IMG/VR virus record: IMGVR_UViG_2529292998_000004 | Location: 1-50,094 of that record | Reading direction: 5' to 3' (one strand) | Length of the DNA stretch: 50,094 bases | DNA from: a virus | Taxonomy: Duplodnaviria; Heunggongvirae; Uroviricota; Caudoviricetes | Shown here: positions 1 to 50,094 of the stretch, one piece after another | Layout: the number at the start of each line of letters is the position of its first letter | Numbering within the stretch: position 1 is the first letter of the stretch | The notes under the pieces: generated by a model | What the model was told of the DNA's origin: nothing | The model's input: the letters and a program-made list of their open reading frames with translations, nothing else | The model's database searches: none | Made by a program: the position numbers and the translations under genes

Positions 1-285
1 TCAATAAATCCCATCATTGCGATCAACCTCATCCTTAACCATTGATGCGAGCAGTTCTTCCAGTTTCTGCGCTGATAGCTTTACCTGGTGATCTTCAGCA
101 TCTTCCCGGGCTATTGTGGTTCGCGCAGTGGCTGATTTTGCTGACATCACCACAGGGGGCAGACGGACCATTGAACCATGGCCTCCGGAACAAATAAGGG
201 CAAAAATAACAACCACTATCGAAAGCTCACAAACTAACCGCAGCACGTTCCTGCATACGACGTGTCTGCGGCATAATCCCAATGA

Positions 286-555
286 TTACTCCCTGACAGG
301 ATTTGCAGGCCACTCAATATCAGGTGCAGTTGATGTATCAACACGATTCAACAATACCCGATATTTATTCCATGCCTCCAGCAACGATCTTTCTTCCTCC
401 GTTGCGATTTCCAGATCTACAGCATCCTGCAGTGGCGCAATATACTCACTGAATTCCTGGATGTAGAACTGTGTGGTGACGGTCTTCCAGCCATTCGGCT
501 CCTGCTGTATCGAAGCATACCAGGCTATTTCAATATCGCTATGCTGCGGCAGCAT
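286..555 (-). pseudogene. Tail fiber assembly protein C-terminal fragment (duplicated 3' part of tfa)
   Basis: 89 aa ORF nearly identical to the C-terminal ~90 aa of the full Tfa at 1335..1919 (shared ...APLQDA(A/V)[40 protein letters not shown]); lacks the N-terminal half. Confidence 0.6.
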
Positions 556-611
556 TTAACCCCTTGTAATTCATCGCCATAATTGATTTAATTCACAAAT
601 AAAACTATAAC

Positions 612-1280
612 ATGGTGAAATCAATGAAAAAAAACACAGATGATGGGGCTAAAATTTACACACCACTTACCCTAAAGCTTTATGACTGGTGGGTTTTGGG
701 AGTATCAAATCGGCTTGCATGGGGATGTCCTACAAAGGAACACCTTCTTCCACACTTTCTGGAACATGTAGGTAACAACCATCTGGATATTGGTGTTGGA
801 ACTGGGTTTTACCTTACTCACGTACCTGAGAGTAGTCTGATATCTTTAATGGATTTGAACGAAGCTAGCCTGAACGCGGCATCTACAAGGGCTGGGGAAT
901 CAAAAATTAAACATAAAATTAGCCATGATGTTTTTGAACCTTATCCCGCGGCGTTACATGGTCAATTTGATTCCATTTCCATGTTTTACCTTCTTCACTG
1001 CCTGCCTGGAAATATATCTACAAAAAGCTGTGTAATACGCAATGCGGCGCAGGCCTTAACTGACGATGGAACTCTATACGGAGCCACAATTCTTGGCGAT
1101 GGAGTTGTGCACAATAGCTTCGGTCAAAAACTGATGCGCATTTACAATCAGAAAGGCATCTTTTCAAACACAAAAGATTCCGAAGAAGGCTTAACACATA
1201 TACTCTCAGAGCATTTCGAGAATGTTAAAACCAAGGTTCAAGGTACTGTAGTAATGTTTTCCGCTTCAGGGAAAAAATAG
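612..1280 (+). CDS. Class I SAM-dependent methyltransferase (cargo gene in the tail fiber locus); alternative start at 624
   Basis: 222 aa ORF with glycine-rich SAM-binding motif LDIGVGTGFYL; AT-rich relative to flanks; opposite strand to phage late genes; no DPPY/NPPY DNA-methylase motif seen. Confidence 0.6.
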   Translation: MVKSMKKNTDDGAKIYTPLTLKLYDWWVLGVSNRLAWGCPTKEHLLPHFLEHVGNNHLDIGVGTGFYLTHVPESSLISLMDLNEASLNAASTRAGESKIKHKISHDVFEPYPAALHGQFDSISMFYLLHCLPGNISTKSCVIRNAAQALTDDGTLYGATILGDGVVHNSFGQKLMRIYNQKGIFSNTKDSEEGLTHILSEHFENVKTKVQGTVVMFSASGKK

Positions 1281-1334
1281 CATCCAACCGCAGCACGTTC
1301 TTGCTTAAGACGTGCTGCGGCATAATCCCAATGA

Positions 1335-1919
1335 TTACTCCCTGACAGGGTTCGTAGGCCACTCAATATCAGGTGCAGTTGATGTATCAACACGGTTCAG
1401 CAACACCCGATACTTTTTCCAGGCTTCCAGCAATGAGGTTTCTTCCTCCGTTGCAATTTCCAGATCTGCAGCATCCTGAAGCGGCGCAATATGCTCACTG
1501 GCTACCTGCATCAGGTTGTTTTTTGTTTCTTCCGCCTCCCGGATCCGGAACAGTTTTTCTGCTTCTGCATCTTTCACCCAGGTTGTGCCGTTCCACTTCT
1601 GAAACTCCCCTTCCGGCGATAACCAGGTAACATTTTCCGGTAATAAGCCGAGTTCAGAAATAAATAACGCGTCGCCGGAAGCTACGTCATAAACCGTTTT
1701 ACCCCGATGATCTTCAACGAGATGCCACGATGCCTCATCACTGTTGAAAACAGCCACAAAGCCAGCCGGAATATCTGGCGGTGCAATATCGGTACTGTTT
1801 GCTGGCAGACCTGTATGAGGCGGAATATATGCGTCACCTTCACCAATAAATTCATTAGTTCCGGCCAGCAGATTATAAATTTTTATGGTCCGTGCTTGTT
1901 CACTCATTCTGAATGCCAT
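1335..1919 (-). CDS. tfa: Tail fiber assembly protein Tfa
   Basis: 194 aa, lambda Tfa-like C-terminus, immediately downstream of stf and overlapping its stop. Confidence 0.85.
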
Positions 1920-4894
1920 TATGCAAGCCTCACAATATAGTTAAATGCGATGTTTTTGACGGTGTTTTCCGCGTTACCAGCAGCGTTAACGGTGATGGTG
2001 TGTCCATGTGAACCAATCGCAACGGAGTGCGTATGTGCACCAATACCTACAGTATGTGCATGTGCGCCAGAACTTGCTGCAGTACCAGACAGCGAGTGGG
2101 TATGAGCACCTGCTGACTGTGTCTGAATACGTTGATAATACGATCTACGGGAAGAAGTCCCCGGGCTTACTTGATACTGTGAATCCTGGACATAAGTGAA
2201 CCCACCGCCATCATAAAATGCTAACGCAGAACCGCCGCCTCCTGGCCAACGAATACCATTACCATGAGTATGATCACCGGCAGACCCCGTAGAGCCACTC
2301 AGACTGTGCGTATGCGCCCCGGTGTTATTCGTGGATTTAGTGCCGTAATCAAACGACGATGTGGTTTTCGTCCCCAAATCCGTACTGGATGCGCTGGCGC
2401 TGTGGGTGTGCGATTTAATGCCGTCCTGTTCCTGAGACAATACGGCTCGATCACTGGCGGGCTTGCCCTTAATCGTCCAGCCACGCATATCAGGGATCAC
2501 GCCTGACGGATAAGCGGCTGCAAGTTTCGGGTATGCAGATTTGTCAAAAGTCTGCCCCTGCATCAGGGCATAGCCAGACGGAACGGTATCTGATGGCCAC
2601 GGGATTGGTGCGCCAGGCGGATAAAACTGCTCTGATGGCGTATAGAGTGAATAAACTGTACCGTCCGTTAACCCTTCCGGCTTATTAGCAGAATATGCTG
2701 GTGACGTATGAATCGTCACGCTGGCATTACTGGTATAATCCCATTGAATATTTACACCAGTCGCATAATTTCCGATTGCAACGTAAATATCGTAAGTATC
2801 ACCAGATGTATTGACCCAGGCAAAATTTGTAAACCCTGTCGATGTGCGCTGCCATAAAGCACCAGTAATCCCCTTCGGATTACCATTACCTGCACGCAAA
2901 ACAAGTTCAGATATACCTGCCTGTTGAGGTGACCCCACGTTAAATCCCGCACCACCAATCAACGTAATTGAAACAACAGAACTCGCCTGTGGCATGGTTA
3001 CCGTTGCTAATTTGAACCAACCAGCACCACCGCTGAATGACATTGTTGTTGAGTTAAGCGTACCAATATCTTTCGGCGTCAGTGTTATATCCGCTGAAAG
3101 CGCCTTACCATTCACCTTACGGGCAGAAGGTACCCGACCATTCGCATTATCATTAGCTGCTTTCACTGCTTTCGGTGTCGCGGCAAGCGTTTCAGATGCG
3201 CTGTTGGTTGCACTACTGAGCTGGACAATTCCTTTTTGTGCTGTCGTAGCGTCCTGAGCAGTATATTTCCCGTTAGCAAGGTCATAGGCTGCCTTTACCG
3301 ACTTTGGCGTTGCCGCCAGCATTTCAGATGTGCTGTTGGTCGCGTTGCTAAGCTGAACTATCCCTTTCTGTGCTGTCGTTGCATCCTGTGCGGTGTATTT
3401 CCCGTTAGCCAGCTCATACGCGGCCTTAACGGCTTTTGGCGTTGCCGCCAGTGACTCGGAAGTGCTGTTAGTCGCACTGCTGAGCTGTACTATCCCCTTT
3501 TTCGTCGTGCTCGCATCCTCAAGCGCCACGGCGGATGCAATATCCTCTGCCCGTTTTGCCGCTGTCTCAGCGCGCGTTGCCGCGGATTCCGCCGTACTTT
3601 TGCTCTGAGCTGCCGCCGTCGCACTGCCAGCTGCCTCTGTCGCCTTCGTGGATGCCGTCGTGGCGCTGCCCTTTGCTGCTGACGCCTGTCTGGTCGCCTC
3701 ATCTTTTGAAGCAGACGCAGATGATGCCGATGACGCCGCCGAACTGGCGGACGATGCGGCAGCCGTTTTTGAGGATTCTGCGCTGGTTTCCGACGCTTTC
3801 GCGTTCGTCTCGGATGTCTTCGCTGCGGAAGCAGACCTCGCTGCTGCGCTGGCCTGTACAGCGGCTTCGCCAGCCTTCGTTGTGGCTGTTGAAGCAGACG
3901 ATGCAGCACTTTCTGCCGATTTTCCGGCGGCGGTGGCACTGGCTGAGGCCTGCCCGGCACTTGTTGACGCGGCACTGGCAGATAATGCAGCCGCTGTTTT
4001 TGAGTCTGCCGCAGCTGAGGCGCTCTGTCCCGCTGCCGTTTCAGAAGACCTGGCGTTCGTCTCGGACGTTTTTGCCGCCTTCGCAGAATTTGCTGCCGCC
4101 GTTGCCGAGGAAGCTGCGCTGCTGGCGCTCGAGGCTGCGTTCGTTTCTGATGATTTTGCCGCCTCTTTTGAAGCCGACGCATCCCGTGCTGAAGTGGCTG
4201 CTTCTGACGCTTTCGTGGTCGCGGTGGATGCAGAAGTGGCTGCTGATTGTTGTGACGCTGCCGCATTCGTTTCTGACGTTTTCGCGGCACTGGCACTGGT
4301 AGCTGCCGCGCTTTTTGAGGACTCTGCAGCGGCAGCACTTTTCGATGCTTCACTGGCCTTTGTTGATGCCGCTCCTGCGCTGGAAGACGCTGACTGAGCC
4401 GACGACGCGGCCTGTCCGGCTGACGTGCTGGCTGCGCGTGCTGAGCCTGCAGCATCAGTCGCATGGGTTGCCGCCTCACGGGCTGATGTGCGGGCATCGC
4501 TGGCTGACTTCTTCGCGGCTGCCGTGTTCTGTGCCACTGCGGACGCGTTACGCGCCACCTCTTCCACCATCAGTTCAAAACGGCGCAGTGCCTCTGGCCG
4601 GACATCATCCTCCGTCATTGCACCGAGGAAATCATTCAGTGTGCCCGGCTTTGAGTCCTCATATACGGTGATAATCCCGGCGTGTGACGGCGGGAATCCC
4701 TCCACCAACAGACTGACGCTGTACTGACCATACTCGACGTCCATTGTATAACGCCCGGCTTCATCCGGATTTTCTGAGGCCACTGTGTTCACCACCACCG
4801 TGGTGCTGTTGCGCCTGGCCTTTAGCTGAATGGTGCAGTTTTGTATCGGCTTACCTGCACCATCTTTCAGTACACCTGAAATCAGTACTGCCAT
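1919..4894 (-). CDS. stf: Side tail fiber protein Stf
   Basis: 991 aa; N-terminus [38 protein letters not shown]... matches lambda Stf from memory; long Ala/Ser/Thr-rich central region; C-terminal His-rich GAHTHS-type repeats and [10 protein letters not shown] end. Confidence 0.9.
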
Positions 4895-4903
4895 ATTCCC
4901 CCC

Positions 4904-4932
4904 ACAAAAAAGCCCGCCTGAACCGGCGGGCT
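4904..4932 (-). terminator. Rho-independent terminator downstream of lom
   Basis: GC hairpin AGCCCGCC..GGCGGGCT followed on the minus strand by a U-run. Confidence 0.5.
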
Positions 4933-4958
4933 GTCATAACACTGTGTTACCTGGCTAA

Positions 4959-5558
4959 TCAGAATTTATAGCCGACACCCACGATGAAACTGTTGGTACG
5001 CCAGTCACCACTGCCGGAGCCTTCATAAGCAATATCAATGGCCACGGATTCGGTCGGGTTAAACTGCACGCCAGCCCCCCACGCCAGAGACGTGTTGCTG
5101 TGGCGACCGTCATCACTTCCGGTCAGCACATCGTGCGTTTTCCCCTTGCTGTCAGTTACACGGAGATAATCCCCGGAAAAAGTCGACACACGACTGTAAG
5201 TCACACCCGCCATCGCATACGCGCTGAACCATTCATTCACGCGCACAGACGGCCCCGCCATCACGCTGAACCAGCGGTTACGCACGGAATCTTCATGCCA
5301 GCGGGTATCGCTGTAATGCGTTTTTTGCTCATCTTTGGCATTGGCATAACTGAATGACGTCACCAGCCCCAGCGTGTCCGTAAACTCATAACGGTATTTC
5401 ACGTTAATCCCGTTCAGATCATCGCTGCCTGGCATATCAGTATGGGTCTGAAGATACCCGGCGCTTAGTGTGGACTGATGCTCTGCTGCGCTCGCTGGCA
5501 TACCAGCGGCAACCAGCCAGACTACTGCGGACAGAATAACAGCACATAATTTACGCAT
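4959..5558 (-). CDS. lom: Outer membrane protein Lom (Ail/Lom family)
   Basis: 199 aa with signal peptide and beta-barrel-like sequence ending GVGYKF; located between J and stf as in lambda. Confidence 0.9.
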   Translation of the reverse strand: MRKLCAVILSAVVWLVAAGMPASAAEHQSTLSAGYLQTHTDMPGSDDLNGINVKYRYEFTDTLGLVTSFSYANAKDEQKTHYSDTRWHEDSVRNRWFSVMAGPSVRVNEWFSAYAMAGVTYSRVSTFSGDYLRVTDSKGKTHDVLTGSDDGRHSNTSLAWGAGVQFNPTESVAIDIAYEGSGSGDWRTNSFIVGVGYKF

Positions 5559-5581
5559 AATTACCTCTCGCTTTTCTGCAA

Positions 5582-5607
5582 TAAAAAAGGCGCCATTTCT
5601 GGCGCCC
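5582..5607 (-). terminator. Rho-independent terminator downstream of J
   Basis: Hairpin GGCGCCATTTCTGGCGCC followed on the minus strand by TTTTTTATT. Confidence 0.5.
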
Positions 5608-5625
5608 GTATCTGGGTTATAAAAT

Positions 5626-8600
5626 TCAGCTAATCGTGATGCCTGCAGTGGCTTTCTTCATCACCACAACCAGCAAATCGCTGATACTTGCTGTGGGATA
5701 CCAGTTATTTACCAGCCATGCTGACACCGAAAACTCCAGTGTCATGTGACCGTGACCGGCAGGCATATCAATAACACCACTGTAAATCAGCGTATTATCC
5801 AGCGCGGTACGGTTATAAATTTCAGCACCGTTTTTCCGCACTATCAGACGGCATGAGGAGTAAATATCAGTATGCTCTTTCTCATGTTTAGCGCCGCTGA
5901 ATGCCACCGCCGGAATAACAATCTGCCGGTCAAACGGCTGATCGTCATAAACCCTGACGGTAATGGTTCCTGATGGCCACCGCTCCGGTGCACGGGAGTC
6001 CCGGGGGAAAGCTTTGCCCACTGTTTTAACGAGATCGCCTTCAATCTGGTTCGCGGACAATTTTCCCAGAACCCGACAGTTCTCGTTAATCGTGACGTTG
6101 TTGAGCGTCCCGGAGTTCGCATTCACGTTACCGCTGATATCGGCATTTTTCGCCGTCAGCCGCCCGTCCGGTGTCAGGGAAAATGCCGGAGGATTACCGC
6201 CGCTGGTAATGGTGGGAGCCGTCAGATATTTCAGGAACACTTCATTCATAAATATCTGATCGCCCTGACCAACAAACATCGGCTTTGTGTTGCCATTCGC
6301 AGGATTAATCATCGCAATCCTGTCTGCCGCCAGCAGCACCTGACTCTGCATTCCTGCTGGCGTATTCTCAATACCGGCACCGATACCCGCAATATAAAGG
6401 CGTCCGTCCTGCATCTGCTGCAGTTTCACGGCCCACATGCTGTTCAGGTTATTATTTGTATCAACCTGAACCTTCTGTATCTGCTGGATTGCCGCACTCT
6501 GGTCTTTCAGTTTCTTATTGACAGTCTGCGTGATTTCATTGCTGACATCCGTAATGGACGTCCTGATTTCAGCCAGGTCAGGCGCAAGCTGACCGTTATC
6601 AATCTGCGTCCACAGCTCCTGAGCCAGATGGGTTTTCCCTATCTCGCCTTTGAAAAAATCCAGATAACCGGATGCATCATCACTCGGCTGACCAACAGCC
6701 TCCACGAATGCCGATTTGCCAACGGTGTTCACACTGCGAACGTAAAAATAATAATCATGGCCCGGTTTGATATTGATACTGGCGGCTATCCAGTACAGCC
6801 CCGTGCCAAGATAGCGCGCTGTGGTTTCAACCTTCCTGATATCGGTAATCCGCTTTTCCGAAAACCAGAACTCAAACTGTACCGTCGGGTCATAAACGGC
6901 AAGATGCGGCGTGGCGGTTATCTGAAAATAGCCCGGCGTCAGCTCAATCCGCGACGGCGCTGCCGGTGCGGCAATCCGGAACGATACCGACGCCGGATCG
7001 CCCTGCTGTCCCCACGCATTTACCGCCCGGACCGTCAACATGTAACGCCCCAGCGCCAGCTGCCTGAAGCGGTATGTGGTTTCCGTCGTCCGGGCCGTGC
7101 TGACCAGCCGCTCACTGCCATCGTCCGCTGTCACGGTCAGGCGAAGCAGGAAGCTCACGCCCTTCACCACCTTCGGCGTGTCCCATTTCGCCTGCGCCAG
7201 ATACTGGCCGTCAGCTGCGCTCACCTCCACCGTCAGGTGCTGCACTGCCGGTGGGATGACGCTGTTCAGGGAACCTGACTGCGGCTCAAAGCGGGCACCG
7301 TTATCCACGATGGCTTCTTTTTCCGGTACGTGCTGCACCGCCGTGATGGCAAAGGTGCCGTCCGTGTTTTCCCGGACGGAGACACAGCGGAACAGGCGAC
7401 GGCGCAGTGACGGCAGGGAGAGTCCCCACACCCCGTATGTCTCCACACCATCAGGCAGGGTACTGACCTGTATCCGGTCCGGCGCGGGGTGTTCGGTGAT
7501 GTCCACACTCACTGGCTTACCGCTGCCGTTAATCAGGTTCACCGTGGCGGCACCGGTCTCCGGAAGTGTCACTTCACGGTCCAGCGTCAGGGTGCGGGTG
7601 GCAGCATCAATGGACAGGACACGTCCGCCGGTCAGGGTCCCGGCATAGTCGTTATCACAGATTTCAATGATGTCACCGGGTGTGTGCCGCAGCCCCTGAG
7701 ACCCGAGCGTGAAATCCACCGTCTGCGTTTCCAGCAGTTCGGTCTTTATCACCCACAGTCCGGCACGGTGGGCCTGACCGCGGCTGGTACAGCCGAACGC
7801 GTCCATCTTCAGCAGGTTGCGTCCGTAGCGCAGTATGGCTTCCGGGTCTTCCACCAGTTCCGTGGAGGTCTGCCAGCCGTTCTGCGGGTCGGTGTAATTC
7901 ACCTCCACCGCCGTGTGCCGGTCCTTCAGGGCACTGAAGCTGTAGCGGAATCCCACGCCGTTATCATCCACCACCACATCGCTGTTGGTGTACGGCCACA
8001 CCACATCCGACGGGCGGTCCTGAACGAACGTCAGCGTCTGACCGTTCCATACCGGCATACAGCGCATCGCAGAGCAGAAATCACTGAGAACGTCCCACGC
8101 CTTACGCTGTTGTGCCAGGTACGCATTAAAGGTCATCCGCGGCTCGGTCCCCCCGAAACCATCCGGGACCGTCTGATCGCAGTACTGCCCGATGGCATAC
8201 AGCGCCCACTTGTCCACATCCGCCGCCCCCAGACGTTTTCCCATGCCGTAGCGCGGGTGAGTCAGCATGTCCCACAGGCACCAGGCCGGGTTGTTGCTGT
8301 ATGCCGGTTTCAGACTGCCGTCCCAGATACCACTGTACGTGCGTTTTTCCGGGTCATAGTTTGACGGCACCTGGATGATACGACCGCGGATATGGTAGTT
8401 CACCGTCATCTGCTGGCCGCCGAACTGCTCCGCATCCACCTGCAGCCCCACAATGGCCGTGTTCGGGTAGCACTGTTTCACATCGATGATTTCGGTGTAT
8501 GACGACCACAGCGTCTTATTCTGCAGCTGGTCCGTGGTGCTGTCCGCCGTCTCCCTGACCATCCGGATGTTAAAGGGCCGGGGAGGCAGATTATCCAGAA

Positions 8601-9102
8601 TCACCGAGGCCAGGAACTGTGAGGTGGTCTTGCCGTTAATGGTGACGTCCTTTTCTGTCACCCAGTTACCGTTACGCTGTAACTGAATCAGCAGGCGGAC
8701 GGTTGCCGGGTTACGGTCACCCTTTGAGGTGGTCTCCACCAGTGACTGCACCCCGAAGGTAACCCGCAGGCGGTCAATGTTCGCGGACGTAATGGTGCGC
8801 GTCACCGGTTTTGCCTTCGTCACTTCCACGCCCAGTCCGGTTTCAGCTCCGGAGGACTCAAAGCCTTCCGGTGGTGTCTGCTCCTGCTCCCCGGCACGCC
8901 AGACCGCGGTCACACCGTGTATCACGGGATTACCGTCCGTGTCCGTCAGCGGGGTTTTGTTCACCAGAATACTCTGCAGTCCCTTCACCGGACCTTCTAT
9001 CGGTCCCTCACCAATCGCATCAATCACACTCATCATCTGCGTGGATTTGAGATTATCCTTCGCCTCACGAGGCGTGTGTGCCTTACCGCCACCTTTTCCC
9101 AT
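5626..9102 (-). CDS. J: Tail tip host specificity protein J
   Basis: 1158 aa; N-terminus [22 protein letters not shown]... and overall length as lambda J. Confidence 0.95.
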
Positions 9103-9307
9103 ACAGCCTTCCCCTGAATAAATTAACCGCCACTTGCCATTCCGTACAGAAGTCGGATATCCTTCGCCCGAAAAGCATGAAACACATTTCTGCCATGCTA
9201 AAGAGAAACCCCGGTATCAGCAGATACCGGGGTTTTCTTTCATGCCCACCGATAATCCTGTTGGTTAAAACCGGTAATGGCATAAAAATTCTGAATATCT
9301 TCACATT

Positions 9308-9335
9308 TTCACACACTGACTGTGGCGCGTATAAT
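9308..9335 (+). promoter_or_regulatory. Putative sigma70 promoter (TTCACA-16 nt-TATAAT) inside the I-J intergenic insert
   Basis: Hexamers read directly from the sequence; no experimental support. Confidence 0.3.
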
Positions 9336-9400
9336 TTCTCTGCGTTAATTTTTTTGTCGTGATATAAGAATAATTCCTTACACTTAATCTTCGTAACTCT

Positions 9401-9438
9401 CCCGCAGTTCCTGTCCGCGATCACTGCGGGATTTTTTT
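9401..9438 (+). terminator. Rho-independent terminator on the plus strand (CCCGCAGT..ACTGCGGG + T7)
   Basis: 8 bp GC stem followed by TTTTTTT on the plus strand; not a terminator in the minus (late transcript) direction. Confidence 0.45.
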
Positions 9439-9445
9439 ATTCTTT

Positions 9446-10126
9446 TTACCCCTGCCGCCCGATAACCACGACCTTTCCGCCCCCGCCTTCATCACGGGTG
9501 CTGATGTCCTGGGATATACGGCGGGAGCCAACCAGCATTTCCCCGTAAGGCACCGGCATCGGGTTCCCCTGGGCAATCATGTTATCCAGCGAGGAAAAGT
9601 ACGTGTTCTGTCTGCCGTTATCCGTTGCGCGGTAATCCGGTGTTTTTGCCTTCGGGGCCAGCATCTGGGCCACTCCGCCCAGTATCATGCTGGCACCCAG
9701 TGAAAACAGCATCGTGGTGGCAGAAAAACCACCGGCACTCAGGGCTGTACCCCATAACGCCATCGAGCCTCCGGCCGTGAAGAAAGAGCCCACGATGGCT
9801 GCCGCCCCCAGCACAATCTGCAGTCCACCCTTTCCGGCCCCGGCCAGTCGCGGCACAATGTGGATGACCGTTCCCTCACCCAGCTGTTCGTGAAGGCGGG
9901 CGTACACCACCTCCGGTGCCGTGTCTTCACCGGCAATACGTATCTGGTACCAGCCTTCGTTCATCTGACGGCGAAAGCCCGGCATCTGCATCGACAGGGC
10001 GCGAATGGCTTCCGCTGCCGTGTTCACATACAGGCTGAGGCGGCGGCCAAATCGTTGTAAATCCCCGTGAAGGCAGATGTGTGCCAGTGGCGGTGACGCC
10101 AGACAGAATGCGTTCGTCGTTGCCAT
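9446..10126 (-). CDS. I: Tail assembly protein I
   Basis: 226 aa; lambda I-like (..ARICLHGDLQRFGRR.., C-terminal glycine-rich hydrophobic region). Confidence 0.9.
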   Translation of the reverse strand: MATTNAFCLASPPLAHICLHGDLQRFGRRLSLYVNTAAEAIRALSMQMPGFRRQMNEGWYQIRIAGEDTAPEVVYARLHEQLGEGTVIHIVPRLAGAGKGGLQIVLGAAAIVGSFFTAGGSMALWGTALSAGGFSATTMLFSLGASMILGGVAQMLAPKAKTPDYRATDNGRQNTYFSSLDNMIAQGNPMPVPYGEMLVGSRRISQDISTRDEGGGGKVVVIGRQG

Positions 10127-10767
10127 TTTTCGGAATACCTCTCCCGTTTACTCAGTTGTTCAGGAATATGGTGAAGCAGTTCACCGTTGCCGCAGTAAAT
10201 GGCGGCATGATTAGCCACCGATGCGCCGAAGCAGCACAGCAGGATATCGCCCGGCTGTGCAGAGGACAGGGGCACCCGGTAAAAGCCGGTGACTGCCATA
10301 TTGTCCAGGTACAGGTTCTGGCCGTTGCGCCACCAGTCATCCTCGCGATGAAAATCCGGCATATCAATTCCCGCCAGATGGTATGCATCCCGGAACAGCG
10401 TGTAACAGTCCGTCACCCCGTGCTCAAAGCGCCGTCCTGTCAGATGTGGCACACAGCGGAATTTATGAATTTCCCCCCGGCAGACCAACCACCAGGGCAG
10501 TGCGCTTTTTATCTGCAGCCGCCGGTCAGCCTCGCTCAGCCAGGGCAGCTCACCGGGATGACTGTGGACCAGTGCCACAATCTCCCCCTGTATCTCTGCC
10601 CGCAGCCAGTCTTCCGGTGCGATACGAAAATACGCCTCCGGCTCTGCGGAAATATTCACACAAGGGATATACCGCTCCCCCTCCGGCGTGCTTATCACGA
10701 AGCCGCACGACTCCGCAGGCGCACACCGCCGGGCATGCGCCAGAATCGCTGATTCAGTCTGTGTCAT
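10024..10767 (-). CDS. K: Tail assembly protein K (NlpC/P60-JAB-like)
   Basis: Starts MTQTESAILAHARRCAPAESCGFV.. as lambda K; the longer ORF-track start at 11028 overlaps L and is not used; overlaps I as in lambda. Confidence 0.85.
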   Translation of the reverse strand: MTQTESAILAHARRCAPAESCGFVISTPEGERYIPCVNISAEPEAYFRIAPEDWLRAEIQGEIVALVHSHPGELPWLSEADRRLQIKSALPWWLVCRGEIHKFRCVPHLTGRRFEHGVTDCYTLFRDAYHLAGIDMPDFHREDDWWRNGQNLYLDNMAVTGFYRVPLSSAQPGDILLCCFGASVANHAAIYCGNGELLHHIPEQLSKRERYSEKWQRRTHSVWRHRHWHTSAFTGIYNDLAAASACM

Positions 10768-10777
10768 AAACCGGGAT

Positions 10778-11476
10778 TTACTGCGAAAGTTTATTAATGG
10801 AAAGGAAACCGCCAAAATTGCCGACATTCCTGCGCAGTTCACACCCGCGCATGCACTTGCTGCATCTGTCCTTACGGATATCCGTGGTGGGTTTATCGAA
10901 CTCATCCGCCACAGCCCCGCCCGTGTAACCACACTCATCAGAGCGGTAGGTCCACATACAGGTGTTCGCCAGCATGATACGACCGGGAAACAGCGCCCCG
11001 TCCGTCTCGGTCGGTGTGGCCAGCACAAACGAGGCCGTCATGGCTGTCAGCTCCGACATCTGCTCCACCACCCAGCGGTCGCTCAGCTCCTGCTCCGGGT
11101 CCGCTTCCGGATTGCCCGCAACGAAATTCACCGCATCCAGAAAACGCGCATACACCCGACGGCGGACCACCGTGGCCCCCACCAGACTCTGCAGGTCTTC
11201 CGCCATCCCGGTGACCAGACCGAACAGATTGGACACCGTCAGCGACGGTCTGGCACTGCTGCCCCGGCCGTTCATCTCAAAGCCGCTGCCGTCAATCGGG
11301 TATGCCTCATACTTACGCCCCTGCCAGGTGACCGGCACCCCTTTTTCATTCAGCTCATTACAGAAAAAATACCGCTCACCACCCTGTACCGTCAGGTCGA
11401 TTTCCCAGAGTACCACCCGCGGTGACTGCTCTGACTTAACCGACTCGTTCAGACTTTCTTCTCGAATATCCTGCAT
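10778..11476 (-). CDS. L: Minor tail protein L
   Basis: 232 aa; MQDIREESLNE... and C-terminal ..NVGNFGGFLSINKLSQ as lambda L. Confidence 0.9.
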   Translation of the reverse strand: MQDIREESLNESVKSEQSPRVVLWEIDLTVQGGERYFFCNELNEKGVPVTWQGRKYEAYPIDGSGFEMNGRGSSARPSLTVSNLFGLVTGMAEDLQSLVGATVVRRRVYARFLDAVNFVAGNPEADPEQELSDRWVVEQMSELTAMTASFVLATPTETDGALFPGRIMLANTCMWTYRSDECGYTGGAVADEFDKPTTDIRKDRCSKCMRGCELRRNVGNFGGFLSINKLSQ

Positions 11477-11805
11477 CAGTTCACCACCTGCTTAAACTCC
11501 GCGCTGAACTCAACGCGCAACATCCCGACCCGCGCAGACCACCCGGCACAGGTCACCTTTATCTGCCGGTATGCATAGGGTGGCTTCCACAAAAATGCCT
11601 TCCAGCCACCGTGCTCTGCCAGGAACGCTTCCAGATGCCGGGCCTCCTCCCGGGTCACGGAAAGCGTCACCCTGTATGTTTTCAGGTCAGCATTCAGCCC
11701 TGCCGCCATACGCTGTGAGTACCCGTCACCAAAACGCACTTCACGCACCGATGGCTGCGAGTTCACCTCCATATCCGGCTTCACTTTCCAGCGAAAGGTT
11801 TTCAT
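11476..11805 (-). CDS. M: Minor tail protein M
   Basis: 109 aa, lambda M-like, between H and L. Confidence 0.9.
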   Translation of the reverse strand: MKTFRWKVKPDMEVNSQPSVREVRFGDGYSQRMAAGLNADLKTYRVTLSVTREEARHLEAFLAEHGGWKAFLWKPPYAYRQIKVTCAGWSARVGMLRVEFSAEFKQVVN

Positions 11806-14375
11806 CCACCGCTCCCTGATAACATACCGCCATCACGCAACTGCAGCCGGAGTTCATCCTGTGCCCCCTTGCGGGCCATCTCATACACCGCTTTCATCAG
11901 CTGCGGCCCTGCCCGCCCGTTGGGGCCGTCGTTCTGAATCACCACGTGATTGTTCTGATTAAAATTAATGCCTTCCGCCCGCCGCATCTGCGCCGGACTT
12001 CCGGCACCGCCGACATAACCACCTTCCGCATAGCCCCGCATCAGGCGGTACAGATTGCCGACACCAATCCGGCTGGTCGCCTCCTTCGTGAAGACAAACT
12101 CCCCGCGATGAACAATCCCCGCAGGTTCATATTTACCCCCCGTCCCCGTAAATCCCCCGGTCGCGAAATGGAAGTTCGCCGCCGCAGCCTGAATGGCTGT
12201 ACCGCCTGACGCGGATGCGCCGCCACCAACAGCCCCGCCAATGGCGCTGCCGATACTCCCGACTATCCCCACCATCGCCTGCTTCAGAAAAATCTCTGTC
12301 AGCATGGACAGCACAGAACGGGTGAAACCACGCCAGTTCTGTTCGCTGCCGGTCAGCATCGCTGCCATATTCTGTGCAATACCGTCAAAGGTCTGCGTGG
12401 CCGCGTTTTTAACCTGCGAAAAACTGTCCGTCGCACTTTCCGCCCACTCGCCCCAGCCGGACTTCATCCCGGCCATCCAGCTTCCACGAAGCTGCTCCTC
12501 CGCAGACCAGGTGTTCTTCAGTGCAGATGTGGCCTTCGCCAGCGCAGCCGGATTATCACCGTACACCTCACGAAGGCGCTGCTCTTCCGACTCCCGCTGC
12601 GCCTGACGGTCGGTGAGTCCGCGGGCTTTTGCGCTGATTGCCGCCTGCTTCGCGCTCTGCTGCTGTTCAAACCGCGCCGCCTGCTGTGCCAGCTCATTCA
12701 GCCGTTTCTGGTGTTCAATCTTGTCGCCCAGCTCAGCCAGCTGGCGTTTGTACTCCAGCGTCTCTTTCTCATGGGCCAGCAGGGATTTTTCCTGCTCAGA
12801 TAACTGCCGTTTCGTGGCGGCCTCTTTCAGGACCACATACTGATTTTCCGCTTCCCATAAATCCCGGCGCTGCTGGCTGATTTTCTCATTCACACCGCTG
12901 TGTTTTTCCAGCGTCCTGAGCTCGGTTTCAAGCGCCAGCAGGGCTGCATGCGCCTGGTCTTCCTGGCGCTCACCGGCAGACACCTTCACACCGGACGGCT
13001 TTTTCTGCGTCGACTCATAATCCTTTTTTGCCGACGCCATCAGCGTGTTGTAATCCGCCTGCAGGATTTTCCCGTCTTTCAGGGCCTTATTCAGCTCTTC
13101 CTGCCGGGCGGTATATTTCTCCAGTGGCGTCAGCAGGCGCTCATACGCCTTCTGCGCCTCTCCGGTATACTTCAGCTGTGACGACTCACGCTCAGCCCTG
13201 TCCCTTGCCGCCAGTTCACCGGCTTTTTCCATATCCGACTGCAGCGTTGCCGCTGCCAGACCCAGACGGGCATTTTCCCGGTCATCCCATGCGCCCTGAA
13301 GGTTGGCACGAAAAGAGGCGGTTTTTCCCCGGCGCTGGCTCCGGCTCTGGTACCACTGCCATTTTTTATCCGCCTCATCAAATGCCTTCTGCGCACTGGC
13401 GAGCATATCCGCTGAGGATTCCGGACGACCGATATCCAGAATGGCATCCCACATCGATTTGAATGCCTTCCCTGTTTTATCCGCCCAGGTCTCCAGTGTT
13501 CCCATGTTTTCTTTCAGGCGACGGGTCTGCTCATCAAAGCCTTTCGTGGCGATATCGTTCGCCGCCTGCAATGCACCGGCCTCGTCTCCGGAACGCTGCA
13601 GCTGTGCAACATACGCAATCTGCTCTGCCGTCACGTTACGGAACTGGCGCGCCATCGCCATCAGTCCCGACGTCGGGTCAGTGGTCAGCTTCCCGAAGGC
13701 TTCAGCGACTTTATCCACCTCCACACCGGATGCAGACGCAAAACGCGCGACACTCTGGTTGATGGCATCAAACTGTTCACCACCACGCACACCGGCATTC
13801 ACCAGGGCTGCCAGTGACTCTCTCGCCTGGTTAAACGTCAGCCCTGCTGCCTGCCCGGCTCTTGAGAGAGTCAGCATACGATCGGCAGTCAGTCCGGACT
13901 GATTACCGGAAAGAACCAGGGTTTTATTAAACGCTGAAAGCGTGGAATCTCCCTGGTACCAGGCGTACACCAGCGCACCTGTCGCCACCGCCAGCGAGGT
14001 GACCCCGACCATCGGCAGGGTGATCGCACCGGCGAGCCCCCTGAACATGGGGATCATCCCGCCGAAGGAGTCCTTCACCTGACCGCCCTGTTGCAGCAGG
14101 ATCAGCCAGGGATTCTGACCACCGGCAAGCTGCGTGGCGATATCCGTAAACTGTGCGGGCAGGGTTCGCATGGCCGCTTTATACTGCCCGACGGAAATCC
14201 CGGCTTTTTGTGCAGCCAGCGCCTGGCGGCTCAGGCCCTGTTCAACAGCACTGGCGGTTTTTCTGGCGTCGGTATCCAGACCTGAAAAATGACGCCTTAC
14301 CCGGCTCATCTGCTCATCGAAACGGACAGCATCCAGACTCAGGTCAATAACAAGATCACCAACCGGCTGGGACAT
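11802..14375 (-). CDS. H: Tail tape measure protein H
   Basis: 857 aa; N-terminal and C-terminal regions match lambda H; long coiled-coil middle. Confidence 0.95.
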   Translation of the reverse strand: MSQPVGDLVIDLSLDAVRFDEQMSRVRRHFSGLDTDARKTASAVEQGLSRQALAAQKAGISVGQYKAAMRTLPAQFTDIATQLAGGQNPWLILLQQGGQVKDSFGGMIPMFRGLAGAITLPMVGVTSLAVATGALVYAWYQGDSTLSAFNKTLVLSGNQSGLTADRMLTLSRAGQAAGLTFNQARESLAALVNAGVRGGEQFDAINQSVARFASASGVEVDKVAEAFGKLTTDPTSGLMAMARQFRNVTAEQIAYVAQLQRSGDEAGALQAANDIATKGFDEQTRRLKENMGTLETWADKTGKAFKSMWDAILDIGRPESSADMLASAQKAFDEADKKWQWYQSRSQRRGKTASFRANLQGAWDDRENARLGLAAATLQSDMEKAGELAARDRAERESSQLKYTGEAQKAYERLLTPLEKYTARQEELNKALKDGKILQADYNTLMASAKKDYESTQKKPSGVKVSAGERQEDQAHAALLALETELRTLEKHSGVNEKISQQRRDLWEAENQYVVLKEAATKRQLSEQEKSLLAHEKETLEYKRQLAELGDKIEHQKRLNELAQQAARFEQQQSAKQAAISAKARGLTDRQAQRESEEQRLREVYGDNPAALAKATSALKNTWSAEEQLRGSWMAGMKSGWGEWAESATDSFSQVKNAATQTFDGIAQNMAAMLTGSEQNWRGFTRSVLSMLTEIFLKQAMVGIVGSIGSAIGGAVGGGASASGGTAIQAAAANFHFATGGFTGTGGKYEPAGIVHRGEFVFTKEATSRIGVGNLYRLMRGYAEGGYVGGAGSPAQMRRAEGINFNQNNHVVIQNDGPNGRAGPQLMKAVYEMARKGAQDELRLQLRDGGMLSGSGG

Positions 14376-15227
14376 ATCTCACACCTCCCGGAATCCCCGC
14401 TGAAGCCATCATTAATGCGGCTTCATCCACCATGACATCCGCCACATCCGCAGACGATAAAATATCGCGCCCTCCGTCCCCACCGAACCGGACGCCTCCG
14501 GCAAGTCCTGCCGCTTTCTGCATCAGCATTTTGTCCTCATCCGGCCTCTCCACCTGCTCTTCCTCATGCCGGGGGACAAGCAGACTGAAATCAGAGGGAT
14601 GCATATCCGGATCGCAAAAAAACAGGCTGAGTACAGCGTACGTCAGCCCGGAAAAATGCATATCCAGCTGGGTATCCTGAAAATAATGCGTGCGGTAAAA
14701 ACGGTGCCAGTCGGCATATTCGGTGGATGTCATCCCGGCAAGCATGGCGCGCCAGTCGGGTCTCCCCATCTCACGCGCCAGTCTGAGGGCAAAGTTCAGC
14801 TCGCCGTCGAAGACTTTCCCGCAGAAAAATCATCATCAGTCAGCGTGTTATTTTTCGCCACTTCAGTAATATCAGTATCCGGACGAACAGCTTCGATCAT
14901 CCCGGACAGGCACAACACCACGTCTTCCGCCCGGGCAATGGCATCGGCAGGCCAGGTGGTGAGCACTTCCTGCTCTATCTTCATCACGGCCTCATTCATT
15001 GACGGTGACTGCGTTTTCTGTGGATGGTTATGCCACAGGGACATCGCCACCAGAAACGCGCCGGTTCTGACGAGATCTTCCACGCTTACCTGCAGGTTGC
15101 CGCTGGATTCTGCCTGTTCTGCACGCCGTTTCAGGAGGGCAAGATGCTCGATACGCTGCAGCGCAGACAATTCGGAAAGCGTGACAGACACACCGTTATA
15201 TTCAAATTGTTCTGTTTTCAGAAACAT
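14356..15227 (-). CDS. T: Tail assembly chaperone G-T fusion made by programmed -1 ribosomal frameshift
   Basis: T reading frame (14356..14769 and upstream) overlaps 3' end of G in the -1 frame; slippery G GGA AAG present at 14814..14820. Confidence 0.75.
14796..15227 (-). CDS. G: Tail assembly chaperone G
   Basis: 143 aa; MFLKTEQFEYNGVSVTLSELSALQRIEHLAL.. as lambda G; ends just after slippery heptamer. Confidence 0.9.
   Translation of the reverse strand: MFLKTEQFEYNGVSVTLSELSALQRIEHLALLKRRAEQAESSGNLQVSVEDLVRTGAFLVAMSLWHNHPQKTQSPSMNEAVMKIEQEVLTTWPADAIARAEDVVLCLSGMIEAVRPDTDITEVAKNNTLTDDDFSAGKSSTAS
14814..14820 (-). promoter_or_regulatory. Slippery heptamer GGGAAAG for the G/G-T -1 frameshift
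   Basis: Minus-strand sequence CTGCGGGAAAGTC in frame as G GGA AAG at codons Gly-Lys near the end of G, identical to the lambda frameshift site. Confidence 0.8.
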
Positions 15228-15240
15228 GTATTACCTCCGT

Positions 15241-15993
15241 TTACCCTGCAGCGCCCGCTTCAGTAACGGTGACTTCAGCCACTGCGGCGAACTGACCATT
15301 TCCGCTCACCACAGGGATCTGCACCTTACCTGTCGCCACGCCGTTTACCGTAATTGTCATATCTTTCACACTAATGGTGGCTTTCGACGGATCGGCGGAA
15401 ACCGCTCTGAACGTCTTGTCGGTTGCACTTTCCGGCTCAAAAGAAACCGTCAGGGTGGTTGTTTTCCCTTTTGCCACCGTACCGGATGTCGGCGTCACCT
15501 TAATCGCACTGACCGGCGTAATTTTGCTGCGTTCTTCCGCTACAGAAGGTTTACCCACGTTAGTGACTTTCACCGTGCGGGTGATCACTTCTTTCGCCGT
15601 CACGGCCTTACCGATACTGCTGACCCAGCCACGAAACACATCCACCGTGCCATTCGGAAAACGGATTTTATAGGCCCGGACATCGCCGCTTTCAAACCAG
15701 CCTATAAGCCCTTTCTGGCCTTCCTCTCCCGGTTTCCAGGCCAGCGTAAAACTGGTATCACCTGCAGATTTCTGCCCCTGCCCGGTCGCGGTCCAGTCCG
15801 CGTCTTCATCATCCAGGTAGTTATCATCGTAGGATTCTGCCGTCATCTCGCCCGGCGTCAGATCCTTCACCTTAGCCAGTCGCTGCCAGTCATCGTCTGA
15901 CAACGGGTTTGCATAAGCATCACCCTTGCCGTTGTAAACCCACAGAGTGGTGCCGGCACCTTTTACCGGCTCAAGGGGATTTGGTGTTGCCAT
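15241..15993 (-). CDS. V: Major tail protein V (with C-terminal Ig-like domain)
   Basis: 250 aa, lambda V-like N-terminus; C-terminal Thr/Val-rich Ig-like segment. Confidence 0.9.
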
Positions 15994-16000
15994 ATCGTCC

Positions 16001-16396
16001 TCACATCTCGTATGTAATGGAATAAGTCAGATCTGCAGAACTCCATAACGCCATATCGTCATCACGACGATACTCATAGCCCTGCGTAACCATCGTGGTA
16101 ATCAGTCCTGCCAGTGCCGGGATCGCGGTCATCGCCGGGTAAATCCGGCTTTCCATCCACTGATCAAGCTCTGAATCCGGTACCTGTGCCGGTAAAAACA
16201 CCTCAATATGCAGCGTGGCCCGCCAGGTATCTGCATCCAGCTCTTCACCGGTATACTCTGCATCCGTCAGATAAACCGCGATCGCAGGAAAATCCTCTTC
16301 GTCAAAAACAACGGGGCGACCATCAAACAGCGTCGCCCCGTGTTCATGCTGCTCGAGTGCATCCAGCACTGCGGCACGAATGTCAGTGTGTTTCAT
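16001..16396 (-). CDS. U: Tail terminator protein U
   Basis: 131 aa, lambda U-like. Confidence 0.9.
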
Positions 16397-16968
16397 CGTT
16401 TTATCGCAATCCTCAGTTGTTGTTTCAGCGCGTATGCCAGTTCTTTAGGCAGGCGTTCACGCCGGATACGGTCAACATTCTCATCAAATGCCTGTTTCAG
16501 TGGGGCCGCCATCGGGATTTTCACCACCTGAATGGGAAGGCGATTACGCTTTTTCCTTCCCTTGTCGTCATTGCCCTCCTCATATCTGGCCTGGGGAAGA
16601 CGTTGCATAACATGCCAGCGCCCATTATTTAATCGCTGGATAAATGCCCGCTGATAACGATGCTGACCGGCTTTGAGTATGCTGTTCGGACGACGCCCCA
16701 GCATTCTGATCCCCAGCTTAATCACAGGGAGATCACCGCGGTTAACGATAATTCTGGCATTCGGATTTCTGACCGTCGCCCGTTTCAGTCTGGACCGTTC
16801 CTTTACCAGTTTCCGTCTCACCCTGGTTTCCCGGGCAACCTGTGACGAAGACTGATTAATCGCCGTTGTGGCCACGCGGTTAATGGTCATTGCAGAAGCA
16901 GCCGGAATGGCGTTTTTACGAACCCGGCTCAGATTGTCAATCGCCTGATCAAGCCCTTTTATCGCCAT
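16393..16968 (-). CDS. Z: Tail completion protein Z
   Basis: 191 aa, lambda Z-like, overlaps U start. Confidence 0.9.
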   Translation of the reverse strand: MAIKGLDQAIDNLSRVRKNAIPAASAMTINRVATTAINQSSSQVARETRVRRKLVKERSRLKRATVRNPNARIIVNRGDLPVIKLGIRMLGRRPNSILKAGQHRYQRAFIQRLNNGRWHVMQRLPQARYEEGNDDKGRKKRNRLPIQVVKIPMAAPLKQAFDENVDRIRRERLPKELAYALKQQLRIAIKR

Positions 16969-16982
16969 AATTCACCCTGCGT

Positions 16983-17336
16983 TTATCGTCGCCGGTTAAC
17001 TGCGGGTGGTTGCCCACGGTTGAGCCAGAGATAACAGCTGCCCCCGTCATCCGGAGAAACACGATCCACCCAGAATGTCTCACCATTAATGGTCAGCGTG
17101 TCACCACGCCGCACGGCACGAACCGTATCCGTCCGCACAAATAATGACGGGCAGCTTCCTTCAATACGGACCCCGCCACCGGCAACCCCCAGCGACTCCG
17201 GATCGTCAAAAACCCCCTGAACTTCGCTGCCACACTGTGCCCCCGAGGTGAACTGCGCACAGAGTCCCATCACTTCAACGATCGTACTGTCTACCCCGGC
17301 GAGGGCAGCATCAAAGGCATTCTGAAAATCACGCAT
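16983..17336 (-). CDS. FII: Head-tail joining protein FII
   Basis: 117 aa; ..GVFDDPE...SLFVRTD.VR..RRGDTLTI....FWVDRVSPDDGGSCYLWL.RG.PPAVNRRR as lambda FII. Confidence 0.9.
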   Translation of the reverse strand: MRDFQNAFDAALAGVDSTIVEVMGLCAQFTSGAQCGSEVQGVFDDPESLGVAGGGVRIEGSCPSLFVRTDTVRAVRRGDTLTINGETFWVDRVSPDDGGSCYLWLNRGQPPAVNRRR

Positions 17337-17712
17337 ATTCAGCCGTTCCGTGCTGTATCATGGCCGTTGCCAGTGATGATGGCACCAGAACACGCATACC
17401 CCGTAACGCCAGCTCAACGGGACGACCTGTCTCCGGGCAATACCCCATTACTTGCAGGCACTTCCGTACCCGGACGGCTTTAACATCATCCGGAGCATCC
17501 GTGTTGTTCAACTGCTCACCATCGTCTGTGTGATTTTGATCAGCCCCGCTCTCATCAGAGTGCATAATGCCCTCCGGGGAAACAGCAAGCTCCTCTTCCC
17601 ACTCAGACACACGTTGCGCAATATCCGCAGCACTCCCCGACATATCCGCCTCGCGCCCCAGCAGGCCAGCCAGTTGACGAAGACGATTCAGATTTTCTTC
17701 TTTTGTTGCCAT
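17329..17712 (-). CDS. FI: DNA packaging protein FI-like
   Basis: Position between E and FII; start chosen at internal ATG preceded by AGGAGG; acidic middle region as in lambda FI; sequence similarity to lambda FI only loose. Confidence 0.65.
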   Translation of the reverse strand: MATKEENLNRLRQLAGLLGREADMSGSAADIAQRVSEWEEELAVSPEGIMHSDESGADQNHTDDGEQLNNTDAPDDVKAVRVRKCLQVMGYCPETGRPVELALRGMRVLVPSSLATAMIQHGTAEYA

Positions 17713-17763
17713 CTCAGCCTCCTGTGAAAAAAGACACGGGGGCATTTCGCCCCCGCTCACGGA

Positions 17764-18792
17764 TTATTTCACCTGCACCACCACAAACTCATCCGGATCC
17801 GGCAGCACCATCAGCGGTGCGGACTGCGTCATGGTGAATTCACGGGCCGGATCGCCCACAGTCAGCCAGTGTTTCGGATAACGGGAAGAGGCCACCACAC
17901 CTTCGGACAACGCCTGCGCATCCTGAATGGCACCATAGCAACGAATGCCCTCTGCTGCCGTATTCCCCAGGACCAGTGTGCCCACCGGCAGATAACGTTT
18001 TTCGGTACCGTCGTCTGCCACATAAGACGTTTTCGCCACCACAATGGCCAGATCACCGTAATACCCTTTGAAAGACACCACCGCTCCCAGGTCTTTCACT
18101 GCCGTTTCGAGTTGTGAATTTGAGCCGCGACGGGTATCCAGTTTTTCGCGGAACAGCTTAAAGCCATTCAGCAGACGCCAGACCGTACCGTCCATAATGG
18201 CAATATTTACAAGACCGCTGGCCTGATCGCAGTAAAGGTCAATATCATGCGTCGGATCAAACGTATCACGGTCCTGCTCAGACCATTTTTTACCGTCGGC
18301 CTGCTCAATGTTATTTCCTTCAGAGCGTCCGAAATCCACCTCGACCGTGTCAAACTGTTCCCCTTCCATGGTGTATTTGCCATACAGCACGGCATTCACC
18401 GCCTGCATTTCTTCCACCTGGACAATGGCGTGCTCTTCCTGTTTGAGGTTATCGGTAATGATACGCAGACGACGGTAGGCCGGGTCGTTCAGCTGAGCCG
18501 GATCTTCACCAGGAAGGCGCTCAACCGCCTGCTGGTAATTAAATTCGTGTTTGGGCTTGACGTAGCCCGGACGTAACACGCGGGTTTCACCACCGCGATG
18601 GCGAAGCACTTTTCCTTCAACGATCGGGGAGACATAGGCCGCCACCGGCGTTTTTCCGGTAATTTTGTCCAGCATCACCTCTTCGGTGTGGAAATTCACC
18701 GTACGGCGGAAAAACAGCTCCAGAAACAGCGCACGGAATTTAACTTTTTGTTCGGTATAACCGAGTAACTGGCGGGTCGTAAACAATCCCAT
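17764..18792 (-). CDS. E: Major capsid protein E
   Basis: 342 aa; extensive match to lambda E (..SPIV.G.V.R.RGG....PGYVKPKHE.., ..KEKLDTRRGSNS.LETAVKDLG.., ..GDPAREFTM.QSAPLM.L.DPDEFV.VQ). Confidence 0.95.
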   Translation of the reverse strand: MGLFTTRQLLGYTEQKVKFRALFLELFFRRTVNFHTEEVMLDKITGKTPVAAYVSPIVEGKVLRHRGGETRVLRPGYVKPKHEFNYQQAVERLPGEDPAQLNDPAYRRLRIITDNLKQEEHAIVQVEEMQAVNAVLYGKYTMEGEQFDTVEVDFGRSEGNNIEQADGKKWSEQDRDTFDPTHDIDLYCDQASGLVNIAIMDGTVWRLLNGFKLFREKLDTRRGSNSQLETAVKDLGAVVSFKGYYGDLAIVVAKTSYVADDGTEKRYLPVGTLVLGNTAAEGIRCYGAIQDAQALSEGVVASSRYPKHWLTVGDPAREFTMTQSAPLMVLPDPDEFVVVQVK

Positions 18793-18849
18793 AAATCAGT
18801 TCCTTTCATTAAGAAATCAGTCAGGCCAACGCGGTGGCCTGATAACGTG

Positions 18850-19197
18850 TTACGGCAGCGCCGCGTGACTCAGGGCACTGCCGGTAAAGGCGTTGGCCTT
18901 TTTGTGTTCATCCACACTTTCAGGCCAGCGGATTGCCTCCGTCGCAAAGGTCCCCGACTTGTAATAGGTCAGCACCGCCTCTGTGCCTTCAAGCGGCAGT
19001 ACCAGTATGCCAACCGCACTACCGGCTTTCTGTCCGTCCCAGACCACCAGTTTCCCGGTGGCCCCATCCAGCATCAGGGGTGTCAGTGCCGGTGTTGCCG
19101 AGGAAATCCCGCTGCTGCCTGTGGCGGTGTGAGCCGGATCATTACCGGCAAAAATACGTACTTCCGCACGCTGTTCAGTGATGGTTTTCGTCACCAT
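18850..19197 (-). CDS. D: Head decoration protein D
   Basis: 115 aa; ..DPAHTAT....PLMLD....KLV.WDG....AVGIL.. as lambda D. Confidence 0.9.
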   Translation of the reverse strand: MVTKTITEQRAEVRIFAGNDPAHTATGSSGISSATPALTPLMLDGATGKLVVWDGQKAGSAVGILVLPLEGTEAVLTYYKSGTFATEAIRWPESVDEHKKANAFTGSALSHAALP

Positions 19198-19233
19198 ATT
19201 GTTAAAACCTCGTATTGATGTTCAGCACTGACT

Positions 19234-20739
19234 TCATGGCATGGCCATGAGCATTTTCACGTCCGCATCACCGTCTTCTGACGCCTGTGACACGCCCCCC
19301 TGGACCGCAGCCGGTGAATGGTTCGCCATGAAATGTTCAAACAGGGCGGTTGTGGATGCAGAGACCGGTTCTGCCTTACCTGATCCCGCAGCCAGCACAG
19401 CCCGGGCGCTCTCCACGGTCATTCCCGGGCAGGCAGCCAGCTGTTCAGCCTGCGCCTCAGCCCCTTTTGCCTCATCCAGGGCCATGATCTGATCACGGAG
19501 TGATGGTCCGGCATTCGCCTGCGGTGAAGCAGCCAGGATCGGGCGGGCTTTTTCCACCGTCATCTCCGGCATCGCCGCCAGCGTTACTGCCAGTTGTTCA
19601 CGACCGTTCGCTTCTTCACACGCCATAATGCGATCGGCTTCACTCTGCGCGGATGCCACCGGCTGCTGCGGTGCCGCCGCGGCCAGAATCGCCCGGGCCT
19701 GTTCAACGCTCATGCCCTGTTGCCCTGCCAGCATCGTGGCAAGCTGTTCACGTCCTTTCGCTTCCTGGCATGTCAGGATCCCCATCACTCGCTGGTTCTC
19801 CTGCACGGCGGCTTCCGTTGCAGTTAATTGCGGCATAGTGCCTCCTCTGACATTACTGTTCAGCGCCGTGGCCATCACACTGATGGCATCCGACGCATTG
19901 ATTAATTCATCCGCCAGCCCGGCCTCAATGCCGGACTGACCTTCAAAAACGGCGGCCTCTGTTCCCGTGACCGCATCCACAGACAACCCGGTATACATCG
20001 CCACTTTTTCGGCAAACATCCGGTGCGCCGCATCAATCCGCTGCTGCATATCCTGGCGAACCTCTGCCGGCAACGCTTCAAACTGATTGCCATCCACCTT
20101 GTGCGCCCCGGCATAAATCAGCGTGATATCCACACCGGCCTGCGCCAGATGACCGGCATAGCTGACATGGCTCATCATCACGCCAATGGAGCCGATACGG
20201 GATGTCTGGGTAACCAGCCGTCGGGAGCAGGCCGACGCCAGCAGCATGGCTGCAGAACAGGCCGTGTCATTGCACAGTGCCCAGACCGGCTTCTGCTGAC
20301 GGAGGCGGTAAATCATGTCAGCGCAGTCAAACGCGCCGGCGGCCTGCCCGCCCGGACTGTCAATGTCCAGCAGTATGCCCCGCACCTGGCTATCTGCCAT
20401 TGCCTGCTGAAGACAGGCGACAATGCCGTCATAGCCAGTCATTCCGGAAAATGGCCGCATCCCCCCCAGCCGGTGCACCAGCGTGCCGCTCACCGGCAGT
20501 ACCGCAATACCGTTCACCACCCGGTAAACACGGGCCGGTCGTTTACCTCCGGCCATGTACTCGTCCGTTTCAGCCAGCATTCCGGGAGCATCAAGCTGTA
20601 CCTGCTGTTGTGGTACCGAAAGACTTGCTGCCCCCATCTCGCGCCCGAGCGCGCAAAAGAAAACCCGCGCATAGGCGGGCTCCAGAAGCAGCGGTTCATT
20701 GAATGCTGCGGCAATAATGTGTGAAAGATTACGTCTCAC
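19234..20739 (-). CDS. C: Capsid assembly protease C with in-frame C-terminal scaffold (Nu3-like) region
   Basis: 501 aa; N-terminal S49-type protease region; C-terminal region contains three tandem ~45 aa repeats; position between B and D as in lambda. Confidence 0.9.
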   Translation of the reverse strand: MRRNLSHIIAAAFNEPLLLEPAYARVFFCALGREMGAASLSVPQQQVQLDAPGMLAETDEYMAGGKRPARVYRVVNGIAVLPVSGTLVHRLGGMRPFSGMTGYDGIVACLQQAMADSQVRGILLDIDSPGGQAAGAFDCADMIYRLRQQKPVWALCNDTACSAAMLLASACSRRLVTQTSRIGSIGVMMSHVSYAGHLAQAGVDITLIYAGAHKVDGNQFEALPAEVRQDMQQRIDAAHRMFAEKVAMYTGLSVDAVTGTEAAVFEGQSGIEAGLADELINASDAISVMATALNSNVRGGTMPQLTATEAAVQENQRVMGILTCQEAKGREQLATMLAGQQGMSVEQARAILAAAAPQQPVASAQSEADRIMACEEANGREQLAVTLAAMPEMTVEKARPILAASPQANAGPSLRDQIMALDEAKGAEAQAEQLAACPGMTVESARAVLAAGSGKAEPVSASTTALFEHFMANHSPAAVQGGVSQASEDGDADVKMLMAMP

Positions 20740-28698: not shown

Positions 28699-30582
28699 TT
28701 ATGATGATGCCGGTGCATTTATCTCCAGCACCAGACTTTCTATCTCAACGCCATACGCTGCATTTTTGGTAATATCCGTCAGCGTCAGCGCATTCAGCCC
28801 CAGTGTCAGACTGTCTTTTATGACCTGGAATGCCGGGCCAGCCACTCCATTCAGTTTCGGAGTAACCGTGGCACTGCCGGCGGTGAACACCAGCTCCAGC
28901 GTCTGCCAGTCGTTACTGTAATTCCCGAACTCGCCCAACTTTGTGTTTCCGGCTTTCTTGTGATGCATCAGATTCAGTTTGCCGTCTGTGGTCTGGGTGA
29001 AGAACGACATCAGGAACGGGTTACCAGTCCCGGTCATCGCCACGACGTCAGGTAACGCTACATCGGTATACAGATAAATTCCCAGACCGAACTGGTTGTT
29101 GGTCAGTGCGCCTGACAGTCGAAACTTACAGCTCAGTCTGCCACCCCGTGTCAGCAGGGAGACTGCGTCATCCACCGGATGCATCAGGGACCAGGTTTTA
29201 TTGCTCTGCTTGGTAACCTTAAACACACCATCTTCCAGCGCAACACTGCCGCCGGTGATGGTCCAGCCCTGCGCAGCAGCCTCTCCGGCTGTCGGCAGCA
29301 GGGAGACTGTACGAACGGATGTGTCACCATCAGACGGCCCCGATGGCGTGTCGCCGCCGGGCGAGGGTTTAATCTCCGGTGCGGTACCGCTGATGAAGGC
29401 GCTGGTTCGACCAACTGCGTTCAGAATAGCGGTTGCCAGGCGATCCGAAATAATGCCCCTGCGCGCCCATGAACTGAAATGTGTCGGACGATTTGACGAT
29501 ACCCAATTACCATTACTACGGGATTGCGCGCCGTAATAACCTGCATCAGCAATATCCGGGTCTTCTGCCGGTAAGTTGGTGGGCGTGTTGTTGCCGTTAC
29601 CGTCGGTCATGAACGGCACAAAGAAAACGTTGTCGCTCTCCCTGTTTTTGTACGCGCCGTAGACGGAGTCATACTGTGTGCCGTATGTGTTTTTCCAGTA
29701 ATACGTCGTGTCGCCACAAATCCACGGTACAACTGCAGCACTGCCGCCATGGCACTGCGCGTTAAATCCGGAAAGGTCAGTACGGAACTGCTTCAGCATG
29801 GCCGTGAACAGGTCCGGTTGCTGTGCGTAGGTGGCAGCGCTCATGTCAAATTCGCCCTGCATCCAGCACACCGCCAGCAACACATTTTTCGGGTTCTTCT
29901 GTAATGCAGCTTTAGTGCGCGCAATCAGGTCCTGATATAACGGTTTACCCACACCCCAGCGCGCCGAATCCTGGCTGGCCCCCGTGGTCGTACTGAATGT
30001 TCCCTCCGCGCCCTGAGTGAATGCCGAACCACCACGACAGCATGGTACCAGCAGGATCCCCGCGTTATTCGGGATATACGGGAGCAGTTTTTTGGCAATA
30101 TGTAAGCCCTGGCCGACACAGCCGTACTGCCCTTTGCTCAGGTCTGCCTTCGGATGATTCAGTGCGCTCATATCCTGAACATCATGCAGGCAGTGGTCTG
30201 CCGGAATGATGTCGTTAAATGCGCATGCTTTACCACCGGGAGTCACTGTGTTGCGACGGGCCAGTTGCTTAATGCGTGGGTGGGGCGCATCGTAAGAATC
30301 CGGCAGCGGCATTCCATCACCATATGACATGGCATTGGATTGACCAGCAAGTACCACCACGTAATACCACTCCGGCACGCTGCCGTGCTGGGGGGAATCA
30401 GGTGAGATGTCTGTAGTGCCATCGGCCACCATTGCCTGCATTAGATACCACGGGGTGCCGGGTTCGTAGGCAACCCGCGTCTCCCCCTGAAGATGCCACC
30501 CTTTCGCAAGATGTTCATTCACCTTTTGAGTCAGTTCAGCCTGTGTCATGGCTGTAATCAGTGCAAAGTTCTTACTGGTCAT
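28699..30582 (-). CDS. nanS: Prophage sialate O-acetylesterase, NanS-p type (DUF1737 + SGNH hydrolase)
   Basis: 627 aa; N-terminal MTSKNFALITAMTQAELTQKVNEHLAKGWHLQGET.. (DUF1737-like) and ..VVVLAGQSNAMSYGDG.. esterase motif; resembles yjhS/nanS-like genes found upstream of S in Stx-type prophages. Confidence 0.75.
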   Translation of the reverse strand: MTSKNFALITAMTQAELTQKVNEHLAKGWHLQGETRVAYEPGTPWYLMQAMVADGTTDISPDSPQHGSVPEWYYVVVLAGQSNAMSYGDGMPLPDSYDAPHPRIKQLARRNTVTPGGKACAFNDIIPADHCLHDVQDMSALNHPKADLSKGQYGCVGQGLHIAKKLLPYIPNNAGILLVPCCRGGSAFTQGAEGTFSTTTGASQDSARWGVGKPLYQDLIARTKAALQKNPKNVLLAVCWMQGEFDMSAATYAQQPDLFTAMLKQFRTDLSGFNAQCHGGSAAVVPWICGDTTYYWKNTYGTQYDSVYGAYKNRESDNVFFVPFMTDGNGNNTPTNLPAEDPDIADAGYYGAQSRSNGNWVSSNRPTHFSSWARRGIISDRLATAILNAVGRTSAFISGTAPEIKPSPGGDTPSGPSDGDTSVRTVSLLPTAGEAAAQGWTITGGSVALEDGVFKVTKQSNKTWSLMHPVDDAVSLLTRGGRLSCKFRLSGALTNNQFGLGIYLYTDVALPDVVAMTGTGNPFLMSFFTQTTDGKLNLMHHKKAGNTKLGEFGNYSNDWQTLELVFTAGSATVTPKLNGVAGPAFQVIKDSLTLGLNALTLTDITKNAAYGVEIESLVLEINAPASS

Positions 30583-30890
30583 TGTGTTACTCCCGTCTGG
30601 TGTGTCAGTTCGGCTATTCTCTTATCCAGTTCAGCAATGGCCCGTTTATCCGCGTTACAGGTTTCCAGTGCATCCAGAAGGCGGTCGCCCCATATTCCGA
30701 GGTTTCCCCATGTGGGTGGGTCAGGGAAGGGGGGAGGCGTTACCGGCATGGTCAGCGTCTGCGGTATAAGCCGGACTGACGGCGCTGGCCCTGGCGCGTT
30801 CTGCGTGCCTGCGCAACCTGTCAGTAAAACGAGCGTCAGGCAAAGCGTGGGCGCATTCATCTTTTGCAATATCGTTGCGTAGCTGTTCAC
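30579..30890 (-). CDS. Spanin outer membrane lipoprotein (LysC-like); start may be the internal Met at 30860
   Basis: Lipobox LLTGC, overlaps 3' part of the i-spanin gene in another frame. Confidence 0.6.
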   Translation of the reverse strand: MNSYATILQKMNAPTLCLTLVLLTGCAGTQNAPGPAPSVRLIPQTLTMPVTPPPFPDPPTWGNLGIWGDRLLDALETCNADKRAIAELDKRIAELTHQTGVTQ

Positions 30891-31116
30891 GTCTTACCTC
30901 TCCGTCCTGATTGCGTTGCTGATTTTCCGCGCGGAGCTGAGCCAGCACCTGCTGCATATCCTGTACCCCGGCGCTGATGATATTCAGTGTGTCGACGGTA
31001 CTTTTCAGGGTGCTGGCCTGCGCTTCGTTTCTGGCGTTCTCCCGGCCCAGCGACCACGACAGACGCATGGATGTAATCAGAAGGAAAGCGACGCCAAGCG
31101 TGGGCCAGAGCTTCAT
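30721..31116 (-). CDS. Spanin inner membrane subunit (LysB-like)
   Basis: Start MKLWPTLGVAFLLITS.. N-terminal TM helix then coiled-coil; ATGA overlap with endolysin stop. Confidence 0.6.
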   Translation of the reverse strand: MKLWPTLGVAFLLITSMRLSWSLGRENARNEAQASTLKSTVDTLNIISAGVQDMQQVLAQLRAENQQRNQDGEVRREQLRNDIAKDECAHALPDARFTDRLRRHAERARASAVSPAYTADADHAGNASPLP

Positions 31117-31505
31117 GCCGGATAGGCTCCGTGTGGTAACTGAAAATGCGGTCCGTCTTTCAGGGTCTTCCAGTCGCCGCCCCATTCCACCGGAATATTC
31201 AGTTCCTGGCTGGCCTGTCTGAATGCGGCTGCGATTTTTTCGTACAGCGGCCATTCCCATGACACCTGGTTGCCGACATAAGCCACAACATCCACGGCAT
31301 GCCCTGTGAGATGGCGACTGTTCATGGTCTGGCTCTTGCCTGTGGTCACGAGCTGCTTCTGACGATAACGACTGCGCAATCCTTCGGTGATACCAAAATC
31401 CACTTCCGAGATTTCCAGCGCCCGTCGGGTCACTTTCACCAGATCAGGATTTACACCCTGCAAATTCTTTTCGCTTCGGCTGCTGAATTTAAATGTGTTG
31501 CTCAT
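31113..31505 (-). CDS. Endolysin, peptidase M15 family (L-alanyl-D-glutamate peptidase-like)
   Basis: 130 aa; ..SRHLTGHAVDV.....W...GGDW...DGPHFQL metal-binding pattern of M15 peptidases. Confidence 0.7.
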   Translation of the reverse strand: MSNTFKFSSRSEKNLQGVNPDLVKVTRRALEISEVDFGITEGLRSRYRQKQLVTTGKSQTMNSRHLTGHAVDVVAYVGNQVSWEWPLYEKIAAAFRQASQELNIPVEWGGDWKTLKDGPHFQLPHGAYPA

Positions 31506-31840
31506 TCGTTCCTCTCCTTCACCCTGCGATCAAATATTGCAATAACCTTGTCGCGTGCTTTCTCTGCGCCCATAAAACCGATTGAGGCACCAAAAAACGT
31601 CACTGCATCCTCAGGGATCCCGAAGAAGCGCAGCGACCCGGCCACGGCCATGGCAAGAACGCCGCACGCCAGCGATCCCGTTACGGTCTGAACCAGTGTT
31701 CGTCCGTCATAAAGACTCATCAGCGCGGAAATGCTGACAGCCGCGCCTACTGCATACACCGTTGGCAGGTGGTCAAAGAGCCACGCAATAACCTGCTCTG
31801 TGATCCCTGTTTGAATGGTGCTCACTGCTACTCCCCCCAC
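31502..31840 (-). CDS. Holin (three predicted TM segments)
   Basis: 112 aa with three hydrophobic stretches and charged C-terminus; immediately upstream of endolysin. Confidence 0.55.
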   Translation of the reverse strand: MGGVAVSTIQTGITEQVIAWLFDHLPTVYAVGAAVSISALMSLYDGRTLVQTVTGSLACGVLAMAVAGSLRFFGIPEDAVTFFGASIGFMGAEKARDKVIAIFDRRVKERNE

Positions 31841-32028
31841 AACTGAATCATTTCTCGTTTCTTCTTCTCCGGCTCCGGCATCTCCACTTCCTGCCCGGCG
31901 TCCAGAAATACCTGCTGACAGAGTCCGGGGTTAGCATCCAGCACCTTTTCGGTGACGCCCTGCGTCGTGCCGTAGTACCGGAAACAGAGCGAATCCACGG
32001 TGTCGCCTTCCAGTGCCTTCACTTTCAT
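31828..32028 (-). CDS. P2 gpX-like tail protein X (LysM-like)
   Basis: MKVKALEGDTVDSLCFRYYGTTQGVTEKVLDANPGL.. resembles P2 X. Confidence 0.6.
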   Translation of the reverse strand: MKVKALEGDTVDSLCFRYYGTTQGVTEKVLDANPGLCQQVFLDAGQEVEMPEPEKKKREMIQLWGE

Positions 32029-32531
32029 CAGCACAACTCCGCAAAGATTCGCGGGCGGCACAGAATGTCAGAGATGGCCCAGCTCACATCACGCCACAAA
32101 TCCGATGTCTGTATATCCAGAGCATCCGCCCGGCGGTCGCCCTTGTCCGTTGTGTCTGCATCACGATAACGCTCCAGAATCAGGGCGCGTGTGGCGGTAT
32201 AAACAGCATTGCGCCAGTGCCAGAGATTGACGCTTTCTCCGTTAATTACGGGTGCCGGAACATCGGCCAGCGTCTGATGGCCAGCCGCCTGCTGTTCCTG
32301 CTGCCACGCTTCCAGCTCGCGGGTAACGTGTGCCACGGCCCCGGTGGCGGTATGCAGCAGGCGGGAGGTGGTCACACGGCCCGGCAGTCGTACCGCCAGA
32401 CGCAGCTCACGCAGCACAATATCCGGCCAGAATGCACCCGCTGAAATACGGGTATCACCATCATCGGTATCGGTGATGTCGTCCTCTGCGGGTCCGGGGT
32501 TGGTTCTGGCAACCATACTCATGGGGTTCAC
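32028..32531 (-). CDS. P2 gpL-like head completion protein
   Basis: 167 aa, position after terminase small subunit M as in P2. Confidence 0.7.
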   Translation of the reverse strand: MNPMSMVARTNPGPAEDDITDTDDGDTRISAGAFWPDIVLRELRLAVRLPGRVTTSRLLHTATGAVAHVTRELEAWQQEQQAAGHQTLADVPAPVINGESVNLWHWRNAVYTATRALILERYRDADTTDKGDRRADALDIQTSDLWRDVSWAISDILCRPRIFAELC

Positions 32532-32623
32532 TCCTGAAAAAATCGGGCGGTGGGTGCGCGGTGTAAACGGTCACGGAGTCAAACCGGAACACCGCGCACG
32601 CCGCCCGCTGACGGGGTCAGTCG

Positions 32624-33424
32624 TTAACCGCGCTTTGCCTTCTGCGTCGCGGTGGTTTTTCGTGTTGCAGGCTTCCGCGTTGTCTTTTTACTTTTGCTGC
32701 TTTCGTCCTGCGCCTGCGGTGTGCTGGCATCTTCTGGTGCGGCTGTGGAATCGGCTTTTTTCAGGGCGCGGGAAAGGGTTGCAATCTCGCGTTTCACACC
32801 TGCGTTCGGGTTCAGGTGCATTGCTTCGCGTAGCAGCTTCAGTGATGAGGCCATGCTGTCCGCATCGGTCAGGCCACGGCGGGCAAAGGCGCACGCTTTG
32901 CATAATTTGGCGCGCACTTCGTCCGGCATGTCCTGGTCGGTGACAATCTCCCAAAGTGTGTCCAGTGGTTCGATAAAGGCGGACAAATCCGCGTCGGCAT
33001 CCGTCCCGGCCTGCGTCAGTACCGGATTACAGATTTCTTCGGTCAGTACCGTGGCAGCAGTACGGCCAAAGTTATCCGGCATGATGAGGTTGTGATGGAC
33101 CACATACGCGCCGATACGCAGCGCAAGCGGAAGATCGCCACAGTCAATCGCCCACACCATCAGCGTGGCAATCACTTCATCCTGCTGCCCGCCGTCAGCT
33201 TCCAGCGTTCCCTCAATCCAGCCGGAAAAATCCGGCAACAACTCTTTTTTGATGGCGGCTTTCGCGCTTCTGGCCTGTACGCCCTTAAGCCGGGCCTGTG
33301 CCAGACGCAGACGATACAGCACCTCTTCATGCGCGGTACGCGCGGCGTGGTCCACGCCTTCATTCGCCCGGCCTGCGCGCTGTGCCATCACGTTCAGCCA
33401 GTGTTGCTGTGCAGGAGTAATCAT
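32624..33424 (-). CDS. P2 gpM-like terminase small (endonuclease) subunit
   Basis: 266 aa, basic C-terminus; position and size as P2 M. Confidence 0.75.
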   Translation of the reverse strand: MITPAQQHWLNVMAQRAGRANEGVDHAARTAHEEVLYRLRLAQARLKGVQARSAKAAIKKELLPDFSGWIEGTLEADGGQQDEVIATLMVWAIDCGDLPLALRIGAYVVHHNLIMPDNFGRTAATVLTEEICNPVLTQAGTDADADLSAFIEPLDTLWEIVTDQDMPDEVRAKLCKACAFARRGLTDADSMASSLKLLREAMHLNPNAGVKREIATLSRALKKADSTAAPEDASTPQAQDESSKSKKTTRKPATRKTTATQKAKRG

Positions 33425-33469
33425 TTGTTCTCTCCGTTACAGGCGGGCATGATGCCCGCCGTGAGTTGA

Positions 33470-34522
33470 TTAGCTGTCGGCGAACTTCAGGCCAGTGACC
33501 ATCGCGCACTTGCCATAGTCTTCAACGACATAAGCGTCATTGATGGACTGGTAGGTGGCGATGCGGTTGTATTCCGGCTCGTCTTTCATCAGGCGACGCA
33601 TTGAACCTTTCTGCCAGTAAATCGACAGGTTGTTGAACGAGGTGATCAGCATCGTTGCATCCGGGAAGAACGGCGCAAGGAACACGCCCAGCCCGCCAAT
33701 GGTGCGCGATGACAGGATGAGCTGCCCGGCAAGTAATTCCGCATTGGGATTCTGGCCGCTGATGCTGTTCAGCACGGGCAGACGCAGCGAGTTAAACAGG
33801 TTGCGCCCCATAATCACCGCGAGGTCGTCAGCTTCCTTGTGCCATTCATCCAGCAGGGATGAGCGCGCATCCTGTACCAGAGCATCGGCATTCGCATACT
33901 TACCCGCGTGCGCCACAGTGTTGTCCATGTTGCGGGAGGTCAGCGTCACGTCATTCATTACGCGCTCGCTGGCATCGGTTCTGATGTGCTCCAGCCAGCC
34001 CACGTTAACGTCCTGAAGCAGCTTGTTGGTGTGAAAATCAGACTCGTAGGCGTGGGATGTGCCGTTAAAGCCAATCATGATGCGATCAAGCGCTACCTGC
34101 CGGGCGATCTGTGTACTGATACGGGACTGAAAATCGCTGTGGGCCGCCCAGGTATCAAGCTGTGGGTACGAAATAAAGGTATCGTAGTTCACCTGTTCGC
34201 ACTGGTACTGACGAGACTTCATATCGATCACGTTATTCGGGTTACGGCGTTTGATGCCGTCATAACTGCTATTCGTGCGCGCAATTGGCCCGGTGGTGTC
34301 CAGGAGGATTTTTTCGCCTTTCTGGTCGGTCACGCCGATCACGTTAATTCTTTTCGTAAATTCGGTACTTTCCTTTGAGGCGTTTTCAAAACGCTGCTGC
34401 ACCGCGGGTTCCACGGTAAATCGCGATACCAGTGCAGATACCGGGATATTGTTAAGCGACGCCTGCTGCGCCATATAGCAACCCAGCTTGTTGCGGGTAA
34501 TATCTGACATCACCAGATTCAT
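33470..34522 (-). CDS. P2 gpN-like major capsid protein
   Basis: 350 aa; ..FTVEP.V.Q........S.EF..RINV..V.....GEKI.., ..PADAMLITK/PDATMLITSF.NLSIY.., ..YVVEDY.. blocks as P2 N. Confidence 0.9.
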   Translation of the reverse strand: MNLVMSDITRNKLGCYMAQQASLNNIPVSALVSRFTVEPAVQQRFENASKESTEFTKRINVIGVTDQKGEKILLDTTGPIARTNSSYDGIKRRNPNNVIDMKSRQYQCEQVNYDTFISYPQLDTWAAHSDFQSRISTQIARQVALDRIMIGFNGTSHAYESDFHTNKLLQDVNVGWLEHIRTDASERVMNDVTLTSRNMDNTVAHAGKYANADALVQDARSSLLDEWHKEADDLAVIMGRNLFNSLRLPVLNSISGQNPNAELLAGQLILSSRTIGGLGVFLAPFFPDATMLITSFNNLSIYWQKGSMRRLMKDEPEYNRIATYQSINDAYVVEDYGKCAMVTGLKFADS

Positions 34523-34545
34523 AAAAAATTTGCTCCTTTGTCTTA

Positions 34546-35382
34546 TCAGAAGTCAGCCAGCTGGTCGGAGGCTGCGCCCGTTGCGGTGAAGCGGTTCTGC
34601 GGATCGCCGTCCTGCGTGTGCAGTTTTTCCTTCAATGCTGTCAGCTCTGTGGTCAGTGACGTGATTTTCTGGCGGTCCTGCTGATGGCGGGTTTCCAGCA
34701 CATTAAAACGGTCGATAATGTCGGCCTGTGACGTTGCAACGCCTTCCACCGCTTCCTGAATTCGGGAGAAACTGGCGTCATCCGCTTTGCGGCCACGACC
34801 AATAATCCCCATTACGCGGTTAAACCACTGGGTGCCTTCTTCCTGGCGTTGTTCTGCCATTTCGATGATTTCAGACTCGATGGCTTCGGAGATAAGCGGT
34901 GCTTCACCCTGGATACTGTTGAACGTCATCACCGCCTGACGTTGCTGTGCCGTGAATTTCAGGCGCTCAGTGCCCAGGCTTGCCGGGGTGTCGGTCATCG
35001 CCAGCCCGACCAGATAGGCGCGCCCGTTAACGGAGAACTGCGGGTGCAGTTCGATACTGGAATAGATTTTCTTGCCGTCAGCGACAAGCTGCTTCATGCG
35101 CTCGGTCGGTTCGATTTCTGCATACAGCGCAGTACGTCCGGCCAGCGGGCCTTCCGTAATATCTTCCGTACTCAGCGCGGTGACATCGCCCATTGCGGAA
35201 AATTCGCTTGACGGGCATGGCGAGAGATAGTGCTCAACGTTCACGCGGGCAGCGTAAACATCCGGGTTGAAGTTCTCGGCGGCTTCACGCAGATGTACCT
35301 GGCTGATTTCGCGGCCATCAACAGTTGATCCGGAGACAGCCACGCGAAACTTTTTGCGGGATGTCTTTTTTTCATTAGCCAT
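34546..35382 (-). CDS. P2 gpO-like capsid scaffolding protein
   Basis: Start MANEKKTSRKKFRVAV.. preceded by GAGGGG RBS; ..YLVGLAMTDTPASLGTE.LKF.. as P2 O. Confidence 0.85.
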   Translation of the reverse strand: MANEKKTSRKKFRVAVSGSTVDGREISQVHLREAAENFNPDVYAARVNVEHYLSPCPSSEFSAMGDVTALSTEDITEGPLAGRTALYAEIEPTERMKQLVADGKKIYSSIELHPQFSVNGRAYLVGLAMTDTPASLGTERLKFTAQQRQAVMTFNSIQGEAPLISEAIESEIIEMAEQRQEEGTQWFNRVMGIIGRGRKADDASFSRIQEAVEGVATSQADIIDRFNVLETRHQQDRQKITSLTTELTALKEKLHTQDGDPQNRFTATGAASDQLADF

Positions 35383-35536
35383 AGTTTTTGCCCCTCTGAC
35401 TGGTTCTTCAGTCATGATGGCAAAGCGTAACAGGCTGATACAAAGGGCTTTTGTTGTAAGAAAACGGCCAGAACAGGGGGTTAAGGAGAACGGTTTCGCG
35501 CGCGGGTAATCTTCCTGTAATTACTCAGGGGGAGCA

Positions 35537-37288
35537 ATGATTCAGGACGCTTTTGTGCGCCAGCGTGCGCGGCAACTTTACTGGCAGGGTTATCCGCCCG
35601 CAGAAATATCACGTCTGATGGGAATAAACCCGAACACGATTTATGCGTGGAAAAAACGCGACCAGTGGGATGAAACGCCACCCGTGCAGCGTGTCACGCA
35701 GTCCATCGATGCGCGCCTCATCCAGCTTACTGAAAAACAGAATAAAACAGGCGGTGACTTTAAGGAAATAGACCTGCTGACCCGGCAGCTTAAAAAAATG
35801 CATGATGGCCAGCCGGATGCGACGGCCACAGGAAAGAAAGGTCGGGCGAAAAAACTCAAAAATCATTTCACGCCGGAACAGATTGCCGCACTGCGGGAAA
35901 AAATCATCAGCAGGCTGGAGTGGCATCAGCGGGGCTGGTTTGACTCCCTGACCCTTTGCAGGGAAGCCGGGATACGTAACAGGATGATCCTGAAATCCCG
36001 ACAGATTGGCGCGACCTGGTATTTTGCACAGGAAGCACTGCTGATGGCGCTGCGTGACGATGTGGCGCAACCTTACCAGCGTAACCAGATTTTTTTGTCT
36101 GCGTCGCGTCGTCAGGCGTTCCAGTTTAAAAGCATTATTCAGAAGGCCGCGGCTGAAGTTGATGTGGAGCTGAAAGGGGGCGATAAAATCATCCTCTCCA
36201 ACGGCGCAGAGCTGCATTTTCTCGGCACTTCTGCTGCGTCGGCGCAGTCCTATACGGGCAATTTTTATTTTGATGAATTTTTCTGGGTCAGTCGCTTTGC
36301 TGAACTGCGCAAGGTGGCTGGCGCTATGGCAACCCTCAGCGGATTGCGGCGCACCTACTTCTCCACGCCATCCACCGAAACGCACGAAGCATACGCCTAC
36401 TGGAACGGCGACCGCTGGAACGAGAAAAAGGCCACGCATAAACGCCAGCGTTTTTCTGTGGACTGGAAAACGCTGCATAACGGGCTTATCTGCCCTGACC
36501 GGACGTGGCGGCAAATTGTCACGCTGGAAGATGTGGTTAATCACGGCTGGAAACACACCGATATCGACGAAATTCGTGATGAAAACACCGAAGACGAGTT
36601 CCTCAATCTCTATATGTGTGAGTTTGTCCGCGAAGGGGAATCGGCATTTAACCTGAATATCCTGATTGGCTGCGGTGTTGACGGATACGACGACTGGAAA
36701 GACTGGAAACCTTTTGCTCCCCGCCCGATGGGGAATCGTCCGGTATGGATTGGGTATGACGCAAACGGCAGCAGTGGCAACGGCGACAGCGGCGCTGTAT
36801 CCGTGGTGGTTCCTCCGGCTGTTCCTGGTGGCCGTTTTCGAACGGTGGAGACGCGACGCGTTCAGGGGCTGGAGTTTGAAGAACAGGCCAGAGTCATTGA
36901 AGAGTTCACGTGTCGCTACAACGTGGAACACATCGGCATTGATGTGACGGGCGGGAACGGGGAGGCTGTTTATCAGATAGTGAAACGGTTTTTCCCTGCC
37001 GCTATTCCGTACACCTTCACGCTGTCATCAAAACGGTCGCTGGTACTGAAAATGCTGCAAATAATGCGTGCCGGGCGGTGGGAATACGATCGCGCCGAAC
37101 GCGAGCTGGTCGCGGCCTTTAACGCCGTGCGTAAGGTGAAAACACCGGGCGGCTTTATCACTTACGAAACGGACCGTGCGAGGGGGATCAGCCACGGCGA
37201 CCTTGCGTGGGCAACCATGCTTGCTGTCATTAACGAACCGATTGGCGGCGAAGGAGAAAACGAGCGTTTCACGGTTATGGAGTTCTGA
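35537..37288 (+). CDS. P2 gpP-like terminase large subunit (ATPase)
   Basis: 583 aa, divergent from O; ATGA overlap with Q start. Confidence 0.9.
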   Translation: MIQDAFVRQRARQLYWQGYPPAEISRLMGINPNTIYAWKKRDQWDETPPVQRVTQSIDARLIQLTEKQNKTGGDFKEIDLLTRQLKKMHDGQPDATATGKKGRAKKLKNHFTPEQIAALREKIISRLEWHQRGWFDSLTLCREAGIRNRMILKSRQIGATWYFAQEALLMALRDDVAQPYQRNQIFLSASRRQAFQFKSIIQKAAAEVDVELKGGDKIILSNGAELHFLGTSAASAQSYTGNFYFDEFFWVSRFAELRKVAGAMATLSGLRRTYFSTPSTETHEAYAYWNGDRWNEKKATHKRQRFSVDWKTLHNGLICPDRTWRQIVTLEDVVNHGWKHTDIDEIRDENTEDEFLNLYMCEFVREGESAFNLNILIGCGVDGYDDWKDWKPFAPRPMGNRPVWIGYDANGSSGNGDSGAVSVVVPPAVPGGRFRTVETRRVQGLEFEEQARVIEEFTCRYNVEHIGIDVTGGNGEAVYQIVKRFFPAAIPYTFTLSSKRSLVLKMLQIMRAGRWEYDRAERELVAAFNAVRKVKTPGGFITYETDRARGISHGDLAWATMLAVINEPIGGEGENERFTVMEF

Positions 37289-38334
37289 TGAGCAGAAAAA
37301 ATAAAAAAGTGCGCATGAGTTCACGCATTGATCTCGCTGATGCGCTCAGGAAAGAATCATCGCTCAGTGCATTCACATTTGATGGTCCTTATCGCCTGAC
37401 CGGGCATGACCTGCTGGACAATATGTACTGTGCTGATAACGGGCGGTGGTATGAAACCCCGGTGGACTGGTACGGTCTGGCAAGAGCTGCCCGGCAAACG
37501 TCCTGGCATCAGTCTGCGCTTTACTTTAAGCGCAATGTATTACTCGGTTGCTACATCCCGCACCCGTTGCTTTCCCGGCAGGATTTCTCGGCGCTGGCGC
37601 TGGACTGGTTTGTGTTCGGTAACGCATTCCTTGAGCTTCGAAGCAATATGCTCGGCGAACCGCTTAAATTACGGCACGCCCTGGCGAAATACATGCGACG
37701 CGGAAGCGATCTTGAATCATGGTGGTATGTGCAGGATGGCAAGGACGCGTTTCAGTTTCGCCCTGGCAAAGTGTGCCACCTGATGAATCCTGACATTAAC
37801 CAGGAAATCTACGGCATGCCGGAATATCTCGGCGCATTACTCTCGGCCAGCCTGTCTCATTCGGCGGACATGTTCAGAAAACTGTATTACGACAATGGAT
37901 CCCACGCCGGGTGCATCATCTACATCGGTGCAGCGCAGGTAAACCGCGAAAGCATGGACTCCCTGAAAGAAACGCTACAGGGGGCACGTGGTGGTGGTGC
38001 GTTTAAAAACGTGCTCATTCATGCGCCTAACGGGGGCAAAGAGGGGGTGCAAATTTTGCCGTTCCAGCAGATCACCGCAAAGGATGAGTTCATGAATGTT
38101 AAGGCGGCATCCCGTGATGATGTGCTGGCTGCGCACCGCGTTCCGCCGCAACTGATGGGGGCGATGCCGGGCGAAAAAAGTGCGTTTGGTGATGTGGAGA
38201 AGGCCGCGCGGGTTTACGCAATTAACGAGCTGATGCCCGTCATGGAGGCCATGAAGCACATCAATGACTGGCTTGGCGAAGAGGTGATCCGCTTTAACCC
38301 TTACGCACTGTTAGACACCCTGCCCACATCCTGA
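37288..38334 (+). CDS. P2 gpQ-like portal protein
   Basis: 348 aa, downstream of P, size and position as P2 Q. Confidence 0.9.
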   Translation: MSRKNKKVRMSSRIDLADALRKESSLSAFTFDGPYRLTGHDLLDNMYCADNGRWYETPVDWYGLARAARQTSWHQSALYFKRNVLLGCYIPHPLLSRQDFSALALDWFVFGNAFLELRSNMLGEPLKLRHALAKYMRRGSDLESWWYVQDGKDAFQFRPGKVCHLMNPDINQEIYGMPEYLGALLSASLSHSADMFRKLYYDNGSHAGCIIYIGAAQVNRESMDSLKETLQGARGGGAFKNVLIHAPNGGKEGVQILPFQQITAKDEFMNVKAASRDDVLAAHRVPPQLMGAMPGEKSAFGDVEKAARVYAINELMPVMEAMKHINDWLGEEVIRFNPYALLDTLPTS

Positions 38335-38370
38335 CGCGCTTCGCTTGTCTGCTGCTTCGCCGGGGCATAA

Positions 38371-38393
38371 AAAATTTATGCCCCGACTCTCCA
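38371..38393. other. Perfect stem-loop GGGGCATAAA/TTTATGCCCC downstream of portal gene
   Basis: 10 bp inverted repeat, no adjacent U-run on either strand. Confidence 0.3.
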
Positions 38394-38758
38394 GCTCCTG
38401 TATCAGTCAGATAATTTCACGATGCTTTCCTGCTGATTGCCATCATTGACAGTCAGACTCTTACACAATCCCACCGCGTTGACTGCATGTTCTCGCCGCC
38501 TCAGTGCGATTTTGACGGCCTTATCTTCCACTCCATCAAATCAAAAGCCCTCACGTCGTTTTCACGCTCAGCGTGAGAAATACAGCCATTCTGTTGTGTC
38601 GCTGCGACATCGTTCAGGGGATGCTATTTACCCCCTGAAACGCGGGCTGTTCCCCCGTCACCTGCGCGCAGAAAAAGCGCGTTTTTTTGTGCACGCACGG
38701 ATCCTTGACGGATCCAGCCGCCATGCGGGCCGGAAGGGTAAAAAGTCGTTCAAAAAAA

Positions 38759-38788
38759 TTGTGCAAATTTGTGCACTTTTGTGCAAAC
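38759..38788. repeat. Three tandem 10-bp repeats TTGTGCA(A/C)NN
   Basis: TTGTGCAAAT TTGTGCACTT TTGTGCAAAC, helical phasing; lies in the interval where the P2-type cos is expected. Confidence 0.6.
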
Positions 38789-38808
38789 AAAAAGCGCCCC
38801 TGAGGCGC
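38787..38808 (-). terminator. Rho-independent terminator ending the three-gene variable-locus operon
   Basis: Hairpin GCGCCTCAGGGGCGC followed by TTTTTGTTT on the minus strand, 38 bp after the stop of 38846..39109. Confidence 0.5.
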
Positions 38809-38845
38809 TTTAGTGTTTTATAGGTTGTGTATATTTGCTGGGTCC

Positions 38846-39109
38846 TTATCCTGCTGTGCTTTCAACTGATGAGGGGAACAAAATCTTTTCATCAAACCCT
38901 GCATTCATATCATGGACAGCAACACACCAATCCATTGACGAACGATTATCAAGAGCCTCCATGATTTCATCCATGCGGCGTAGGTCATACAGGTAAATGC
39001 TTTTATCGCCAATGGTGTAAAAACCAATTTTTTTCGGTGATGGACAGCGATCAAGAACGTCCTGTAATTCGTTCAACCATGCCCGTTCTTTTTTTGTCAA
39101 AGTTGCCAT
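38846..39109 (-). CDS. Hypothetical protein (87 aa), third gene of variable-locus operon
   Basis: ATG 4 nt after upstream stop, RBS AAGGAGAG inside upstream gene end. Confidence 0.6.
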   Translation of the reverse strand: MATLTKKERAWLNELQDVLDRCPSPKKIGFYTIGDKSIYLYDLRRMDEIMEALDNRSSMDWCVAVHDMNAGFDEKILFPSSVESTAG

Positions 39110-39110
39110 A

Positions 39111-39602
39111 TCACTCTCCTTTGATGCGAATACCAGTGGTACTCATTATCCTGATTTCCCAGAGCACACGAGGAACACCACCGTTTCCGACTGGATCGCG
39201 TTTACTCCGCAGGGCGACGCTTGATTCCGCCCAGCTTTTTCTTGGAGGAAGCGCTTTCACACGAACAAAACCAGCTGCGCGAAGAGATGCTCCTGATTCA
39301 TCTGCCCGGGTGTACGTAATACAACGTTGATAACCCATAGCTTTTGCTGCCCGCCAGACAGCACCATAAAGCGCGCTGTTAGCGTTGCGTTCTCCTGTGG
39401 TACATGTGCGATTTACTTCAAGCGTTAATCCATCATCCAAATGTCGTGCAACAGGTCGACCGGCTGTCGCCACACCTATCAATTCTCCGGCATCATTTCT
39501 CAGACCAATGCTGAATTTATGCCCCACCGGGGGTTTATTGTGTCGGTGATGTCTGGATATAAACGCCTTCGCAACACGAAGAGTAACCGGTGAAATTTGC
39601 AT
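39111..39602 (-). CDS. Hypothetical protein (163 aa), possibly GNAT-like fold; second gene of variable-locus operon
   Basis: Start MQISPVTL.. 3 nt after upstream stop with same AAGGAGAG coupling sequence; C-terminal ..ESGASLRAAGFVRV resembles GNAT motif B (inference only). Confidence 0.55.
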   Translation of the reverse strand: MQISPVTLRVAKAFISRHHRHNKPPVGHKFSIGLRNDAGELIGVATAGRPVARHLDDGLTLEVNRTCTTGERNANSALYGAVWRAAKAMGYQRCITYTRADESGASLRAAGFVRVKALPPRKSWAESSVALRSKRDPVGNGGVPRVLWEIRIMSTTGIRIKGE

Positions 39603-39604
39603 TC

Positions 39605-40180
39605 TCACTCTCCTTTGATGCCAATGTTTACAGACTGGCAAGCCTCTTTGAGCACCCAGTCAACAGCGTCTTTCCATGCTCCGGTTTCGACTGGCGGATT
39701 CTCACGCTTTACCTGTTCATAGAAACGCACCGCTCTAACCAGTCCATCTGACGGTTTTGCCTGTAGTGCAGCCTGAGCTATGCGGTATGCCTGGAGCATA
39801 CGGGCGTCGTTGGCTTTTTTGCGGTTGATGTTGGCTATGTCCGGCTGTGCGTTTGTGTCGAAATACTCGCTCAGTGGCAGGGTGACAACCACATCCACCT
39901 CCTGTGGCGTGATGCCTGATTTGACCAGCGCGTGATGAATGGCAATGACATTCACATCGCTGTACTGGTATTGCGTGTCAGTCGTCTGGACAAAGCGATC
40001 GCTGACCGGATCAAAACCATAGCGCACGCCATCAAGCATGTAGTTCGCGGGCTGCGTGCCACCGAACGGCGCAGACCATTCCGACTTGAAGCTGTTCGGG
40101 CTGATGGCGTTGCGGCGTTCGCCGTTCTCAGTCCATGCCAGCTTGGTGTTGGTGGAGCCGTCATCGATACAAATTTTCAT
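39605..40180 (-). CDS. ParM/StbA-like actin-fold ATPase N-terminal domain protein (191 aa, truncated relative to ParM)
   Basis: MKICIDDGSTNTKLAW...ISPNSFK.EW...FG.....Y.L.G..Y.FDP.S...V.TT....QYSDVNV.A.HHAL..SG....EVD.V.TLPL.EY.D.N.QP...NI.RKKAN closely tracks the N-terminal ~140 aa of plasmid R1 ParM as remembered; remainder unrelated. Confidence 0.6.
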   Translation of the reverse strand: MKICIDDGSTNTKLAWTENGERRNAISPNSFKSEWSAPFGGTQPANYMLDGVRYGFDPVSDRFVQTTDTQYQYSDVNVIAIHHALVKSGITPQEVDVVVTLPLSEYFDTNAQPDIANINRKKANDARMLQAYRIAQAALQAKPSDGLVRAVRFYEQVKRENPPVETGAWKDAVDWVLKEACQSVNIGIKGE

Positions 40181-40211
40181 GTCGCTTTTCCTTATGTTGA
40201 TTAATTAATCG

Positions 40212-40320
40212 TTTACGGGATTCTGAAATCCCGTTTTTGCCTGTTTTATGCGCGCTTCATATATCGCGGCGCGTTTTTTGCTCATTTACGGGATTTGTGA
40301 ATCCCGTTTCTGTCTGTTTT
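40212..40320. repeat. Two ~36-bp direct repeats, each containing a hairpin (ACGGGATT..AATCCCGT), flanking the stop codon of gene A
   Basis: TTTACGGGATTCTGAAATCCCGTTTTTGCCTGTTTT at 40212..40247 and TTTACGGGATTTGTGAATCCCGTTTCTGTCTGTTTT at 40285..40320. Confidence 0.6.
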
Positions 40321-43079
40321 TTGTTTCCACTGGTCAGGCCACCCCGCAGCAGGTCTGCTTTGCGGCGGGCGCGTTCAGTGGTTTCACTGATTCTCTGTGC
40401 GTGCTCTGCGTCGCGGATGGCGCGCAGCATGTCAGAAAGCACGGTAACGGGTGTTTTCATGGTGTTCTGGTCTTGCTGAAGTGTGGATGCCAGGCGTGCG
40501 GCGGCTTCGGGGTCTGATGCCCTCAGCTGTTCCAGATAGCTGGCGACCGGGTTATGGCGGATCTCCGTACTGCTTACGCCGTGGTTACGGCTCAGGCGCT
40601 GCCAGAGCTGCGTGATCCGGCTGTCCGGTCGGGTATCCGGTTTGCGTACAATTTCAAATCCCTGCGGTGCAATGATGCTGCCGTCAACGTACAGACTGCC
40701 GCCCCGTAACAGGTGCTGCATCTGCTGTTCACCGATATGCAGGCCGAGAGATTCGGCAGATTCCCGCCATTCTTTAGCGAGTAATTCGTGGTTATCAGGC
40801 AAAGGCCGCTGCTGTTTGCGGCTCTGTGTCCAGCTCTGCATTTCATCACTGCTGTTTTTTGCCTGTTTGTCACGAAGCGAACGCATCAGCGCCCGGCGTT
40901 CGTGCCGTTTCAGTGAGCGCATCCATTCGTTCACGTCAACGCCGTCAGGAAGCTGCGGCCACGGTGCTGGCCGTTCTTCCGGCTGTTCTGTCCCGTTGTT
41001 GTCCGTTTCCTGTACACGGGGACAGTTATTGCCACGAGTCCAAGGGGCGGCAGGGCCGCCCTGAAGGTCAAAACCATTTTCGTGGGCGTTGTCTTCTGGT
41101 TCTGGTTTACGTCTTACCAACTTCCAGTTATCCGGATGCGTGCACACACGGGAGGATTCCCCGATGAGTGGTGACCAGATCCCGTAAATCTGTACGCTCT
41201 GTTCGCCGTAATCGTTCAGCTCATCTGCGAGGTCGTAGGCGGTGCGAATCAGGTAGTCCTTGCGTGGAACAAGCGCGCCACCCTGTTTTTCAATGTAGGT
41301 GGCAAAACACCCGGCATCGGCGGCAGCGAGTACCGCATCCATTGCATCATCTTTCAGCCGTTGCGGGCCTTCCGGATTGCGTGCCATCTGGCTGGCAAGG
41401 CGGCGCAGTTCACGCCACACCTGACGGGAGGGGATGCCAAAGAACTGGAACTGACGGACCCGGTGAAGGCGCGCCCAGCCGATGGCGCGCTCCACGCTCT
41501 CGGCCATTGATTTTCCGGTTTCGTGGTCAACGCGTGGCTTGCCCGTTTTCGGGTCGATGCCATCCACGGCGCGGCTGTCCAGGTTCTTTCCGATGTAGGT
41601 GGCGATGTAGCTGGTTGGTGTGCCTTTTGAGCCGTCGACATACTCCGCCTTAAAACGCGGAGTTATGTCATCGCCCAGCTCGTGGCGGTCCTCCTGAATG
41701 GCAATATCGCAGACGTGGGACACGATGGTTTCAATCTCGTCCGGATGTGCAAAGACCATCATATGCCAGTGCACAGTGCCGTCATGGTGAGGCTCCACCG
41801 TGCGGATGCCATACCAGCGCAGGCCGTCGCGGTTCAGTTTTTTGCGGACCGCCGCAAAAAACGTGTTAACCAGGTAATCGCTAGAGTCGCGCATGGTGGC
41901 CCCGTTCCATTTGGGGTTCGGATGACCGTTCTCCGTTGTTGCGTGGTATTTTGACGGGCAGGTAACGGTCAGAAACACCGCTCTGTCGCTACGGGCTTCG
42001 GCCAGAAGTTCCAGTCCCTTCATGGTGGCCATCATTTCTGCCTTACGGTGAACCGGGTTACTTACTCCCGCGTAATACACTGTCTCGAGATCAATCGTGA
42101 ACCCGTCTTCATTTTCCAGCATGAAACTTTTCAGGAAATCGCGTGTTTTCTCGCGCTGTGCGCGAAACTCGCTTAACGCGTCCTGGCTCAGATAGGGCGA
42201 TGTTTTTCTGGAAACCAGACAGGCGGCGCGGAGTTGTTCTTCCCGCCACTCGCAACGTAACAGCCACAGTTTGCGTTTCCACCATTCCGCACAGGTCAGG
42301 CGAAGGATTGCGCCCGGCAGCAGTTCTGTGTCCGGTTCGTTCCTCCGGTCTTTGTCTGTTGTCAGTGCGTCATAATGCGGAGGCATGGCGTGCAAGTGTA
42401 ACGCCATGCGGGCTAGCATCTGATACGCCTTCAGCGTTACATCCATGGTCAGCTCGCCATCAGTCGCGCCAAAACCATCGCAGAGTTTTTCGAAGGTGCT
42501 GCTGAACATCGCCGCCGTCATGGTGGCCAGCGTCTGTATCTGGTGTTTGTTGAGTTGCGGCAGGTAAAGCAAATCGTCCAGGCGTTCGCGTCCGGCAAGG
42601 GACCGATAACCCGGTGTCAGCCAACGGCTGTCGGTGCGGTCCAGACGTACGAATATTTTGCGCAGGGTTCCGCGCGCGTAGCGTTCAGCCTGCCAGCTCT
42701 TTTTGCCTTTCTGGCGATCGGCTTCCTGTTTTTTGCGCAGGAAGGAGAGGTGGCGAATAAGCGGATCGCGCAGATAGGACGGCAGCAGGCGCAGCGAGGC
42801 CATGGCTTCATCCACCGCGCCGCGTGCCTGTTTTCTGGCGTCTCCTGCCAGTGTGATGGTTTTGTCCTGTTTTTCCTGTGCGTCCAGGTTTTTATTAATC
42901 AGGTTGCCCAGCGGCGTTGCGGAGAACGCCGCATCAGCCATTTCCTGGCGGCGCTCGTTCTCTGCCCGGTAGGCATCCAGCCAGGAGGAAAGCGCGGATT
43001 CAGGTGCGGGGATCCCCGTTCCTTCACGCCCCACTGCGTGGCGCGGTTGTTGCCAGTCCCTGATGTACTCTGCCGTCAT
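40257..43079 (-). CDS. P2 gpA-like replication initiation endonuclease (HUH rolling-circle Rep), 940 aa
   Basis: HUH motif (..GTVHWHMMVFAH..) and paired active-site tyrosines (..SYIATYIGKN..). Confidence 0.8.
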   Translation of the reverse strand: MTAEYIRDWQQPRHAVGREGTGIPAPESALSSWLDAYRAENERRQEMADAAFSATPLGNLINKNLDAQEKQDKTITLAGDARKQARGAVDEAMASLRLLPSYLRDPLIRHLSFLRKKQEADRQKGKKSWQAERYARGTLRKIFVRLDRTDSRWLTPGYRSLAGRERLDDLLYLPQLNKHQIQTLATMTAAMFSSTFEKLCDGFGATDGELTMDVTLKAYQMLARMALHLHAMPPHYDALTTDKDRRNEPDTELLPGAILRLTCAEWWKRKLWLLRCEWREEQLRAACLVSRKTSPYLSQDALSEFRAQREKTRDFLKSFMLENEDGFTIDLETVYYAGVSNPVHRKAEMMATMKGLELLAEARSDRAVFLTVTCPSKYHATTENGHPNPKWNGATMRDSSDYLVNTFFAAVRKKLNRDGLRWYGIRTVEPHHDGTVHWHMMVFAHPDEIETIVSHVCDIAIQEDRHELGDDITPRFKAEYVDGSKGTPTSYIATYIGKNLDSRAVDGIDPKTGKPRVDHETGKSMAESVERAIGWARLHRVRQFQFFGIPSRQVWRELRRLASQMARNPEGPQRLKDDAMDAVLAAADAGCFATYIEKQGGALVPRKDYLIRTAYDLADELNDYGEQSVQIYGIWSPLIGESSRVCTHPDNWKLVRRKPEPEDNAHENGFDLQGGPAAPWTRGNNCPRVQETDNNGTEQPEERPAPWPQLPDGVDVNEWMRSLKRHERRALMRSLRDKQAKNSSDEMQSWTQSRKQQRPLPDNHELLAKEWRESAESLGLHIGEQQMQHLLRGGSLYVDGSIIAPQGFEIVRKPDTRPDSRITQLWQRLSRNHGVSSTEIRHNPVASYLEQLRASDPEAAARLASTLQQDQNTMKTPVTVLSDMLRAIRDAEHAQRISETTERARRKADLLRGGLTSGNKKQTETGFTNPVNEQKTRRDI

Positions 43080-43085
43080 AGTGAT

Positions 43086-43451
43086 TTACTTCGTCATGCC
43101 ATTCAGGGTGTCGCGGCAGACTGTAGCCAGCCGCTGAATTTCCAGCACGGTGTCTTCTGTGTCGGCATGGCGATGTGTGATGCGGATGCTGTCGGCAATC
43201 ACATCGACGATTGCAGAGGATGGGCGCTGGTAAATGCCAATAACGGACGGGGTGCCACCTTCAATGCGGTAAAGCCTGTAATTTCCCTCGTGGCTGTCAA
43301 TCATGTAGCGACCATCAATAACAATCTTTCCGTCAGCGAGCTGCGGTACAGGCAGGGATTTCAGGTACATGTCATAACGATCACGCACGCGAGCGGCAAG
43401 ATCACGTTCTGTGTTGAGCAGGTATTCAAGAAAGTCGTTGGCGAGAATCAT
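43086..43451 (-). CDS. Hypothetical protein (121 aa) immediately upstream of A
   Basis: ORF with stop 7 nt before A start. Confidence 0.5.
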   Translation of the reverse strand: MILANDFLEYLLNTERDLAARVRDRYDMYLKSLPVPQLADGKIVIDGRYMIDSHEGNYRLYRIEGGTPSVIGIYQRPSSAIVDVIADSIRITHRHADTEDTVLEIQRLATVCRDTLNGMTK

Positions 43452-43523
43452 TGCGGCAATCCTCTTGTTACAGATGTGCGAAGGCCTCCCGCCGCAAGGT
43501 GCAGGAAAGGCCCGGAACAGGAA

Positions 43524-43754
43524 TTAATGGAGTTTGTTTTGCTGCTGGAAGAGTTGTTGCAGCTCGCGCAGATCATCCGCCAGATAGCTGAAAACAGAGG
43601 CGGAATAGATGTTCGATAGCGCGTGGCTGCGCTCATGCAGCATATTGATGTGCATGATTTGCGCGACGCGTGATGCGCGGAAAAGTCTACGGTTGATTTC
43701 AGTCTGGATGTGACGACGCTCCGCGATAGCGCGGCGCTGTTTGCGGTTTGCCAT
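43524..43754 (-). CDS. Hypothetical small basic protein (76 aa)
   Basis: ORF MANRKQRRAIAERRHIQTEINRR..; overlapping 206 aa ORF in another frame judged spurious. Confidence 0.4.
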   Translation of the reverse strand: MANRKQRRAIAERRHIQTEINRRLFRASRVAQIMHINMLHERSHALSNIYSASVFSYLADDLRELQQLFQQQNKLH

Positions 43755-44090
43755 GGTGTGGCCCCTTGTGTAGTAAGTTGTGAAAACTCACCATCCAGAG
43801 CTGCGAAACTGTGGGTGGCGAGACGTACGAGGTTCGCAGTACCGGCTACACAAGAACCCGGCCCGACCGAAGTCGGCCCCGTACGCCCCGCCATAATTCT
43901 GACGCGAAAAAAACGTGGCAATACAGTACGCACAAAAAAACCGCTGGCGCGGTTGTGCGCTTGTGTAGTCAGCAGGCTGCGAAACCCGGCACCCGTTTTG
44001 TGAGGTGCAGCGGAAATGTAACCTGACTGATTGCGGCATGGCAAGCGGTTTTTTTGTGAGAACGGCATACTAAAAAATCCTGATACTGCT

Positions 44091-44115
44091 CCGGCCAGCG
44101 GTTTTCACTGGCCGG
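44091..44115. other. Stem-loop CCGGCCAGCGG..CACTGGCCGG just downstream of SPFH gene (weak terminator)
   Basis: 10 bp inverted repeat; U-run not adjacent on minus strand. Confidence 0.35.
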
Positions 44116-44121
44116 GTTTAA

Positions 44122-44952
44122 TTACTTCACCGGAACAAACGGAACAGCGGTGTTACTGGTCATGTATTGCGGTAGCGTGCCGTTCCATTTGTTAATCGCT
44201 TCCAGCTCCATAACGCCGGGATTCTGGCGCAGAGCTTCGCCGCGTAAACGAATGGCGTCGGCTTCAGCCTGGGCTTTTGTGCGAATGGCATCGGCTTGTC
44301 CGGCAGCTTCTGCGCGCAGCATGTTGGCTTCAGCTTCGCGTTGCTTGACTTCCTGTTCACGTTGCAGGGTTTTCTGGTTTGCCGTGACTTTGGCGTTAAT
44401 GCTGTCGATAACGGTTGGCGGATATTCCGGTTTACCGACATAAGAGAGGCTCATGACCTGAATACCGATGGGGGTCATTTCTGCCTGAATATCTTTAAGT
44501 GCTGAATCCAGCAGTTCAGACTTACCACCGTCGATAAACTTATCGGTGGTCATTTTGCTGGCCAGTCGGTTGAGTGCATCGGCGATCTTCTGGCGCAGGT
44601 CAGTGTCGGTAATGTCGTCCACGCCTTTGCGGTAGGTCTGAAACACCGTGGTAACTTTGGATGGATCAACTTTGTAGGCCACGCCGATGTGATAGCCGAT
44701 GGTTGTGCCGTCACTCATCTGAAAGCTGAACGGCTCATCGTAGGTCTTCATTTGTTTGAAGGTCGGGAAGATGTAAACCTCGGTATTCCAGCCAGTCCAG
44801 TAGCGACCAACGCCAACCACTTCGCCAACGCCTTTGTCGTCGCCCAGCTTGTTGACTTTGATGCCCATATTACCTGGCTCAACGCGATCGCAGCCAACCA
44901 GCAGGATGGCGGCAAAAAGCGGGAGAATCTGAAAGAGTCTGAATTTCTTCAT
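44122..44952 (-). CDS. SPFH/band-7 (prohibitin-like) domain lipoprotein
   Basis: 276 aa; lipoprotein signal MKKFRLFQILPLFAAILLVGC; SPFH-like core; C-terminal coiled-coil rich in Ala/Glu/Gln. Confidence 0.75.
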   Translation of the reverse strand: MKKFRLFQILPLFAAILLVGCDRVEPGNMGIKVNKLGDDKGVGEVVGVGRYWTGWNTEVYIFPTFKQMKTYDEPFSFQMSDGTTIGYHIGVAYKVDPSKVTTVFQTYRKGVDDITDTDLRQKIADALNRLASKMTTDKFIDGGKSELLDSALKDIQAEMTPIGIQVMSLSYVGKPEYPPTVIDSINAKVTANQKTLQREQEVKQREAEANMLRAEAAGQADAIRTKAQAEADAIRLRGEALRQNPGVMELEAINKWNGTLPQYMTSNTAVPFVPVK

Positions 44953-45152
44953 TGTTTAATTTCCTTGATGTACTTACTGAAAAGGCGAACAACGCCTGCC
45001 GGGTACAGCATGGCAATGAAAATGCCCAGCAATACCAGGAAGGAGCTGTCTGATGAAATCATTCGGGGGAGTACCCCTACATACAGAATGAGAGAGACGA
45101 GGACGCATACCAGCGCCCATGCATATGCACGAAACCATGTCTTGTTGTTCAT
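44949..45152 (-). CDS. Small two-TM membrane protein (67 aa) translationally coupled to SPFH gene
   Basis: Start MNNKTWFRAYAWALVCVLVSLILYVGV..; ATGA overlap with SPFH start. Confidence 0.5.
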   Translation of the reverse strand: MNNKTWFRAYAWALVCVLVSLILYVGVLPRMISSDSSFLVLLGIFIAMLYPAGVVRLFSKYIKEIKQ

Positions 45153-45162
45153 GTTGCGGCCC

Positions 45163-45459
45163 TTACTGGTTAAGGAAAAAATCGAAAACCTTGTCAATGC
45201 GTTGCAGCAGCTCTTGCTGTATTGCTTCCGGCGTTTCCGGTTCGCCTGGCGCCTCCAACGTCGCGCAGAAATCAGCGATTTCATGATGGAGTGTCAGGCG
45301 AATGGCAGGGGCCGTGGTTCTGGCGTGCTCCAACTCATCCAGCAGTGCCAACACCACTGACGGTTGTAAGCTCACGCGAGATGGTAGTGATTCATGGGGG
45401 GGTATTCTTTGCACGGCAGTCGCCAGTTCGCGTAGTTCCTGGTGGTTGATGATGCTCAT
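45163..45459 (-). CDS. Hypothetical protein (98 aa)
   Basis: ORF in early operon, overlaps neighbours by 4 nt. Confidence 0.45.
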   Translation of the reverse strand: MSIINHQELRELATAVQRIPPHESLPSRVSLQPSVVLALLDELEHARTTAPAIRLTLHHEIADFCATLEAPGEPETPEAIQQELLQRIDKVFDFFLNQ

Positions 45460-45707
45460 GCTCTGGCTTCCTTCAGTAACTGGTTAAACATATTGGTAAG
45501 TGGATTGCCGCACCCGAACGGCATCGGGTTTACCTGGTAAGAGAAGCGACCACCTGTTTTGCGCTCTTTTCTTATGACTGAACCGCTACGCCAGAGTCGG
45601 CGTAACTCCGCATTAATAGCTGTGGTTGGGGTATTCAGTGCTGCGGCGATTTCTCCACCGCTACACCCCGGATTGGCGGCGATATAGTCCAGAATGGTCA
45701 TCTGCAT
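45456..45707 (-). CDS. Putative winged-helix DNA-binding protein (83 aa)
   Basis: MQMTILDYIAANPGCSGGEIAAALNTPTTAINAELRRLWRSG.. helix-turn-helix-like pattern. Confidence 0.5.
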   Translation of the reverse strand: MQMTILDYIAANPGCSGGEIAAALNTPTTAINAELRRLWRSGSVIRKERKTGGRFSYQVNPMPFGCGNPLTNMFNQLLKEARA

Positions 45708-45904
45708 GACTCCTGTACCTGTCGGATAAGGTTCACCCGCACCACGTTGGTGGCGCAGAAGTAAGTGCCGTCAGTGAGGTAGATGTGGTGTGCATCCTTT
45801 TCTGAACGGTGTTTGTCGATTGTGGTAATCAGGCGTTCGTCGACTTCGTATTCACGTCCTCTGGAGGTAAAACGAACGACAGGAAAGTGCTTAATTGCCA
45901 TTGC
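45698..45904 (-). CDS. Hypothetical protein (about 68 aa from internal Met)
   Basis: ORF in early operon. Confidence 0.4.
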   Translation of the reverse strand, partial: AMAIKHFPVVRFTSRGREYEVDERLITTIDKHRSEKDAHHIYLTDGTYFCATNVVRVNLIRQVQESCR

Positions 45905-46208
45905 GCCCACTGTTCTGTTTCTGGCGACGGATGCGGGATAGCTGGATTTCCAGCTCTTCAATGTGGTCGTGCAACTCGTCTATTTCGGCGAAAAGCGAAT
46001 CAAGGGTTGATGAGAGTTCCGTTAACAGGGCCTTTGCCGCCAGTGCAACAGTAAACGTGCCGATGTCGCGTTCCGGGTCAATTTCACTAACAAGTGTTCT
46101 GGTTAGTTCAAGAGCGACGGGGAGCGCCTCTTCCAGTTTGCAATCCTGGAGATGAGCAAGAATAGTTAATGCGTCGCATTGAATTTTGTCTTCTTTATTT
46201 TGTTTCAT
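45891..46208 (-). CDS. Hypothetical coiled-coil protein (105 aa)
   Basis: ORF in early operon. Confidence 0.45.
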   Translation of the reverse strand: MKQNKEDKIQCDALTILAHLQDCKLEEALPVALELTRTLVSEIDPERDIGTFTVALAAKALLTELSSTLDSLFAEIDELHDHIEELEIQLSRIRRQKQNSGRNGN

Positions 46209-46408
46209 CGTTGCCGCCTTATTTGAATGTACAAAGCCCTCCGCGAGTGCGGATTGTTTTCATGTTTTCTTATTTAATCGTGTGTTTTATTTGTGCTGTT
46301 ATTCTTCAGTGAAAAAACGCTCAATCTTTTTTACTGAATGAATAATTCGCACAATGCCAATTGCGCAGACCACTGAAATAATCAGAACAATCCATGACAT
46401 AAATATAC

Positions 46409-46651
46409 TCATGCGATATTCCCCAGCTTATACGGTTCAATATGTTCTCCGCATTCTGCGGCACAGATCAGCTCGGAAAGTTCGTTAAGTGCATCCAGAT
46501 CATCAGCGTAAAAAGCCACGTCATACAGACTCCGGATTGCCCTGGTCAATGAGTCACGGGCTGCACGTTCAGCATGAACGCCTGATGCGCTTAAGCGAAA
46601 ATAAAAACGCTCAAGTGCTTTGTTGATGAGTGTTTTATATTCTTTGTCCAT
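46409..46651 (-). CDS. Hypothetical protein (80 aa)
   Basis: ORF in early operon. Confidence 0.45.
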   Translation of the reverse strand: MDKEYKTLINKALERFYFRLSASGVHAERAARDSLTRAIRSLYDVAFYADDLDALNELSELICAAECGEHIEPYKLGNIA

Positions 46652-46662
46652 TGCAACACCCT

Positions 46663-46941
46663 TTAATCTGCTTTCTGGATTTCAGCTTCTGAATCCATGC
46701 AAATAATTTCGATATAGGGTTCATTGCCATTAACCTGACGTGCCTTTTCAGCTTCGCTAATGATTTCGCGTACAGTCTGGTACGGAAGTTCTACGGTCAG
46801 GCGCGTGCCGTTCAGATAAACGTAAGTAGCTGCATTTTTTTCGGATGGAACAACTCCGTCAATGGCTGATGCGCGTAATAACAGTTCACCGCGAAAATCA
46901 ACAAAACGGATAAATACACCTTGTGCATGCTCTTTGGTCAT
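46663..46941 (-). CDS. Hypothetical protein (92 aa from internal Met)
   Basis: ORF in early operon. Confidence 0.45.
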   Translation of the reverse strand: MTKEHAQGVFIRFVDFRGELLLRASAIDGVVPSEKNAATYVYLNGTRLTVELPYQTVREIISEAEKARQVNGNEPYIEIICMDSEAEIQKAD

Positions 46942-46951
46942 AAAGCACCTG

Positions 46952-47302
46952 TTATAAATCAGCCTGTTTAATAAAACTTTGCCCACGAAGCAGACGATCA
47001 ACCGTGCGAAGTGCTTCGTACAATGTGAAATCCTGCCCGAAGTGATTGTCGCCGCAGTTCAATGCAAAAATGCGGCTTCCGGTAAACGGATTGCGTTGGC
47101 ATTTGTGGACCACGATTCCAGCTTTCTCAATCAACCAAGTGTGCTCGCCGATTTGTTTTACGGGATGTCCATCAGGTGTGGCGTGTGTTTCGCTCAGGCT
47201 GTAGCGAGAGTTGCTACGTGATGCACTGGTAGCGAAACGGTTAGCATGGCGTTCCGCACCGTTGCGGAAGCGCTGCTGTGAAGAATTGCGCTGTAGTTTC
47301 AT
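46952..47302 (-). CDS. Hypothetical protein (116 aa)
   Basis: ORF in early operon. Confidence 0.45.
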   Translation of the reverse strand: MKLQRNSSQQRFRNGAERHANRFATSASRSNSRYSLSETHATPDGHPVKQIGEHTWLIEKAGIVVHKCQRNPFTGSRIFALNCGDNHFGQDFTLYEALRTVDRLLRGQSFIKQADL

Positions 47303-47439
47303 ATTAAAACTCTGTACCTTCGGTAAGGTGTACTCGTGTCACCTTGTATTGATTTGTGGTATTTTTTTTGTGTGTCTAGGACTTGGACTGGCCGGTTCAG
47401 GTCCTGGCTTATGTTTAATTAAATTGTTAAGAGGTTTTC

Positions 47440-47631
47440 ATGTCAGAAGATAAAAAAGTTGTTAATTTGTTGAGTGAACTTAGTGCTGCTCTGGATAACA
47501 TTAACCCTCCCAGGGTAAAAACGACGGGTGATAAAGACGCATTAAACACAGAGATTCATATATTACTGGCGTTAGTAACTGACAAAATTCAGCGTAAATA
47601 CCCACCTGTCACACAACTGGTTGATTTTTAA
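47440..47631 (+). CDS. Hypothetical small protein (63 aa), AT-rich, convergent with 47638..48060
   Basis: ORF on plus strand in AT-rich island; AGAGG-like RBS upstream. Confidence 0.4.
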   Translation: MSEDKKVVNLLSELSAALDNINPPRVKTTGDKDALNTEIHILLALVTDKIQRKYPPVTQLVDF

Positions 47632-47637
47632 TTTGAT

Positions 47638-48060
47638 TTATGCTGGGCTGCTCCCGGCATCTTCTAGCTGCCATAATGTCTCGTCACCTGATAGAGCAAA
47701 ACGAAATGAGTGAAGTATATCCTCCCGAGAGAAGCTCACGGCTACAGCTGCGGGAAAGTCAAATATAATCCCACCTTCATTTTTAAAACGATTACGCAAT
47801 TGATAGGCTATCGGTTTGATTTGTGCAGGAAGAGTATCTATATCTCTTCCATTGACAACAGAATCTTTGTTTTCAAGTACTGATTTAGCGATTAGATATA
47901 GATGCCAGTAACTGGTTACAATTGTTACTCCTGTGATGTGTCGTAAATTAATTGCAATTCGTCCGTTATTATGTTTTTCCGCAAGGTATTTCAGGTTATC
48001 AATTAATGCTTGGTCATTTTTTGAAATAGTTATTGTGAAATCTGACGTGTTTGTTTTCAT
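47638..48060 (-). CDS. Hypothetical protein (140 aa from internal Met), AT-rich
   Basis: Start MKTNTSDFTITIS.. placed just after stop of the Cox-like gene; markedly lower GC than flanks. Confidence 0.5.
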   Translation of the reverse strand: MKTNTSDFTITISKNDQALIDNLKYLAEKHNNGRIAINLRHITGVTIVTSYWHLYLIAKSVLENKDSVVNGRDIDTLPAQIKPIAYQLRNRFKNEGGIIFDFPAAVAVSFSREDILHSFRFALSGDETLWQLEDAGSSPA

Positions 48061-48064
48061 ACGA

Positions 48065-48586
48065 TTAGTTGCCTCTGTTGTTTCTGAGTTGGTCCAGTTT
48101 TGAGCTTCTGCCTGTATAAACTCGCTTACCGTTAATGGTCTGGCAGTCTTCTTTATTAGCTGGAGAGAACTTCCTTTTCTGGCGGTCATACGTCCAGTAA
48201 CTTTTCCAGTTGTGCCATTCTGGGGGCTCGTGCTCTGGTAGCTCATCAGCCAACTTGTCCCACTCTTTGGCGTTAAACCACCATACTCCGTCTGAGTTTT
48301 CATCTTCCGGGTTTGTGCGCGTCTTGTGTCCCGGCATTTGACCGCGATGAATGGCTACGCGCAGTGCAGATTTTGTTAGCCCAATATATGCCGCGCCTCT
48401 TTCCAGAGAGCAAAGCCCGGCGATCGGACCATCCAGCCGCAAAGTCGCTCCTTTTTTGTAGGAACGCTTTTTCTTGTTTTCTTCGTGTTCGTCGTCGTTG
48501 GCGGCATCAATGGATCCGCTGAGTGCGTCACTTTCCTGAAGTGGTTGGTGGTCAGATAACTCTTTATCGGCAATGAAGTCCCGCAT
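48065..48586 (-). CDS. Cox/AlpA-like HTH regulator with long extensions (173 aa), first gene of early operon
   Basis: GAGGA RBS; central ..LERGAAYIGLTKSALRVAIHRGQMPG.. resembles the HTH of P2 Cox-type excisionase/regulators; divergent from repressor gene. Confidence 0.5.
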   Translation of the reverse strand: MRDFIADKELSDHQPLQESDALSGSIDAANDDEHEENKKKRSYKKGATLRLDGPIAGLCSLERGAAYIGLTKSALRVAIHRGQMPGHKTRTNPEDENSDGVWWFNAKEWDKLADELPEHEPPEWHNWKSYWTYDRQKRKFSPANKEDCQTINGKRVYTGRSSKLDQLRNNRGN

Positions 48587-48645
48587 TTGTTATCCTCTTG
48601 CGTTGGTGCGCTTGTCGCGCCTTGTGATGGTTTGTTTTGGCTTGT

Positions 48646-48669
48646 AAAGATAACCAAAAGGTTATCTTT
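48646..48669. promoter_or_regulatory. Operator-like palindrome AAAGATAACC-AAAA-GGTTATCTTT in immunity region
   Basis: Perfect 10-bp inverted repeat between divergent Cox-like and repressor genes; third half-site GGTTATCTT at 48693..48701. Confidence 0.5.
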
Positions 48670-48690
48670 GTGCGAGAGGTTAATACTCAA

Positions 48691-49032
48691 ATGGTTATCT
48701 TGTCAATAGACTACGCAAAAAAGTTACGTCAGATACGTAAGGCGGAAGGGTTAACACAAAAGCAGTTTGCGGATATTACTGGGTTGTCTTTGGCAACCAT
48801 AAGGAATTACGAATCGGGGCAAAAGAACGCTAGAGCAAAAATCGTTGAGGCGGTTCTGCAAGTCGATCGCTTTGAAAAATACATGCTGTGGCTAATAAAA
48901 GATAAGACGCTACCTGTCGCCGGGCAGATTGCTCCGGCTCTCTCTCTTGATGGATCTATTCAGTCGGAGGGCGATCAGGTTTCAATCGGTATTACCCAAA
49001 AATCACCCCGATCAGGCCGCAATGTTGGCTGA
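48691..49032 (+). CDS. Immunity repressor, XRE-family HTH (P2 C / 186 CI position); alternative start 48637
   Basis: ..YAKKLRQIRKAEGLTQKQFADITGLSLATIRNYESG.. canonical XRE HTH; directly upstream of integrase, same strand. Confidence 0.7.
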   Translation: MVILSIDYAKKLRQIRKAEGLTQKQFADITGLSLATIRNYESGQKNARAKIVEAVLQVDRFEKYMLWLIKDKTLPVAGQIAPALSLDGSIQSEGDQVSIGITQKSPRSGRNVG

Positions 49033-49101
49033 CTCTACACATTGAGCGAATTACATATCGCAAGGAGTGTTTAGTTAATTTATCCGTTGGAGGGGCTAAT
49101 C

Positions 49102-50094
49102 ATGTCGATTAAGCAACTCAAAGACGGACGTTATCAGGTCGATGTCAGACCGCAGGGGGCGGAAGGAAAGCGGATTCGAAAAATCTTTGCCCTGAAATCA
49201 AAGGCTCAGGAGTTTGAGAAGTATGTGTTACAGAACTTTCATGACAAGCCATGGCAGGCTAAGCCAGCTGATCAGCGGCGATTATCAGAGCTGCTTGATG
49301 CGTGGTGGATGCTTGATGGGCGTAATCAGGCTTACGGGGATAGCTACAGGGTTAGGCTAGGGAAGGTTGTTCGTGAAATGGGAGATCCTCGCGCCAGTCA
49401 GATGACGCGAAAATTTATGCTTGAATATCGGTCAGAGAAATTACAGGCCGGATTAATGCCGTCCAGTATTAATCGTGACTTATGCGTACTGTCTACCATG
49501 TTCACGGTGCTGATTGAAGCTGAGGTCTTTCACAACGCGAACCCTGTACGCGGTATACGAAAACTGAAAGTTCAGAACACAGAGATGGCCTTTCTTTCTG
49601 ATGATGAGATTGAACGGCTTCTTGAGCGACTGGAGGGTGATGCGCGTCGTGTTGCCATTCTGTGTCTTTCTACTGGTGCCCGATGGAGTGAAGCATCGGA
49701 ACTACGTGGAGAGCATATCGTTGGCAACCGGGTGACGTTCTTTAACACCAAAAACGGAAAATCCCGTTCGGTTCCTGTGGCGGATTCGGTCGTGCCTCTG
49801 ATTAAAACCCGTCGAACGGGGTTATTGTATCAGGTTGATTATCTGAAGTTCCGGGAGATTCTTCAGGAGGTGAAACCGGATTTGCCGAAGGGGCAGGCTA
49901 CGCATGTCATGCGTCATACATTTGCCACACACTTTATGATGAATGGCGGAAATATTGTTACGTTGCAACGAATCCTGGGGCACGCAACGATTCAGCAAAC
50001 AATGACGTACGCTCATTTTTCGCCGGACTTTTTACTGGACGCGATCAACTTTAATCCGCTGGCTGAAAGTGTCCATAAACTGTCCATCGATTAG
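49102..50094 (+). CDS. int: Tyrosine integrase, P2 Int family
   Basis: Start MSIKQLKDGRYQVDVRP.GAEGKRIRK.F..KS.A..FEKY.L.. and C-terminal ..LCLSTGARW.EA..L......TF..TK..K.R.VP......GQATH..RH.FATHFM.NGG.I.TLQRILGH...QTM.YAHF.P.. match P2 integrase as remembered; GGAGGGG RBS. Confidence 0.9.
   Translation: MSIKQLKDGRYQVDVRPQGAEGKRIRKIFALKSKAQEFEKYVLQNFHDKPWQAKPADQRRLSELLDAWWMLDGRNQAYGDSYRVRLGKVVREMGDPRASQMTRKFMLEYRSEKLQAGLMPSSINRDLCVLSTMFTVLIEAEVFHNANPVRGIRKLKVQNTEMAFLSDDEIERLLERLEGDARRVAILCLSTGARWSEASELRGEHIVGNRVTFFNTKNGKSRSVPVADSVVPLIKTRRTGLLYQVDYLKFREILQEVKPDLPKGQATHVMRHTFATHFMMNGGNIVTLQRILGHATIQQTMTYAHFSPDFLLDAINFNPLAESVHKLSID

Follow-up and report, generated by a model that had tools for sequence, protein, structure and literature searches.

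The window, by which we mean the whole 50,094-nt stretch of phage DNA analysed, carries near its start a gene which, judged by its sequence, is the ortholog of ybcY (b0562) of Escherichia coli K-12. We read the locus, with a probability of roughly 0.78, as a moron, that is, as cargo expressed in the lysogen, placed between the tail fibre assembly gene tfa and a conserved post-tail hairpin of lambdoid phages, and encoding a stand-alone class I SAM-dependent methyltransferase of the small-molecule or lipid type. The locus is real, very common, already known from K-12 and ordinary; it agrees with the standard view of morons placed after tail-fibre genes and has little weight as a discovery. Nevertheless, few prophage cargo genes of E. 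coli are as widespread as ybcY, whose DNA is found in 3836 of 5426 complete genomes (71%) and in up to four copies, and the locus illustrates cleanly, and in a datable way, that one illegitimate joint together with short conserved homologies (the 3' end of tfa and the terminal hairpin) can let a cargo unit spread among prophages and drop out of them.

Organization of the tfa-ybcY locus

At the left end of the window lies the remnant of a DUF4376 tail-fibre-type gene (1..189, minus strand), a pseudogene which runs off the window start (PGAP annotation of NZ_AP022177; phrog_7703 and phrog_1141) and which constitutes the left flank common to alleles with and without ybcY; in the reference genome the junction between the prophage and ompW' is found ~0.3 kb further to the left. 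It is followed by a conserved element closing the tail genes (214..271), recognized from matches in phage records and from RNA folding and composed of a 24-nt flank and hairpin A (238-271), by a chimeric 89-aa ORF (286..555, minus strand), and by ybcY on the plus strand (624..1280). Beyond ybcY are located hairpin B (1288..1320), a complete tfa gene of 194 aa (1335..1919, minus strand) and, upstream of tfa, the side tail fibre gene stf of 991 aa (1919..4894, minus strand), which is present in the ORF list and annotated by PGAP as 'prophage tail fiber' in matching genomes. The complete tfa covers positions 1-130 of the 131 of the Caudo_TAP profile (E=4.8e-44; phrog_105), and its DNA is 92% identical to lambda tfa. 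The Rfam match IS009 falls on the tfa coding sequence; it was considered as a possible sRNA and discarded in favor of the simpler reading that this Rfam family was built on tfa (pseudo)gene DNA.

The hairpin and the 3' end of tfa are present twice, as direct repeats at 236-462 (copy A) and 1286-1511 (copy B, which includes the 3' end of the complete tfa). The two copies align over 227 columns with 201 identities (88.5%) and one 1-nt gap, and are divided into sub-blocks of 197 nt (266-462 / 1315-1511, 89%) and 29 nt (236-264 / 1286-1314, 90%). A sequence-only reading of this DNA had placed direct repeats of about 85% identity at 241-480 and 1290-1530; the repeats are confirmed, but their homology already ends at ~451-462 / 1500-1511, and in copy A the true tfa-derived part ends at ~451, with 452-462 representing junction microhomology. 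That reading was correct in that the same hairpin opens each repeat, as palindromes head both copies (238-271, CCGCAGCACGTTCCTGCATACGACGTGTCTGCGG, and 1288-1320) and both fold far better than shuffled sequences: RNA folding energies are -18.8 and -24.1 kcal/mol for hairpin A, and -23.9 and -28.5 kcal/mol for hairpin B (z -4.8 and -4.4). Its claim that the repeat encodes the C-terminal half of Tfa did not hold, because the ORF at 286..555 matches only positions 75-130 of Caudo_TAP, and the repeat accordingly encodes the last ~55-59 residues, ~30% of the protein. Hairpin B is situated between the convergent ybcY and tfa genes, 8 nt past the ybcY stop and 14 nt past that of tfa, and is a candidate shared terminator; a consensus terminator scan did not call it, since no T-run follows the hairpin on the ybcY strand.

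The left 'tfa copy' is no plain duplicate of tfa but a chimera headed by the start of an unrelated 80-aa gene, here named X. Codons 1-34 of this ORF (454-555) come from the 5' end of X, a member of the phrog_3893 family (residues 3-37), and codons 35-89 (286-451) from the C-terminus of Tfa (Caudo_TAP, residues 31-86). Given the restriction of the match to profile positions 75-130, the ORF is not a member of Caudo_TAP as a whole protein. PGAP annotates it as a pseudogene in NZ_AP022177, a record 100% identical to the window, and it is probably a recombination scar, the counterpart of tfaX of K-12.

Proposed origin of the joint and spread of the cassette

The chimeric nature of the left copy is established by Citrobacter-type contigs (L020 and L018), whose homology to the window is limited to 469-1292 (91.8% identity) and in which ybcY is divergent from an intact gene X, with neither tfa nor the hairpin nearby; gene X is intact in L020 and also in a Klebsiella phage. 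The inserted cargo module has its boundaries at ~452 and ~1287 (452..1287, plus strand) and comprises the 5' end of X, a divergent promoter spacer and ybcY. At the right junction of the E. coli prophages the 3' end of ybcY passes into the tfa hairpin through a 5-nt microhomology, CCGCA, at 1288-1292, and at the left junction codon 34 of X is joined to codon ~140 of tfa, with patchy microhomology at 445-462. The outcome is a direct duplication of ~216-227 bp, containing the tfa 3' end and the hairpin, around an insert of ~835 bp.

This X'::tfa' joint is retained in every copy examined (K-12 DLP12, O157, Turner, PhiR68_2, 2G7b and the window), although the claim of a single origin is based on about eight contexts among ~4900 ybcY copies. 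The right-hand neighbors of the joint vary, and include pin with ynaE, yciGFE-katN, a truncated tfa and another fibre module. In Turner and PhiR68_2 the ybcY unit ends exactly at hairpin B, and in O157 within 6 nt of it (q1326). We hypothesize that a single illegitimate recombination event created the joint, most likely when a tail-fibre module with ybcY downstream replaced a resident module and left the resident tfa 3' end behind. The ybcY unit would then have spread among lambdoid prophages through homologous recombination in the tfa and hairpin homologies, and the same repeats would permit its precise loss, which would explain the rare empty alleles described below. Phage Ayreon carries a decay product, a ybcY with an internal deletion.

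The same arrangement is found in the K-12 prophage DLP12, where MG1655 is annotated with tfaD (b0561), ybcY (b0562) and tfaX (b0563), and is consequently not new. Positions 309-1773 of the window match DLP12 contiguously, at 96.8% identity, and the ybcY segment alone is 98.9% identical at the nucleotide level over 728/730 nt; one phage record likewise annotates the gene as YbcY. Gene order (tfaD-ybcY-tfaX-appY-ompT-envY in K-12), orientation, X'::tfa' joint, hairpin B and promoter hexamers are all shared. In contrast, ybcY of K-12 is frameshifted and tfaD has lost its 5' end, whereas both ybcY and tfa are intact in the window; tfaX of K-12 lacks its last codons and hairpin A and is joined to appY-ompT, whereas copy A of the window extends past its stop codon as far as hairpin A; and the prophage of the window resides at ompW, not at the DLP12 site. 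Since the K-12 copy is a frameshifted pseudogene, ybcY is dispensable in the laboratory.

Comparison of the tfa locus among related prophages, which the sequence-only reading had pointed to, revealed that the cassette is polymorphic. The tfa'-ybcY-tfa arrangement is present in 1113 of the 5426 complete E. coli genomes, and in 20 complete genomes with the same type of prophage an empty-junction query found the left flank and hairpin A joined straight to a full-length tfa, as a single 552-nt piece devoid of ybcY. The two empty alleles inspected (L014 and L015) read ompW'-DUF4376'-hairpin A-full tfa-stf-lom-J, with the prophage at the same ompW/yciE site. At positions that distinguish copies A and B, the empty alleles are A-type at the hairpin and over the first ~100 nt and mostly B-type thereafter, as differing mosaics; as deletion between the repeats and later filling of an ancestral empty site predict the same pattern, these mosaics do not give the direction of the polymorphism. 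The earlier proposal of a cargo cassette acquired by recombination at the tfa 3' end is therefore supported, in a refined form, by both the empty alleles and the chimeric junction.

The post-tail slot and known cargo loci

The hairpin with its flank, at 80-91% identity, is matched in 156 phage records; in three of them, HK97, lambda (second copy, 24161-24219) and one Stx2a phage, it was verified to lie after tfa or close to the end of the prophage. In HK97 the order is tfa-hairpin-sib-attP, and in the Stx2a phage an NleG gene lies between the end of the tail genes and the element. The hairpin thus recurs as a conserved feature where the tail genes end in the three genomes inspected, and is not specific to tfa. 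In the b-region of lambda the geometry is that of the window, with a gene on the opposite strand, ea47, ending close to the hairpin of tfa, and another hairpin copy with the same flank beyond it. However, the cargo is unrelated (ea47 encodes 410 aa) and only the hairpin is repeated, with no duplication of tfa coding sequence. Both ea47 of lambda and the NleG effector occupy the same slot as ybcY.

Lambdoid prophages of O157 carry cargo loci downstream of their tail-fibre genes, a situation described by the concept of 'exchangeable effector loci'. There, as in the window, cargo occupies the interval that separates the tail-fibre genes from the end of the prophage, and in the O157 strain FRIK2455 yciGFE-katN and ybcY are located at that position. 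YbcY differs from such effectors in being an enzyme of cytoplasmic type, not a secreted protein, and in being far more widespread (71% of genomes).

Like the morons of the lambdoid phages HK97 and HK022 (PMC3594210), the cassette is extra DNA of deviant GC content that is absent from collinear relatives, being missing from L014 and L015 as well as from lambda and HK97, and it has a promoter-like sequence and a 3' hairpin and lies at one margin of the tail operon. It departs from the classic description in two respects: the putative terminator hairpin of ybcY is borrowed from tfa, the native ybcY module having none, and the insertion gave rise to a chimeric ORF and to a duplication of 216-227 bp.

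Alternative readings of the locus

The presence of two Tfa-related ORFs, both open, could be taken to point to an ancestral pair of tfa genes, for example host-range-switching chaperones used as alternatives, as in the invertible G, C and P segments of Mu, P1 and e14, with the methyltransferase as a mere neighbor, and in the related phages Turner and PhiR68_2 a Pin-type invertase is in fact found between tfa and ybcY. However, the repeats are direct, inverted pairs within 1-2400 are limited to 13-nt arms of chance size, and no invertase ORF exists within 1-5600; given the direct repeats and the lack of an invertase nearby, an invertible tail-fibre segment of the Mu G, P1 C or e14 P type was rejected. 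In addition, the second Tfa-related ORF contains only the last ~55 residues of Tfa, fused to an unrelated N-terminus, is a pseudogene according to PGAP and has an internal stop in its K-12 version, and alleles without the cassette exist, all of which makes the two-tfa explanation barely credible. It is also unlikely that the X'::Tfa chimera is a functional small protein, similar to TfaX, which is under selection and is the real cause of the persistence of the repeat. The ORF is open, with its ATG directly after a stop codon, and matches phrog_2341 over its full length (88/88 positions), tfaX is listed as a CDS in MG1655, and a promoter directed towards tfaX appears in the K-12 SELEX table. Against this, besides the PGAP annotation and the K-12 stop codon just mentioned, K-12, Turner, O157 and 2G7b all have the fragment truncated at its 3' end as well (homology begins at 309-331), and the codon differences between the two repeat copies (11 synonymous, 8 non-synonymous) are uninformative on present constraint.

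The hairpin itself invites another explanation, in which a dedicated mechanism recognizing the 34-nt palindrome places the cassette, the hairpin being a recombination site and ybcY, ea47 and the effectors alternative fillings. The wide occurrence of the element in the 156 phage records would agree with such a mechanism, as would the observation that in Turner, PhiR68_2 and O157 the edge of the ybcY unit falls no more than 6 nt from the hairpin (end of homology at 1320-1326) and that in lambda the hairpin lies on both sides of ea47, one copy being identical to hairpin A at 34/34 positions. Nonetheless, no recombinase is linked to the hairpin, the other cassette junction is inside coding sequence, and in O157 and Turner the cargo is joined within the 3' end of tfa (with homology resuming at q1356-1357); a conserved operon-end terminator combined with ordinary short-homology recombination explains the pattern, and we consider a dedicated mechanism very improbable. 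The same low expectation applies to its broader version, a highly speculative one, in which the palindrome and its 24-nt flank would form a portable recombination joint for the cargo slot that ends the lambdoid tail block, with ybcY, ea47, NleG-type effectors and yciGFE-katN interchangeable and swapped by a phage or host function. Were it true, the 71% prevalence of ybcY would reflect mobility together with a real fitness benefit of small-molecule methylation in lysogens.

Composition and predicted promoter

The sequence-only reading had called the methyltransferase gene AT-rich, and its lower GC content is real but modest in degree: the insert has 41.4% GC and the promoter spacer 27.9%, against 47.7% for tfa, 54.7% for stf, 56.9% for J and 53.5% for the whole window. 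Reading of the sequence and a consensus scan place in the divergent spacer (556..623) a predicted promoter with hexamers TTGATT and TATAAC at 17-nt spacing (583-611), as well as a second sigma-70-like site (556-583). The scan returned 3 promoter-like sites compared with 3.9 expected in shuffled sequences, i.e. no enrichment. In the corresponding ybcY/tfaX spacer of K-12, the same hexamers are listed and flagged for H-NS in an RpoD genomic SELEX study (PMC3946193). The predicted -10 hexamer abuts the ATG at 612, which would leave a leader of only ~5 nt before the ATG at 624. In the moron reading that we favor, ybcY would be transcribed from this AT-rich, H-NS-bound sigma-70 promoter of its own, and transcription would stop at the hairpin it shares with tfa. 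Published work on ybcY and tfaX supplied table entries only (the SELEX promoter, the H-NS flag, the ompT neighborhood and no Hha phenotype), and searches combining moron and methyltransferase found nothing relevant.

Fold and candidate substrates of YbcY

An oppositely oriented class I SAM-dependent methyltransferase between the repeats had been proposed from the sequence alone, and the ORF at 612..1280 (plus strand) scores above four Pfam gathering cut-offs: Methyltransf_12 (37.5 bits, cut-off 30), Methyltransf_23 (29.0, cut-off 27), Methyltransf_25 (27.7, cut-off 27) and Methyltransf_11 (24.6, cut-off 21.2), in addition to its match to phrog_2132. All 29 aligned homologues begin at the fifth codon of the ORF, and the real start is for this reason probably the ATG at 624, giving a protein of 218 aa instead of 222 aa. 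Across the 30 sequences D59, G61, G63 and G65 (DIGVGTG) and D81 are invariant, corresponding to the glycine loop of motif I and to the acidic residue of strand 2, and the AF2 model and fold searches display the seven-stranded alpha/beta fold. With a dN/dS of 0.11-0.21, ybcY is under purifying selection and is conserved across Enterobacterales.

On the basis of this model, we are confident that YbcY adopts a Rossmann methyltransferase fold resembling that of small-molecule and lipid methyltransferases and not that of DNA methylases. In agreement with the earlier impression that the enzyme does not look like a DNA methylase, the combination of a DNA-methylase profile, a catalytic (D/N/S)PP(Y/F) or PC motif and a target-recognition domain, expected of N6A, N4C or C5 enzymes, was looked for in YbcY and not found. 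An action on nucleic acid or protein, as an orphan DNA or RNA methyltransferase involved in anti-restriction, epigenetic control or tRNA modification, is improbable. YbcY would rather methylate a small molecule or a lipid, either from the host or from its surroundings, and our best guess, held with low confidence, is a metabolite or xenobiotic, through modification or detoxification.

Among solved structures, the small-molecule class I methyltransferases JHAMT (7ec0), phosphatidylethanolamine (PE) N-methyltransferase (8ys9), MM_2633 (3dtn), BelI (9fce) and RebM (3bus) are only 10-21% identical to YbcY, with a flat ranking, so that no substrate class is transferable from them. Sequence searches of the PDB reach only JHAMT and UbiG (E 1e-3 with the sequence alone, 5e-6 with a profile), NCBIfam returns sub-threshold matches to CpaM, RquA and PmtA (16-18 bits against cut-offs of 175-390), and PADLOC gives nothing meaningful; none of these three sources permits a substrate assignment. 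Likewise, the conserved N-terminal motif YDWWVL..SN..AW.C.T was matched to no characterised family. The chromosomal homologues, found in Enterobacter, Salmonella, Erwinia, Citrobacter and others, are stand-alone genes with unrelated neighbors and no operon partner. An alpha/beta hydrolase gene is located near these homologues in several contexts, which may be coincidence.

The ybcY locus at the end of the tail operon

The minus strand of positions 1-5600 contains, according to the ORF list and profile searches, the end of a lambdoid tail operon, in which J (5626..9102, -) and lom (4959..5558, -) are followed by an intact stf encoding 991 aa (1919..4894, -) and a complete tfa (1335..1919, -; Caudo_TAP positions 1-130/131). 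Downstream of tfa lies a methyltransferase ORF (612..1280, +), and beyond it a short Tfa-related ORF (286..555, -) that covers Caudo_TAP positions 75-130 only. The GC content of the insert is 41.4%, against 47.7-56.9% in the tail genes. The sequence-only reading had described direct repeats, each beginning with the same hairpin, around an opposite-strand methyltransferase gene, and this is borne out by the repeat finder, the ORFs and Pfam. Two repeat pairs, 266-462/1315-1511 (197 nt, 89%) and 236-264/1286-1314, form one block with 201 of 227 columns identical and a single 1-nt gap. The homology stops at about 451-462/1500-1511, some 20 nt before the position first claimed, and it does encode the C-terminal part of Tfa, though about 30% of the protein and not half. 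A palindrome, CCGCAGCACGT...ACGTG(T)CTGCGG, opens each copy (238-271 and 1288-1320), and both hairpins fold far more stably than shuffled sequence. The proposed 222-aa methyltransferase passes the Pfam gathering scores of four generic methyltransferase families, but its start is likely ATG 624, giving 218 aa, since 29 of 29 aligned homologues begin there.

Over its first 2 kb the window shares 99-100% identity with many E. coli chromosomes; the matching DNA in NZ_AP022177 is the end of a prophage at ompW, adjoining yciE and the trp operon. Of 5426 complete E. coli genomes, 3836 contain the methyltransferase segment, at one to four places per genome. Its K-12 match (98.9% identity) lies inside the cryptic prophage DLP12, annotated in MG1655 as tfaD (b0561), ybcY (b0562, pseudogene) and tfaX (b0563), then appY, ompT and envY, and 309-1773 aligns contiguously with this locus at 96.8%. 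Given this match, and the label 'YbcY' attached to the same gene in the phage record PhiR68_2, the locus can be identified as that of ybcY. DLP12 is the closest known thing, being the same locus with ybcY decayed, whereas the gene is intact in the window. The observation is real and its earlier interpretation essentially right; the locus itself is already known and ordinary. NZ_AP022177, 100% identical to 1-2000, carries IS66-family insertions in stf and one tail gene (18294-20719, 28455-31070), and the intact stf of the window therefore indicates a different strain.

Origin of the cassette

Three lines of evidence say that the cassette is an insertion, namely empty sites, a native context elsewhere and the chimeric nature of the left 'tfa copy'. 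An artificial 'deletion product' query found a one-piece match in NZ_CP043406 and NZ_CP048934, whose loci read trp-yciGFE-ompW'-DUF4376'-hairpin A-full tfa-stf-lom-J and, on inspection, contain neither ybcY nor the tfa fragment. With a shorter, 552-nt junction query, unable to join across the cassette, the empty allele was found in 20 genomes versus 1113 with tfa'-ybcY-tfa, so that the cassette, earlier read as an acquisition, is present in some related tfa loci and absent from others.

The native context is provided by contigs bearing P0004, a close YbcY homologue from Citrobacter freundii (90% amino-acid identity), which share only 469-1292 with the window (91.8%). In these, ybcY is divergent from an intact 80-aa gene, X, after which comes a gene with weak similarity to S24 peptidases (UmuD-type); neither tfa nor the hairpin is present. 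The same small gene precedes an ORF in Klebsiella phages that, on our reading of its sequence, is similarly UmuD-like. X, which belongs to PHROG 3893 and has no Pfam match, is conserved at 79-80 aa in a Citrobacter-type contig (L020, 791-1033, -) and in Klebsiella phages (L017, 3004-3243, +), in each case immediately before a gene with weak S24-peptidase (UmuD-type) similarity; it matches residues 3-37 of the 89-aa ORF of the window. Because of the intact X in Citrobacter-type contigs, this ORF is recognised as an X'::tfa' chimera, with X codons 1-34 (454-555) fused to about 55 C-terminal Tfa residues (286-451). The X'/tfa' joint lies in patchy microhomology (copy A, ...CTCACTGAATTCCTGGA...; tfa, ...CTCACTGGCTACCTGCA...; X, ...GCTCAGTTCCTGGA...), and the right joint falls 8 nt past the ybcY stop, where CCGCA is common to the native sequence and the hairpin. 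These positions therefore delimit an insert of about 452-1287, flanked by a duplicated 'tfa 3' end + hairpin'.

An invertible locus, or one with two chaperones, is unlikely, considering that the repeats are direct, that the short Tfa-related ORF is a chimeric fragment and that empty alleles exist. The hairpin at one end could suggest a hairpin-specific insertion mechanism, which is also unlikely since the other junction falls inside coding sequence. Nor is the 89-aa ORF likely to encode a functional TfaX-like miniprotein, as it is pseudogenised in K-12 and truncated elsewhere.

Gain, possible loss and the cargo slot

The X'::tfa' joint, promoter spacer, ybcY and hairpin B are 97-99% identical in every copy examined, and what lies to their right differs among the copies compared: a complete tfa in the window and strain 55989, a 5'-truncated tfaD in K-12, a tfa stub of 120 bp running into another fibre module in phage 2G7b, ynaE and pin and then tfa in phages Turner and PhiR68_2 (homology extends up to the final hairpin base, 1320), and yciGFE-katN and then tfa in O157. 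On the left, homology is lost at 309-331 in K-12, 2G7b, Turner, PhiR68_2 and O157, and the tfa' stop codon and hairpin A are kept only in the window type. A single illegitimate event probably created the unit, which would afterwards have spread via homologous recombination. The flanking repeats may also allow loss of the cassette. Phage Ayreon has lost ybcY except for its final ~40 nt, which remain along with a tfa stub, the hairpin and an X' piece. The empty alleles were compared in two genomes: both are A-type across the hairpin and about the first 100 nt and mostly B-type thereafter, and their mosaics differ. Such a pattern fits deletion between the repeats, and it fits just as well a site that was originally empty and was filled afterwards through a crossover in the tfa 3' end. 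In an O157:H7 FRIK2455 prophage (L005, 5223-7436), the cargo separating tfa from the ybcY hairpin is a second copy of the stress genes yciG-yciF-yciE together with a manganese catalase.

Matches to the hairpin element (214-272), which comprises the palindrome and a 24-nt flank, occur in 156 phage records. HK97 carries its copy in the interval from tfa to the sib/attP region; the copy of an Stx2a phage is found past an NleG effector gene, close to the end of the prophage. Lambda (NC_001416) has two copies, one right after tfa (~22573-22606) and a distal one (24161-24219) that is 34/34 identical to hairpin A, the interval being occupied by ea47, whose strand is opposite to that of tfa. Because this geometry equals that of ybcY, the space between tfa and the terminal hairpin acts as a cargo slot in general. 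By class, ybcY is probably a moron in this slot downstream of the tail-fibre genes, comparable with ea47 and with the effector loci that O157 prophages carry. The simplest reading of the hairpin is a conserved terminator that closes the tail-gene block and provides a short homology patch. The terminator scan did not call hairpin B canonical and no T-run follows the hairpin on the ybcY strand, so that termination there is what we infer.

The putative promoter region and the YbcY protein

The spacer at 556-623 has 27.9% GC and contains TTGATT-17-TATAAC (583-611), a second sigma-70-like site (556-583) and GGTGA 5 nt upstream of ATG 624. RpoD genomic SELEX lists the same hexamers in the K-12 ybcY/tfaX spacer, on its ybcY side, and also gives this spacer an H-NS flag (PMC3946193). 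Such sequence features would fit a moron as reviewed in PMC3594210.

YbcY is a member of PHROG 2132, and its family spans Enterobacterales, Aeromonas, Shewanella and Pasteurellaceae at 55-90% identity, with about 60 invariant positions including DIGVGTG, D81, HD106, FDS...YLLHC and an N-terminal YDWWVL..SN..AW.C.T. The dN/dS of ybcY is 0.11-0.21 against three homologues, and its chromosomal homologues stand alone in unrelated neighbourhoods. PHROG 2132 carries no assigned function, and the literature reports no phenotype for ybcY. The sequence-only reading that the protein does not look like a DNA methylase stands. A nucleic-acid methyltransferase is unlikely, being supported by neither profile nor fold evidence. 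Our best guess, held with low confidence, is that YbcY modifies a small metabolite, lipid or xenobiotic to the benefit of the lysogen. Alpha/beta-hydrolase/carboxylesterase genes occur near ybcY or its homologues in several contexts unrelated to one another, namely Enterobacter (L008, 7584-8414), Erwinia (L013, 4281-5813), phage 2G7b (L002, 2342-3736) and O157 (L005, 1-1061), which may be coincidence or a hint of paired methyl-ester formation and hydrolysis.

Other features of the window

At 32000-45000, P2-family genes adjoin lambdoid lysis and late genes, so the window seems to combine a lambdoid prophage with a P2-like element, as a composite or in tandem. The P2-family genes encode gpN capsid (33470..34522, -), gpO scaffold (34546..35415, -), gpP terminase (35537..37288, +), a short portal ORF (37288..38334, +) and the gpA replication protein (40257..43079, -); among them are ParM-like (39605..40180, -) and Band_7 (44122..44952, -) proteins. 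Rfam places C4 antisense RNA (43811-43898, -) and isrK (43934-44008, -) within this segment, both above gathering score. The lysis-proximal region encodes a 627-aa protein with DUF1737, SASA (sialate O-acetylesterase) and DUF6645 (28699-30582, -). Rfam IS009 (RF02111, a candidate E. coli sRNA) matches end-to-end on the tfa coding sequence (1378-1576, -; 225.7 bits) and, just below the threshold of 117, on the X'::tfa' chimera (329-532, -; 112.5 bits); what the family models seems to be tfa (pseudo)gene DNA and not a separate RNA gene.

Follow-up and report, generated by a model that had tools for sequence, protein, structure and literature searches.

PasB (pathogenicity-associated sRNA B) is encoded by prophage PP6 of EPEC E2348/69 and is one of five prophage small RNAs (sRNAs) found in this strain by RIL-seq; it was confirmed by Northern blot and RNA-seq, and its stability depends on Hfq (Pearl Mizrahi et al. 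2021, PMC8550237). By its count of RIL-seq interactions it ranks 15th; in uninduced cells its partners include core-genome and virulence mRNAs. It is annotated as an 83-nt RNA on the minus strand (NC_011601.1, 1466343..1466261; probe AATCCCGCAGTGATCGCGGAGCT). The distribution of PasB was recently surveyed by Zhu, Shabalina and Storz (2026, bioRxiv 10.64898/2026.05.13.724894), who used the 83-nt PasB as BLAST query, reported it in about 1,100 chromosomes with variants showing "a few nucleotide differences", and proposed a seed just upstream of the terminator. A second group, EcOnc22, EcOnc23 and EcOnc24, was detected as Hfq-CRAC peaks in prophages Sp15, Sp14 and Sp11, respectively, of O157:H7 Sakai (Tree et al. 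2014, PMC4104026, Table S2). These RNAs, of about 85 nt on a Northern blot (EcOnc22), lose stability in a delta-hfq background (PMC4104026 supplement), and the probe for EcOnc22-24 was GGGAGAGAACGATGAAGATTAACTGATGAGTTA (PMC4104026). No link between PasB and EcOnc22-24 is drawn in either of the PasB sources: the PasB table row (PMC8550237) names no EHEC homologue, and the 2026 survey never mentions EcOnc.

Here we describe a relative of these RNAs in the gap between tail genes I and J of a lambdoid prophage (Caudoviricetes; IMG/VR virus record IMGVR_UViG_2529292998_000004). The window, as we call the whole stretch of DNA that was analyzed, comprises positions 1 to 50,094 of that record. The I-J element is of an already known, experimentally detected kind of sRNA, and the copy in the window is a distinct, unnamed allele that is common and unannotated. 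With a probability of roughly 0.8, we regard positions 9281-9445 on the plus strand as a self-contained sRNA gene, a divergent allele of the PasB/EcOnc22-24 family, whose product is most likely trans-acting and Hfq-bound. Anti-sRNAs of the AgvB/AsxR type (EcOnc01-03) resemble it in being prophage-encoded, short and Hfq-dependent (the last a prediction for the window gene), and in combining a conserved 3' part and a variable 5' part with a conserved position in lambdoid prophages. Their locus, however, is downstream of PR' at the moron site, whereas the window gene lies in the I-J gap.

Architecture of the I-J gap

The late operon of the window runs on the minus strand. The following features were located in the gap and its flanks:

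5626..9102, minus strand: tail tip / host specificity gene J (six GpJ/phage-tail Pfam families above curated cut-offs)
9103..9445: I-J intergenic region, 343 bp, AT-rich
9103..9280: left module of type 1, separate from the sRNA gene, with the J ribosome-binding region at its left end
9134..9163, plus strand: weak resemblance to a promoter (TTGCCA-18-TATCCT, 9/12) ahead of the left hairpin
9206..9235: very stable hairpin; stem of 10 G/C-rich pairs extended by AAA/UUU, AGCA loop, flanks U-rich on either strand
9281..9307, plus strand: conserved upstream block ATAAAAATTCTGAATATCTTCACATTT, holding the imperfect palindrome TCTGA-N6-TCACA (9290-9305)
9308..9335, plus strand: sigma-70-like promoter (i), TTCACA (9308-9313)-16-TATAAT (9330-9335), 11/12 match, predicted start about 9342
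9342..9438, plus strand: sRNA gene at its maximal extent of 97 nt, the only match in the window to family covariance model R1
9346..9351, plus strand: alternative -10-like hexamer (ii), TAATTT, predicted start about 9356-9358, aligned with the annotated PasB 5' end
9366..9374, plus strand: candidate Hfq distal-face site AAGAAUAAU, three A-R-N triplets
9374..9392, plus strand: unpaired conserved core and candidate seed, CU-rich UUCCUUA (9374-9380) plus UUAAUCUUC (9384-9392)
9400..9438, plus strand: Rho-independent terminator, 9-bp stem (9400-9408/9423-9431), 14-nt loop, U7 (9432-9438)
9446..10126, minus strand: tail assembly gene I (Pfam PF06805, Lambda_tail_I)

In lambda (NC_001416), only 60 bp (15445-15504) separate the end of I (15444) from the start of J (15505), against the 343 bp measured here. 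GC content is 0.38-0.45 inside the gap and 0.55-0.63 in the flanks. Both the size of the gap relative to lambda and its AT-richness had been pointed out in an earlier reading of the sequence (hereafter the original prediction), and these observations stand; the promoter, the terminator and a second hairpin that it described were likewise re-found in the sequence, all of them at the correct coordinates. The original prediction had further assumed an insertion of about 280 bp. The extra DNA is real, but it is not a single insertion: the gap is made of two independently assorting modules, a left one (9103-9280) and the sRNA gene (9281-9445).

Many E. coli chromosomes contain the exact 343-bp sequence without annotating it, and Stx phages share its right half. 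The left module is 178 bp long and occurs with both PasB-type and window-type bodies; of the 1451 records that match it (in 1446 genomes), 1443 show at least 99% identity. An alternative left module, type 2, pairs with PasB-type, window-type and further bodies; this is the module carried by the E2348/69 gap, whereas the window carries type 1. A sensitive BLAST search on the origin of the left module matched this locus alone, where the sequence is near-invariant and holds no informative variation.

The right module would have all that an sRNA gene needs: a control block ahead of a promoter, and a body of about 83-97 nt with a Rho-independent terminator, read in the direction opposite to the late operon. 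The last nucleotide of the gene precedes the I stop codon (9446-9448) by 8 nt. Its terminator, a hairpin plus T7 in the original prediction (9401-9438), is confirmed with the stem and T run listed above, and the terminator tail has a folding energy of -15.7 kcal/mol. The fold of the whole RNA is modestly better than that of shuffled sequences (z = -2.2).

Kinship with PasB and EcOnc22-24 and spread of the family

The right-hand ~165 bp of the gap (9281-9445) is homologous to the PasB and EcOnc22/23/24 genes. In E2348/69 (NC_011601.1), I ends at 1466255 and J starts at 1466496, which places PasB on the I side of the gap, in antisense orientation to the late genes. PasB and the window gene thus occupy the same slot, in the I-J gap beside the I stop codon, and in the same orientation. 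Their upstream/promoter blocks are near-identical, the 3' terminator arm and the U7 tail are identical, and both RNAs have a GCGUUA...U-run leader, an A-R-N stretch, and UCCUU and UU(A/G)AUCUUC motifs. In contrast, the transcribed bodies are only about 60% identical, and the terminator loop of the window gene is 5 nt longer than that of PasB. The reverse complement of the PasB probe matches window positions 9413-9433 except for its first bases. The same pattern was observed with Sakai Sp12, where a PasB-type allele adjoins the same left module as in the window: the left modules agree at 99.4%, the promoter blocks at 96.7%, the leaders at 85.7%, the bodies at 59.6% and the terminator regions, which differ in the loop, at 76.9%. 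Since the upstream modules are 96.7-99.4% identical in this comparison and the body only 59.6%, the divergence is limited to what is transcribed.

One and the same allele (C) occupies the I-J gap of Sakai prophages Sp15, Sp14 and Sp11, running opposite to the late genes. When the EcOnc22-24 probe is reverse-complemented, its final 23 nt, GTTAATCTTCATCGTTCTCTCCC, match this Sakai allele exactly, which settles the mapping of EcOnc22 to the I-J allele. Placement of EcOnc22 by coordinates alone was rejected, as the NC_002695.1 positions land in the left part of the gap in NC_002695.2; with AgvB as an anchor, Sakai coordinates shift by about +137 to +146 between the two versions. EcOnc22-24 share with the window gene the slot, the orientation, the TCTGA-N6-TCACA block, the core motifs and the terminator stem. 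They nevertheless represent a third allele: the body differs from that of the window, and the promoter region has AATAAT instead of TATAAT and no TTCACA -35. Comparison with the I-J junctions of related prophages, which the original prediction had proposed as a check, therefore reveals homologous sRNA loci in the same gap of E2348/69 and of Sakai Sp15, Sp14 and Sp11. The allele-A copy in Sakai Sp12 is missing from the EcOnc list (PMC4104026), so not every copy of the family is abundantly Hfq-bound under every condition.

An Rfam search, also proposed originally, recovered no family in the gap. Nothing was found there at the gathering threshold in a search of the whole window, and a permissive search of 8900-9700 (Rfam 15, E up to 1) gave no match at the gathering score, the best hits reaching 15-19 bits against gathering scores of 40-315. 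PasB itself is without an Rfam family. As a control, AgvB was recovered in the Sakai control loci at 96.5 bits. Identity of the window gene with AgvB/AsxR (RF02702/RF02703) was considered and is ruled out by the different locus and the lack of a sequence match or of an Rfam match, even at E up to 1.

Family covariance model R1, built from an alignment that includes the window copy, gave a single match in the window (9342-9438, plus strand, 91.4 bits, E = 1.4e-16). Scanned with the conserved upstream block, viral contigs gave more than 120 loci; the same scan of bacterial references, with one genome per species, returned only E. albertii and three tiny contigs resembling contamination. The TCTGA-N6-TCACA palindrome lies upstream of every copy of the family, including 8 found by the covariance model alone and thus independently of the search pattern. 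Overall, we found 44-45 distinct RNA variants. The terminator hairpin with a U run is present in 45/45, at least 6 terminal U in 39/44 and at least three consecutive A-R-N triplets in 40/44. UCC[UAC]U is kept in 35/44 variants, and UU[AG]AUCUU[CU] in 39/44, just upstream of the terminator, where Zhu et al. place the PasB seed. The terminator loop varies between 4 and 14 nt across variants, while the stem CCCGCAG/CUGCGGG is almost invariant. Because this stem barely covaries, with a single compensatory change (G-C to A-U) in the 8 bp of the model-based alignment, the structural evidence is one of conservation, with minimal covariation. RNAalifold on a MAFFT alignment of 25 variants returned no consensus structure, the divergent terminators being misaligned.

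Two, three or four tandem copies per I-J gap were found in six of the loci examined, using the covariance model and a motif scan. As upstream block, -10 region, body and terminator recur with every tandem copy, the unit is a gene cassette. At some loci (L012 and L062), the copy is split by an insertion sequence directly downstream of the upstream block. Among 5426 complete E. coli genomes, window-type bodies (allele B) are found in 800, of which 613 at no less than 99% identity, and PasB-type bodies (allele A) in 956. The latter number is close to the approximately 1,100 chromosomes of the published survey, and the variants reported there differ by few nucleotides; in our reading, this suggests that the survey covers allele A only and that its BLAST query probably missed the window allele. 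A full-text search with strings of the window allele and their reverse complement matched no paper.

Promoter, 5' end and upstream palindrome

The -35/-10 pair of the original prediction (TTCACA and TATAAT, plus strand) is present and, at 11/12, is the sole sigma-70 match of at least 11/12 on both strands of the 50-kb window; first-order Markov simulations gave an average expectation of 0.2 such matches per window. According to the original prediction, degenerate promoter hexamers in relatives would have spoken for a non-functional remnant. Instead, the upstream block and the -10 elements are conserved in all alleles and tandem copies. A second -10-like hexamer, TAATTT (ii), lies further downstream: its pattern TAnnnT (T1, A2, T6) is invariant across all alleles and paralogues, and a conserved TnGC is found 17 nt upstream of it. 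A start at about 9342 would give a 97-nt RNA and one at about 9356-9358 an RNA of about 82 nt. As both -10-like hexamers are conserved, the predicted 5' end is ambiguous between these two positions. By homology with the annotated 83-nt PasB, the mature RNA would span about 9356-9438. The TTCACA/TATAAT pair is not proven to be the promoter in use, since a start from hexamer (ii) would match the annotated PasB length. In the experimentally verified Sakai allele, where TTCACA has no counterpart and AATAAT replaces TATAAT, a promoter scan found none.

The original prediction of a plus-strand RNA of about 100 nt, antisense to the late operon, stands as to kind and position, as the PasB and EcOnc loci make such an RNA; its 5' end may lie about 15 nt further downstream than assumed. 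The term antisense would here describe position and not necessarily function, because the relatives behave as trans-acting Hfq sRNAs.

The palindrome in the upstream block, TCTGA-N6-TCACA, presumably resembles a CRP site. The CRP consensus is approximately TGTGA-N6-TCACA within a 22-bp site such as AAATGTGATCTAGATCACATTT, and activating sites are centred near -41.5 or -61.5. Set beside this consensus, TCTGA-N6-TCACATTT (9290-9308) has a perfect right half-site and 4/5 matches in the left one. The centre of the palindrome falls at about -44.5 for a start at 9342 and at about -60 for a start at about 9358. PasB levels are higher in LB than in DMEM (PMC8550237), which would be compatible with control by CRP; the putative CRP site is a lead and not a finding.

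Function of the RNA and alternative readings

Homology, position, orientation and the conservation of signals place the window gene in a family of which two other alleles have been detected and depend on Hfq. From these we infer that the window allele is expressed as well, most likely in the lysogen. Hfq would probably bind and stabilise the RNA via the U7 tail and the A-R-N stretch AAGAAUAAU, and the core UUCCUUA ... UUAAUCUUC (9374-9392) would probably pair in trans with host and prophage mRNAs. UCCUUA is complementary to the Shine-Dalgarno-like UAAGGA and as such would fit repression at ribosome-binding sites. Among the 230 translation-initiation regions of the window, the best duplex with the RNA reached -21.8 kcal/mol, a value also reached by 96 of 100 shuffled RNAs.

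The alternative that survives best, although we consider it unlikely, is that the RNA acts mainly in cis, as an antisense partner of the late mRNA, to whose I-J part it is fully complementary. It could direct RNase III cleavage between I and J or interfere through convergent transcription, and the late transcript could in turn titrate the sRNA after induction. Such a role would account for the constant position and antisense orientation of all alleles and tandem copies in spite of their diverging bodies, and for a gene end only 8 nt from the I stop codon; moreover, no trans target is established for any allele, RIL-seq partners being available for PasB only. Yet PasB is 15th by RIL-seq interactions and pairs with core-genome and virulence mRNAs without induction (PMC8550237), the RNA overlaps neither the I coding sequence nor the J ribosome-binding site (about 250 nt away), and trans-acting RNAs typically have A-R-N and U-tail Hfq modules. 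Cis and trans roles are not mutually exclusive and may coexist.

The second hairpin with U-rich flanks (9207-9234), which the original prediction had grouped with these signals, is indeed present but belongs to the other module and is not part of the sRNA. Its arms, CCCCGGTATC (9209-9218) and GATACCGGGG (9223-9232), are extended by AAA/TTT, and it folds at -28 to -32 kcal/mol (z = -5.7 to -6.7). A further reading is that the left module encodes a second small RNA of about 70 nt on the plus strand (9134-9240), running from TTGCCA-18-TATCCT to the 9209-9232 hairpin with its U-rich tail. A promoter-like match is present, the very stable hairpin is followed by UUUUCUUUC, and the module is conserved as described above. 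However, 0.4 promoter matches as weak as this one (9/12) are expected per 200 bp, a simple terminator scan did not call the hairpin on either strand, no Rfam family matches (best E = 0.64), and the list of Hfq-CRAC peaks has none for Sakai Sp12, where the left module is present. In addition, the lambda and type 2 gaps have a hairpin at the equivalent position, just upstream of the J ribosome-binding site, without such a promoter. A second RNA is therefore distinctly improbable, and the shared position suggests that the left hairpin may serve the late transcript, for instance by terminating or insulating it or by stabilising mRNA 3' ends. The stem of the type 2 hairpin covaries (GGCAYC with GRUGCC) and is scored as a terminator on the late strand.

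We regard it as very improbable that the right module is an inert recombination remnant or moron debris in which promoter and terminator look-alikes go unused. The gap is mosaic, the insertion sequences in L012 and L062 indicate that loss is tolerated, and the direct data come from sister alleles. Against this, two sister alleles are expressed and Hfq-dependent, the signals are conserved over 44-45 variants as well as in tandem paralogues, the 11/12 promoter match is unique in 50 kb, and the allele itself is conserved at 99% or more in 613 genomes. Finally, a small protein encoded in the gap is so unlikely as to be nearly negligible: ORFs exist (113 aa, 9083..9424, minus strand; 94 aa, 9078..9362, plus strand; 44 aa, 9134..9268, plus strand) and phage record H32 annotates a hypothetical protein across the gap, but none of the three has a Pfam or PHROG match, they cross the hairpins, the promoter and the J start, and the alleles differ by T-run lengths and by indels of 1, 2 and 5 nt, which, not being multiples of three, would break any frame.

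Significance of the I-J locus

The sRNA gene, read as a divergent allele of PasB and EcOnc22-24, reveals no new kind of element. Tentatively, and at less than even odds, we propose that lambdoid phages may reserve the I-J gap for a single family of sRNA cassettes, with swapped bodies, arrays and a CRP-like activator site. Its chassis may consist of the TCTGA-N6-TCACA block, the GCGUUA/U-run leader, the A-R-N stretch, the core of UCCUU and UUAAUCUUC, and the CCCGCAG/CUGCGGG terminator. On this chassis, bodies may have been swapped or diversified into at least four alleles and stacked up to four per gap, and PasB and EcOnc22-24 may be alleles of the one family. If so, the targets of allele B, which about 15% of complete E. 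coli genomes carry, would differ at least in part from those of PasB, and the upstream palindrome would be the site of an activator, possibly CRP, tying expression of the RNA to host physiology.

In pathogenic E. coli, host regulation is rewired by sRNAs of prophage origin, among them PasB and the EcOnc RNAs. About 800 of 5426 complete genomes, many of them from human isolates, carry allele B, which neither annotation pipelines nor Rfam pick up and which BLAST-based surveys probably overlook as well. The family would consequently be larger than present counts of "PasB" indicate.

Upstream block, tandem arrays and interrupted copies

An imperfect palindrome, TCTGA-N6-TCACA (9290-9305 in the window), is invariant 5' of all copies of the PasB/EcOnc22-24 sRNA family. 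By its sequence it resembles a CRP site, and its centre would lie at about -44.5 or about -60, according to which start site is real. The same block recurs within arrays. The I-J gap of some phage contigs holds 2, 3 or 4 paralogous sRNA gene copies in tandem, and every one of them has a separate TCTGA-N6-TCACA block, a -10 region, a body and a terminator. In some first copies of these arrays the terminator stem is a different one, CUCCCGU paired with ACGGGAG.

Tandem sRNA gene copies in the I-J gap of compared contigs
L067:250-1260, (-) strand, tandem copies
L057:4330-5110, (-) strand, tandem copies
L017, L071, L091 and L032, further loci with tandem copies

In two loci, L012 (450-476, (-) strand) and L062, an insertion sequence splits the sRNA gene directly behind the upstream block. 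This element, whose first open reading frame starts MTKNTRFSPEVRQRAV, is presumably of the IS3 family and IS629-like. The locus was also found as E. coli phage sequence on three genome contigs of 460-3408 bp (L012, L013 and L015) assigned to assemblies of Asaia platycodi, Parendozoicomonas haliclonae and Streptomyces flavalbus, which most likely reflects contamination of these assemblies.

The hairpin upstream of J

Lambda, 'type 2' gaps (those with the alternative left module) and the window all have a stable hairpin a short distance upstream of the J ribosome-binding site.

Hairpin upstream of J
Window, 9206-9235
L006 (lambda), 946-1005
L007 (compared locus), 1242-1265

The 'type 2' stem presents a C-G to U-A covariation, and on the late strand this hairpin scores as a terminator. 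It therefore seems that the late operon conserves a hairpin between I and J irrespective of the sRNA gene.

Rfam matches elsewhere in the window

Three Rfam matches were noted in other parts of the window.

Rfam matches
1378-1576, (-) strand, IS009, 225.7 bits
43811-43898, (-) strand, C4 antisense RNA, 83.2 bits
43934-44008, (-) strand, isrK Hfq-binding RNA, 64.1 bits

The IS009 match and the sRNA gene are about 8 kb apart. IS009 is reported to be a typical neighbour of PasB (Zhu et al. 2026, bioRxiv 10.64898/2026.05.13.724894), and this is what first suggested the PasB identity. The side-by-side C4 and isrK matches suggest that this other part of the window holds a P1/Gifsy-type control region, of the antirepressor or anti-Q kind.

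A fourth Sakai copy and the EcOnc coordinates

In Sakai, a fourth sRNA gene of the I-J gap is present in Sp12 (L136, NC_002695.2 2217392-2217732). Its allele is PasB-type and its left module is the one seen in the window; it does not figure among the EcOnc RNAs listed by Tree et al. 2014 (PMC4104026). Near 1.94 Mb, the published EcOnc coordinates, which refer to NC_002695.1, are shifted by about +137 to +146 nt against the current RefSeq version, NC_002695.2. Read without this correction, they would put EcOnc22-24 in the incorrect half of the gap.

Follow-up and report, generated by a model that had tools for sequence, protein, structure and literature searches.

Probable mis-assembly joins the head arm of a P88-like prophage to a lambdoid late arm within a shared nanS-p gene in E. 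coli C43/90

How does a phage gene set come to hold P2-family head, packaging and lysis genes and no tail genes? This question is raised by a stretch of 50,094 nucleotides (the window, by which we mean the whole stretch of DNA analysed here) from E. coli C43/90, a strain represented by 100-bp reads that were assembled with Velvet at k=93. In the original prediction the late gene set was taken as a head-only module, as expected for a deleted prophage and also reminiscent of capsid-encoding satellites that borrow tails from a helper. We found that the whole window is made up of two prophage arms, a P88-like arm on the right and a lambdoid late arm on the left, and that it switches from one to the other inside a single esterase gene (Table 1).

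Q, P, O, N, M, L and X, the holin, the endolysin and lysB/lysC are all present as had been predicted, and the gene content at their coordinates was confirmed, with Pfam labels taken from loci 100% identical to the window (L005, L023 and L029). Pfam and tblastn both assign the divergent Q-P and O-N-M-L clusters with their major capsid gene to the P2 family, and the same holds for the integrase, the C repressor, Cox and the rolling-circle replication protein of the GPA type. X and the lysis cassette (30579–31825) are located 3' of L within one operon, with the gene order of P88, and this late operon extends past 30579, as the lysC stop is overlapped by the esterase gene, which in relatives is part of this prophage too. 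The window shares with P2 (NC_001895) the divergent Q-P/O-N-M-L-X arrangement, the capsid family, the replication protein, int and C, but at only 31–51% amino-acid identity (37–48% for Q, P, O, N, M, L and X in a tblastn search with P2 proteins). Homology to P2 Y, K, lysA and lysB is lacking in its lysis genes, and a tblastn search of the window detected nothing similar to P2 Y, K, lysA, lysB or lysC; judged by sequence, the label 'P2-type' is thus valid for the module at the family level only. In addition, the FI-to-U block lies on the opposite strand in the P88-like genus compared to P2.

Table 1: Features of the window, with strand and supporting evidence or remarks.
Feature	Coordinates	Strand	Evidence or remark
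Lambdoid prophage late arm	1-28782	-	sits in ompW in relatives
Tail-fibre assembly remnants and methyltransferase cargo gene	1-1919	-	
Side tail fibre	1919-4894	-	
Lom	4959-5558	-	
J	5626-9102	-	
Tape measure	11802-14375	-	
Major capsid E	17764-18792	-	
Lambdoid portal	20729-22321	-	
Lambdoid large terminase	22508-24435	-	frameshifted
Nu1	24407-24955	-	
Rz	26152-26610	-	
Lysozyme	27107-27640	-	
ydfR	27984-28328	-	
Class II holin	28333-28548	-	
Terminator-like hairpin	28588-28616	-	12-bp stem, then T run; between esterase gene and lambdoid holin
NanS-p-type sialate O-acetylesterase cargo gene	28699-30582	-	627 aa; DUF1737, SASA, DUF6645
Switch interval	28783-28950	.	168 bp identical in both parental types (SNP maps)
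LysC	30579-30839	-	Pfam on identical loci
LysB-like, DUF2570	30721-31116	-	Pfam on identical loci
M15 endolysin	31113-31505	-	Peptidase_M15_4
Holin	31502-31825	-	holin_3_1
X	31828-32028	-	Tail_X; O operon
L	32028-32522	-	PF05926 on identical loci; O operon
Small terminase M	32624-33424	-	PF05944 on identical loci
P2-family major capsid N	33470-34522	-	PF05125
Scaffold O	34546-35382	-	PF05929
Divergent O/P intergenic region	35383-35536	.	presumed site of activator-dependent late promoters
Large terminase P	35537-37288	+	PF03237/PF17289 on identical loci
Portal Q	37288-38334	+	PF04860
Region 3' of Q	38335-38845	.	terminator-like hairpins
Second patch common to lambdoid prophages	38843-39750	-	87-aa gene and XF1762-family gene
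Truncated parM	39605-40180		abuts lambdoid-shared patch
GPA-type replication endonuclease	40257-43079	-	Phage_GPA
Small early genes including SPFH gene	43086-48060	-	
Cox	48065-48586	-	Phage_Cox
C repressor	48691-49032	+	HTH_3
Integrase	49102-50094	+	Phage_integrase

A much closer match is given by P88 and its relatives. The DNA of the module is 96–97% identical to P88, P884B11 and vB_EcoM-705R2 over 30.6–40 kb, and members of this group (NC_026014, vB_EcoM-705R2 and the prophages of PO06021 and 266917_2) show 96–99.9% nucleotide identity over 30.6–50.1 kb of the window, sharing its integrase and its gene order from int to lysB/lysC, with an attachment on the dmsA side as in many prophages. 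The P88-like arm runs from int over C, cox, the replication endonuclease, cos, Q/P, O-N-M-L-X and the lysis genes to the NanS-p esterase, and the predicted module (30579–38334) together with the region of 38.3–50.1 kb, which holds the replication, immunity and integrase genes, is the proximal, integrase-side half of an ordinary P88-like prophage (Xuanwuvirus, Peduoviridae). Its cos site is probably located near 38740, where the record of the Xuanwuvirus P884B11 starts, and no similarity to P2 cos was found within 38300–38900. The second patch common to lambdoid prophages matches the early region of the 266917_2 lambdoid prophage at 99% identity, and the adjacent ParM has 191 aa in the window compared to 319 aa in relatives. 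One locus (L020) differs from the window at 3 positions in 19.8 kb (99.985% identity over 30257–50094).

The nearest relatives (99.9% identity over 18.5 kb) are complete prophages, whereas the window is without everything from R on, namely the tail genes, the invertase, D, hok and ogr. The prophage of PO06021 is 99.9% identical over window positions 28717–40000 and 98.8% up to 47254, that of 266917_2 is 99.0% identical, and in both the esterase gene is immediately followed by R, S, V, W, J, I, H, G, FI, FII, E, T, U, D and ogr; the canonical order is seen in P88. In the complete relatives ogr adjoins hok at the far end of the prophage. Using the tail proteins and Ogr from one complete relative and from phage P2 as tblastn queries, we found no match in the window to any of these contractile tail genes. 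The sole hits were those of H and G to the side tail fibre and assembly protein of the lambdoid side (1344–3523), which reflect a known similarity. Neither tblastn nor a six-frame scan revealed an Ogr/Delta-type zinc finger in a real ORF of the window, and the predicted lack of tail genes and ogr is hereby confirmed. The region between O and P had been proposed as a place to look for activator-dependent promoters, and it contains no sigma-70-like site and no exact TGT-N12-ACA, a motif with nine matches across the whole window, which is below chance expectation; it also does not align with the P/O intergenic region of P2, and there is no match to the late-promoter activator site of P2. As the same region is identical to its counterpart in complete, ogr-carrying relatives, the lack of an Ogr-type motif is uninformative. 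The window therefore holds a partial member of the P2-family prophages. The late gene set is indeed limited to head, packaging and lysis functions and the mundane reading as a truncated prophage holds, but a head-only module as an entity is not supported in view of the complete relatives.

To locate the point of truncation we turn to the esterase gene. Its product resembles NanS (PDB 3PT5, E=1.9e-123, aa 69–388) and NanS-p (PDB 6YP6, E=1e-30, aa 431–623), and its domain order is that of the NanS-p proteins of lambdoid and Stx phages (PMC10462455), to which it shows high identity. In lambdoid phages nanS-p lies between Q (plus stx where present) and the holin gene, as it does in the lambdoid relatives of the window. 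A copy with different N-terminal 69 residues, the one placed between lysC and R in the P2-family operon, is present in the window and in at least 372 finished genomes; P88 itself is without this cargo gene, which many of its prophage relatives carry. SNP maps revealed that the gene of the window is a hybrid allele, of which the 5' 1.6–1.8 kb are of the P88-like prophage type and the last 84 bp and the downstream DNA of the lambdoid type. The sequence is lambdoid up to 28782 and P88-like from 28951, and compared with the lambdoid allele of strain 266917_2 the identical stretch reaches 29907, so that 168–1125 bp are shared at the joint, depending on the allele. The exact 627-aa hybrid protein was found in a single NCBI contig and a single ENA contig only. 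The breakpoint is thus located in sequence common to two prophages whose parental arrangements are intact elsewhere, as is typical of a rearrangement joint.

On the other side of the joint, window positions 1–25000 show 96.8–98% identity with lambdoid prophages, that of E. coli 55989 among them, and two loci match even better (100% identity to 1–14894 for L019 and about 100% to 16152–28950 for L028). Near-identical lambdoid relatives keep the normal order of Q, methylase, nanS-p, holin, lysozyme, Rz and Nu1, whereas the lambdoid arm of the window is without Q and pR' and its terminase gene is frameshifted. Flanks of the source contig AHAW01000014.1, on which the window occupies 125,857–175,950, were deduced from relatives, which place the host genes yciE-trp to the left and dmsA to the right: ompW' and yciE start about 300–490 bp left of the window and dmsA lies 300 bp right of int. 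Both window ends are gene ends at positions where relatives have their prophage-host junctions, and the window resembles a provirus call bounded by host DNA. As relatives have host genes at these places, collinear tail genes just outside the window, which the original prediction had named as refuting it, are probably not there.

We consider it probable that the joint is a mis-join of two prophages made by the short-read assembler at the two-copy nanS-p repeat. Most probably the C43/90 chromosome would then carry two intact prophages, a P88-like one beside dmsA and a lambdoid one in ompW, and Velvet would have joined the P88-like head arm to the lambdoid late arm within the shared nanS-p stretch, presumably in silico rather than in the cell, with the missing half from R to ogr lying on another C43/90 contig. 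This reading is favoured because the breakpoint falls into the shared 168 bp, because the joint is absent from finished genomes and because draft assemblies frequently break there. The window joint is absent from all 5,426 finished E. coli genomes (best coverage 86%) and a synthetic reciprocal joint reaches 80% coverage in none of them, while at least 372 have the esterase gene within the normal P88-like arrangement. Draft contigs of other genomes have an end at 28782 plus 55, 77, 111 or 119, offsets that look like assembler k-mer sizes, and run from there into R and S, and the contig of one relative, coming from the head side, stops inside the shared stretch; the switch point is a routine branch and breakpoint of assembly graphs. 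The same joint was found in three other sequences (L006, L047 and L052), all of them short contigs of 3.4–21.8 kb and presumably short-read assemblies, two being metagenome assemblies (one with MEGAHIT-style k141 naming) and one an IMG/VR isolate UViG. Thus, two of the 14 IMG/VR loci extending past the gene show the joint versus none of the 372 finished genomes, and every sequence carrying it is a draft or metagenome contig. The UniParc identifiers of J, H, the invertase, T and an E-like protein of the PO06021 type (UPI0002C5E14B to E4FB) are intermixed with those assigned to the hybrid esterase (E442) and gpM (E4AF) of the window, which suggests that tail proteins were deposited with the same genome; this is circumstantial, as they could also come from the sister strain C48/93, which was deposited simultaneously. 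Against a mis-join, four independent assemblies made with different programs and containing different esterase alleles show the same joint between head arm and lambdoid arm, and the Velvet contig continues unbroken beyond the window, for 126 kb on one side and 178 kb on the other. Moreover, assemblers should usually resolve a shared node of 168–312 bp correctly if read pairs span it. In either case, mis-join or real recombination, the C43/90 genome should contain the tail genes and ogr at another place.

A real joint, which we regard as less likely but as the second-best explanation, would have been formed by homologous recombination between nanS-p of the P88-like prophage (serS-dmsA) and the inverted nanS-p of the lambdoid prophage (ompW), resulting in an inversion of about 0.4–0.6 Mb. 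Both prophages would be split and unable to excise, and the tail genes and ogr would be found at the reciprocal joint by serS, fused to the lambdoid early arm, from where they could act in trans. The two copies are indeed inverted in the standard chromosome, with 266917_2 holding both of them about 590 kb apart, and their recombination would yield exactly the gene order and strands of the window. The switch also lies in the longest stretch common to all alleles, as RecA-dependent exchange requires, and the three additional assemblies with the same joint are in line with a real event. In E. coli O157:H7, large rearrangements bounded by lambdoid prophages sharing many kilobases have been verified by long reads or optical maps (Fitzgerald et al., bioRxiv 10.1101/2020.12.02.407981). 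The mechanism, inversion via shared prophage sequence, would be the same, but the partners in the window belong to separate phage families with only about 1.7 kb in common and were assembled from short reads. Neither of the two joints appeared in the finished genomes despite the many P88-like carriers of the esterase gene and very common lambdoid copies, and all sequences in support are draft or metagenome contigs. Furthermore, the homology is short (0.17–1.1 kb) and the inversion would be confined to one replichore. Four predicted reciprocal hybrid proteins are also missing from a collection of 15 billion proteins, which is uninformative on its own.

The remaining explanations fare worse. A Campbell-type insertion, in which a circular phage genome was inserted into the other prophage through one crossover within nanS-p, would also produce a head arm, nanS-p and a lambdoid late arm with co-directional genes, and it corresponds to the interrupted standard prophage that the original prediction had named as its refuting case. 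If the P88-like genome entered the lambdoid prophage, the tail genes and ogr would lie just outside the window, right of int; in the reverse case they would lie on the left, past the lambdoid early genes. However, the window ends match the prophage-host junctions of relatives (ompW'/yciE and dmsA) and finished genomes show no nesting of this kind, making it very unlikely. We give equally little credence to a defective remnant, in which the tail arm and ogr were deleted after a rearrangement and C43/90 keeps the head half only. Tail genes and ogr are absent from the window and there is decay nearby, with the truncated parM and the frameshifted lambdoid terminase, but with 3 differences in the head arm and 99.9% identity to a complete prophage such a loss would have to be very recent, the UniParc numbering hints at tail proteins from the same deposition, and the opposite orientation of the nanS-p copies suggests that a simple deletion cannot make the joint. 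For the same reason, the copies being inverted in the standard chromosome, we rejected a simple deletion between the two prophages, and insertion of a lambdoid phage into the P2-like prophage at an att site was rejected as its early half is missing and the joint lies in homologous coding sequence. It is even less probable that the joint is genuine and recurrent, with nanS-p fusing both arms into a composite of about 50 kb that is inherited or mobilised as a unit and would make P2-type heads or lambdoid virions with the missing functions supplied in trans.

The least probable reading of all is that of a capsid-encoding, tail-less satellite or a functional hybrid that packages its own DNA in P2-type heads and borrows helper tails or makes use of the adjacent lambdoid virion genes, although gene content alone (heads, terminase, cos region, replication and integrase without tails) would fit. 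Capsid-forming satellites of the cf-PICI type are conserved small lineages with their own boundaries, and P4, which relies on P2 for heads as well as tails, has delta as its Ogr homologue. The likeness of the window module to them, that of a mobile element without tail genes, is superficial only: in contrast to cf-PICI-type satellites it represents a full phage truncated within a gene, and a delta/Ogr homologue as in P4 is absent from the window. We found no recurrent, conserved tail-less element with ends of its own, nor do such elements form a lineage; the closest relatives are complete prophages of the myovirus type, the boundary falls within a shared gene at a hotspot of recombination or assembly, the left side is a lambdoid late arm and the arrangement is absent from finished genomes. 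There is also no late activator in cis, between the P88-like operon and the lambdoid genes stands a strong terminator-like hairpin, and the lambdoid arm has neither Q and pR' nor an intact terminase frame. In general, P2-type heads are not expected to join lambda-type tails. The satellite analogy of the original prediction is hence not supported.

In summary, the joint opens no long-standing question. If it is real, it would be a modest new case of prophages from different families driving an inversion via a cargo gene, thereby locking both prophages. Its main value is one of caution, as nanS-p is common to P2-family and lambdoid prophages and constitutes a two-copy repeat that breaks and sometimes mis-joins short-read assemblies, and such mis-joins yield chimeric 'proviruses' which mimic tail-less or hybrid phages.

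According to the ORF listing and similarity searches, two phage-derived arms meet within one gene in the window, the late half of a lambdoid prophage and a P2-family prophage arm (see table; Pfam labels for the window genes were taken from loci 100% identical to it). The lambdoid arm carries tail-fibre genes, Lom, J to tape measure, capsid E, portal to large terminase, Nu1, Rz, lysozyme, ydfR and holin in this order and shares 96.8–98% identity across 25 kb with prophages from E. coli 55989 and other genomes, where the matching arm sits in ompW, adjoining yciE-trp. Read from right to left, the P2-family arm encodes integrase, C, Cox, small early genes, a 940-aa GPA-type replication protein and a truncated parM, followed by portal and large terminase on the plus strand and then by O, N, M, L, X, holin, an M15 endolysin, a LysB-like protein and LysC on the minus strand. 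The DNA of this arm matches that of phage P88 and related phages, members of the genus Xuanwuvirus (Peduoviridae), at 96–97% identity.

Features of the window and related NanS-p copies
Feature	Position	Strand	Remarks
Lambdoid prophage late half	1–28.7 kb	all −	ORF listing and similarity
P2-family prophage arm	30.6–50.1 kb	both	ORF listing and similarity
Two tail-fibre assembly gene fragments	1–555		flank the methyltransferase gene
Class I SAM-dependent methyltransferase gene	612–1280	+	cargo gene, distal lambdoid end
Intact tail-fibre assembly gene	1335–1919		flanks the methyltransferase gene
Lambdoid large terminase	22508–24435	−	frameshift, ORFs of 528 aa and 132 aa; intact about 642 aa (locus L030)
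Strong terminator-like hairpin	28588–28616	−	12-bp stem and T run; between nanS-p and lambdoid holin
nanS-p (hybrid esterase P0002)	28699–30582	−	hybrid NanS-p copy in the P88-like late operon
NanS-p copy in locus L001	18986–20866 of L001		P88-like
NanS-p copy in locus L003	18986–20866 of L003		P88-like
P2-type head, packaging and lysis module	30579–38334
Second lambdoid-shared patch	38843–39750	−	87-aa gene and XF1762-family gene
parM, truncated	39605–40180	−	191 aa; 319 aa in relatives
Early region, mosaic among relatives	44122–44952 and neighbours to 46208	−	P88-like

The original prediction described the P2-type module correctly in gene list and coordinates, but its label holds only at the family level: in tblastn searches with P2 proteins, Q, P, O, N, M, L and X share 37–48% identity with their P2 counterparts, and the lysis genes are not P2 homologues. 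It was also right that tail genes and Ogr are missing from the window. In tblastn searches, neither the tail proteins nor Ogr of phage P2 or of a complete relative matched the window, except that H and G hit the side tail fibre of the lambdoid arm and the protein that assembles it, a similarity that is well known. A six-frame scan of the window detected no zinc finger of the Ogr/Delta type in any plausible ORF.

Among genomes, E. coli PO06021 (99.9% over window positions 28717–40000) and 266917_2 (99.0%) match best, and both hold the same element as a complete prophage. In both, LysC is followed by a 626-aa DUF1737/SASA/DUF6645 gene and, 24 bp beyond it, by R, S, V, W, J, I, H, invertible fibre cassettes, the invertase, U-T-E-FII-FI, D, ogr and hok; P88 shows the same gene order but lacks the esterase gene. 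This P88-like form, counted as at least 80% of window 28000–40000, was found in 372 of 5,426 finished E. coli genomes. The esterase is a homologue of NanS-p (PDB 3PT5 NanS, E = 1.9e-123; 6YP6 NanS-p, E = 1e-30), already known as a cargo gene of Stx and other lambdoid prophages. At least 372 of the 5,426 genomes have a NanS-p-type gene within a P2-family late operon, placed between lysC and R, and there it has its own 69-residue N-terminus.

The match to complete P88-like prophages ends at 28717, just beyond the esterase stop codon, and that to lambdoid prophages runs from the left as far as 30376; thus about 1.66 kb of the gene is common to both families. Compared with the closest lambdoid relatives of the left arm (L027, L028 and L030–L032, all with the identical Rz protein), of which L028 is essentially identical over 16152–28950, the window is of the lambdoid type through 28782 and of the P88-like type starting at 28951, and against the lambdoid allele of 266917_2 the identical stretch reaches 29907. 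Allele-specific SNPs lie at 28720–28782 on one side and at 28951, 29095 and 29179–29257 on the other. The tail genes therefore appear missing because the sequence changes template within a shared gene, inside 168–1125 identical bases. Genes on either side of the joint all point the same way, which an exchange between homologous genes would be expected to produce.

The window corresponds to positions 125,857–175,950 of AHAW01000014.1 (353,811 bp) from E. coli C43/90. Sequencing of that genome relied on 100-bp short paired-end Illumina reads alone (SRA study SRP008458), and Velvet was the assembler, run at k = 93. The joint was found in none of the 5,426 finished E. coli genomes (best coverage 86%). 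The exact hybrid esterase was found on a single NCBI contig and on L006, a 3.4-kb metagenome contig that ends inside the terminator-like hairpin, whereas the normal 626-aa allele is on 171 contigs. Its UniRef100 entry is labelled n = 73, against the two contigs from exact-sequence look-up; the additional members may be fragments from contigs ending inside the gene or further draft assemblies with the joint. Querying IMG/VR with the P88-like-type 5' end of nanS-p returned 22 loci, 12 of which continue into R, while 8 end within the gene and 2 (L047, from IMG isolate 2619619134, and L052) enter lambdoid holin and lysozyme with esterase alleles that differ from that of the window and switch again at the 3' end. 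All joint-bearing sequences besides the window are short draft or metagenome contigs. Tail-arm draft contigs of other genomes (L059–L063, window-equivalent 28837–29147) begin exactly at 28782 plus 55, 77, 111 or 119, offsets that look like assembler k-mer sizes, and the head-arm contig of a relative (L020) stops inside the shared stretch. The boundary 28782/28783 is thus a routine graph branch at a two-copy repeat, where occasional wrong exits are to be expected. The assembler would have mis-joined the P88-like and lambdoid prophages at this repeat, and balancing a very low frequency of the joint among finished genomes with 2 of 14 draft loci, we lean towards an assembly chimera.

A genuine inversion through nanS-p exchange between the two prophages is considerably less probable, although the same joint was produced by different assemblers, a shared node of 168–312 bp could be bridged by read pairs and the contig extends far on both sides of the window. 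On the standard chromosome the P88-like nanS-p copy is inverted relative to the ompW-prophage copy, and in 266917_2 some 590 kb separates a P88-like copy from a lambdoid one in inverted orientation, so a real exchange would be an inversion and not a deletion. Tail genes and ogr would then land at a reciprocal joint adjoining serS. A synthetic reciprocal joint reached 80% coverage in none of the 5,426 finished genomes. A circumstantial lead to tail genes elsewhere in C43/90 comes from UniParc: the identifiers UPI0002C5E14B to E4FB of the PO06021-type J, H, invertase, T and E-like tail proteins are interspersed with the entries for the window's hybrid esterase (E442) and gpM (E4AF), which suggests that these proteins were deposited with the C43/90 genome or its sister strain C48/93. 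The head-only or satellite element of the original prediction is not supported. What the window shows is one half of a familiar type of prophage, severed, most likely by the assembler, at a repeat that it shares with a lambdoid prophage.

In relatives that share the integrase, dmsA lies 300 bp to the right of it, and those identical to the left end of the window show an ompW remnant and yciE within 300–490 bp. Both window ends are gene ends at these prophage–host borders, so the window has the look of a predicted provirus with host DNA on either side.

Ogr would switch on the divergent promoters of O and P in an intact element, and the O transcript would cross the head, lysis and esterase genes before entering the tail genes. 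The 154-bp O/P intergenic region, presumed to hold activator-dependent promoters, is identical to that of the complete relatives and contains neither a sigma-70-like site nor an exact TGT-N12-ACA. If the joint were real, the head arm would retain int, immunity, replication, a probable cos region near 38.7 kb and the capsid genes, and without its partner att site, tail genes and cis activator it could neither excise nor make infectious particles. Two unrelated assemblies (GCA_901485095.1 and Logan SRR31593555) encode the same 528-aa terminase product, so the frameshift is a real mutation, and this lambdoid lineage is probably defective in packaging. Together with the hairpin and the lost lambdoid Q and pR', the frameshifted terminase argues against any functional coupling of the two arms.

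The P88-like early region varies among relatives, with an SPFH/Band_7 gene, an Ash-like gene and small winged-helix genes present in L009 and L020–L022 and replaced in L003, L007 and L010. The second lambdoid-shared patch is 99% identical to the early region of the 266917_2 lambdoid prophage and stands in for the 3' part of parM and its partner stability gene; since its order and direction with respect to nanS-p agree in the two elements, the DNA lying between the two patches could be exchanged by a double crossover. In seven otherwise normal P88-like prophages (IMG/VR loci L038, L039, L048, L049, L050, L053 and L054) the last 66 bp of nanS-p (window-equivalent 28717–28782) are lambdoid-type, yet R follows, and L047 has a lambdoid-like patch within the gene. 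Judged from these alleles, the two phage families evidently swap pieces of nanS-p repeatedly in a gene-conversion-like mosaic. As the starts of the tail-arm draft contigs show, the 3' end of this gene is a systematic short-read assembly breakpoint, and it probably gives rise to chimeric provirus entries in databases.

What the first reader, a model, noticed from the sequence alone, without database searches (positions are those of the whole stretch)
40212..40320. Hairpin-containing 36-bp direct repeats bracketing the stop codon of replication gene A at the edge of the variable locus
One repeat copy encodes the last residues of A (..ETGFTNPV..) and the second lies immediately after the stop, just upstream of the ParM-like gene. 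A duplicated conserved 3' end of A is what one would expect at a recombination boundary where cargo is exchanged. The hairpins could alternatively act as a regulatory or terminator-like element separating A from the cargo operon.
Basis: seen in the sequence. Interest (0 to 1): 0.45.

Follow-up and report, generated by a model that had tools for sequence, protein, structure and literature searches.

The report
Orphaned partition centromere beside phage replication gene
The two hairpin-forming repeats are real, but they are not a duplicated end of replication gene A: they are most likely the DNA site (a parC-type centromere) of a plasmid-style ParM/ParR partition cassette that many P2-like prophages carry as cargo. 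In this copy a deletion has destroyed the cassette and left the site orphaned.

Summary
Two 42-nt direct repeats (40282-40323 and 40209-40250, 34/42 identical, 73 bp apart) each hold a perfect 8+8 palindrome, ACGGGATT-N4-AATCCCGT. One lies in the last codons of gpA and the other just after its stop, 29 nt before a ParM-like ORF.

Relatives with the same gpA allele but other cargo lack both repeats and have different A tails. Homology ends about 35-50 nt upstream of the first repeat. Relatives with unrelated gpA alleles but the same parM carry both repeats. So both repeats travel with parM-parR, and no copy lies at the far side of the cargo.

Intact relatives (P88, PhiR44_2) encode an R1-type ParM and a Plasmid_stab_B ParR. 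More distant ParMR modules in P2-like prophages, and an IncL/M plasmid, keep two repeat blocks about 72-73 bp apart, near -125 and -55 from the parM start. The motif changes with the ParR lineage.

Best explanation: a split, parC-like ParR-binding centromere/operator (inferred, about 0.7). Here a 1.4-kb deletion removed most of parM and all of parR, so the site is a relic. This is a new member of a known kind, of modest interest.

The parts
40282..40323 (-). Distal repeat unit (42 nt), inside the last codons of gpA. Its core palindrome ACGGGATT-caca-AATCCCGT lies at 40288-40307.
   Evidence: Found at about -127 to -130 from the parM ATG in all relatives that have parM. Absent from relatives with the same gpA but other cargo.
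40209..40250 (-). Proximal repeat unit (42 nt), intergenic. It starts 7 nt after the gpA stop and ends 29 nt before the parM' ATG. Its core palindrome ACGGGATT-tcag-AATCCCGT lies at 40215-40234.
   Evidence: Found at about -54 to -57 from the parM ATG in relatives.
40251..40281 (-). Spacer between the repeats. It holds a GC-rich imperfect palindrome (40251-40274) around an AT-rich centre (GATATAT). This is the position where plasmid parC sites carry the par promoter, but no sigma-70 consensus is found here.
   Evidence: It is the most variable part of the element among relatives and is not conserved in distant modules.
40257..43079 (-). Replication gene A (gpA, 940 aa). The allele-conserved part ends near 40357-40373. 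The last ~30 codons (40257-40356) belong to the par cassette.
   Evidence: Phage_GPA, E = 1.9e-128. Boundary.
40324..40373 (-). Zone of mosaic junctions: the left edge of the par cargo module. Same-A/other-cargo relatives diverge at 40357-40373. Other-A/same-par relatives join at ~40322-40330.
39605..40180 (-). Truncated parM' fusion ORF (191 aa). Residues 1 to ~124 are the ParM N-terminal domain (39808-40180). The rest is the 3' part of a gp20-like cargo gene. The deletion junction is at 39808-39812.
   Evidence: StbA_N, E = 4.5e-64, covering only 130 of 158 profile positions; 1.4 kb is missing relative to PhiR44_2, which removes the parM 3' part, parR and a ClpX-zinc-finger gene.
40189..40193 (-). 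Shine-Dalgarno-like AAGGA in front of the parM' ATG.
   Evidence: Read from the sequence. Conserved in all relatives.

Best explanation
The two repeats are the cis-acting site of a type II (ParM/ParR, actin-like) DNA partition cassette. This cassette is common cargo in the gpA-gpQ hotspot of P2-like (P88-type, Xuanwuvirus) prophages. The site is a split, parC-like centromere/operator.

Proposed mechanism (inferred, not shown). Dimers of the ribbon-helix-helix protein ParR bind the GGGATT / AATCCC half-sites of each 20-bp palindrome. The half-site centres are 10 bp apart, so they lie on one face of the helix. The two palindromes, 73 bp or about 7 helical turns apart, are brought into one ParR-DNA complex. 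That complex captures growing ParM filaments through the conserved ParR C-terminal tail (NIRALFPE), which moves copies of the extrachromosomal phage genome apart.

The phage version lacks a recognisable promoter between the blocks, and gpA reads into the distal block. The cassette is therefore probably transcribed by read-through from the early (replication) operon, so it would act when the phage genome is extrachromosomal rather than in the integrated lysogen.

In this window a 1.4-kb deletion has removed the 3' 60% of parM and all of parR. The site is an orphan that could work only if ParM and ParR came in trans from another P88-like prophage.
For: Shown:
1. The repeats go with parM-parR and not with gpA. 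They are absent when the same gpA has other cargo. They are present when unrelated gpA alleles carry the same par genes, and homology starts at the edge of the distal repeat. In Hafnia L134 the cargo consists only of the repeats plus parM and parR, followed directly by the portal gene.
2. Intact relatives encode a full ParM (StbA_N + ParM_N; R1 ParM PDB 1mwk, E = 9e-93) and a 103-aa Plasmid_stab_B/ParR protein (E = 1.6e-24). ParR has an invariant N-terminal RRISFYLKP... DNA-binding part and a conserved C-terminal tail.
3. The 42-nt pair is the only repeat family in the intact P88 par module, and it lies just upstream of parM, where parC sites lie (review PMC5016525).
4. The architecture is conserved while the motif changes with the ParR lineage. 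All positions below are relative to the parM ATG.
   - P88 type: GGGATT-N4-AATCCC at about -127 and -54.
   - Hafnia L134: about -124 and -51.
   - Hafnia sp. L225 (ParM 62% identical): GGGATTgaggAAACCC at -128 and GGGTTCattaAATCCC at -55.
   - Plesiomonas L226 (63%): GCGGGACAACAnnAACCC at -133 and -61. These are alike as direct repeats but form only poor hairpins.
   - Serratia L227 and Enterobacter L228: an inverted pair, GGGAAC.A.ATAGAAAAAT, which contains the iteron of the IncL/M plasmid. Their ParR proteins are also the closest to the IncL/M ParR (48-53% identity).
   - IncL/M pKPN-068: TATTTTTC iterons at -132, -122 and -49.
5. Conservation is at the DNA level. In Hafnia, A crosses the distal palindrome in a different frame and stops in its loop. 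In L144 a 2-nt deletion shifts the A frame, so A ends earlier (931 aa).

Inferred: ParR binding itself, the geometry of the complex, and the timing of expression.
Against: - No binding data exist.
- The site has only two palindromes (four half-sites) rather than the arrays of 10-11-bp iterons typical of R1 or pSK41 parC.
- No sigma-70 promoter is detectable between the blocks, so the classic autoregulated-promoter feature of parC is not seen.
- In an unbiased sample only 15 of 78 loci have both palindromes perfect. P88 itself has two mismatches in the distal one, so constraint on the outer stem positions is loose.
- The ParR DNA-binding segment is invariant within the P88 group, so covariation can be read only between distant lineages, which are few.
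- A-tract phasing that would suggest DNA wrapping is only marginal (27/500 and 9/500 shuffles).
- The ParR monomer model was of low confidence (pLDDT 56), so the ribbon-helix-helix fold rests on Pfam family membership.
Confidence: 0.7

Rival explanations
1. The hairpins are intrinsic terminators on the window + strand, which is antisense to gpA and parM. Together with the central GC hairpin followed by T6, they would insulate the replication gene from transcription entering from the cargo or late-gene side.
For: Both palindromes are called terminator-like on the + strand: 8-bp stems followed by TTTTGCCTGT and TTCTGTCTGT. The central GC-rich hairpin is followed by TTTTTT on the + strand. The T-rich flank is part of the conserved 42-nt unit and is retained in Hafnia. 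Some relatives have cargo genes on that strand.
Against: In the Plesiomonas and Hafnia sp. modules the repeats persist at the same positions but pair poorly, with 3-5 bp stems. What is conserved there is similarity between the two copies, not hairpin strength. Proximal-copy variants common in E. coli (17 of 88 loci) weaken the + strand hairpin to -3.3 kcal/mol. No compensatory changes are seen. This reading does not explain why the motif tracks the ParR lineage, nor the fixed ~73-bp spacing shared with a plasmid parC. It may still be a secondary property of the E. coli-type site.
Confidence: 0.1
2. The repeat is a duplication of the conserved 3' end of gene A, created by or serving as the homology for recombination that swaps cargo.
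For: One copy is inside A, and both copies could encode ...TGF(T/Q)NPVN(E/D) in some frame. A real mosaic boundary lies within ~50 nt.
Against: The sequence is not a conserved A end. It is missing from same-allele A genes with other cargo, and it is present next to unrelated A alleles. There is no copy at the far side of the cargo. The two-block layout predates this gpA association, since it is shared with distant par modules and a plasmid. In Hafnia the distal copy is read in another frame.
Confidence: 0.03
3. The hairpins act in the sense mRNA (gpA-parM transcript), for example as an RNase processing or stability element, or as a regulator of parM translation.
For: The sense strand folds well (z = -5.3). 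The proximal hairpin lies 34 nt upstream of the parM Shine-Dalgarno sequence. Most proximal-copy variants keep pairing in the sense RNA through G-U pairs.
Against: There are zero compensatory changes. Most distal-copy variants break sense-strand pairing. There is no Rfam match. Hairpin potential is lost in the Plesiomonas module while the direct repeat remains.
Confidence: 0.07
4. The repeats are binding sites for a protein other than ParR: a host factor, gpA itself (an origin-like site), or another cargo protein.
For: A 20-bp palindrome is a generic dimer-binding site. In P2 and 186 the replication origin lies inside gene A (own knowledge, not tested here).
Against: Same-gpA phages lack the site, so it is not needed for A-dependent replication. 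The only genes constantly linked to the repeats are parM and parR. The motif changes with the ParR lineage.
Confidence: 0.1

Closest known systems
parC centromere of the plasmid R1 ParMRC (type II) partition system
   Same: It lies directly upstream of parM. It is split into two repeat blocks. The cognate adaptor is of the same Pfam family as R1 ParR/StbB, and the motor is a close homologue of R1 ParM (E = 9e-93). The split-centromere layout is described in review PMC5016525.
   Different: R1 has two arrays of tandem iterons with the autoregulated par promoter between them. Here each block is a single 20-bp palindrome inside a 42-nt unit, no sigma-70 promoter is detectable in the spacer, and the upstream replication gene reads into the distal block.
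parC-like region of IncL/M plasmids (pKPN-068, NZ_CP007733)
   Same: ParM is 52-53% identical. Repeat blocks lie at -132/-122 and -49 from the parM ATG, giving the same ~73-bp block spacing and the same distance to parM. Its iteron TATTTTTCTR recurs, in inverted orientation, in the par modules of Serratia and Enterobacter P2-like prophages.
   Different: The iteron sequence is unrelated to GGGATT-N4-AATCCC. Its ParR has no BLAST-detectable similarity to P88 ParR. It has a good promoter, TTTACA-17-AATAAT, between the blocks.
The 'putative plasmid partitioning system' cargo of the P2-like gpA-gpQ hotspot (Rousset et al. 2022, PMC9122126)
   Same: This is the same locus and the same genes. That paper reports the system in about a quarter of E. 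coli P2-like phages. Here it was found in 1373 of 5426 genomes.
   Different: The passages of that paper retrieved by a keyword search mention only the protein-coding cassette. No centromere, no repeats and no overlap with the gpA 3' end appear in them, and the paper was not read in full.
AlpC/AlpA/alpS of Corynebacterium prophage CGP3 (PMC4446434, PMC5539076)
   Same: A prophage-encoded actin-like filament protein, a DNA-binding adaptor and specific DNA sites, proposed to act on extrachromosomal replicating phage DNA (abstracts).
   Different: A different actin-like family and adaptor. Homology was not tested here and the resemblance is functional only.

Membership tests
parC centromere of a type II (ParMRC) partition locus | Lies immediately upstream of the parM gene | tested here: met
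   The proximal palindrome ends 34 nt before the parM' ATG in the window. In intact relatives the palindromes lie at about -54 and -127.
parC centromere of a type II (ParMRC) partition locus | Repeated ParR-binding units, continuous or split into two blocks | tested here: inconclusive
   There are two 42-nt units 73 bp apart, which gives a split layout. However, each block is one palindrome (two half-sites), not an array of 10-11-bp iterons. The same two-block spacing is seen in the IncL/M plasmid and in distant phage modules.
parC centromere of a type II (ParMRC) partition locus | A cognate ParR (ribbon-helix-helix adaptor) and a ParM are encoded in the same cassette | tested here: not met
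   In this window parM is cut at about residue 124 and parR is deleted. The feature is met in intact relatives: ParM 319 aa and ParR 103 aa, PF10784, E = 1.6e-24. The window therefore holds a remnant of a member.
parC centromere of a type II (ParMRC) partition locus | The repeat sequence is specific to its ParR, so the motif changes with the ParR lineage | tested here: met
   There are five ParR lineages with four distinct motif types, and the Serratia/Enterobacter lineage shares the IncL/M plasmid iteron. All sit at equivalent positions. ParRs that share an iteron type are the most similar to each other. The number of lineages is small.
parC centromere of a type II (ParMRC) partition locus | Contains the autoregulated par promoter | tested here: not met
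   No sigma-70-like promoter was found at 9 of 12 matches, and only 7 of 12 at best in a relaxed scan. The IncL/M plasmid scores 10 of 12 in the same place. A consensus scan cannot exclude a weak or activator-dependent promoter.
parC centromere of a type II (ParMRC) partition locus | ParR binds the repeats, and the site confers ParMR-dependent stabilisation in cis | not testable with these tools
   This needs a gel-shift or footprint assay and a plasmid-stability assay.
Rho-independent (intrinsic) terminator | A GC-rich stem-loop followed by a U-run on the transcribed strand of the upstream gene | tested here: not met
   On the gpA/parM sense strand the hairpins are followed by AAAUGAGC and AAACGAUU. 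Only the antisense (+) strand fits the pattern.
Boundary repeat / duplicated gene end at a cargo-exchange junction | The repeat is part of the conserved flanking gene and recurs at junctions with other cargo or at the far side of the cargo | tested here: not met
   It is absent from three same-gpA loci with other cargo. It has no copy elsewhere in the window or in the cargo of intact relatives.

The most novel reading that the evidence does not exclude
P2-like phages may use a pared-down ParMRC system whose centromere is two palindromes with no promoter of its own, fused to the 3' end of the replication initiator gene. ParM and ParR would then be made only together with gpA, when the genome is extrachromosomal. 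The system would position or segregate replicating phage circles, or allow transient plasmid-like carriage, rather than act in the integrated lysogen. One P88-like genome is deposited as a 34-kb circular 'plasmid'. Orphan sites like the one in this window could then act in trans, as ParR sinks or incompatibility determinants against incoming P88-like phages.
Probability: 0.2. Interest if true: 0.55.

Novelty: new member of a known kind. Interest (0 to 1): 0.3.

Why it matters
About a quarter of E. coli genomes carry this ParMR cassette in a P2-like prophage, yet its DNA target does not appear in the passages retrieved from the hotspot survey that noted the cassette. Assigning the two palindromes as the probable centromere has several uses.

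- It gives a concrete, testable site for asking what an actin-like segregation machine does for an integrating phage.
- It places the true left edge of the gpA-gpQ cargo hotspot inside the annotated gpA ORF. The last ~30 codons of 'A' are cargo-specific, which matters for anyone delimiting hotspot cargo by gene boundaries.
- It warns that repeats straddling a stop codon need not be recombination scars.

For this particular window the element is a dead remnant and has little consequence.

Tried and rejected
- **Viral-contig pattern scan.** It gave many loci, but all were near-identical and had been selected for the palindrome itself. I did not use them to argue conservation and replaced them with a ParM-based sample.
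- **L021.** It looked like a parM with a single repeat in a new context. It is an IS66-family insertion with a deletion, so it is uninformative.
- **Genome-contig scan with ParM.** It returned only three near-identical loci.
- **tblastn of ParR against plasmids.** It found only P2-like prophage copies, so no close plasmid ParR was available for covariation.
- **PDB sequence search with ParR.** No meaningful hit.
- **AlphaFold monomer of ParR.** Confidence was too low (pLDDT 56) to justify a fold search.
- **Programmed frameshift joining A to the second copy.** Rejected: the offset is +1 and there is no slippery heptamer in the zero frame (from the sequence).
- **The 26-codon ORF bridging the repeats.** It has no Shine-Dalgarno sequence and is absent from distant modules, so it is probably not a gene.
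- **Origin-of-replication idea.** Rejected because same-gpA phages lack the site.
- **RNA-structure covariation and Rfam.** No support.
- **A-tract periodicity.** Only marginal.
- **Literature searches on P88 and phiSM.** No description of the par locus beyond its annotation.

Full report
**1. What is in the sequence**

All genes around the finding are on the minus strand. gpA runs from 43079 to 40257 (940 aa; Pfam Phage_GPA, E = 1.9e-128). Downstream are:
- a 191-aa ORF (40180-39605) whose first ~130 residues match the ParM N-terminal domain (StbA_N, E = 4.5e-64);
- two small ORFs;
- the convergent portal (Q) and terminase (P) genes.

This is the gpA-gpQ variable region of a P2-like prophage.

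The repeat is real. Two 42-nt units, at 40282-40323 and 40209-40250, are 81% identical and 73 bp apart. Each holds a perfect palindrome, ACGGGATT-N4-AATCCCGT. These are the only two such sites in 50 kb, even with three mismatches allowed (0.24 expected). The distal unit encodes gpA residues ...KKQTETGFTNPVNE.... The proximal unit starts 7 nt after the A stop and ends 29 nt before the ParM-like ATG. Between them lies a GC-rich imperfect palindrome. The region folds far better than shuffles on both strands.

**2. Whose repeats are they?**

Megablast identifies the phage as P88-like (Xuanwuvirus, Peduoviridae). Intact relatives (P88, PhiR44_2) have gpA, then a 319-aa ParM, then a 103-aa protein, then further cargo, then the portal gene. 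The ParM is a close homologue of plasmid R1 ParM (PDB 1mwk, E = 9e-93). The 103-aa protein belongs to Pfam Plasmid_stab_B, the ParR/StbB family (E = 1.6e-24).

Three kinds of natural recombinant show that both repeats belong to this par cassette and not to gpA.

(a) Three E. coli prophages have the same gpA allele but different cargo: Dam methylase plus an AAA ATPase; three reverse-strand genes; an AAA ATPase plus an S8 peptidase. Homology to the window stops at 40357-40373 (gpA residue ~908...ETTERARRKA). Each A protein then has a different short tail, and no palindrome is present.

(b) L047 has a gpA only 31% identical (773 aa) plus an extra ORF, yet carries the same parM-parR. Homology to the window begins at 40322, exactly the outer edge of the distal repeat. 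L067 likewise has a different A C-terminus and joins about 20 nt upstream of the distal palindrome.

(c) In a Hafnia prophage gpA is 61% identical but ParM is 95% identical. The cores of both palindromes are kept while the flanks diverge. A crosses the distal palindrome in a different reading frame and stops in its loop. In that phage the whole cargo is the repeats plus parM and parR.

So the last ~30 codons of this 'gpA' are cargo DNA, and the conservation of the repeat is not a protein-coding constraint. No third copy exists at the far side of the cargo, either in the window or in intact relatives. L021, which seemed to carry one repeat in a new context, is an IS66-family insertion with a deletion.

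**3. What the repeats most likely are**

In type II partition systems the centromere parC lies just upstream of parM. It consists of repeats bound by ribbon-helix-helix ParR dimers. The repeats are either continuous or split into two blocks around the promoter (review PMC5016525). The 42-nt pair is the only repeat family in the intact P88 par module, and it sits exactly in that position.

The stronger argument is comparative. I retrieved more distant ParM/ParR pairs (ParM 54-63% identical), and all of them lie in the gpA-gpQ hotspot of P2-like prophages. Their upstream regions keep two repeat blocks at nearly the same distances from the parM ATG, but the sequence differs:

| Module | ParM identity to P88 | Repeat motif | Positions from parM ATG |
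|---|---|---|---|
| E. coli P88 type | reference | GGGATT-N4-AATCCC | about -127 and -54 |
| Hafnia L134 | 95% | GGGATT-N4-AATCCC | about -124 and -51 |
| Hafnia sp. L225 | 62% | GGGATTgaggAAACCC / GGGTTCattaAATCCC | -128 and -55 |
| Plesiomonas L226 | 63% | GCGGGACAACAnnAACCC (twice) | -133 and -61 |
| Serratia L227 / Enterobacter L228 | 58% / 54% | inverted pair GGGAAC.A.ATAGAAAAAT | about -118 and -70 |
| IncL/M plasmid pKPN-068 | 52-53% | TATTTTTC iterons | -132, -122 and -49 |

The Plesiomonas copies are alike as direct repeats but are poor hairpins. The Serratia/Enterobacter motif contains the IncL/M plasmid iteron, and their ParR proteins are also the closest to the IncL/M ParR (48-53% identity over the N-terminal domain). 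P88 ParR is only ~40% identical to them. Within the P88 group the ParR N-terminal ~60 residues (RRISFYLKP...) are invariant, the linker varies, and the C-terminal NIRALFPE tail is conserved. That matches the unchanged motif in this group.

In short, the two copies evolve in concert, their spacing and position are conserved, and the motif tracks the ParR lineage. This is what a ParR-binding centromere predicts. A recombination scar or a terminator does not predict it.

The half-sites within one palindrome are 10 bp apart centre to centre, and the two palindromes are 73 bp apart, about seven helical turns. All four half-sites could therefore face one ParR assembly. This geometry is inference.

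**4. How it differs from textbook parC**

- Each block is a single palindrome rather than an iteron array.
- No sigma-70-like promoter is found between the blocks. There is none at 9 of 12 matches, and the best relaxed match is 7 of 12, while the IncL/M plasmid has TTTACA-17-AATAAT in the same place.
- gpA reads into the site, and no sense-strand terminator follows A.

I infer that the phage cassette is transcribed by read-through from the early operon. It would then be expressed when the genome is extrachromosomal and replicating. That would also avoid ParM filaments pushing on an integrated prophage. This is speculation. It is compatible with the suggestion of Rousset et al. (PMC9122126) that the cassette might allow plasmid-like maintenance, and with one P88-like genome deposited as a 34-kb circular 'plasmid'.

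**5. Rival explanations**

*Antisense terminators.* On the + strand both palindromes, and the central hairpin, are followed by T-runs and are called terminator-like. This cannot be excluded as a side property. However, hairpin strength is not what is conserved:
- only 15 of 78 ParM-selected loci have both palindromes perfect;
- the changes are one-sided;
- common proximal variants drop the + strand hairpin to -3.3 kcal/mol;
- there are no compensatory changes;
- the Plesiomonas repeats barely pair.

*Sense-RNA element.* The distal variants argue against it, and there is no Rfam match.

*Origin of replication for gpA.* This is unlikely because same-gpA phages lack the site.

**6. State of the element in this window**

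Compared with PhiR44_2, the window lacks 1.4 kb. ParM codon ~124 is fused, through a 5-nt microhomology at 39808-39812, to the 3' part of a gp20-like gene. The deletion removes the rest of parM, all of parR and a ClpX-zinc-finger gene. This junction occurs in only 2 of 5426 complete E. coli genomes. The repeats here are therefore an intact but orphaned site.

**7. Verdict**

The 'duplicated A end' interpretation is not supported, although a cargo boundary does lie ~35-50 nt away, inside the annotated A ORF. The best explanation is a parC-like centromere/operator of a prophage ParMR cassette (confidence about 0.7). Binding and function remain untested. The cassette itself is known, but I found no description of its cis site in the papers I could search. 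The finding is a new member of a known kind and of modest interest.

Noticed in passing
window 39605-40180 (junction 39808-39812): parM is fused in frame to the 3' part of a gp20-like cargo gene by a 1.4-kb deletion that also removes parR and a ClpX-zinc-finger gene. The same junction is present in only 2 of 5426 complete E. coli genomes (strains 266917_2 and PO06021).
   Followed up: yes
window 40204-40284 (- strand): A 26-codon ORF (MSKKRAAIYEARIKQAKTGFQNPVND) starts in the tail of the distal repeat, overlaps the end of gpA in another frame and ends after the proximal repeat. It stays open with the same start and stop in the diverged Hafnia relative. It has no Shine-Dalgarno sequence and is absent from more distant par modules.
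   Followed up: partly
L124 (NZ_CP148288.1, whole record): A complete P88-like phage genome with intact parM-parR is deposited as a 34,461-bp circular, non-mobilizable E. coli 'plasmid'. It could be an induced or replicative form, or genuine plasmid-like carriage.
   Followed up: no
window 40324-40373: The left edge of the gpA-gpQ cargo hotspot lies inside the annotated gpA ORF. gpA proteins with different cargo have different cargo-specific C-terminal tails after ...ETTERARRKA.
   Followed up: yes
window 39111-39641 (- strand): A 176-aa cargo ORF has a weak Pfam Mom-family match (E = 1e-4; 22.3 bits, below the 27.1-bit cutoff). It is followed by an 87-aa ORF. Both are shared with PhiR44_2.
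   Followed up: no
window 38660-38815: A cluster of terminator-like hairpins on both strands lies between the cargo and the portal gene. A short 10-bp tandem repeat (TGCACAATAG-like) sits at the equivalent place in P88. This is probably the convergent-transcription and cos-proximal region.
   Followed up: no
L021 (IMGVR_UViG_2874920711_000009), about 11450-14160 in the gpA-sense orientation (reverse complement of the locus): A degenerate IS66-family element has replaced the gpA C-terminus and the distal repeat. It leaves one palindrome in front of parM.
   Followed up: yes
window 1-25000: The left half of the window encodes large minus-strand ORFs (for example 1158, 991 and 857 aa). They look like a tail or structural module that is not part of the P2-like gpA-gpQ locus studied here. 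I did not examine them.
   Followed up: no

Follow-up and report, generated by a model that had tools for sequence, protein, structure and literature searches.

The window, by which we mean the whole 50,094-nucleotide stretch analysed, contains in the P2-type early region of a P88-like (Xuanwuvirus) prophage an optional cassette of two adjacent, same-strand and translationally coupled genes, which specify an SPFH (Band 7) lipoprotein and a small membrane protein with two predicted transmembrane (TM) helices. Judged by conserved adjacency and by gene fusions, the small hairpin protein is a real partner of the SPFH protein, and its two-gene arrangement, as compared across sequenced genomes, recurs in distant lineages far beyond chance. 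We lean towards the view that the cassette encodes a two-part inner-membrane complex, in which a periplasm-facing, lipid-anchored SPFH cage would act together with the hairpin during early lytic growth. The features on which this proposal is based are collected in Table 1.

Table 1. Features of the SPFH/hairpin cassette and of its prophage surroundings, in window coordinates.
Feature	Position	Strand	Evidence
Accessory cassette (ribosome-binding site, partner ORF, SPFH ORF, 3' hairpin), 1.09 kb	44059-45146	-	blastn, junction alignment
SPFH (Band 7) lipoprotein, 276 aa	44122-44952	-	Pfam PF01145 E=1.8e-30; PHROG 200; 98.9% identical to the P88 SPFH protein
Predicted lipoprotein signal peptide, aa 1-20, with lipobox Cys21 (codon 44890-44892) and Asp22 at +2	44887-44952	-	sequence; alignments
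SPFH domain proper, aa 23-209	44326-44886	-	Pfam envelope; alpha/beta core in AlphaFold model; Foldseek
Long helix, aa 179-243 (65 residues)	44224-44418	-	DSSP on model; aligns with HflK/C and prohibitin coiled coils
C-terminal motif K-W-N-G-T-L-P, aa 255-261	44170-44190	-	conservation; low pLDDT in monomer model
Hairpin membrane protein (partner), 67 aa, two TM helices, predicted N-in/C-in	44949-45152	-	ORF; PHROG 1130
Partner loop P29-R-M-I-S-S-D-S-S between TM1 and TM2, predicted periplasmic	45042-45068	-	alignment of 31 partners
ATGA overlap of partner stop and SPFH start	44949-44952	-	sequence
Shine-Dalgarno AAGGAA for SPFH gene, inside 3' end of partner ORF	44961-44966	-	sequence
Shine-Dalgarno AAGGG for partner, overlapping stop of upstream ead/Ea22-like ORF	45160-45164	-	sequence
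GC-rich hairpin CCGGCCAG-9 nt-CTGGCCGG, 3' cassette end	44091-44115	.	sequence
GPA replication protein	40257-43079		Pfam E=1.9e-128
Integrase	49087-50094		P2-type early-region context

The initial annotation had placed the pair inside a P2-type early operon, and the surrounding genes, namely those for GPA, DUF4761, DUF4754, a MarR-like wHTH protein and the integrase, agree with this, as does 92.9% DNA identity over 1.8 kb to Escherichia phage P88, to whose annotated genes the pair itself is 93% identical. In P88, gp11 (membrane protein) and gp12 (lipoprotein/putative SPFH domain protein) are the same two genes, lying, as in the window, with an ead/Ea22-like gene on one side and a derepression-protein gene on the other. 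P88 and the window prophage differ in the immunity region and otherwise in nothing substantial. For P88 gp11 and gp12 no function is reported.

The boundaries of the cassette are sharp. Phage PhiR44_2 lacks exactly this segment; using blastn, the window sequences 43432-44058 and 45142-45907 are contiguous at the PhiR44_2 locus (3355-3359), and the same precise indel is found relative to 569R5, 705R2 and P884B11. Of the 5426 complete E. coli genomes surveyed, the cassette is present in 145 and the empty site in 955. The pair is optional cargo, as had been suspected, and not part of a universal core of the phage lineage. Its GC content (51%, against 53% for the prophage at window positions 17000-49000) falls within the range of the adjoining segments (46-58%) and thus gives no foreign-DNA signal. 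At 92% DNA identity, the SPFH core is found across P2-type phages, lambdoid Stx2 or phiP27 phages, and plasmids of about 110 kb; the Stx2 prophages in question include those of O157:H7.

Both ORFs are located as previously described and are joined by the proposed ATGA overlap, a spacing of -4 being the modal value across 67 related loci. For the partner, the ATG at 45152 (67 aa) was preferred to that at 45284 (111 aa), since the longer form would overlap the ead/Ea22-like ORF, a Shine-Dalgarno sequence lies 8 nt before the ATG at 45152, and 67 residues are annotated in P88. In several deposited phage genomes the partner ORF has been left unannotated. The GC-rich hairpin at the 3' end of the cassette was flagged by the terminator scan only on the plus strand; on the minus strand the T-run begins 12 nt past the stem, and there it could serve as a weak terminator at best. 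A crude scan of the coding strand over 45150-46830, about 1.7 kb upstream, located no sigma-70-like site, the regional count not being above that of shuffled controls. With the pair inside an early operon and no promoter-like site assigned to it, expression in a lysogen would be unlikely, if P2 biology is a guide.

The larger protein is an SPFH protein by Pfam, by profile comparison with PDB sequences and by predicted fold. Its Band_7 match scores 106.7 bits against a cut-off of 23.6, and aligns residues 23-209 with profile positions 2-176 of 176; it also matches PHROG 200 ("lipoprotein", E=9e-111). A profile of 10 phage homologues, compared with the sequences in PDB, recovered prohibitin-2 (1e-10), QmcA (2e-7), HflK (4e-7) and HflC (9e-6). 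The AlphaFold monomer model (mean pLDDT 73.8, that is, of moderate confidence, with a poorly predicted C-terminus) has strands over residues 20-95 and 164-176, followed by a single unbroken helix which corresponds to the long C-terminal coiled-coil of the initial annotation and is the counterpart of the coiled coil from which the walls of SPFH cages are built. Full-length Foldseek matches are to the cage subunits of erlin1/2, HflC/HflK, PHB1/2 and stomatin (E about 1e-13 to 1e-11, probability 1.00 over 240-300 columns). Cage formation by the window protein would be an extrapolation from these solved relatives, to which it is 14-18% identical. Four positions near the C-terminus (K255, W256, G258 and P261) are invariant in the 10 phage homologues, down to 30% identity; the resulting KWNGxLP motif is a candidate oligomer-cap element, being compatible with a cap but no proof of one. 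The "serine protease" labels which this gene bears in Stx2 and phiP27 records are unfounded, Band_7 being its sole family match and no protease family having been matched, and are probably a legacy of HflC naming.

Lipoprotein status follows from the N-terminus, MKKFRLFQILPLFAAILLVGC followed by DRVEPG, with its positively charged n-region, hydrophobic core, and lipobox LVGC (criterion, [LVI][ASTVI][GAS]C) ending in Cys21. This cysteine is invariant in the alignments of phage homologues and of fusions. Asp at +2, a retention signal for the inner membrane in Enterobacterales under a rule established for E. coli, is present in 102 of the 108 close homologues having a detectable lipobox.

The partner matches PHROG 1130 ("membrane protein", E=1.6e-20), filed in the category "moron, auxiliary metabolic gene and host takeover", and no Pfam family. 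An NfeD-like domain had been considered, but the window protein gave no NfeD match even at E<=0.1, and among 31 diverse partners none matched NfeD (E<=0.05) and no other family was matched consistently. NfeD identity is therefore rejected. With its 67 residues taken up by two TM helices, the protein is too short to accommodate an NfeD OB-fold domain, and we place it in a separate uncurated family represented by PHROG 1130 only. Members of this family have about 60-80 residues, two TM helices, an invariant proline ending TM1, and a gene directly upstream of an SPFH lipoprotein gene; the window partner conforms. Pro29 is the only invariant column among the 31 and is the proline of the pattern P-x-L-[IVF]-[SN]-x-x-[DS]. 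The predicted N-in/C-in topology is based on positive charges at both ends and on a homologue in phage Pylas annotated "2 TMDs N in C in". Searching with the single 67-residue sequence returned only close E. coli relatives, so that an alignment was needed for wider reach. Between phages, the mature SPFH body is 95-97% identical and the hairpin 22-45%, from which it seems that the hairpin may be the variable, target-facing part.

The module occurs in 643 of 50,697 phage records and in about 10% of complete E. coli genomes, and is common in strictly virulent phages. The partner HMM was positive directly upstream of the SPFH gene in all 78 close viral contigs, at 53 of 78 species-representative bacterial genome loci (with two more split by IS1), and in 6 of 13 diverse phages, these being N4-like Pylas and Pokken, rV5-like GAP31, Burkholderia phi1026b, Rhizobium IC12 and Prevotella Lak-B4. 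In the reverse direction, a Band_7 gene (one of them frameshifted) lies just downstream of five out of five partner homologues. The pair is also found at non-phage chromosomal sites, next to sdh/frd in Leptospira, HMG-CoA reductase in Saprospirales and gyrB in a sphingomonad (Sphingomonas). Among the 150 best representatives, 17 were HMM-positive for partner and SPFH in one ORF, and the fusion argument is confined to these. In 16 the order is partner then SPFH, laid out as hairpin, linker, hydrophobic stretch with the lipobox Cys, and SPFH, and a model of a fusion has three N-terminal helices before a confident SPFH core. The one in reversed order (P0253) implies an inverted hairpin topology and was treated as doubtful. 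Three further loci (L120, L161 and L127) have in-frame N-terminal two-TM extensions for which the partner HMM was not significant, and were not counted. More distant SPFH lipoproteins, those of Asticcacaulis and Phenylobacterium, have no such partner beside them, and in PaP4, Roscha1, CcrSwift and Kayvirus the SPFH gene is preceded by a different small membrane protein or by none; the hairpin is thus not obligatory for all SPFH lipoproteins.

SPFH proteins such as prohibitin, stomatin, flotillin and HflK/C form membrane cages in every domain of life, and their roles in bacteria are poorly defined. QmcA faces the cytoplasm, whereas the window protein is predicted to be periplasmic. With the prohibitins PHB1/2 and erlin1/2, which provide its best profile match (prohibitin-2) and best fold matches (erlin1/2 and PHB), the window protein shares a predicted location on the non-cytosolic side of the membrane; the former differ in being hetero-oligomers of eukaryotic organelles, anchored by an N-terminal TM or hydrophobic segment, and have no separate hairpin subunit. 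The E. coli HflK/HflC-FtsH assembly (PDB 7VHP, 7WI3, 9CZ1) likewise has SPFH1/2 domains, a long coiled-coil helix, a C-terminal cap region and an SPFH body on the periplasmic face (predicted for the window protein), but sequence identity is 17%, and two paralogues with N-terminal TM segments stand against one lipid-anchored protein and a 67-residue hairpin. SPFH-NfeD operons (QmcA-YbbJ, PDB 8Z5G; YqiJ-YqiK; B. subtilis FloT/FloA) also join an SPFH gene to a co-transcribed small membrane-protein gene, and fused forms exist in the window family too. The likeness to such bacterial pairs, to which the initial annotation had drawn attention, was strengthened by conserved adjacency, coupling and fusions, but does not extend to an NfeD-like partner, since NfeD, the OB-fold and Pfam matches in general are all lacking in the window partner. 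Among phages, MbpV-MbpS of Kayvirus (phage K/812) are a comparable case of an SPFH protein encoded after an overlapping small membrane-protein gene. MbpS, at 24% identity to the window SPFH protein, differs in being anchored by a TM segment of its own and in lacking a lipobox, while MbpV is a holin-like, one-TM protein of 102 residues, negative with the hairpin HMM.

Searches of the literature returned no functional experiments on the SPFH/hairpin pair and no phage-encoded SPFH protein with a demonstrated function; phage SPFH genes receive passing mentions and suggestions about FtsH/CII or adsorption only. A survey of SPFH proteins in Pseudomonas (PMC13086221) mentions neither lipoproteins nor phages.

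In the two-part complex that we favour, the SPFH protein would be lipidated, kept in the inner membrane facing the periplasm as is HflK/C, and would oligomerise into a dome over a membrane patch holding roughly one hairpin per subunit. The hairpins would adopt the N-in/C-in orientation, which puts the conserved P-x-L-I-S-x-x-D loop on the periplasmic side. The cassette would be transcribed together with the early operon, and the complex would for this reason appear once infection or induction has begun, not in the lysogen. Stated generically, its task would be to enclose or stabilise part of the inner membrane, or some client protein within it, to the benefit of the infected cell, and this would be neither a replication function nor a known defence system.

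Superinfection exclusion or abortive infection, the role suggested in the initial annotation, has no support so far. Here the envelope complex would block incoming DNA at the inner membrane or trigger abortive infection, with the hairpin setting specificity. The envelope exclusion proteins T4 Imm and Sp, T5 Llp, P22 SieA and HK97 gp15 are small membrane proteins or lipoproteins, accessory and expressed early; the likeness is one of functional analogy only, no sequence or family relationship having been detected with PHROG or PADLOC. The patchy distribution and clean indel, a mosaic spread of the SPFH core over P2-type phages, Stx2/phiP27 phages and plasmids that is typical of morons, the predicted envelope location and early-gene position, the PHROG 1130 category, and a hairpin diverging much faster than the SPFH body would all suit such a role. 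Yet neither protein matches a PADLOC model (in PADLOC-DB v2 the SPFH protein had no match, and the partner just a 20-residue, 14-bit match to PDC-M18B, E=0.008), the literature searched held no paper tying an SPFH protein to exclusion, and the SPFH body is strongly conserved rather than diversifying. In a lysogen the operon that includes the pair should also be silenced by repression, the crude scan predicted no promoter for the pair itself, and the pair occupies the non-phage sites of Leptospira, Saprospirales and the sphingomonad. Its frequency in strictly virulent phages points the same way but is not decisive, because virulent phages too encode exclusion proteins. We judge exclusion as a whole to be rather unlikely; its operation during lytic growth is possible, as a rival and not as the lead.

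A second proposal, made as a suggestion only in several phage genome papers, would have the protein mimic HflK/C, its periplasmic cage capturing or displacing host FtsH and so changing how stable phage regulators or membrane proteins are, which would bias the lysis-lysogeny decision or host takeover. It would lie on the same side of the membrane as HflK/C, both of which are among its best sequence and fold matches, and the cages of this superfamily that have been solved usually have a link to membrane proteases (HflK/C-FtsH) or, for QmcA, to an NfeD partner (7vhp, 7wi3, 8z5g). We hold this to be quite unlikely, since the protein scores far below the equivalog cut-offs for HflC (TIGR01932, 24.8 against 134.4 bits) and HflK (TIGR01933, 22.8 against 159.4 bits), prohibitin outscores HflK/C, and the locus has, in place of paired paralogues with N-terminal TM anchors, just one SPFH gene, whose product has a lipoprotein signal peptide. 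No residue-level evidence points to contact with FtsH, and the virulent phages in which the gene is frequent make no lysogeny decision. SPFH proteins are generally linked to membrane integrity, and a cage that keeps the energised inner membrane stable or holds back holin-type proteins might prevent premature lysis. This is improbable in our estimation: in Staphylococcus Kayvirus, mbpS and mbpV do directly follow the holin and endolysin genes, but the Kayvirus partner is a different protein, and the pair of the window, like that of N4-like, rV5-like, Stx2 and Bruynoghevirus phages, is among the early genes, far from the lysis cassette. Activation of TLR2 is a general property of bacterial lipoproteins, and this weakens the analogy with a surface or virulence lipoprotein of lysogenic conversion, shed in vesicles and detected by host TLR2. 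For this last role, which we consider highly improbable, the precedent would be the prophage-encoded, HflK/C-like SPFH protein PM0222 of Pasteurella multocida, for which such a role is reported (PMC9872710), together with the SPFH core in Stx2 prophages of O157:H7. Against it, Asp at +2 predicts that the protein stays in the inner membrane, and both virulent phages and environmental bacteria commonly carry the gene.

To return to the two-part inner-membrane complex, a direct association of SPFH protein and hairpin is a concrete testable prediction because fusions recur and coupling is conserved. On a wider and unlikely reading, the pair would be an undescribed, widespread two-component membrane-cage system, deployed early by phages so that the infected cell is guarded at its inner membrane, through exclusion of competitor-phage DNA or through shielding of the membrane against pore-forming abortive-infection effectors, the SPFH body being the scaffold and the hairpin the specificity determinant. 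On this reading, signal peptidase II may re-split the natural fusions at their retained lipobox. The partner in this compact module of about 1 kb is a mini-hairpin outside the curated families and not a textbook NfeD protein, and prophages of the P88 type, some carrying the cassette and some lacking it, offer natural, isogenic-like material with which the function of a viral SPFH cage may be approached.

The P2-type early region of this virus contains a gene pair for a two-helix hairpin protein (the partner) and an SPFH lipoprotein of cage-type architecture; the genes are translationally coupled, the pairing is widely conserved, and in some cases the two are fused. The stop codon of the partner overlaps the start codon of the SPFH gene (ATGA), and plausible Shine-Dalgarno sequences precede both: AAGGG, 8 nt 5' of the first ATG, and AAGGAA, 9 nt 5' of the second and within the partner ORF. 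The N-terminus of the SPFH protein, MKKFRLFQILPLFAAILLVGC followed by DRVEPG, is predicted to serve as a lipoprotein signal peptide of classical type, in which Cys21 is followed by Asp at +2, while residues 23-209 match Pfam Band_7/SPFH (E=1.8e-30) and the protein matches PHROG 200 'lipoprotein' (E=9e-111). The partner, with two hydrophobic helices and positive charge at both ends, matches PHROG 1130 'membrane protein' (E=1.6e-20) and no Pfam or NCBIfam family. The ATGA-coupled lipoprotein and 67-aa two-TM protein described in the initial annotation were thus borne out in every detail.

Features of the pair and of the surrounding early region
Feature	Window position	Strand	Remarks
Partner ORF	44949-45152	minus	67 aa; precedes the SPFH ORF
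SPFH ORF	44122-44952	minus	276 aa
GPA replication protein	40257-43079		E=1.9e-128
isrK sRNA	43934-44008	minus	Rfam, 64 bits; directly downstream of the SPFH gene
C4 antisense RNA	43811-43898	minus	Rfam, 83 bits
Integrase	49087-50094		

By itself, the SPFH protein gave a weak HflK match among PDB sequences; a 10-member profile recovered prohibitin-2 (1e-10), prohibitin-1, QmcA (2e-7), HflK (4e-7) and HflC (9e-6). Its AlphaFold model (pLDDT 73.8, helix 179-243) resembles full-length subunits of the erlin1/2, HflC/HflK, PHB1/2 and stomatin cages, with E-values between about 1e-13 and 1e-11 and only 14-18% identity. These results, with the Pfam match, uphold the SPFH fold; the HflK and HflC equivalog thresholds were missed widely. 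Asp at +2, an inner-membrane retention signal in E. coli, is present in 102 of the 108 close homologues from enterobacteria in which a lipobox is detectable.

Gene content places the pair within a P2-type early region, as originally claimed: besides the GPA replication protein, its neighbours include a 'derepression protein', a MarR-like winged helix, an ead/Ea22-like ORF, DUF4754 and DUF4761. Over 43700-45500 the sequence shares 92.9% identity with Escherichia phage P88 (Peduoviridae, Xuanwuvirus), whose record already lists both genes, one as 'membrane protein' and the other as 'lipoprotein / putative SPFH domain protein'. About 300 bp at 45907-46215, containing most of a 105-aa coiled-coil ORF (45891-46208), have no P88 counterpart and constitute a further small early-region indel. 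The derepression-protein ORF (43524-43754, minus, PF25738) comes directly 3' of the isrK and C4 RNAs, and together they look like a P1/P7/P4-style RNA-controlled antirepressor module. A 206-aa ORF covering these RNAs (43448-44068) is probably spurious, yet the record of phage PhiR44_2 gives its counterpart as a CDS. Too little space separates the partner from the ORF before it to accommodate a promoter, and a crude consensus scan found none on the pair's strand over about 1.7 kb. In P2 lysogens the early promoter is kept repressed; by analogy, the pair is probably made after infection or induction.

Elsewhere in the window, at the position of the P2 tin/old hotspot 3' of the replication gene (39111-40180, minus strand), a short ParM/StbA_N ORF (191 aa, E=4.5e-64) and a 176-aa ORF weakly matching the Mom family (E=1e-4) overlap. 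They may represent a truncated or frameshifted cargo gene. Positions 1-16000 contain large minus-strand ORFs of 1158, 991 and 857 aa, with an IS009 RNA match from Rfam at 1378-1576; these suggest a separate lambdoid tail module adjoining the P2-type prophage, in which case the window would span two prophages or a composite one.

The pair is cargo. In the related phages PhiR44_2, vB_EcoM-569R5, vB_EcoM-705R2 and P884B11, matches are confined to the cassette flanks. PhiR44_2 joins 43432-44058 directly to 45142-45907, lacking exactly 44059-45146, that is, the ribosome-binding site, both ORFs and the 3' hairpin; the presence/absence polymorphism sought in related prophages therefore exists. Among 5426 complete E. 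coli genomes, the whole cassette was found in 145 and the 'empty' junction, queried as a synthetic sequence joining both flanks, in 955, so that roughly 13% of such sites are filled, which supports the earlier proposal of cargo rather than a core replication gene. The SPFH coding core (44155-44901) shows about 92% DNA identity with phiP27 and lambdoid Stx2a/Stx2d-converting phages, where it sits between xis/int and the leftward early genes, and about 76% with plasmids some 110 kb in size; some version occurs in 576 genomes altogether. No family match backs the 'serine protease' label that the Stx2 and phiP27 records give this gene. Where P2-type and Stx2-type (Stx2_EH2201) versions are compared, the recombination breakpoints lie just past the lipobox and some 10 codons short of the stop; the mature SPFH body is exchanged independently of signal peptide and hairpin.

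The Stx2 phage carries an unannotated 62-aa two-TM ORF (3467-3655 of the extracted locus) with an identical ATGA overlap, which matches PHROG 1130 yet is only 22% identical to our partner. SPFH homologues were detected by tblastn in 643 of 50,697 phage records, including the strictly virulent N4-like, rV5-like, Bruynoghevirus, Kayvirus, Enterococcus Schiekvirus, phiCbK-like, Lak megaphage, haloarchaeal tailed virus and AR9 groups. An HMM built from six partners located a homologue immediately 5' of the SPFH gene in Pylas, Pokken, phi1026b, Rhizobium phage IC12 and Lak-B4, and one gene further upstream in GAP31. The Pokken ORF (1296-1508 of its locus) is likewise unannotated, and the 359-aa 'lipoprotein' of IC12 (1261-2340), spanning partner and SPFH, appears to be an over-extended gene call.

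Screening a single genome for each GTDB species yielded 80 diverse SPFH loci. The partner, sought with a broad profile (A3), lay directly upstream in 53 of the 78 usable loci, most often with a 4-nt overlap; partner-negative loci were mainly more distant SPFH lipoproteins of Asticcacaulis and Phenylobacterium. In two additional loci partner and SPFH were split by IS1. An IS1-like element of about 770 bp (about 4236-5004) stands exactly between the genes in a Shigella flexneri and an E. coli chromosome, and uncouples them in these strains. Conversely, a Band_7 gene, in one case frameshifted, lay just downstream of all five partner homologues drawn from a profile search. On both counts the small protein is a genuine, conserved SPFH partner. 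Its sole invariant residue is the Pro that ends TM1; x-L-[IVF]-[SN]-x-x-[DS] comes next. An NfeD identity was rejected, as none of 31 diverse partners matched NfeD, nor was any Pfam family matched consistently. In two sphingomonad chromosomes (L145 1382-4520, L180 468-2365), genes for an SMC_N/AAA_23-type ATPase and an OmpA-domain protein precede the pair; the set may be a larger conserved envelope operon.

In a full phmmer search covering 1.84 billion representatives, 219 clusters scored E<=1e-30 and 936 scored E<=1e-10. Among the best 150 representatives, 17 contained a significant partner domain and the SPFH domain in one polypeptide, 16 of them in the order hairpin, charged linker, hydrophobic stretch with lipobox Cys, SPFH; this Cys is invariant in the fusion alignment. 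AlphaFold modelled one fusion (pLDDT 80) as three N-terminal helices and a confident SPFH core. Such 'Rosetta-stone' fusions are an argument for the two proteins acting as a single unit, and fit one topology only, with the hairpin N-in/C-in and the SPFH body outside; this hairpin topology accords with the positive-inside rule and the Pylas annotation.

We propose that the SPFH lipoprotein would be held in the inner membrane facing the periplasm, like HflK/C, and would oligomerise into a dome above a membrane patch containing the hairpins, organising or shielding that patch, or a client protein there, in the infected cell. Since mature SPFH bodies are 95-97% identical between phages whose hairpins share just 22-45%, the putative contact must depend on the few conserved loop residues; it may be the hairpin that varies and faces the target.

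Superinfection exclusion or another defence role, raised initially together with abortive infection, would suit the mosaic spread and envelope location, but the pair matches no PADLOC defence model, occurs in non-phage chromosomal contexts in Leptospira, Saprospirales and sphingomonads, and has a strongly conserved SPFH body; we retain it as an unlikely rival. Mimicry of HflK/C directed at FtsH, proposed repeatedly in phage genome papers and plausible from topology, finds no support in family scores and sits badly with occurrence in virulent phages, which makes it more doubtful still. A lysis-timing factor, whose sole hint is Kayvirus gene order, seems improbable, and a virulence lipoprotein, an idea based on a Pasteurella report about a putative homologue, very improbable indeed.

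The SPFH family has frequently been noted in phages, and the literature searched yielded no experimental function for phage SPFH genes. The obligate-looking, non-NfeD hairpin partner outside curated families, and its recurrent fusion to SPFH, appear undescribed. We regard the locus as a variant of the SPFH-plus-partner operon, the mechanism of which can be tested by simple experiments.

What the first reader, a model, noticed from the sequence alone, without database searches (positions are those of the whole stretch)
47340..48060. AT-rich island with a convergent gene pair next to the immunity region
A 140 aa minus-strand ORF (coupled to the Cox-like gene stop) and a 63 aa plus-strand ORF converge with only 6 bp between their stops. 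The island has clearly lower GC than the flanking phage genes, suggesting a horizontally acquired cargo pair, for example a toxin-antitoxin or small defence module.
Basis: partly seen in the sequence, partly recalled or inferred. Interest (0 to 1): 0.5.

Follow-up and report, generated by a model that had tools for sequence, protein, structure and literature searches.

The report
Tail-to-tail accessory gene pair in prophage
A 745-base AT-rich cassette inserted just after the cox gene of a P2-family E. coli prophage carries two real, previously undescribed protein genes that always occur together, facing each other; its function is still unknown, but it most likely pairs an early-lytic protein with a partner made in the lysogen.

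Summary
ORF140 (47638-48060, minus) starts 4 nt after the Cox stop. ORF63 (47440-47631, plus) converges on it with 6 bp between the stops. The island has 37.8% GC (GC3 0.28-0.31, against about 0.5 in neighbouring genes).

It is a discrete, exchangeable cassette (about 47320-48064). Phage P88 has nothing at this site, and an E. coli prophage with the same repressor carries a 68-aa membrane ORF instead.

Both ORFs are real genes. Relatives at 21-40% identity in Salmonella and E. coli P2-like prophages keep the same tail-to-tail pairing (-4 to +6 nt) in all eight pairs analysed. dN/dS is 0.12-0.34 where dS is unsaturated, and the two families co-diverge (r = 0.93).

ORF63 and every other reverse-oriented gene in these early operons carry a conserved TGTGnTAYnTT (extended -10-like) motif plus a stem-loop 65-74 nt upstream.

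Pfam, PHROGs, NCBIfam, PADLOC, PDB and fold searches gave no significant match.

The large gene sits in the repressor-controlled lytic operon and the small one has its own promoter, so this is not a canonical toxin-antitoxin operon. My best model, held at low confidence, is an early-lytic effector plus a lysogen-expressed cognate antagonist. Toxicity and defence remain untested.

The parts
47320..48064 (.). AT-rich exchangeable cassette occupying the cox-DUF4761 slot
   Evidence: Alignment with E. coli EC361 and phage P88 puts the breakpoints at the cox stop codon (48065) and at about 47319, roughly 17 nt upstream of the DUF4761 ATG. GC is 37.8%, in the lowest 0.24% of windows.
47638..48060 (-). 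ORF140, the forward gene within the early (cox) operon. It founds an uncharacterised family of 131-149 aa proteins.
47440..47631 (+). ORF63, a reverse-oriented small acidic protein and the conserved partner of ORF140
   Evidence: Homologues at 25-40% identity lie tail-to-tail with every ORF140 homologue analysed. dN/dS is 0.12-0.34. pI is 4.5-5.6, with no hydrophobic segment. No family match was found.
47355..47365 (+). TGTGGTATTTT, a TRTGn-type extended -10-like promoter element for ORF63
   Evidence: The motif TGTGNTAYNTT occurs 65-74 nt upstream of 11 of 11 reverse-oriented genes in the related loci, and almost nowhere else in them. About 0.6 matches per 50 kb are expected by chance. Promoter activity is inferred, not measured.
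47376..47407 (+). 14-bp stem-loop between the promoter-like motif and the ORF63 ribosome-binding site (predicted 5'-proximal hairpin of the ORF63 mRNA)
   Evidence: MFE -21.9 kcal/mol, z = -2.55. A stem-loop of different sequence sits at the same place in three other sequence types.
47429..47434 (+). Shine-Dalgarno AAGAGG of ORF63, 5 nt before the ATG
   Evidence: Read directly from the sequence.
47632..47659 (.). Tail-to-tail junction: 6 nt between the stops, plus a short stem-loop (47641-47659) inside the last ORF140 codons. No U-run follows on either strand.
   Evidence: the fold is no better than shuffles, z about 0. The terminator scan found nothing here. In relatives the junction is -4 to +6 nt, and some carry a terminator-like hairpin just after the small ORF (L021 and L010).
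48065..48586 (-). Cox-like regulator (173 aa), the upstream neighbour that fixes ORF140 in the early lytic operon
   Evidence: Pfam Phage_Cox 3.8e-07; phrog_23196 3.6e-116.
46952..47302 (-). DUF4761 gene, the downstream neighbour and first conserved early gene after the slot
   Evidence: Pfam DUF4761 2e-67. It directly follows cox in phage P88.

Best explanation
What it is (well supported): a 745-bp accessory cassette that has been swapped into the variable slot between cox and the first conserved early gene (DUF4761) of a P88-like (Xuanwuvirus, P2 family) prophage of E. coli. It carries two genuine protein-coding genes from two undescribed families that travel together.

ORF140 is read with the early lytic operon. 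It is translationally coupled to cox, so the C repressor should keep it silent in the lysogen.

ORF63 points the other way. It has its own TRTGn extended -10-like promoter, a 5' stem-loop and a strong ribosome-binding site, so it should be made in the lysogen.

How it most likely works (inferred):
- ORF140 is an early-lytic accessory effector, for example for host takeover or some other costly activity.
- ORF63 is its cognate, lysogen-expressed antagonist. It buffers leaky or premature ORF140.
- The head-on arrangement has no terminator between the genes in this window. Strong early transcription after induction would therefore run into and shut down ORF63 expression, releasing ORF140.

In logic this resembles a toxin/antidote pair. 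In regulation it differs from every canonical TA type.
For: Shown:
- Discrete cassette with alternative cargos at the same breakpoints.
- Deviant composition.
- Both families are under purifying selection.
- The pairing and tail-to-tail geometry (-4 to +6 nt) are kept in all eight pairs analysed, at 21-40% identity to the window's proteins. A ninth, more distant pair (L021) has a 13-nt gap and a small ORF that looks frameshifted.
- The two families co-diverge in four matching subtypes (Pearson r = 0.93).
- ORF140 starts 4 nt after the cox stop, and no consensus promoter was found on its strand.
- A conserved TGTGNTAYNTT motif plus hairpin lies upstream of 11 of 11 reverse genes.
- In relatives, the reverse partner tracks the C-terminal domain of the forward protein whatever its N-domain: A+X and B+X go with the 103-aa partner, A+Y and B+Y with the 168-aa partner. 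This is the pattern expected of cognate effector/antagonist cassettes.

Inferred: timing of expression, antagonism, and transcriptional interference.
Against: - There is no experimental or homology evidence for toxicity, binding or any activity. All family, sequence-to-structure and fold searches were empty.
- Co-divergence and partner/C-domain tracking could result from tight physical linkage alone.
- The ORF140-type N-domain occurs without any ORF63 homologue in L012, and as an unpartnered tandem paralogue in L013. The small protein is therefore not obligatory for that domain.
- One B+Y protein (L014) has no reverse partner.
- Both proteins are mildly acidic, so there is no basic-toxin/acidic-antitoxin contrast.
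- Promoter activity of the motif is unmeasured, and the generic -35/-10 scan did not flag it.
Confidence: 0.38

Rival explanations
1. Two functionally independent accessory genes held together only by linkage. ORF63 would be a lysogenic-conversion 'moron' with its own promoter. ORF140 would be an unrelated early accessory protein (anti-defence, host takeover or similar). The tail-to-tail arrangement would simply be how reverse-oriented morons are packed into the early operon.
For: - The same portable promoter cassette drives unrelated reverse genes (60-63, 103 and 168 aa).
- The ORF140 N-domain exists without an ORF63 homologue (L012; the L013 paralogue).
- The P2 integrase-to-primase interval is a reported minor hotspot for accessory and defence genes (PMC13586616).
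Against: All eight short-form pairs analysed keep the partner, at -4 to +6 nt, across about 25-40% identity. The four subtypes of the two families match one-to-one, with no partner swapping between them. That is hard to reconcile with free reassortment in a recombination-prone slot.
Confidence: 0.3
2. A toxin-antitoxin or abortive-infection defence module expressed by the prophage to protect the lysogen against other phages.
For: - Small two-gene AT-rich cargo next to the immunity region.
- The pairing is strictly conserved.
- The small partner is acidic.
- P2-like prophages are rich in defence cargo (PMC9122126 and PMC13586616).
Against: - PADLOC gave no hit for either ORF, and there was no match to a toxin or antitoxin family.
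- The genes are convergent, not an operon.
- ORF140 is translationally coupled to cox in the repressor-controlled lytic operon and has no promoter-like site of its own, so it should be off in the lysogen, where a defence system must be on.
- ORF140 (140 aa, soluble) is not a type I toxin, and ORF63 is a conserved protein rather than only an antisense RNA.
Confidence: 0.15
3. The function lies mainly at the RNA or transcription level. The reverse promoter would be an establishment or 'lock' promoter, like pE of phage 186 or pRE of lambda. Its transcript would run antisense through ORF140 and cox, damping leaky lytic transcription or reading on into C and int, which lie downstream on the same strand.
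For: - ORF63, C and int are all on the plus strand, in that order, and no terminator was detected between 47632 and 48690 in this window.
- Phage 186 has a leftward promoter just after apl (annotation).
- Convergent-promoter interference is established for the 186 switch (annotation of pL/pR; PMC5001618).
Against: - ORF63 is under purifying selection as a protein, so the RNA cannot be the whole story.
- ORF140 shows no similarity to 186 CII (hhalign probability 0.2%).
- Relatives have terminator-like hairpins with U-runs immediately after the small ORF (L021, L010), which would stop read-through.
- About 1 kb of untranslated antisense RNA would be prone to Rho termination (established knowledge).
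Confidence: 0.1
4. Chance ORFs in an AT-rich spacer, that is, not genes at all.
For: There was no match in any curated family library. The single-sequence AF2 model was poor.
Against: - Diverged homologues of both ORFs exist, with dN/dS of 0.12-0.34.
- Start sites, ribosome-binding sites and synteny are conserved.
- Both are annotated by PGAP.
Confidence: 0.01

Closest known systems
Phage 'morons' and lysogenic-conversion cassettes (e.g. P2 tin, old and fun(Z); hotspots of P2-like phages in Rousset et al. 2022, PMC9122126, and PMC13586616)
   Same: - It is an AT-rich insert absent from close relatives and sits in a slot that holds alternative cargos.
- The reverse gene has its own promoter-like element and is oriented against the lytic operon, as tin and old are in P2 (the P2 orientation is from my own knowledge).
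   Different: - It sits between cox and the first conserved early gene, not in the two major P2 hotspots. Those are GpA-GpQ (PMC13586616) and the Z/fun locus (placed from my own knowledge).
- Half of the cassette (ORF140) is an integral, translationally coupled part of the lytic operon rather than an autonomous unit.
- No known defence gene is present.
Type II toxin-antitoxin modules
   Same: - A two-gene unit with strictly conserved pairing.
- The small partner is acidic.
- It is carried on a mobile element.
   Different: - The genes are convergent with separate promoters, not a bicistronic autoregulated operon.
- The larger gene is under prophage-repressor control.
- Neither protein resembles a known toxin or antitoxin fold or family.
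Type I TA loci with convergent, 3'-overlapping transcripts (e.g. Bacillus subtilis prophage txpA/RatA and bsrG/SR4; from my own knowledge)
   Same: Tail-to-tail genes on a prophage, whose transcripts should overlap at their 3' ends.
   Different: - The 'toxin-position' gene encodes a 140-aa soluble protein, not a small hydrophobic peptide.
- The opposing gene encodes a conserved protein.
Polymorphic toxin / immunity cassettes (CdiA-CT/CdiI, Rhs-CT/RhsI, colicin/immunity)
   Same: In relatives, a conserved N-domain is joined to alternative C-terminal domains, and the adjacent small partner tracks the C-domain.
   Different: - There is no secretion or delivery context.
- The partner is on the opposite strand.
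- The window's ORF140 has no C-terminal extension.
- No known toxin domain is present.
Coliphage 186 apl-cII-pE arrangement (and lambda cII/pRE)
   Same: A gene immediately after the Cox/Apl gene, together with a leftward promoter inside the early operon.
   Different: - ORF140 is not CII-like.
- The reverse promoter lies downstream of ORF140 rather than upstream, and it drives a conserved protein.
- Relatives terminate right after the small ORF.

Membership tests
Type II toxin-antitoxin module | Two adjacent genes co-transcribed as one operon, usually autoregulated by the antitoxin | tested here: not met
   The genes are convergent, with stops 6 nt apart. ORF140 is coupled to cox, and ORF63 has a separate promoter-like element on the other strand.
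Type II toxin-antitoxin module | Toxin and/or antitoxin belongs to a recognised toxin or antitoxin superfamily | tested here: not met
   [not shown]
Type II toxin-antitoxin module | The toxin arrests growth and is neutralised by direct binding of the partner | not testable with these tools
   This needs expression assays and interaction tests.
Type I toxin-antitoxin locus | Toxin is a small (under about 60 aa) hydrophobic membrane peptide | tested here: not met
   ORF140 is 140 aa with GRAVY -0.19, and ORF63 has GRAVY -0.20. Neither has a hydrophobic segment.
Type I toxin-antitoxin locus | Antitoxin is an antisense RNA overlapping the toxin mRNA | tested here: inconclusive
   Convergent transcripts should overlap, because no terminator lies between the genes. 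However, transcript ends are unknown, and the opposing gene is a conserved protein.
Known anti-phage defence systems (PADLOC-DB v2) | Significant match of at least one component to a defence-system model | tested here: not met
   There were 0 families for ORF140 and ORF63 at E <= 1.
Phage moron / exchangeable accessory cassette | Present or absent at the same site among otherwise collinear relatives | tested here: met
   [not shown]
Phage moron / exchangeable accessory cassette | Base composition deviates from the flanking phage genes | tested here: met
   GC is 0.378 against 0.50 for both flanking genes, cox and DUF4761 (0.43-0.50 across the nearby phage genes; 0.535 for the window). GC3 is 0.28-0.31 against about 0.5.
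Phage moron / exchangeable accessory cassette | Own promoter and terminator, allowing expression from the repressed prophage | tested here: inconclusive
   A conserved TRTGn extended -10-like motif lies upstream of ORF63, but its activity is unmeasured. No terminator was detected in this window. ORF140 has no promoter-like site of its own.
186-type CII / pE establishment module | The protein after apl/cox is a CII-like helix-turn-helix activator | tested here: not met
   hhalign of the ORF140 family against 186 CII gave probability 0.2%. There was no HTH family hit.
186-type CII / pE establishment module | A leftward promoter whose transcript reads into the repressor and integrase genes | tested here: inconclusive
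   The orientation fits, but relatives have terminator-like hairpins right after the small ORF.
Polymorphic toxin-immunity cassette | Conserved N-terminal region, variable C-terminal effector domain, adjacent cognate partner that tracks the C-domain | tested here: inconclusive
   This is met in relatives: A+X and B+X go with r103, and A+Y and B+Y go with r168. The window's ORF140 has only the N-domain. No toxin domain or delivery system was identified.

The most novel reading that the evidence does not exclude
P2-family temperate phages carry a previously unrecognised class of 'face-to-face' effector/antidote cassettes.

In each cassette an early-lytic effector is opposed, tail-to-tail, by a cognate antagonist gene. 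The effector is an ORF140-type or B-type N-domain, alone or with swappable C-terminal domains.

A portable extended -10 promoter plus hairpin module drives the antagonist gene in the lysogen.

Head-on transcription from the derepressed early promoter then switches the antidote off. The result is a protein-plus-transcriptional-interference safety catch on lytic functions, or a kin-directed exclusion device. Its regulation is distinct from all described TA types.
Probability: 0.2. Interest if true: 0.7.

Novelty: new variant of a known kind. Interest (0 to 1): 0.45.

Why it matters
The cassette is carried by about 5% of complete E. coli genomes (271 of 5,426). The listed carriers are mostly ST131-lineage genomes, and UTI89 also carries it. 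Both of its proteins are annotated only as 'hypothetical'.

This work shows three things. The two ORFs form a conserved, co-diverging pair. The pair belongs to a wider set of forward/reverse gene cassettes. All of those cassettes use the same promoter-like module.

That gives a concrete, cheap experimental handle on an unexplored part of P2-family early operons: one 745-bp fragment, two small genes and one 11-nt motif.

If the effector/antidote reading is right, it adds a new regulatory design in which the antidote is controlled by convergent transcription from the lytic promoter. It would also add new protein families to the repertoire of phage-host or phage-phage conflict systems. If the reading is wrong, the finding is still a well-delimited accessory cassette of unknown function.

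Tried and rejected
- **Family libraries.** Pfam, PHROGs, NCBIfam and PADLOC were searched for both ORFs and for the related 103-, 168-, 225-, 234-, 259- and 260-aa proteins. Only function-unknown PHROGs matched (phrog_9021, phrog_10410), plus a sub-threshold DUF1408 hit at E = 0.02, which I disregarded.
- **PDB sequence searches.** Profile and single-sequence searches were empty.
- **Phage 186 comparisons.** The ORF140 family was compared with CII, and the ORF63 family with Fil and Dhr. There was no relationship.
- **Rfam.** Nothing was found on the island or on the promoter cassette.
- **Wider distribution.**
  - Two genome-contig scans found nothing.
  - The viral contigs protein scans found 2 loci, and a DNA-pattern scan added 2 more contigs.
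  - The metagenome scan found only near-identical E. coli copies.
  - tblastn against phages found only three P88-like phages.
  - The family is rare and confined to E. coli and Salmonella prophages.
- **Literature.** Searching by protein accession found nothing, and topic searches found nothing on this pair.
- **Bidirectional terminator.** I looked for one at the tail-to-tail junction. None is present in the window.
- **Immunity-region membership.** I considered that the island might simply be part of the heteroimmune C/cox block. I rejected this because EC361 has the same C and cox with different cargo.

Full report
**Context.** The right end of the window is the immunity and early region of a P88-like (Xuanwuvirus, Peduoviridae, P2 family) prophage integrated next to dmsA in E. 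coli.
- The gene order is integrase 49087-50094 (+), HTH repressor C 48691-49032 (+), Cox-like regulator 48065-48586 (-), then the finding, then DUF4761 46952-47302 (-), a phrog_3800 gene and DUF4754.
- The finding's 721 bases occur once, on the chromosome, in 271 of 5,426 complete E. coli genomes at 98.8% identity or more. The listed carriers are mostly ST131-lineage genomes, plus UTI89. They also occur in three phage records: the sequenced phages vB_EcoM-569R5 and vB_EcoM-705R2, and an ST131 record labelled 'Entero_P88'.

**Observation.**
- On the minus strand the Cox stop and the ORF140 start read TAA-TCGT-ATG (48067-48058).
- ORF63 starts at 47440, behind an AAGAGG Shine-Dalgarno.
- The two stop codons are separated by 6 bases, 47632-47637.
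- The island has 37.8% GC, against 53.5% for the window, and lies in the lowest 0.24% of equally sized windows. GC3 is 0.28 and 0.31, against about 0.5 in cox, DUF4761 and int.

**It is a discrete, exchangeable cassette.**
- In phage P88, cox is followed after 37 bp by DUF4761.
- E. coli EC361 has an identical C protein and a 95.6%-identical cox, yet its slot holds a 68-aa two-helix membrane ORF.
- The alignment places the breakpoints at the cox stop codon (48065) and at about 47319, roughly 17 nt upstream of the DUF4761 start.
- The island is therefore cargo in a variable slot, not part of the immunity core.

**Both ORFs are real genes, and the pair is conserved.**
- Word-indexed searches found only near-identical E. 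coli copies.
- An exhaustive phmmer search of 1.84 billion representatives found ORF140 relatives at 30-34% identity. A profile search added more, all from Salmonella or E. coli.
- Their contigs show the same neighbourhood every time: integrase, repressor, a Cox-type or other early regulator, sometimes a few small ORFs, then the ORF140 homologue (131-149 aa). A 60-63-aa ORF on the opposite strand then meets it tail-to-tail.
- HMMs built from the two alignments recover both partners in every such locus.
- The distance between the stops is -4 to +6 nt in the seven loci measured. The coordinates of an eighth locus (L026) imply a 4-nt overlap.
- Among pairs where dS is not saturated, dN/dS is 0.18-0.22 for the large gene and 0.12-0.34 for the small one.
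- The four sequence subtypes of the large protein correspond one-to-one to four subtypes of the small one. Pairwise identities correlate at Pearson r = 0.93, although the pairs are not independent.
- Both proteins are soluble and mildly acidic. The small one has pI 4.5-5.6.
- Relatives also have lower GC than their surroundings.

**Independent transcription signals for the reverse gene.**
- Aligning the regions upstream of the small ORFs revealed an invariant TGTGnTA(T/C)nTT, followed by a stem-loop, a Shine-Dalgarno and the ATG.
- The motif matches the TRTGn 'extended -10' promoter class (from my own knowledge).
- About 0.6 matches per 50 kb are expected by chance.
- In the fetched loci it occurs essentially only 65-74 nt upstream of reverse-oriented genes. 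These include the 60-63-aa partners and also the unrelated 103-aa and 168-aa reverse genes: 11 of 11.
- In several Salmonella prophages it sits within a near-identical promoter cassette of about 110 nt, reused before different reverse genes within one phage.
- In the window the motif is at 47355-47365 and the 14-bp hairpin at 47376-47407 (MFE -21.9 kcal/mol, z = -2.55). The predicted start therefore lies just 5' of the hairpin.
- ORF140 has no room for a promoter of its own, and none was flagged on its strand.
- In the Salmonella relatives the conserved upstream sequence encodes 37-39-aa hydrophobic mini-ORFs in the same direction, which again indicates polycistronic early transcription.
- No terminator separates the two genes in the window. 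Some relatives have a terminator-like hairpin immediately after the small ORF, inside the end of the large gene.

**Domain shuffling in relatives.** The ORF140-type N-domain (A) and a second N-domain (B) occur alone or fused to either of two C-terminal domains.
- Domain X is about 85 aa. A+X and B+X proteins both face a homologous 103-aa reverse gene.
- Domain Y matches phrog_10410. A+Y and B+Y proteins both face a 168-aa reverse gene (phrog_9021).
- One B+Y protein has no reverse partner.
- The partner tracking the adjacent C-terminal domain is what cognate effector/antagonist cassettes look like. It is also what tight linkage would produce.

**What the proteins are remains unknown.**
- No significant hit came from Pfam, PHROGs, NCBIfam, PADLOC or PDB sequences.
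- The alignment-based AF2 model is mediocre (pLDDT 60). It predicts an alpha/beta domain with conserved D16, T49, Y51 and R120.
- Neither family resembles the phage 186 proteins it was compared with: the ORF140 family against CII, and the ORF63 family against Fil and Dhr.

**Interpretation.**
- Shown: a mobile two-gene cassette, both genes real, obligate tail-to-tail pairing, and opposite regulatory contexts.
- Inferred, in three steps:
  - ORF140 is made only when the early promoter fires.
  - ORF63 is made constitutively in the lysogen.
  - ORF63 antagonises ORF140, while head-on early transcription silences ORF63 after induction.
- I give this effector/antidote model 0.38.
- The rivals and their weights are:
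  - Simple linkage of two independent accessory genes: 0.30.
  - A lysogen-expressed TA or Abi defence: 0.15. It is disfavoured because ORF140 sits in the repressed lytic operon and nothing matches known systems.
  - A mainly RNA-level antisense or establishment promoter: 0.10. It is disfavoured by protein-level selection on ORF63 and by terminators in relatives.
  - Chance ORFs: 0.01.

**Comparison with known systems.**
- The cassette behaves like a moron or accessory cassette in a variable slot. The integrase-to-primase interval is a reported minor defence hotspot of P2-like phages (PMC13586616).
- It is not a member of any TA type: the operon structure and family membership were tested and not met.
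- It is not a member of any PADLOC system, nor of the 186 CII/pE module.
- Its closest analogy in logic is a toxin/immunity pair. In regulation it has no described counterpart that I could find.

**Verdict.**
- The finding is a rare, lineage-restricted, well-delimited accessory cassette of two new protein families with an unusual conserved architecture.
- It is moderately interesting, it is cheap to test, and its function is open.

Noticed in passing
L005 6597-6720 and 7805-7925; L007 5882-6000 and 6938-7060; L012 6238-6350; L013 5638-5753 and 7069-7180 (minus strands): A near-identical cassette of about 110 nt (…GCGAACGGCGAGCAGCTTGTGnTATGTT plus a GC-rich hairpin) is reused in front of unrelated reverse-oriented genes (62, 103 and 168 aa), sometimes twice in one prophage. 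It looks like a portable promoter/5'UTR module and may also serve as a recombination substrate for cassette shuffling. It contains a GCCGT-N12-ACGGC dyad centred near -38.
   Followed up: partly
window 43811-44008 (-), with ORF 43448-44068 (-): Rfam finds a C4 antisense RNA (83 bits) and isrK (64 bits) side by side, overlapping the 5' part of a 206-aa regulator-like ORF. This looks like a P1/P7 immI-type (C4-controlled antirepressor-like) module inside the P88-like early region. The same pair is present in Salmonella locus L005 (9808-9996).
   Followed up: partly
window 1-30600 versus 30700-50094: The left 30 kb is a lambdoid late region: J-type tail fibre, tape measure, Nu1 and A terminase, Rz and endolysin. 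The P88-like element contributes only about 19 kb (spanin, head genes, Q/P, gpA, early region, int), and no P2-type tail genes were seen. The prophage in this window therefore appears hybrid or truncated. The junction lies near 28.7-30.7 kb, around a 627-aa phrog_143 ORF.
   Followed up: partly
window 24956-26150: A second AT-rich island (minimum GC 0.37) lies between the lambdoid Nu1 and Rz genes. It contains a 61-aa basic ORF (25343-25528, +). On the opposite strand, converging on that ORF, is another TGTGTTATTTT motif followed by a hairpin (25632-25580, -) with no obvious ORF behind it. This could be a small antisense RNA or a moron promoter.
   Followed up: no
L008 4751-4986; also L005, L007, L012, L013 and L014 upstream of the ORF140 homologues: Conserved 37-39-aa strongly hydrophobic mini-ORFs (e.g. 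MYNLKSLFIDIIAVIAIACLGMVLIAATVKFIASYIF) lie directly upstream of, and apparently coupled to, the ORF140 homologues in the Salmonella prophages. They are absent from the window.
   Followed up: no
[not shown]
   Followed up: partly
window 1378-1576 (-): Rfam match to IS009 RNA (226 bits), inside a 194-aa ORF (1335-1919) and next to the 991-aa ORF (1919-4894) at the far left of the window.
   Followed up: no
window 44949-45284 region; L002 429-659: P88 annotates a 76-aa 'derepression protein' in the early region, and the corresponding window region has small ORFs of similar size. This is possibly a P4 epsilon-like function. I did not examine it.
   Followed up: no
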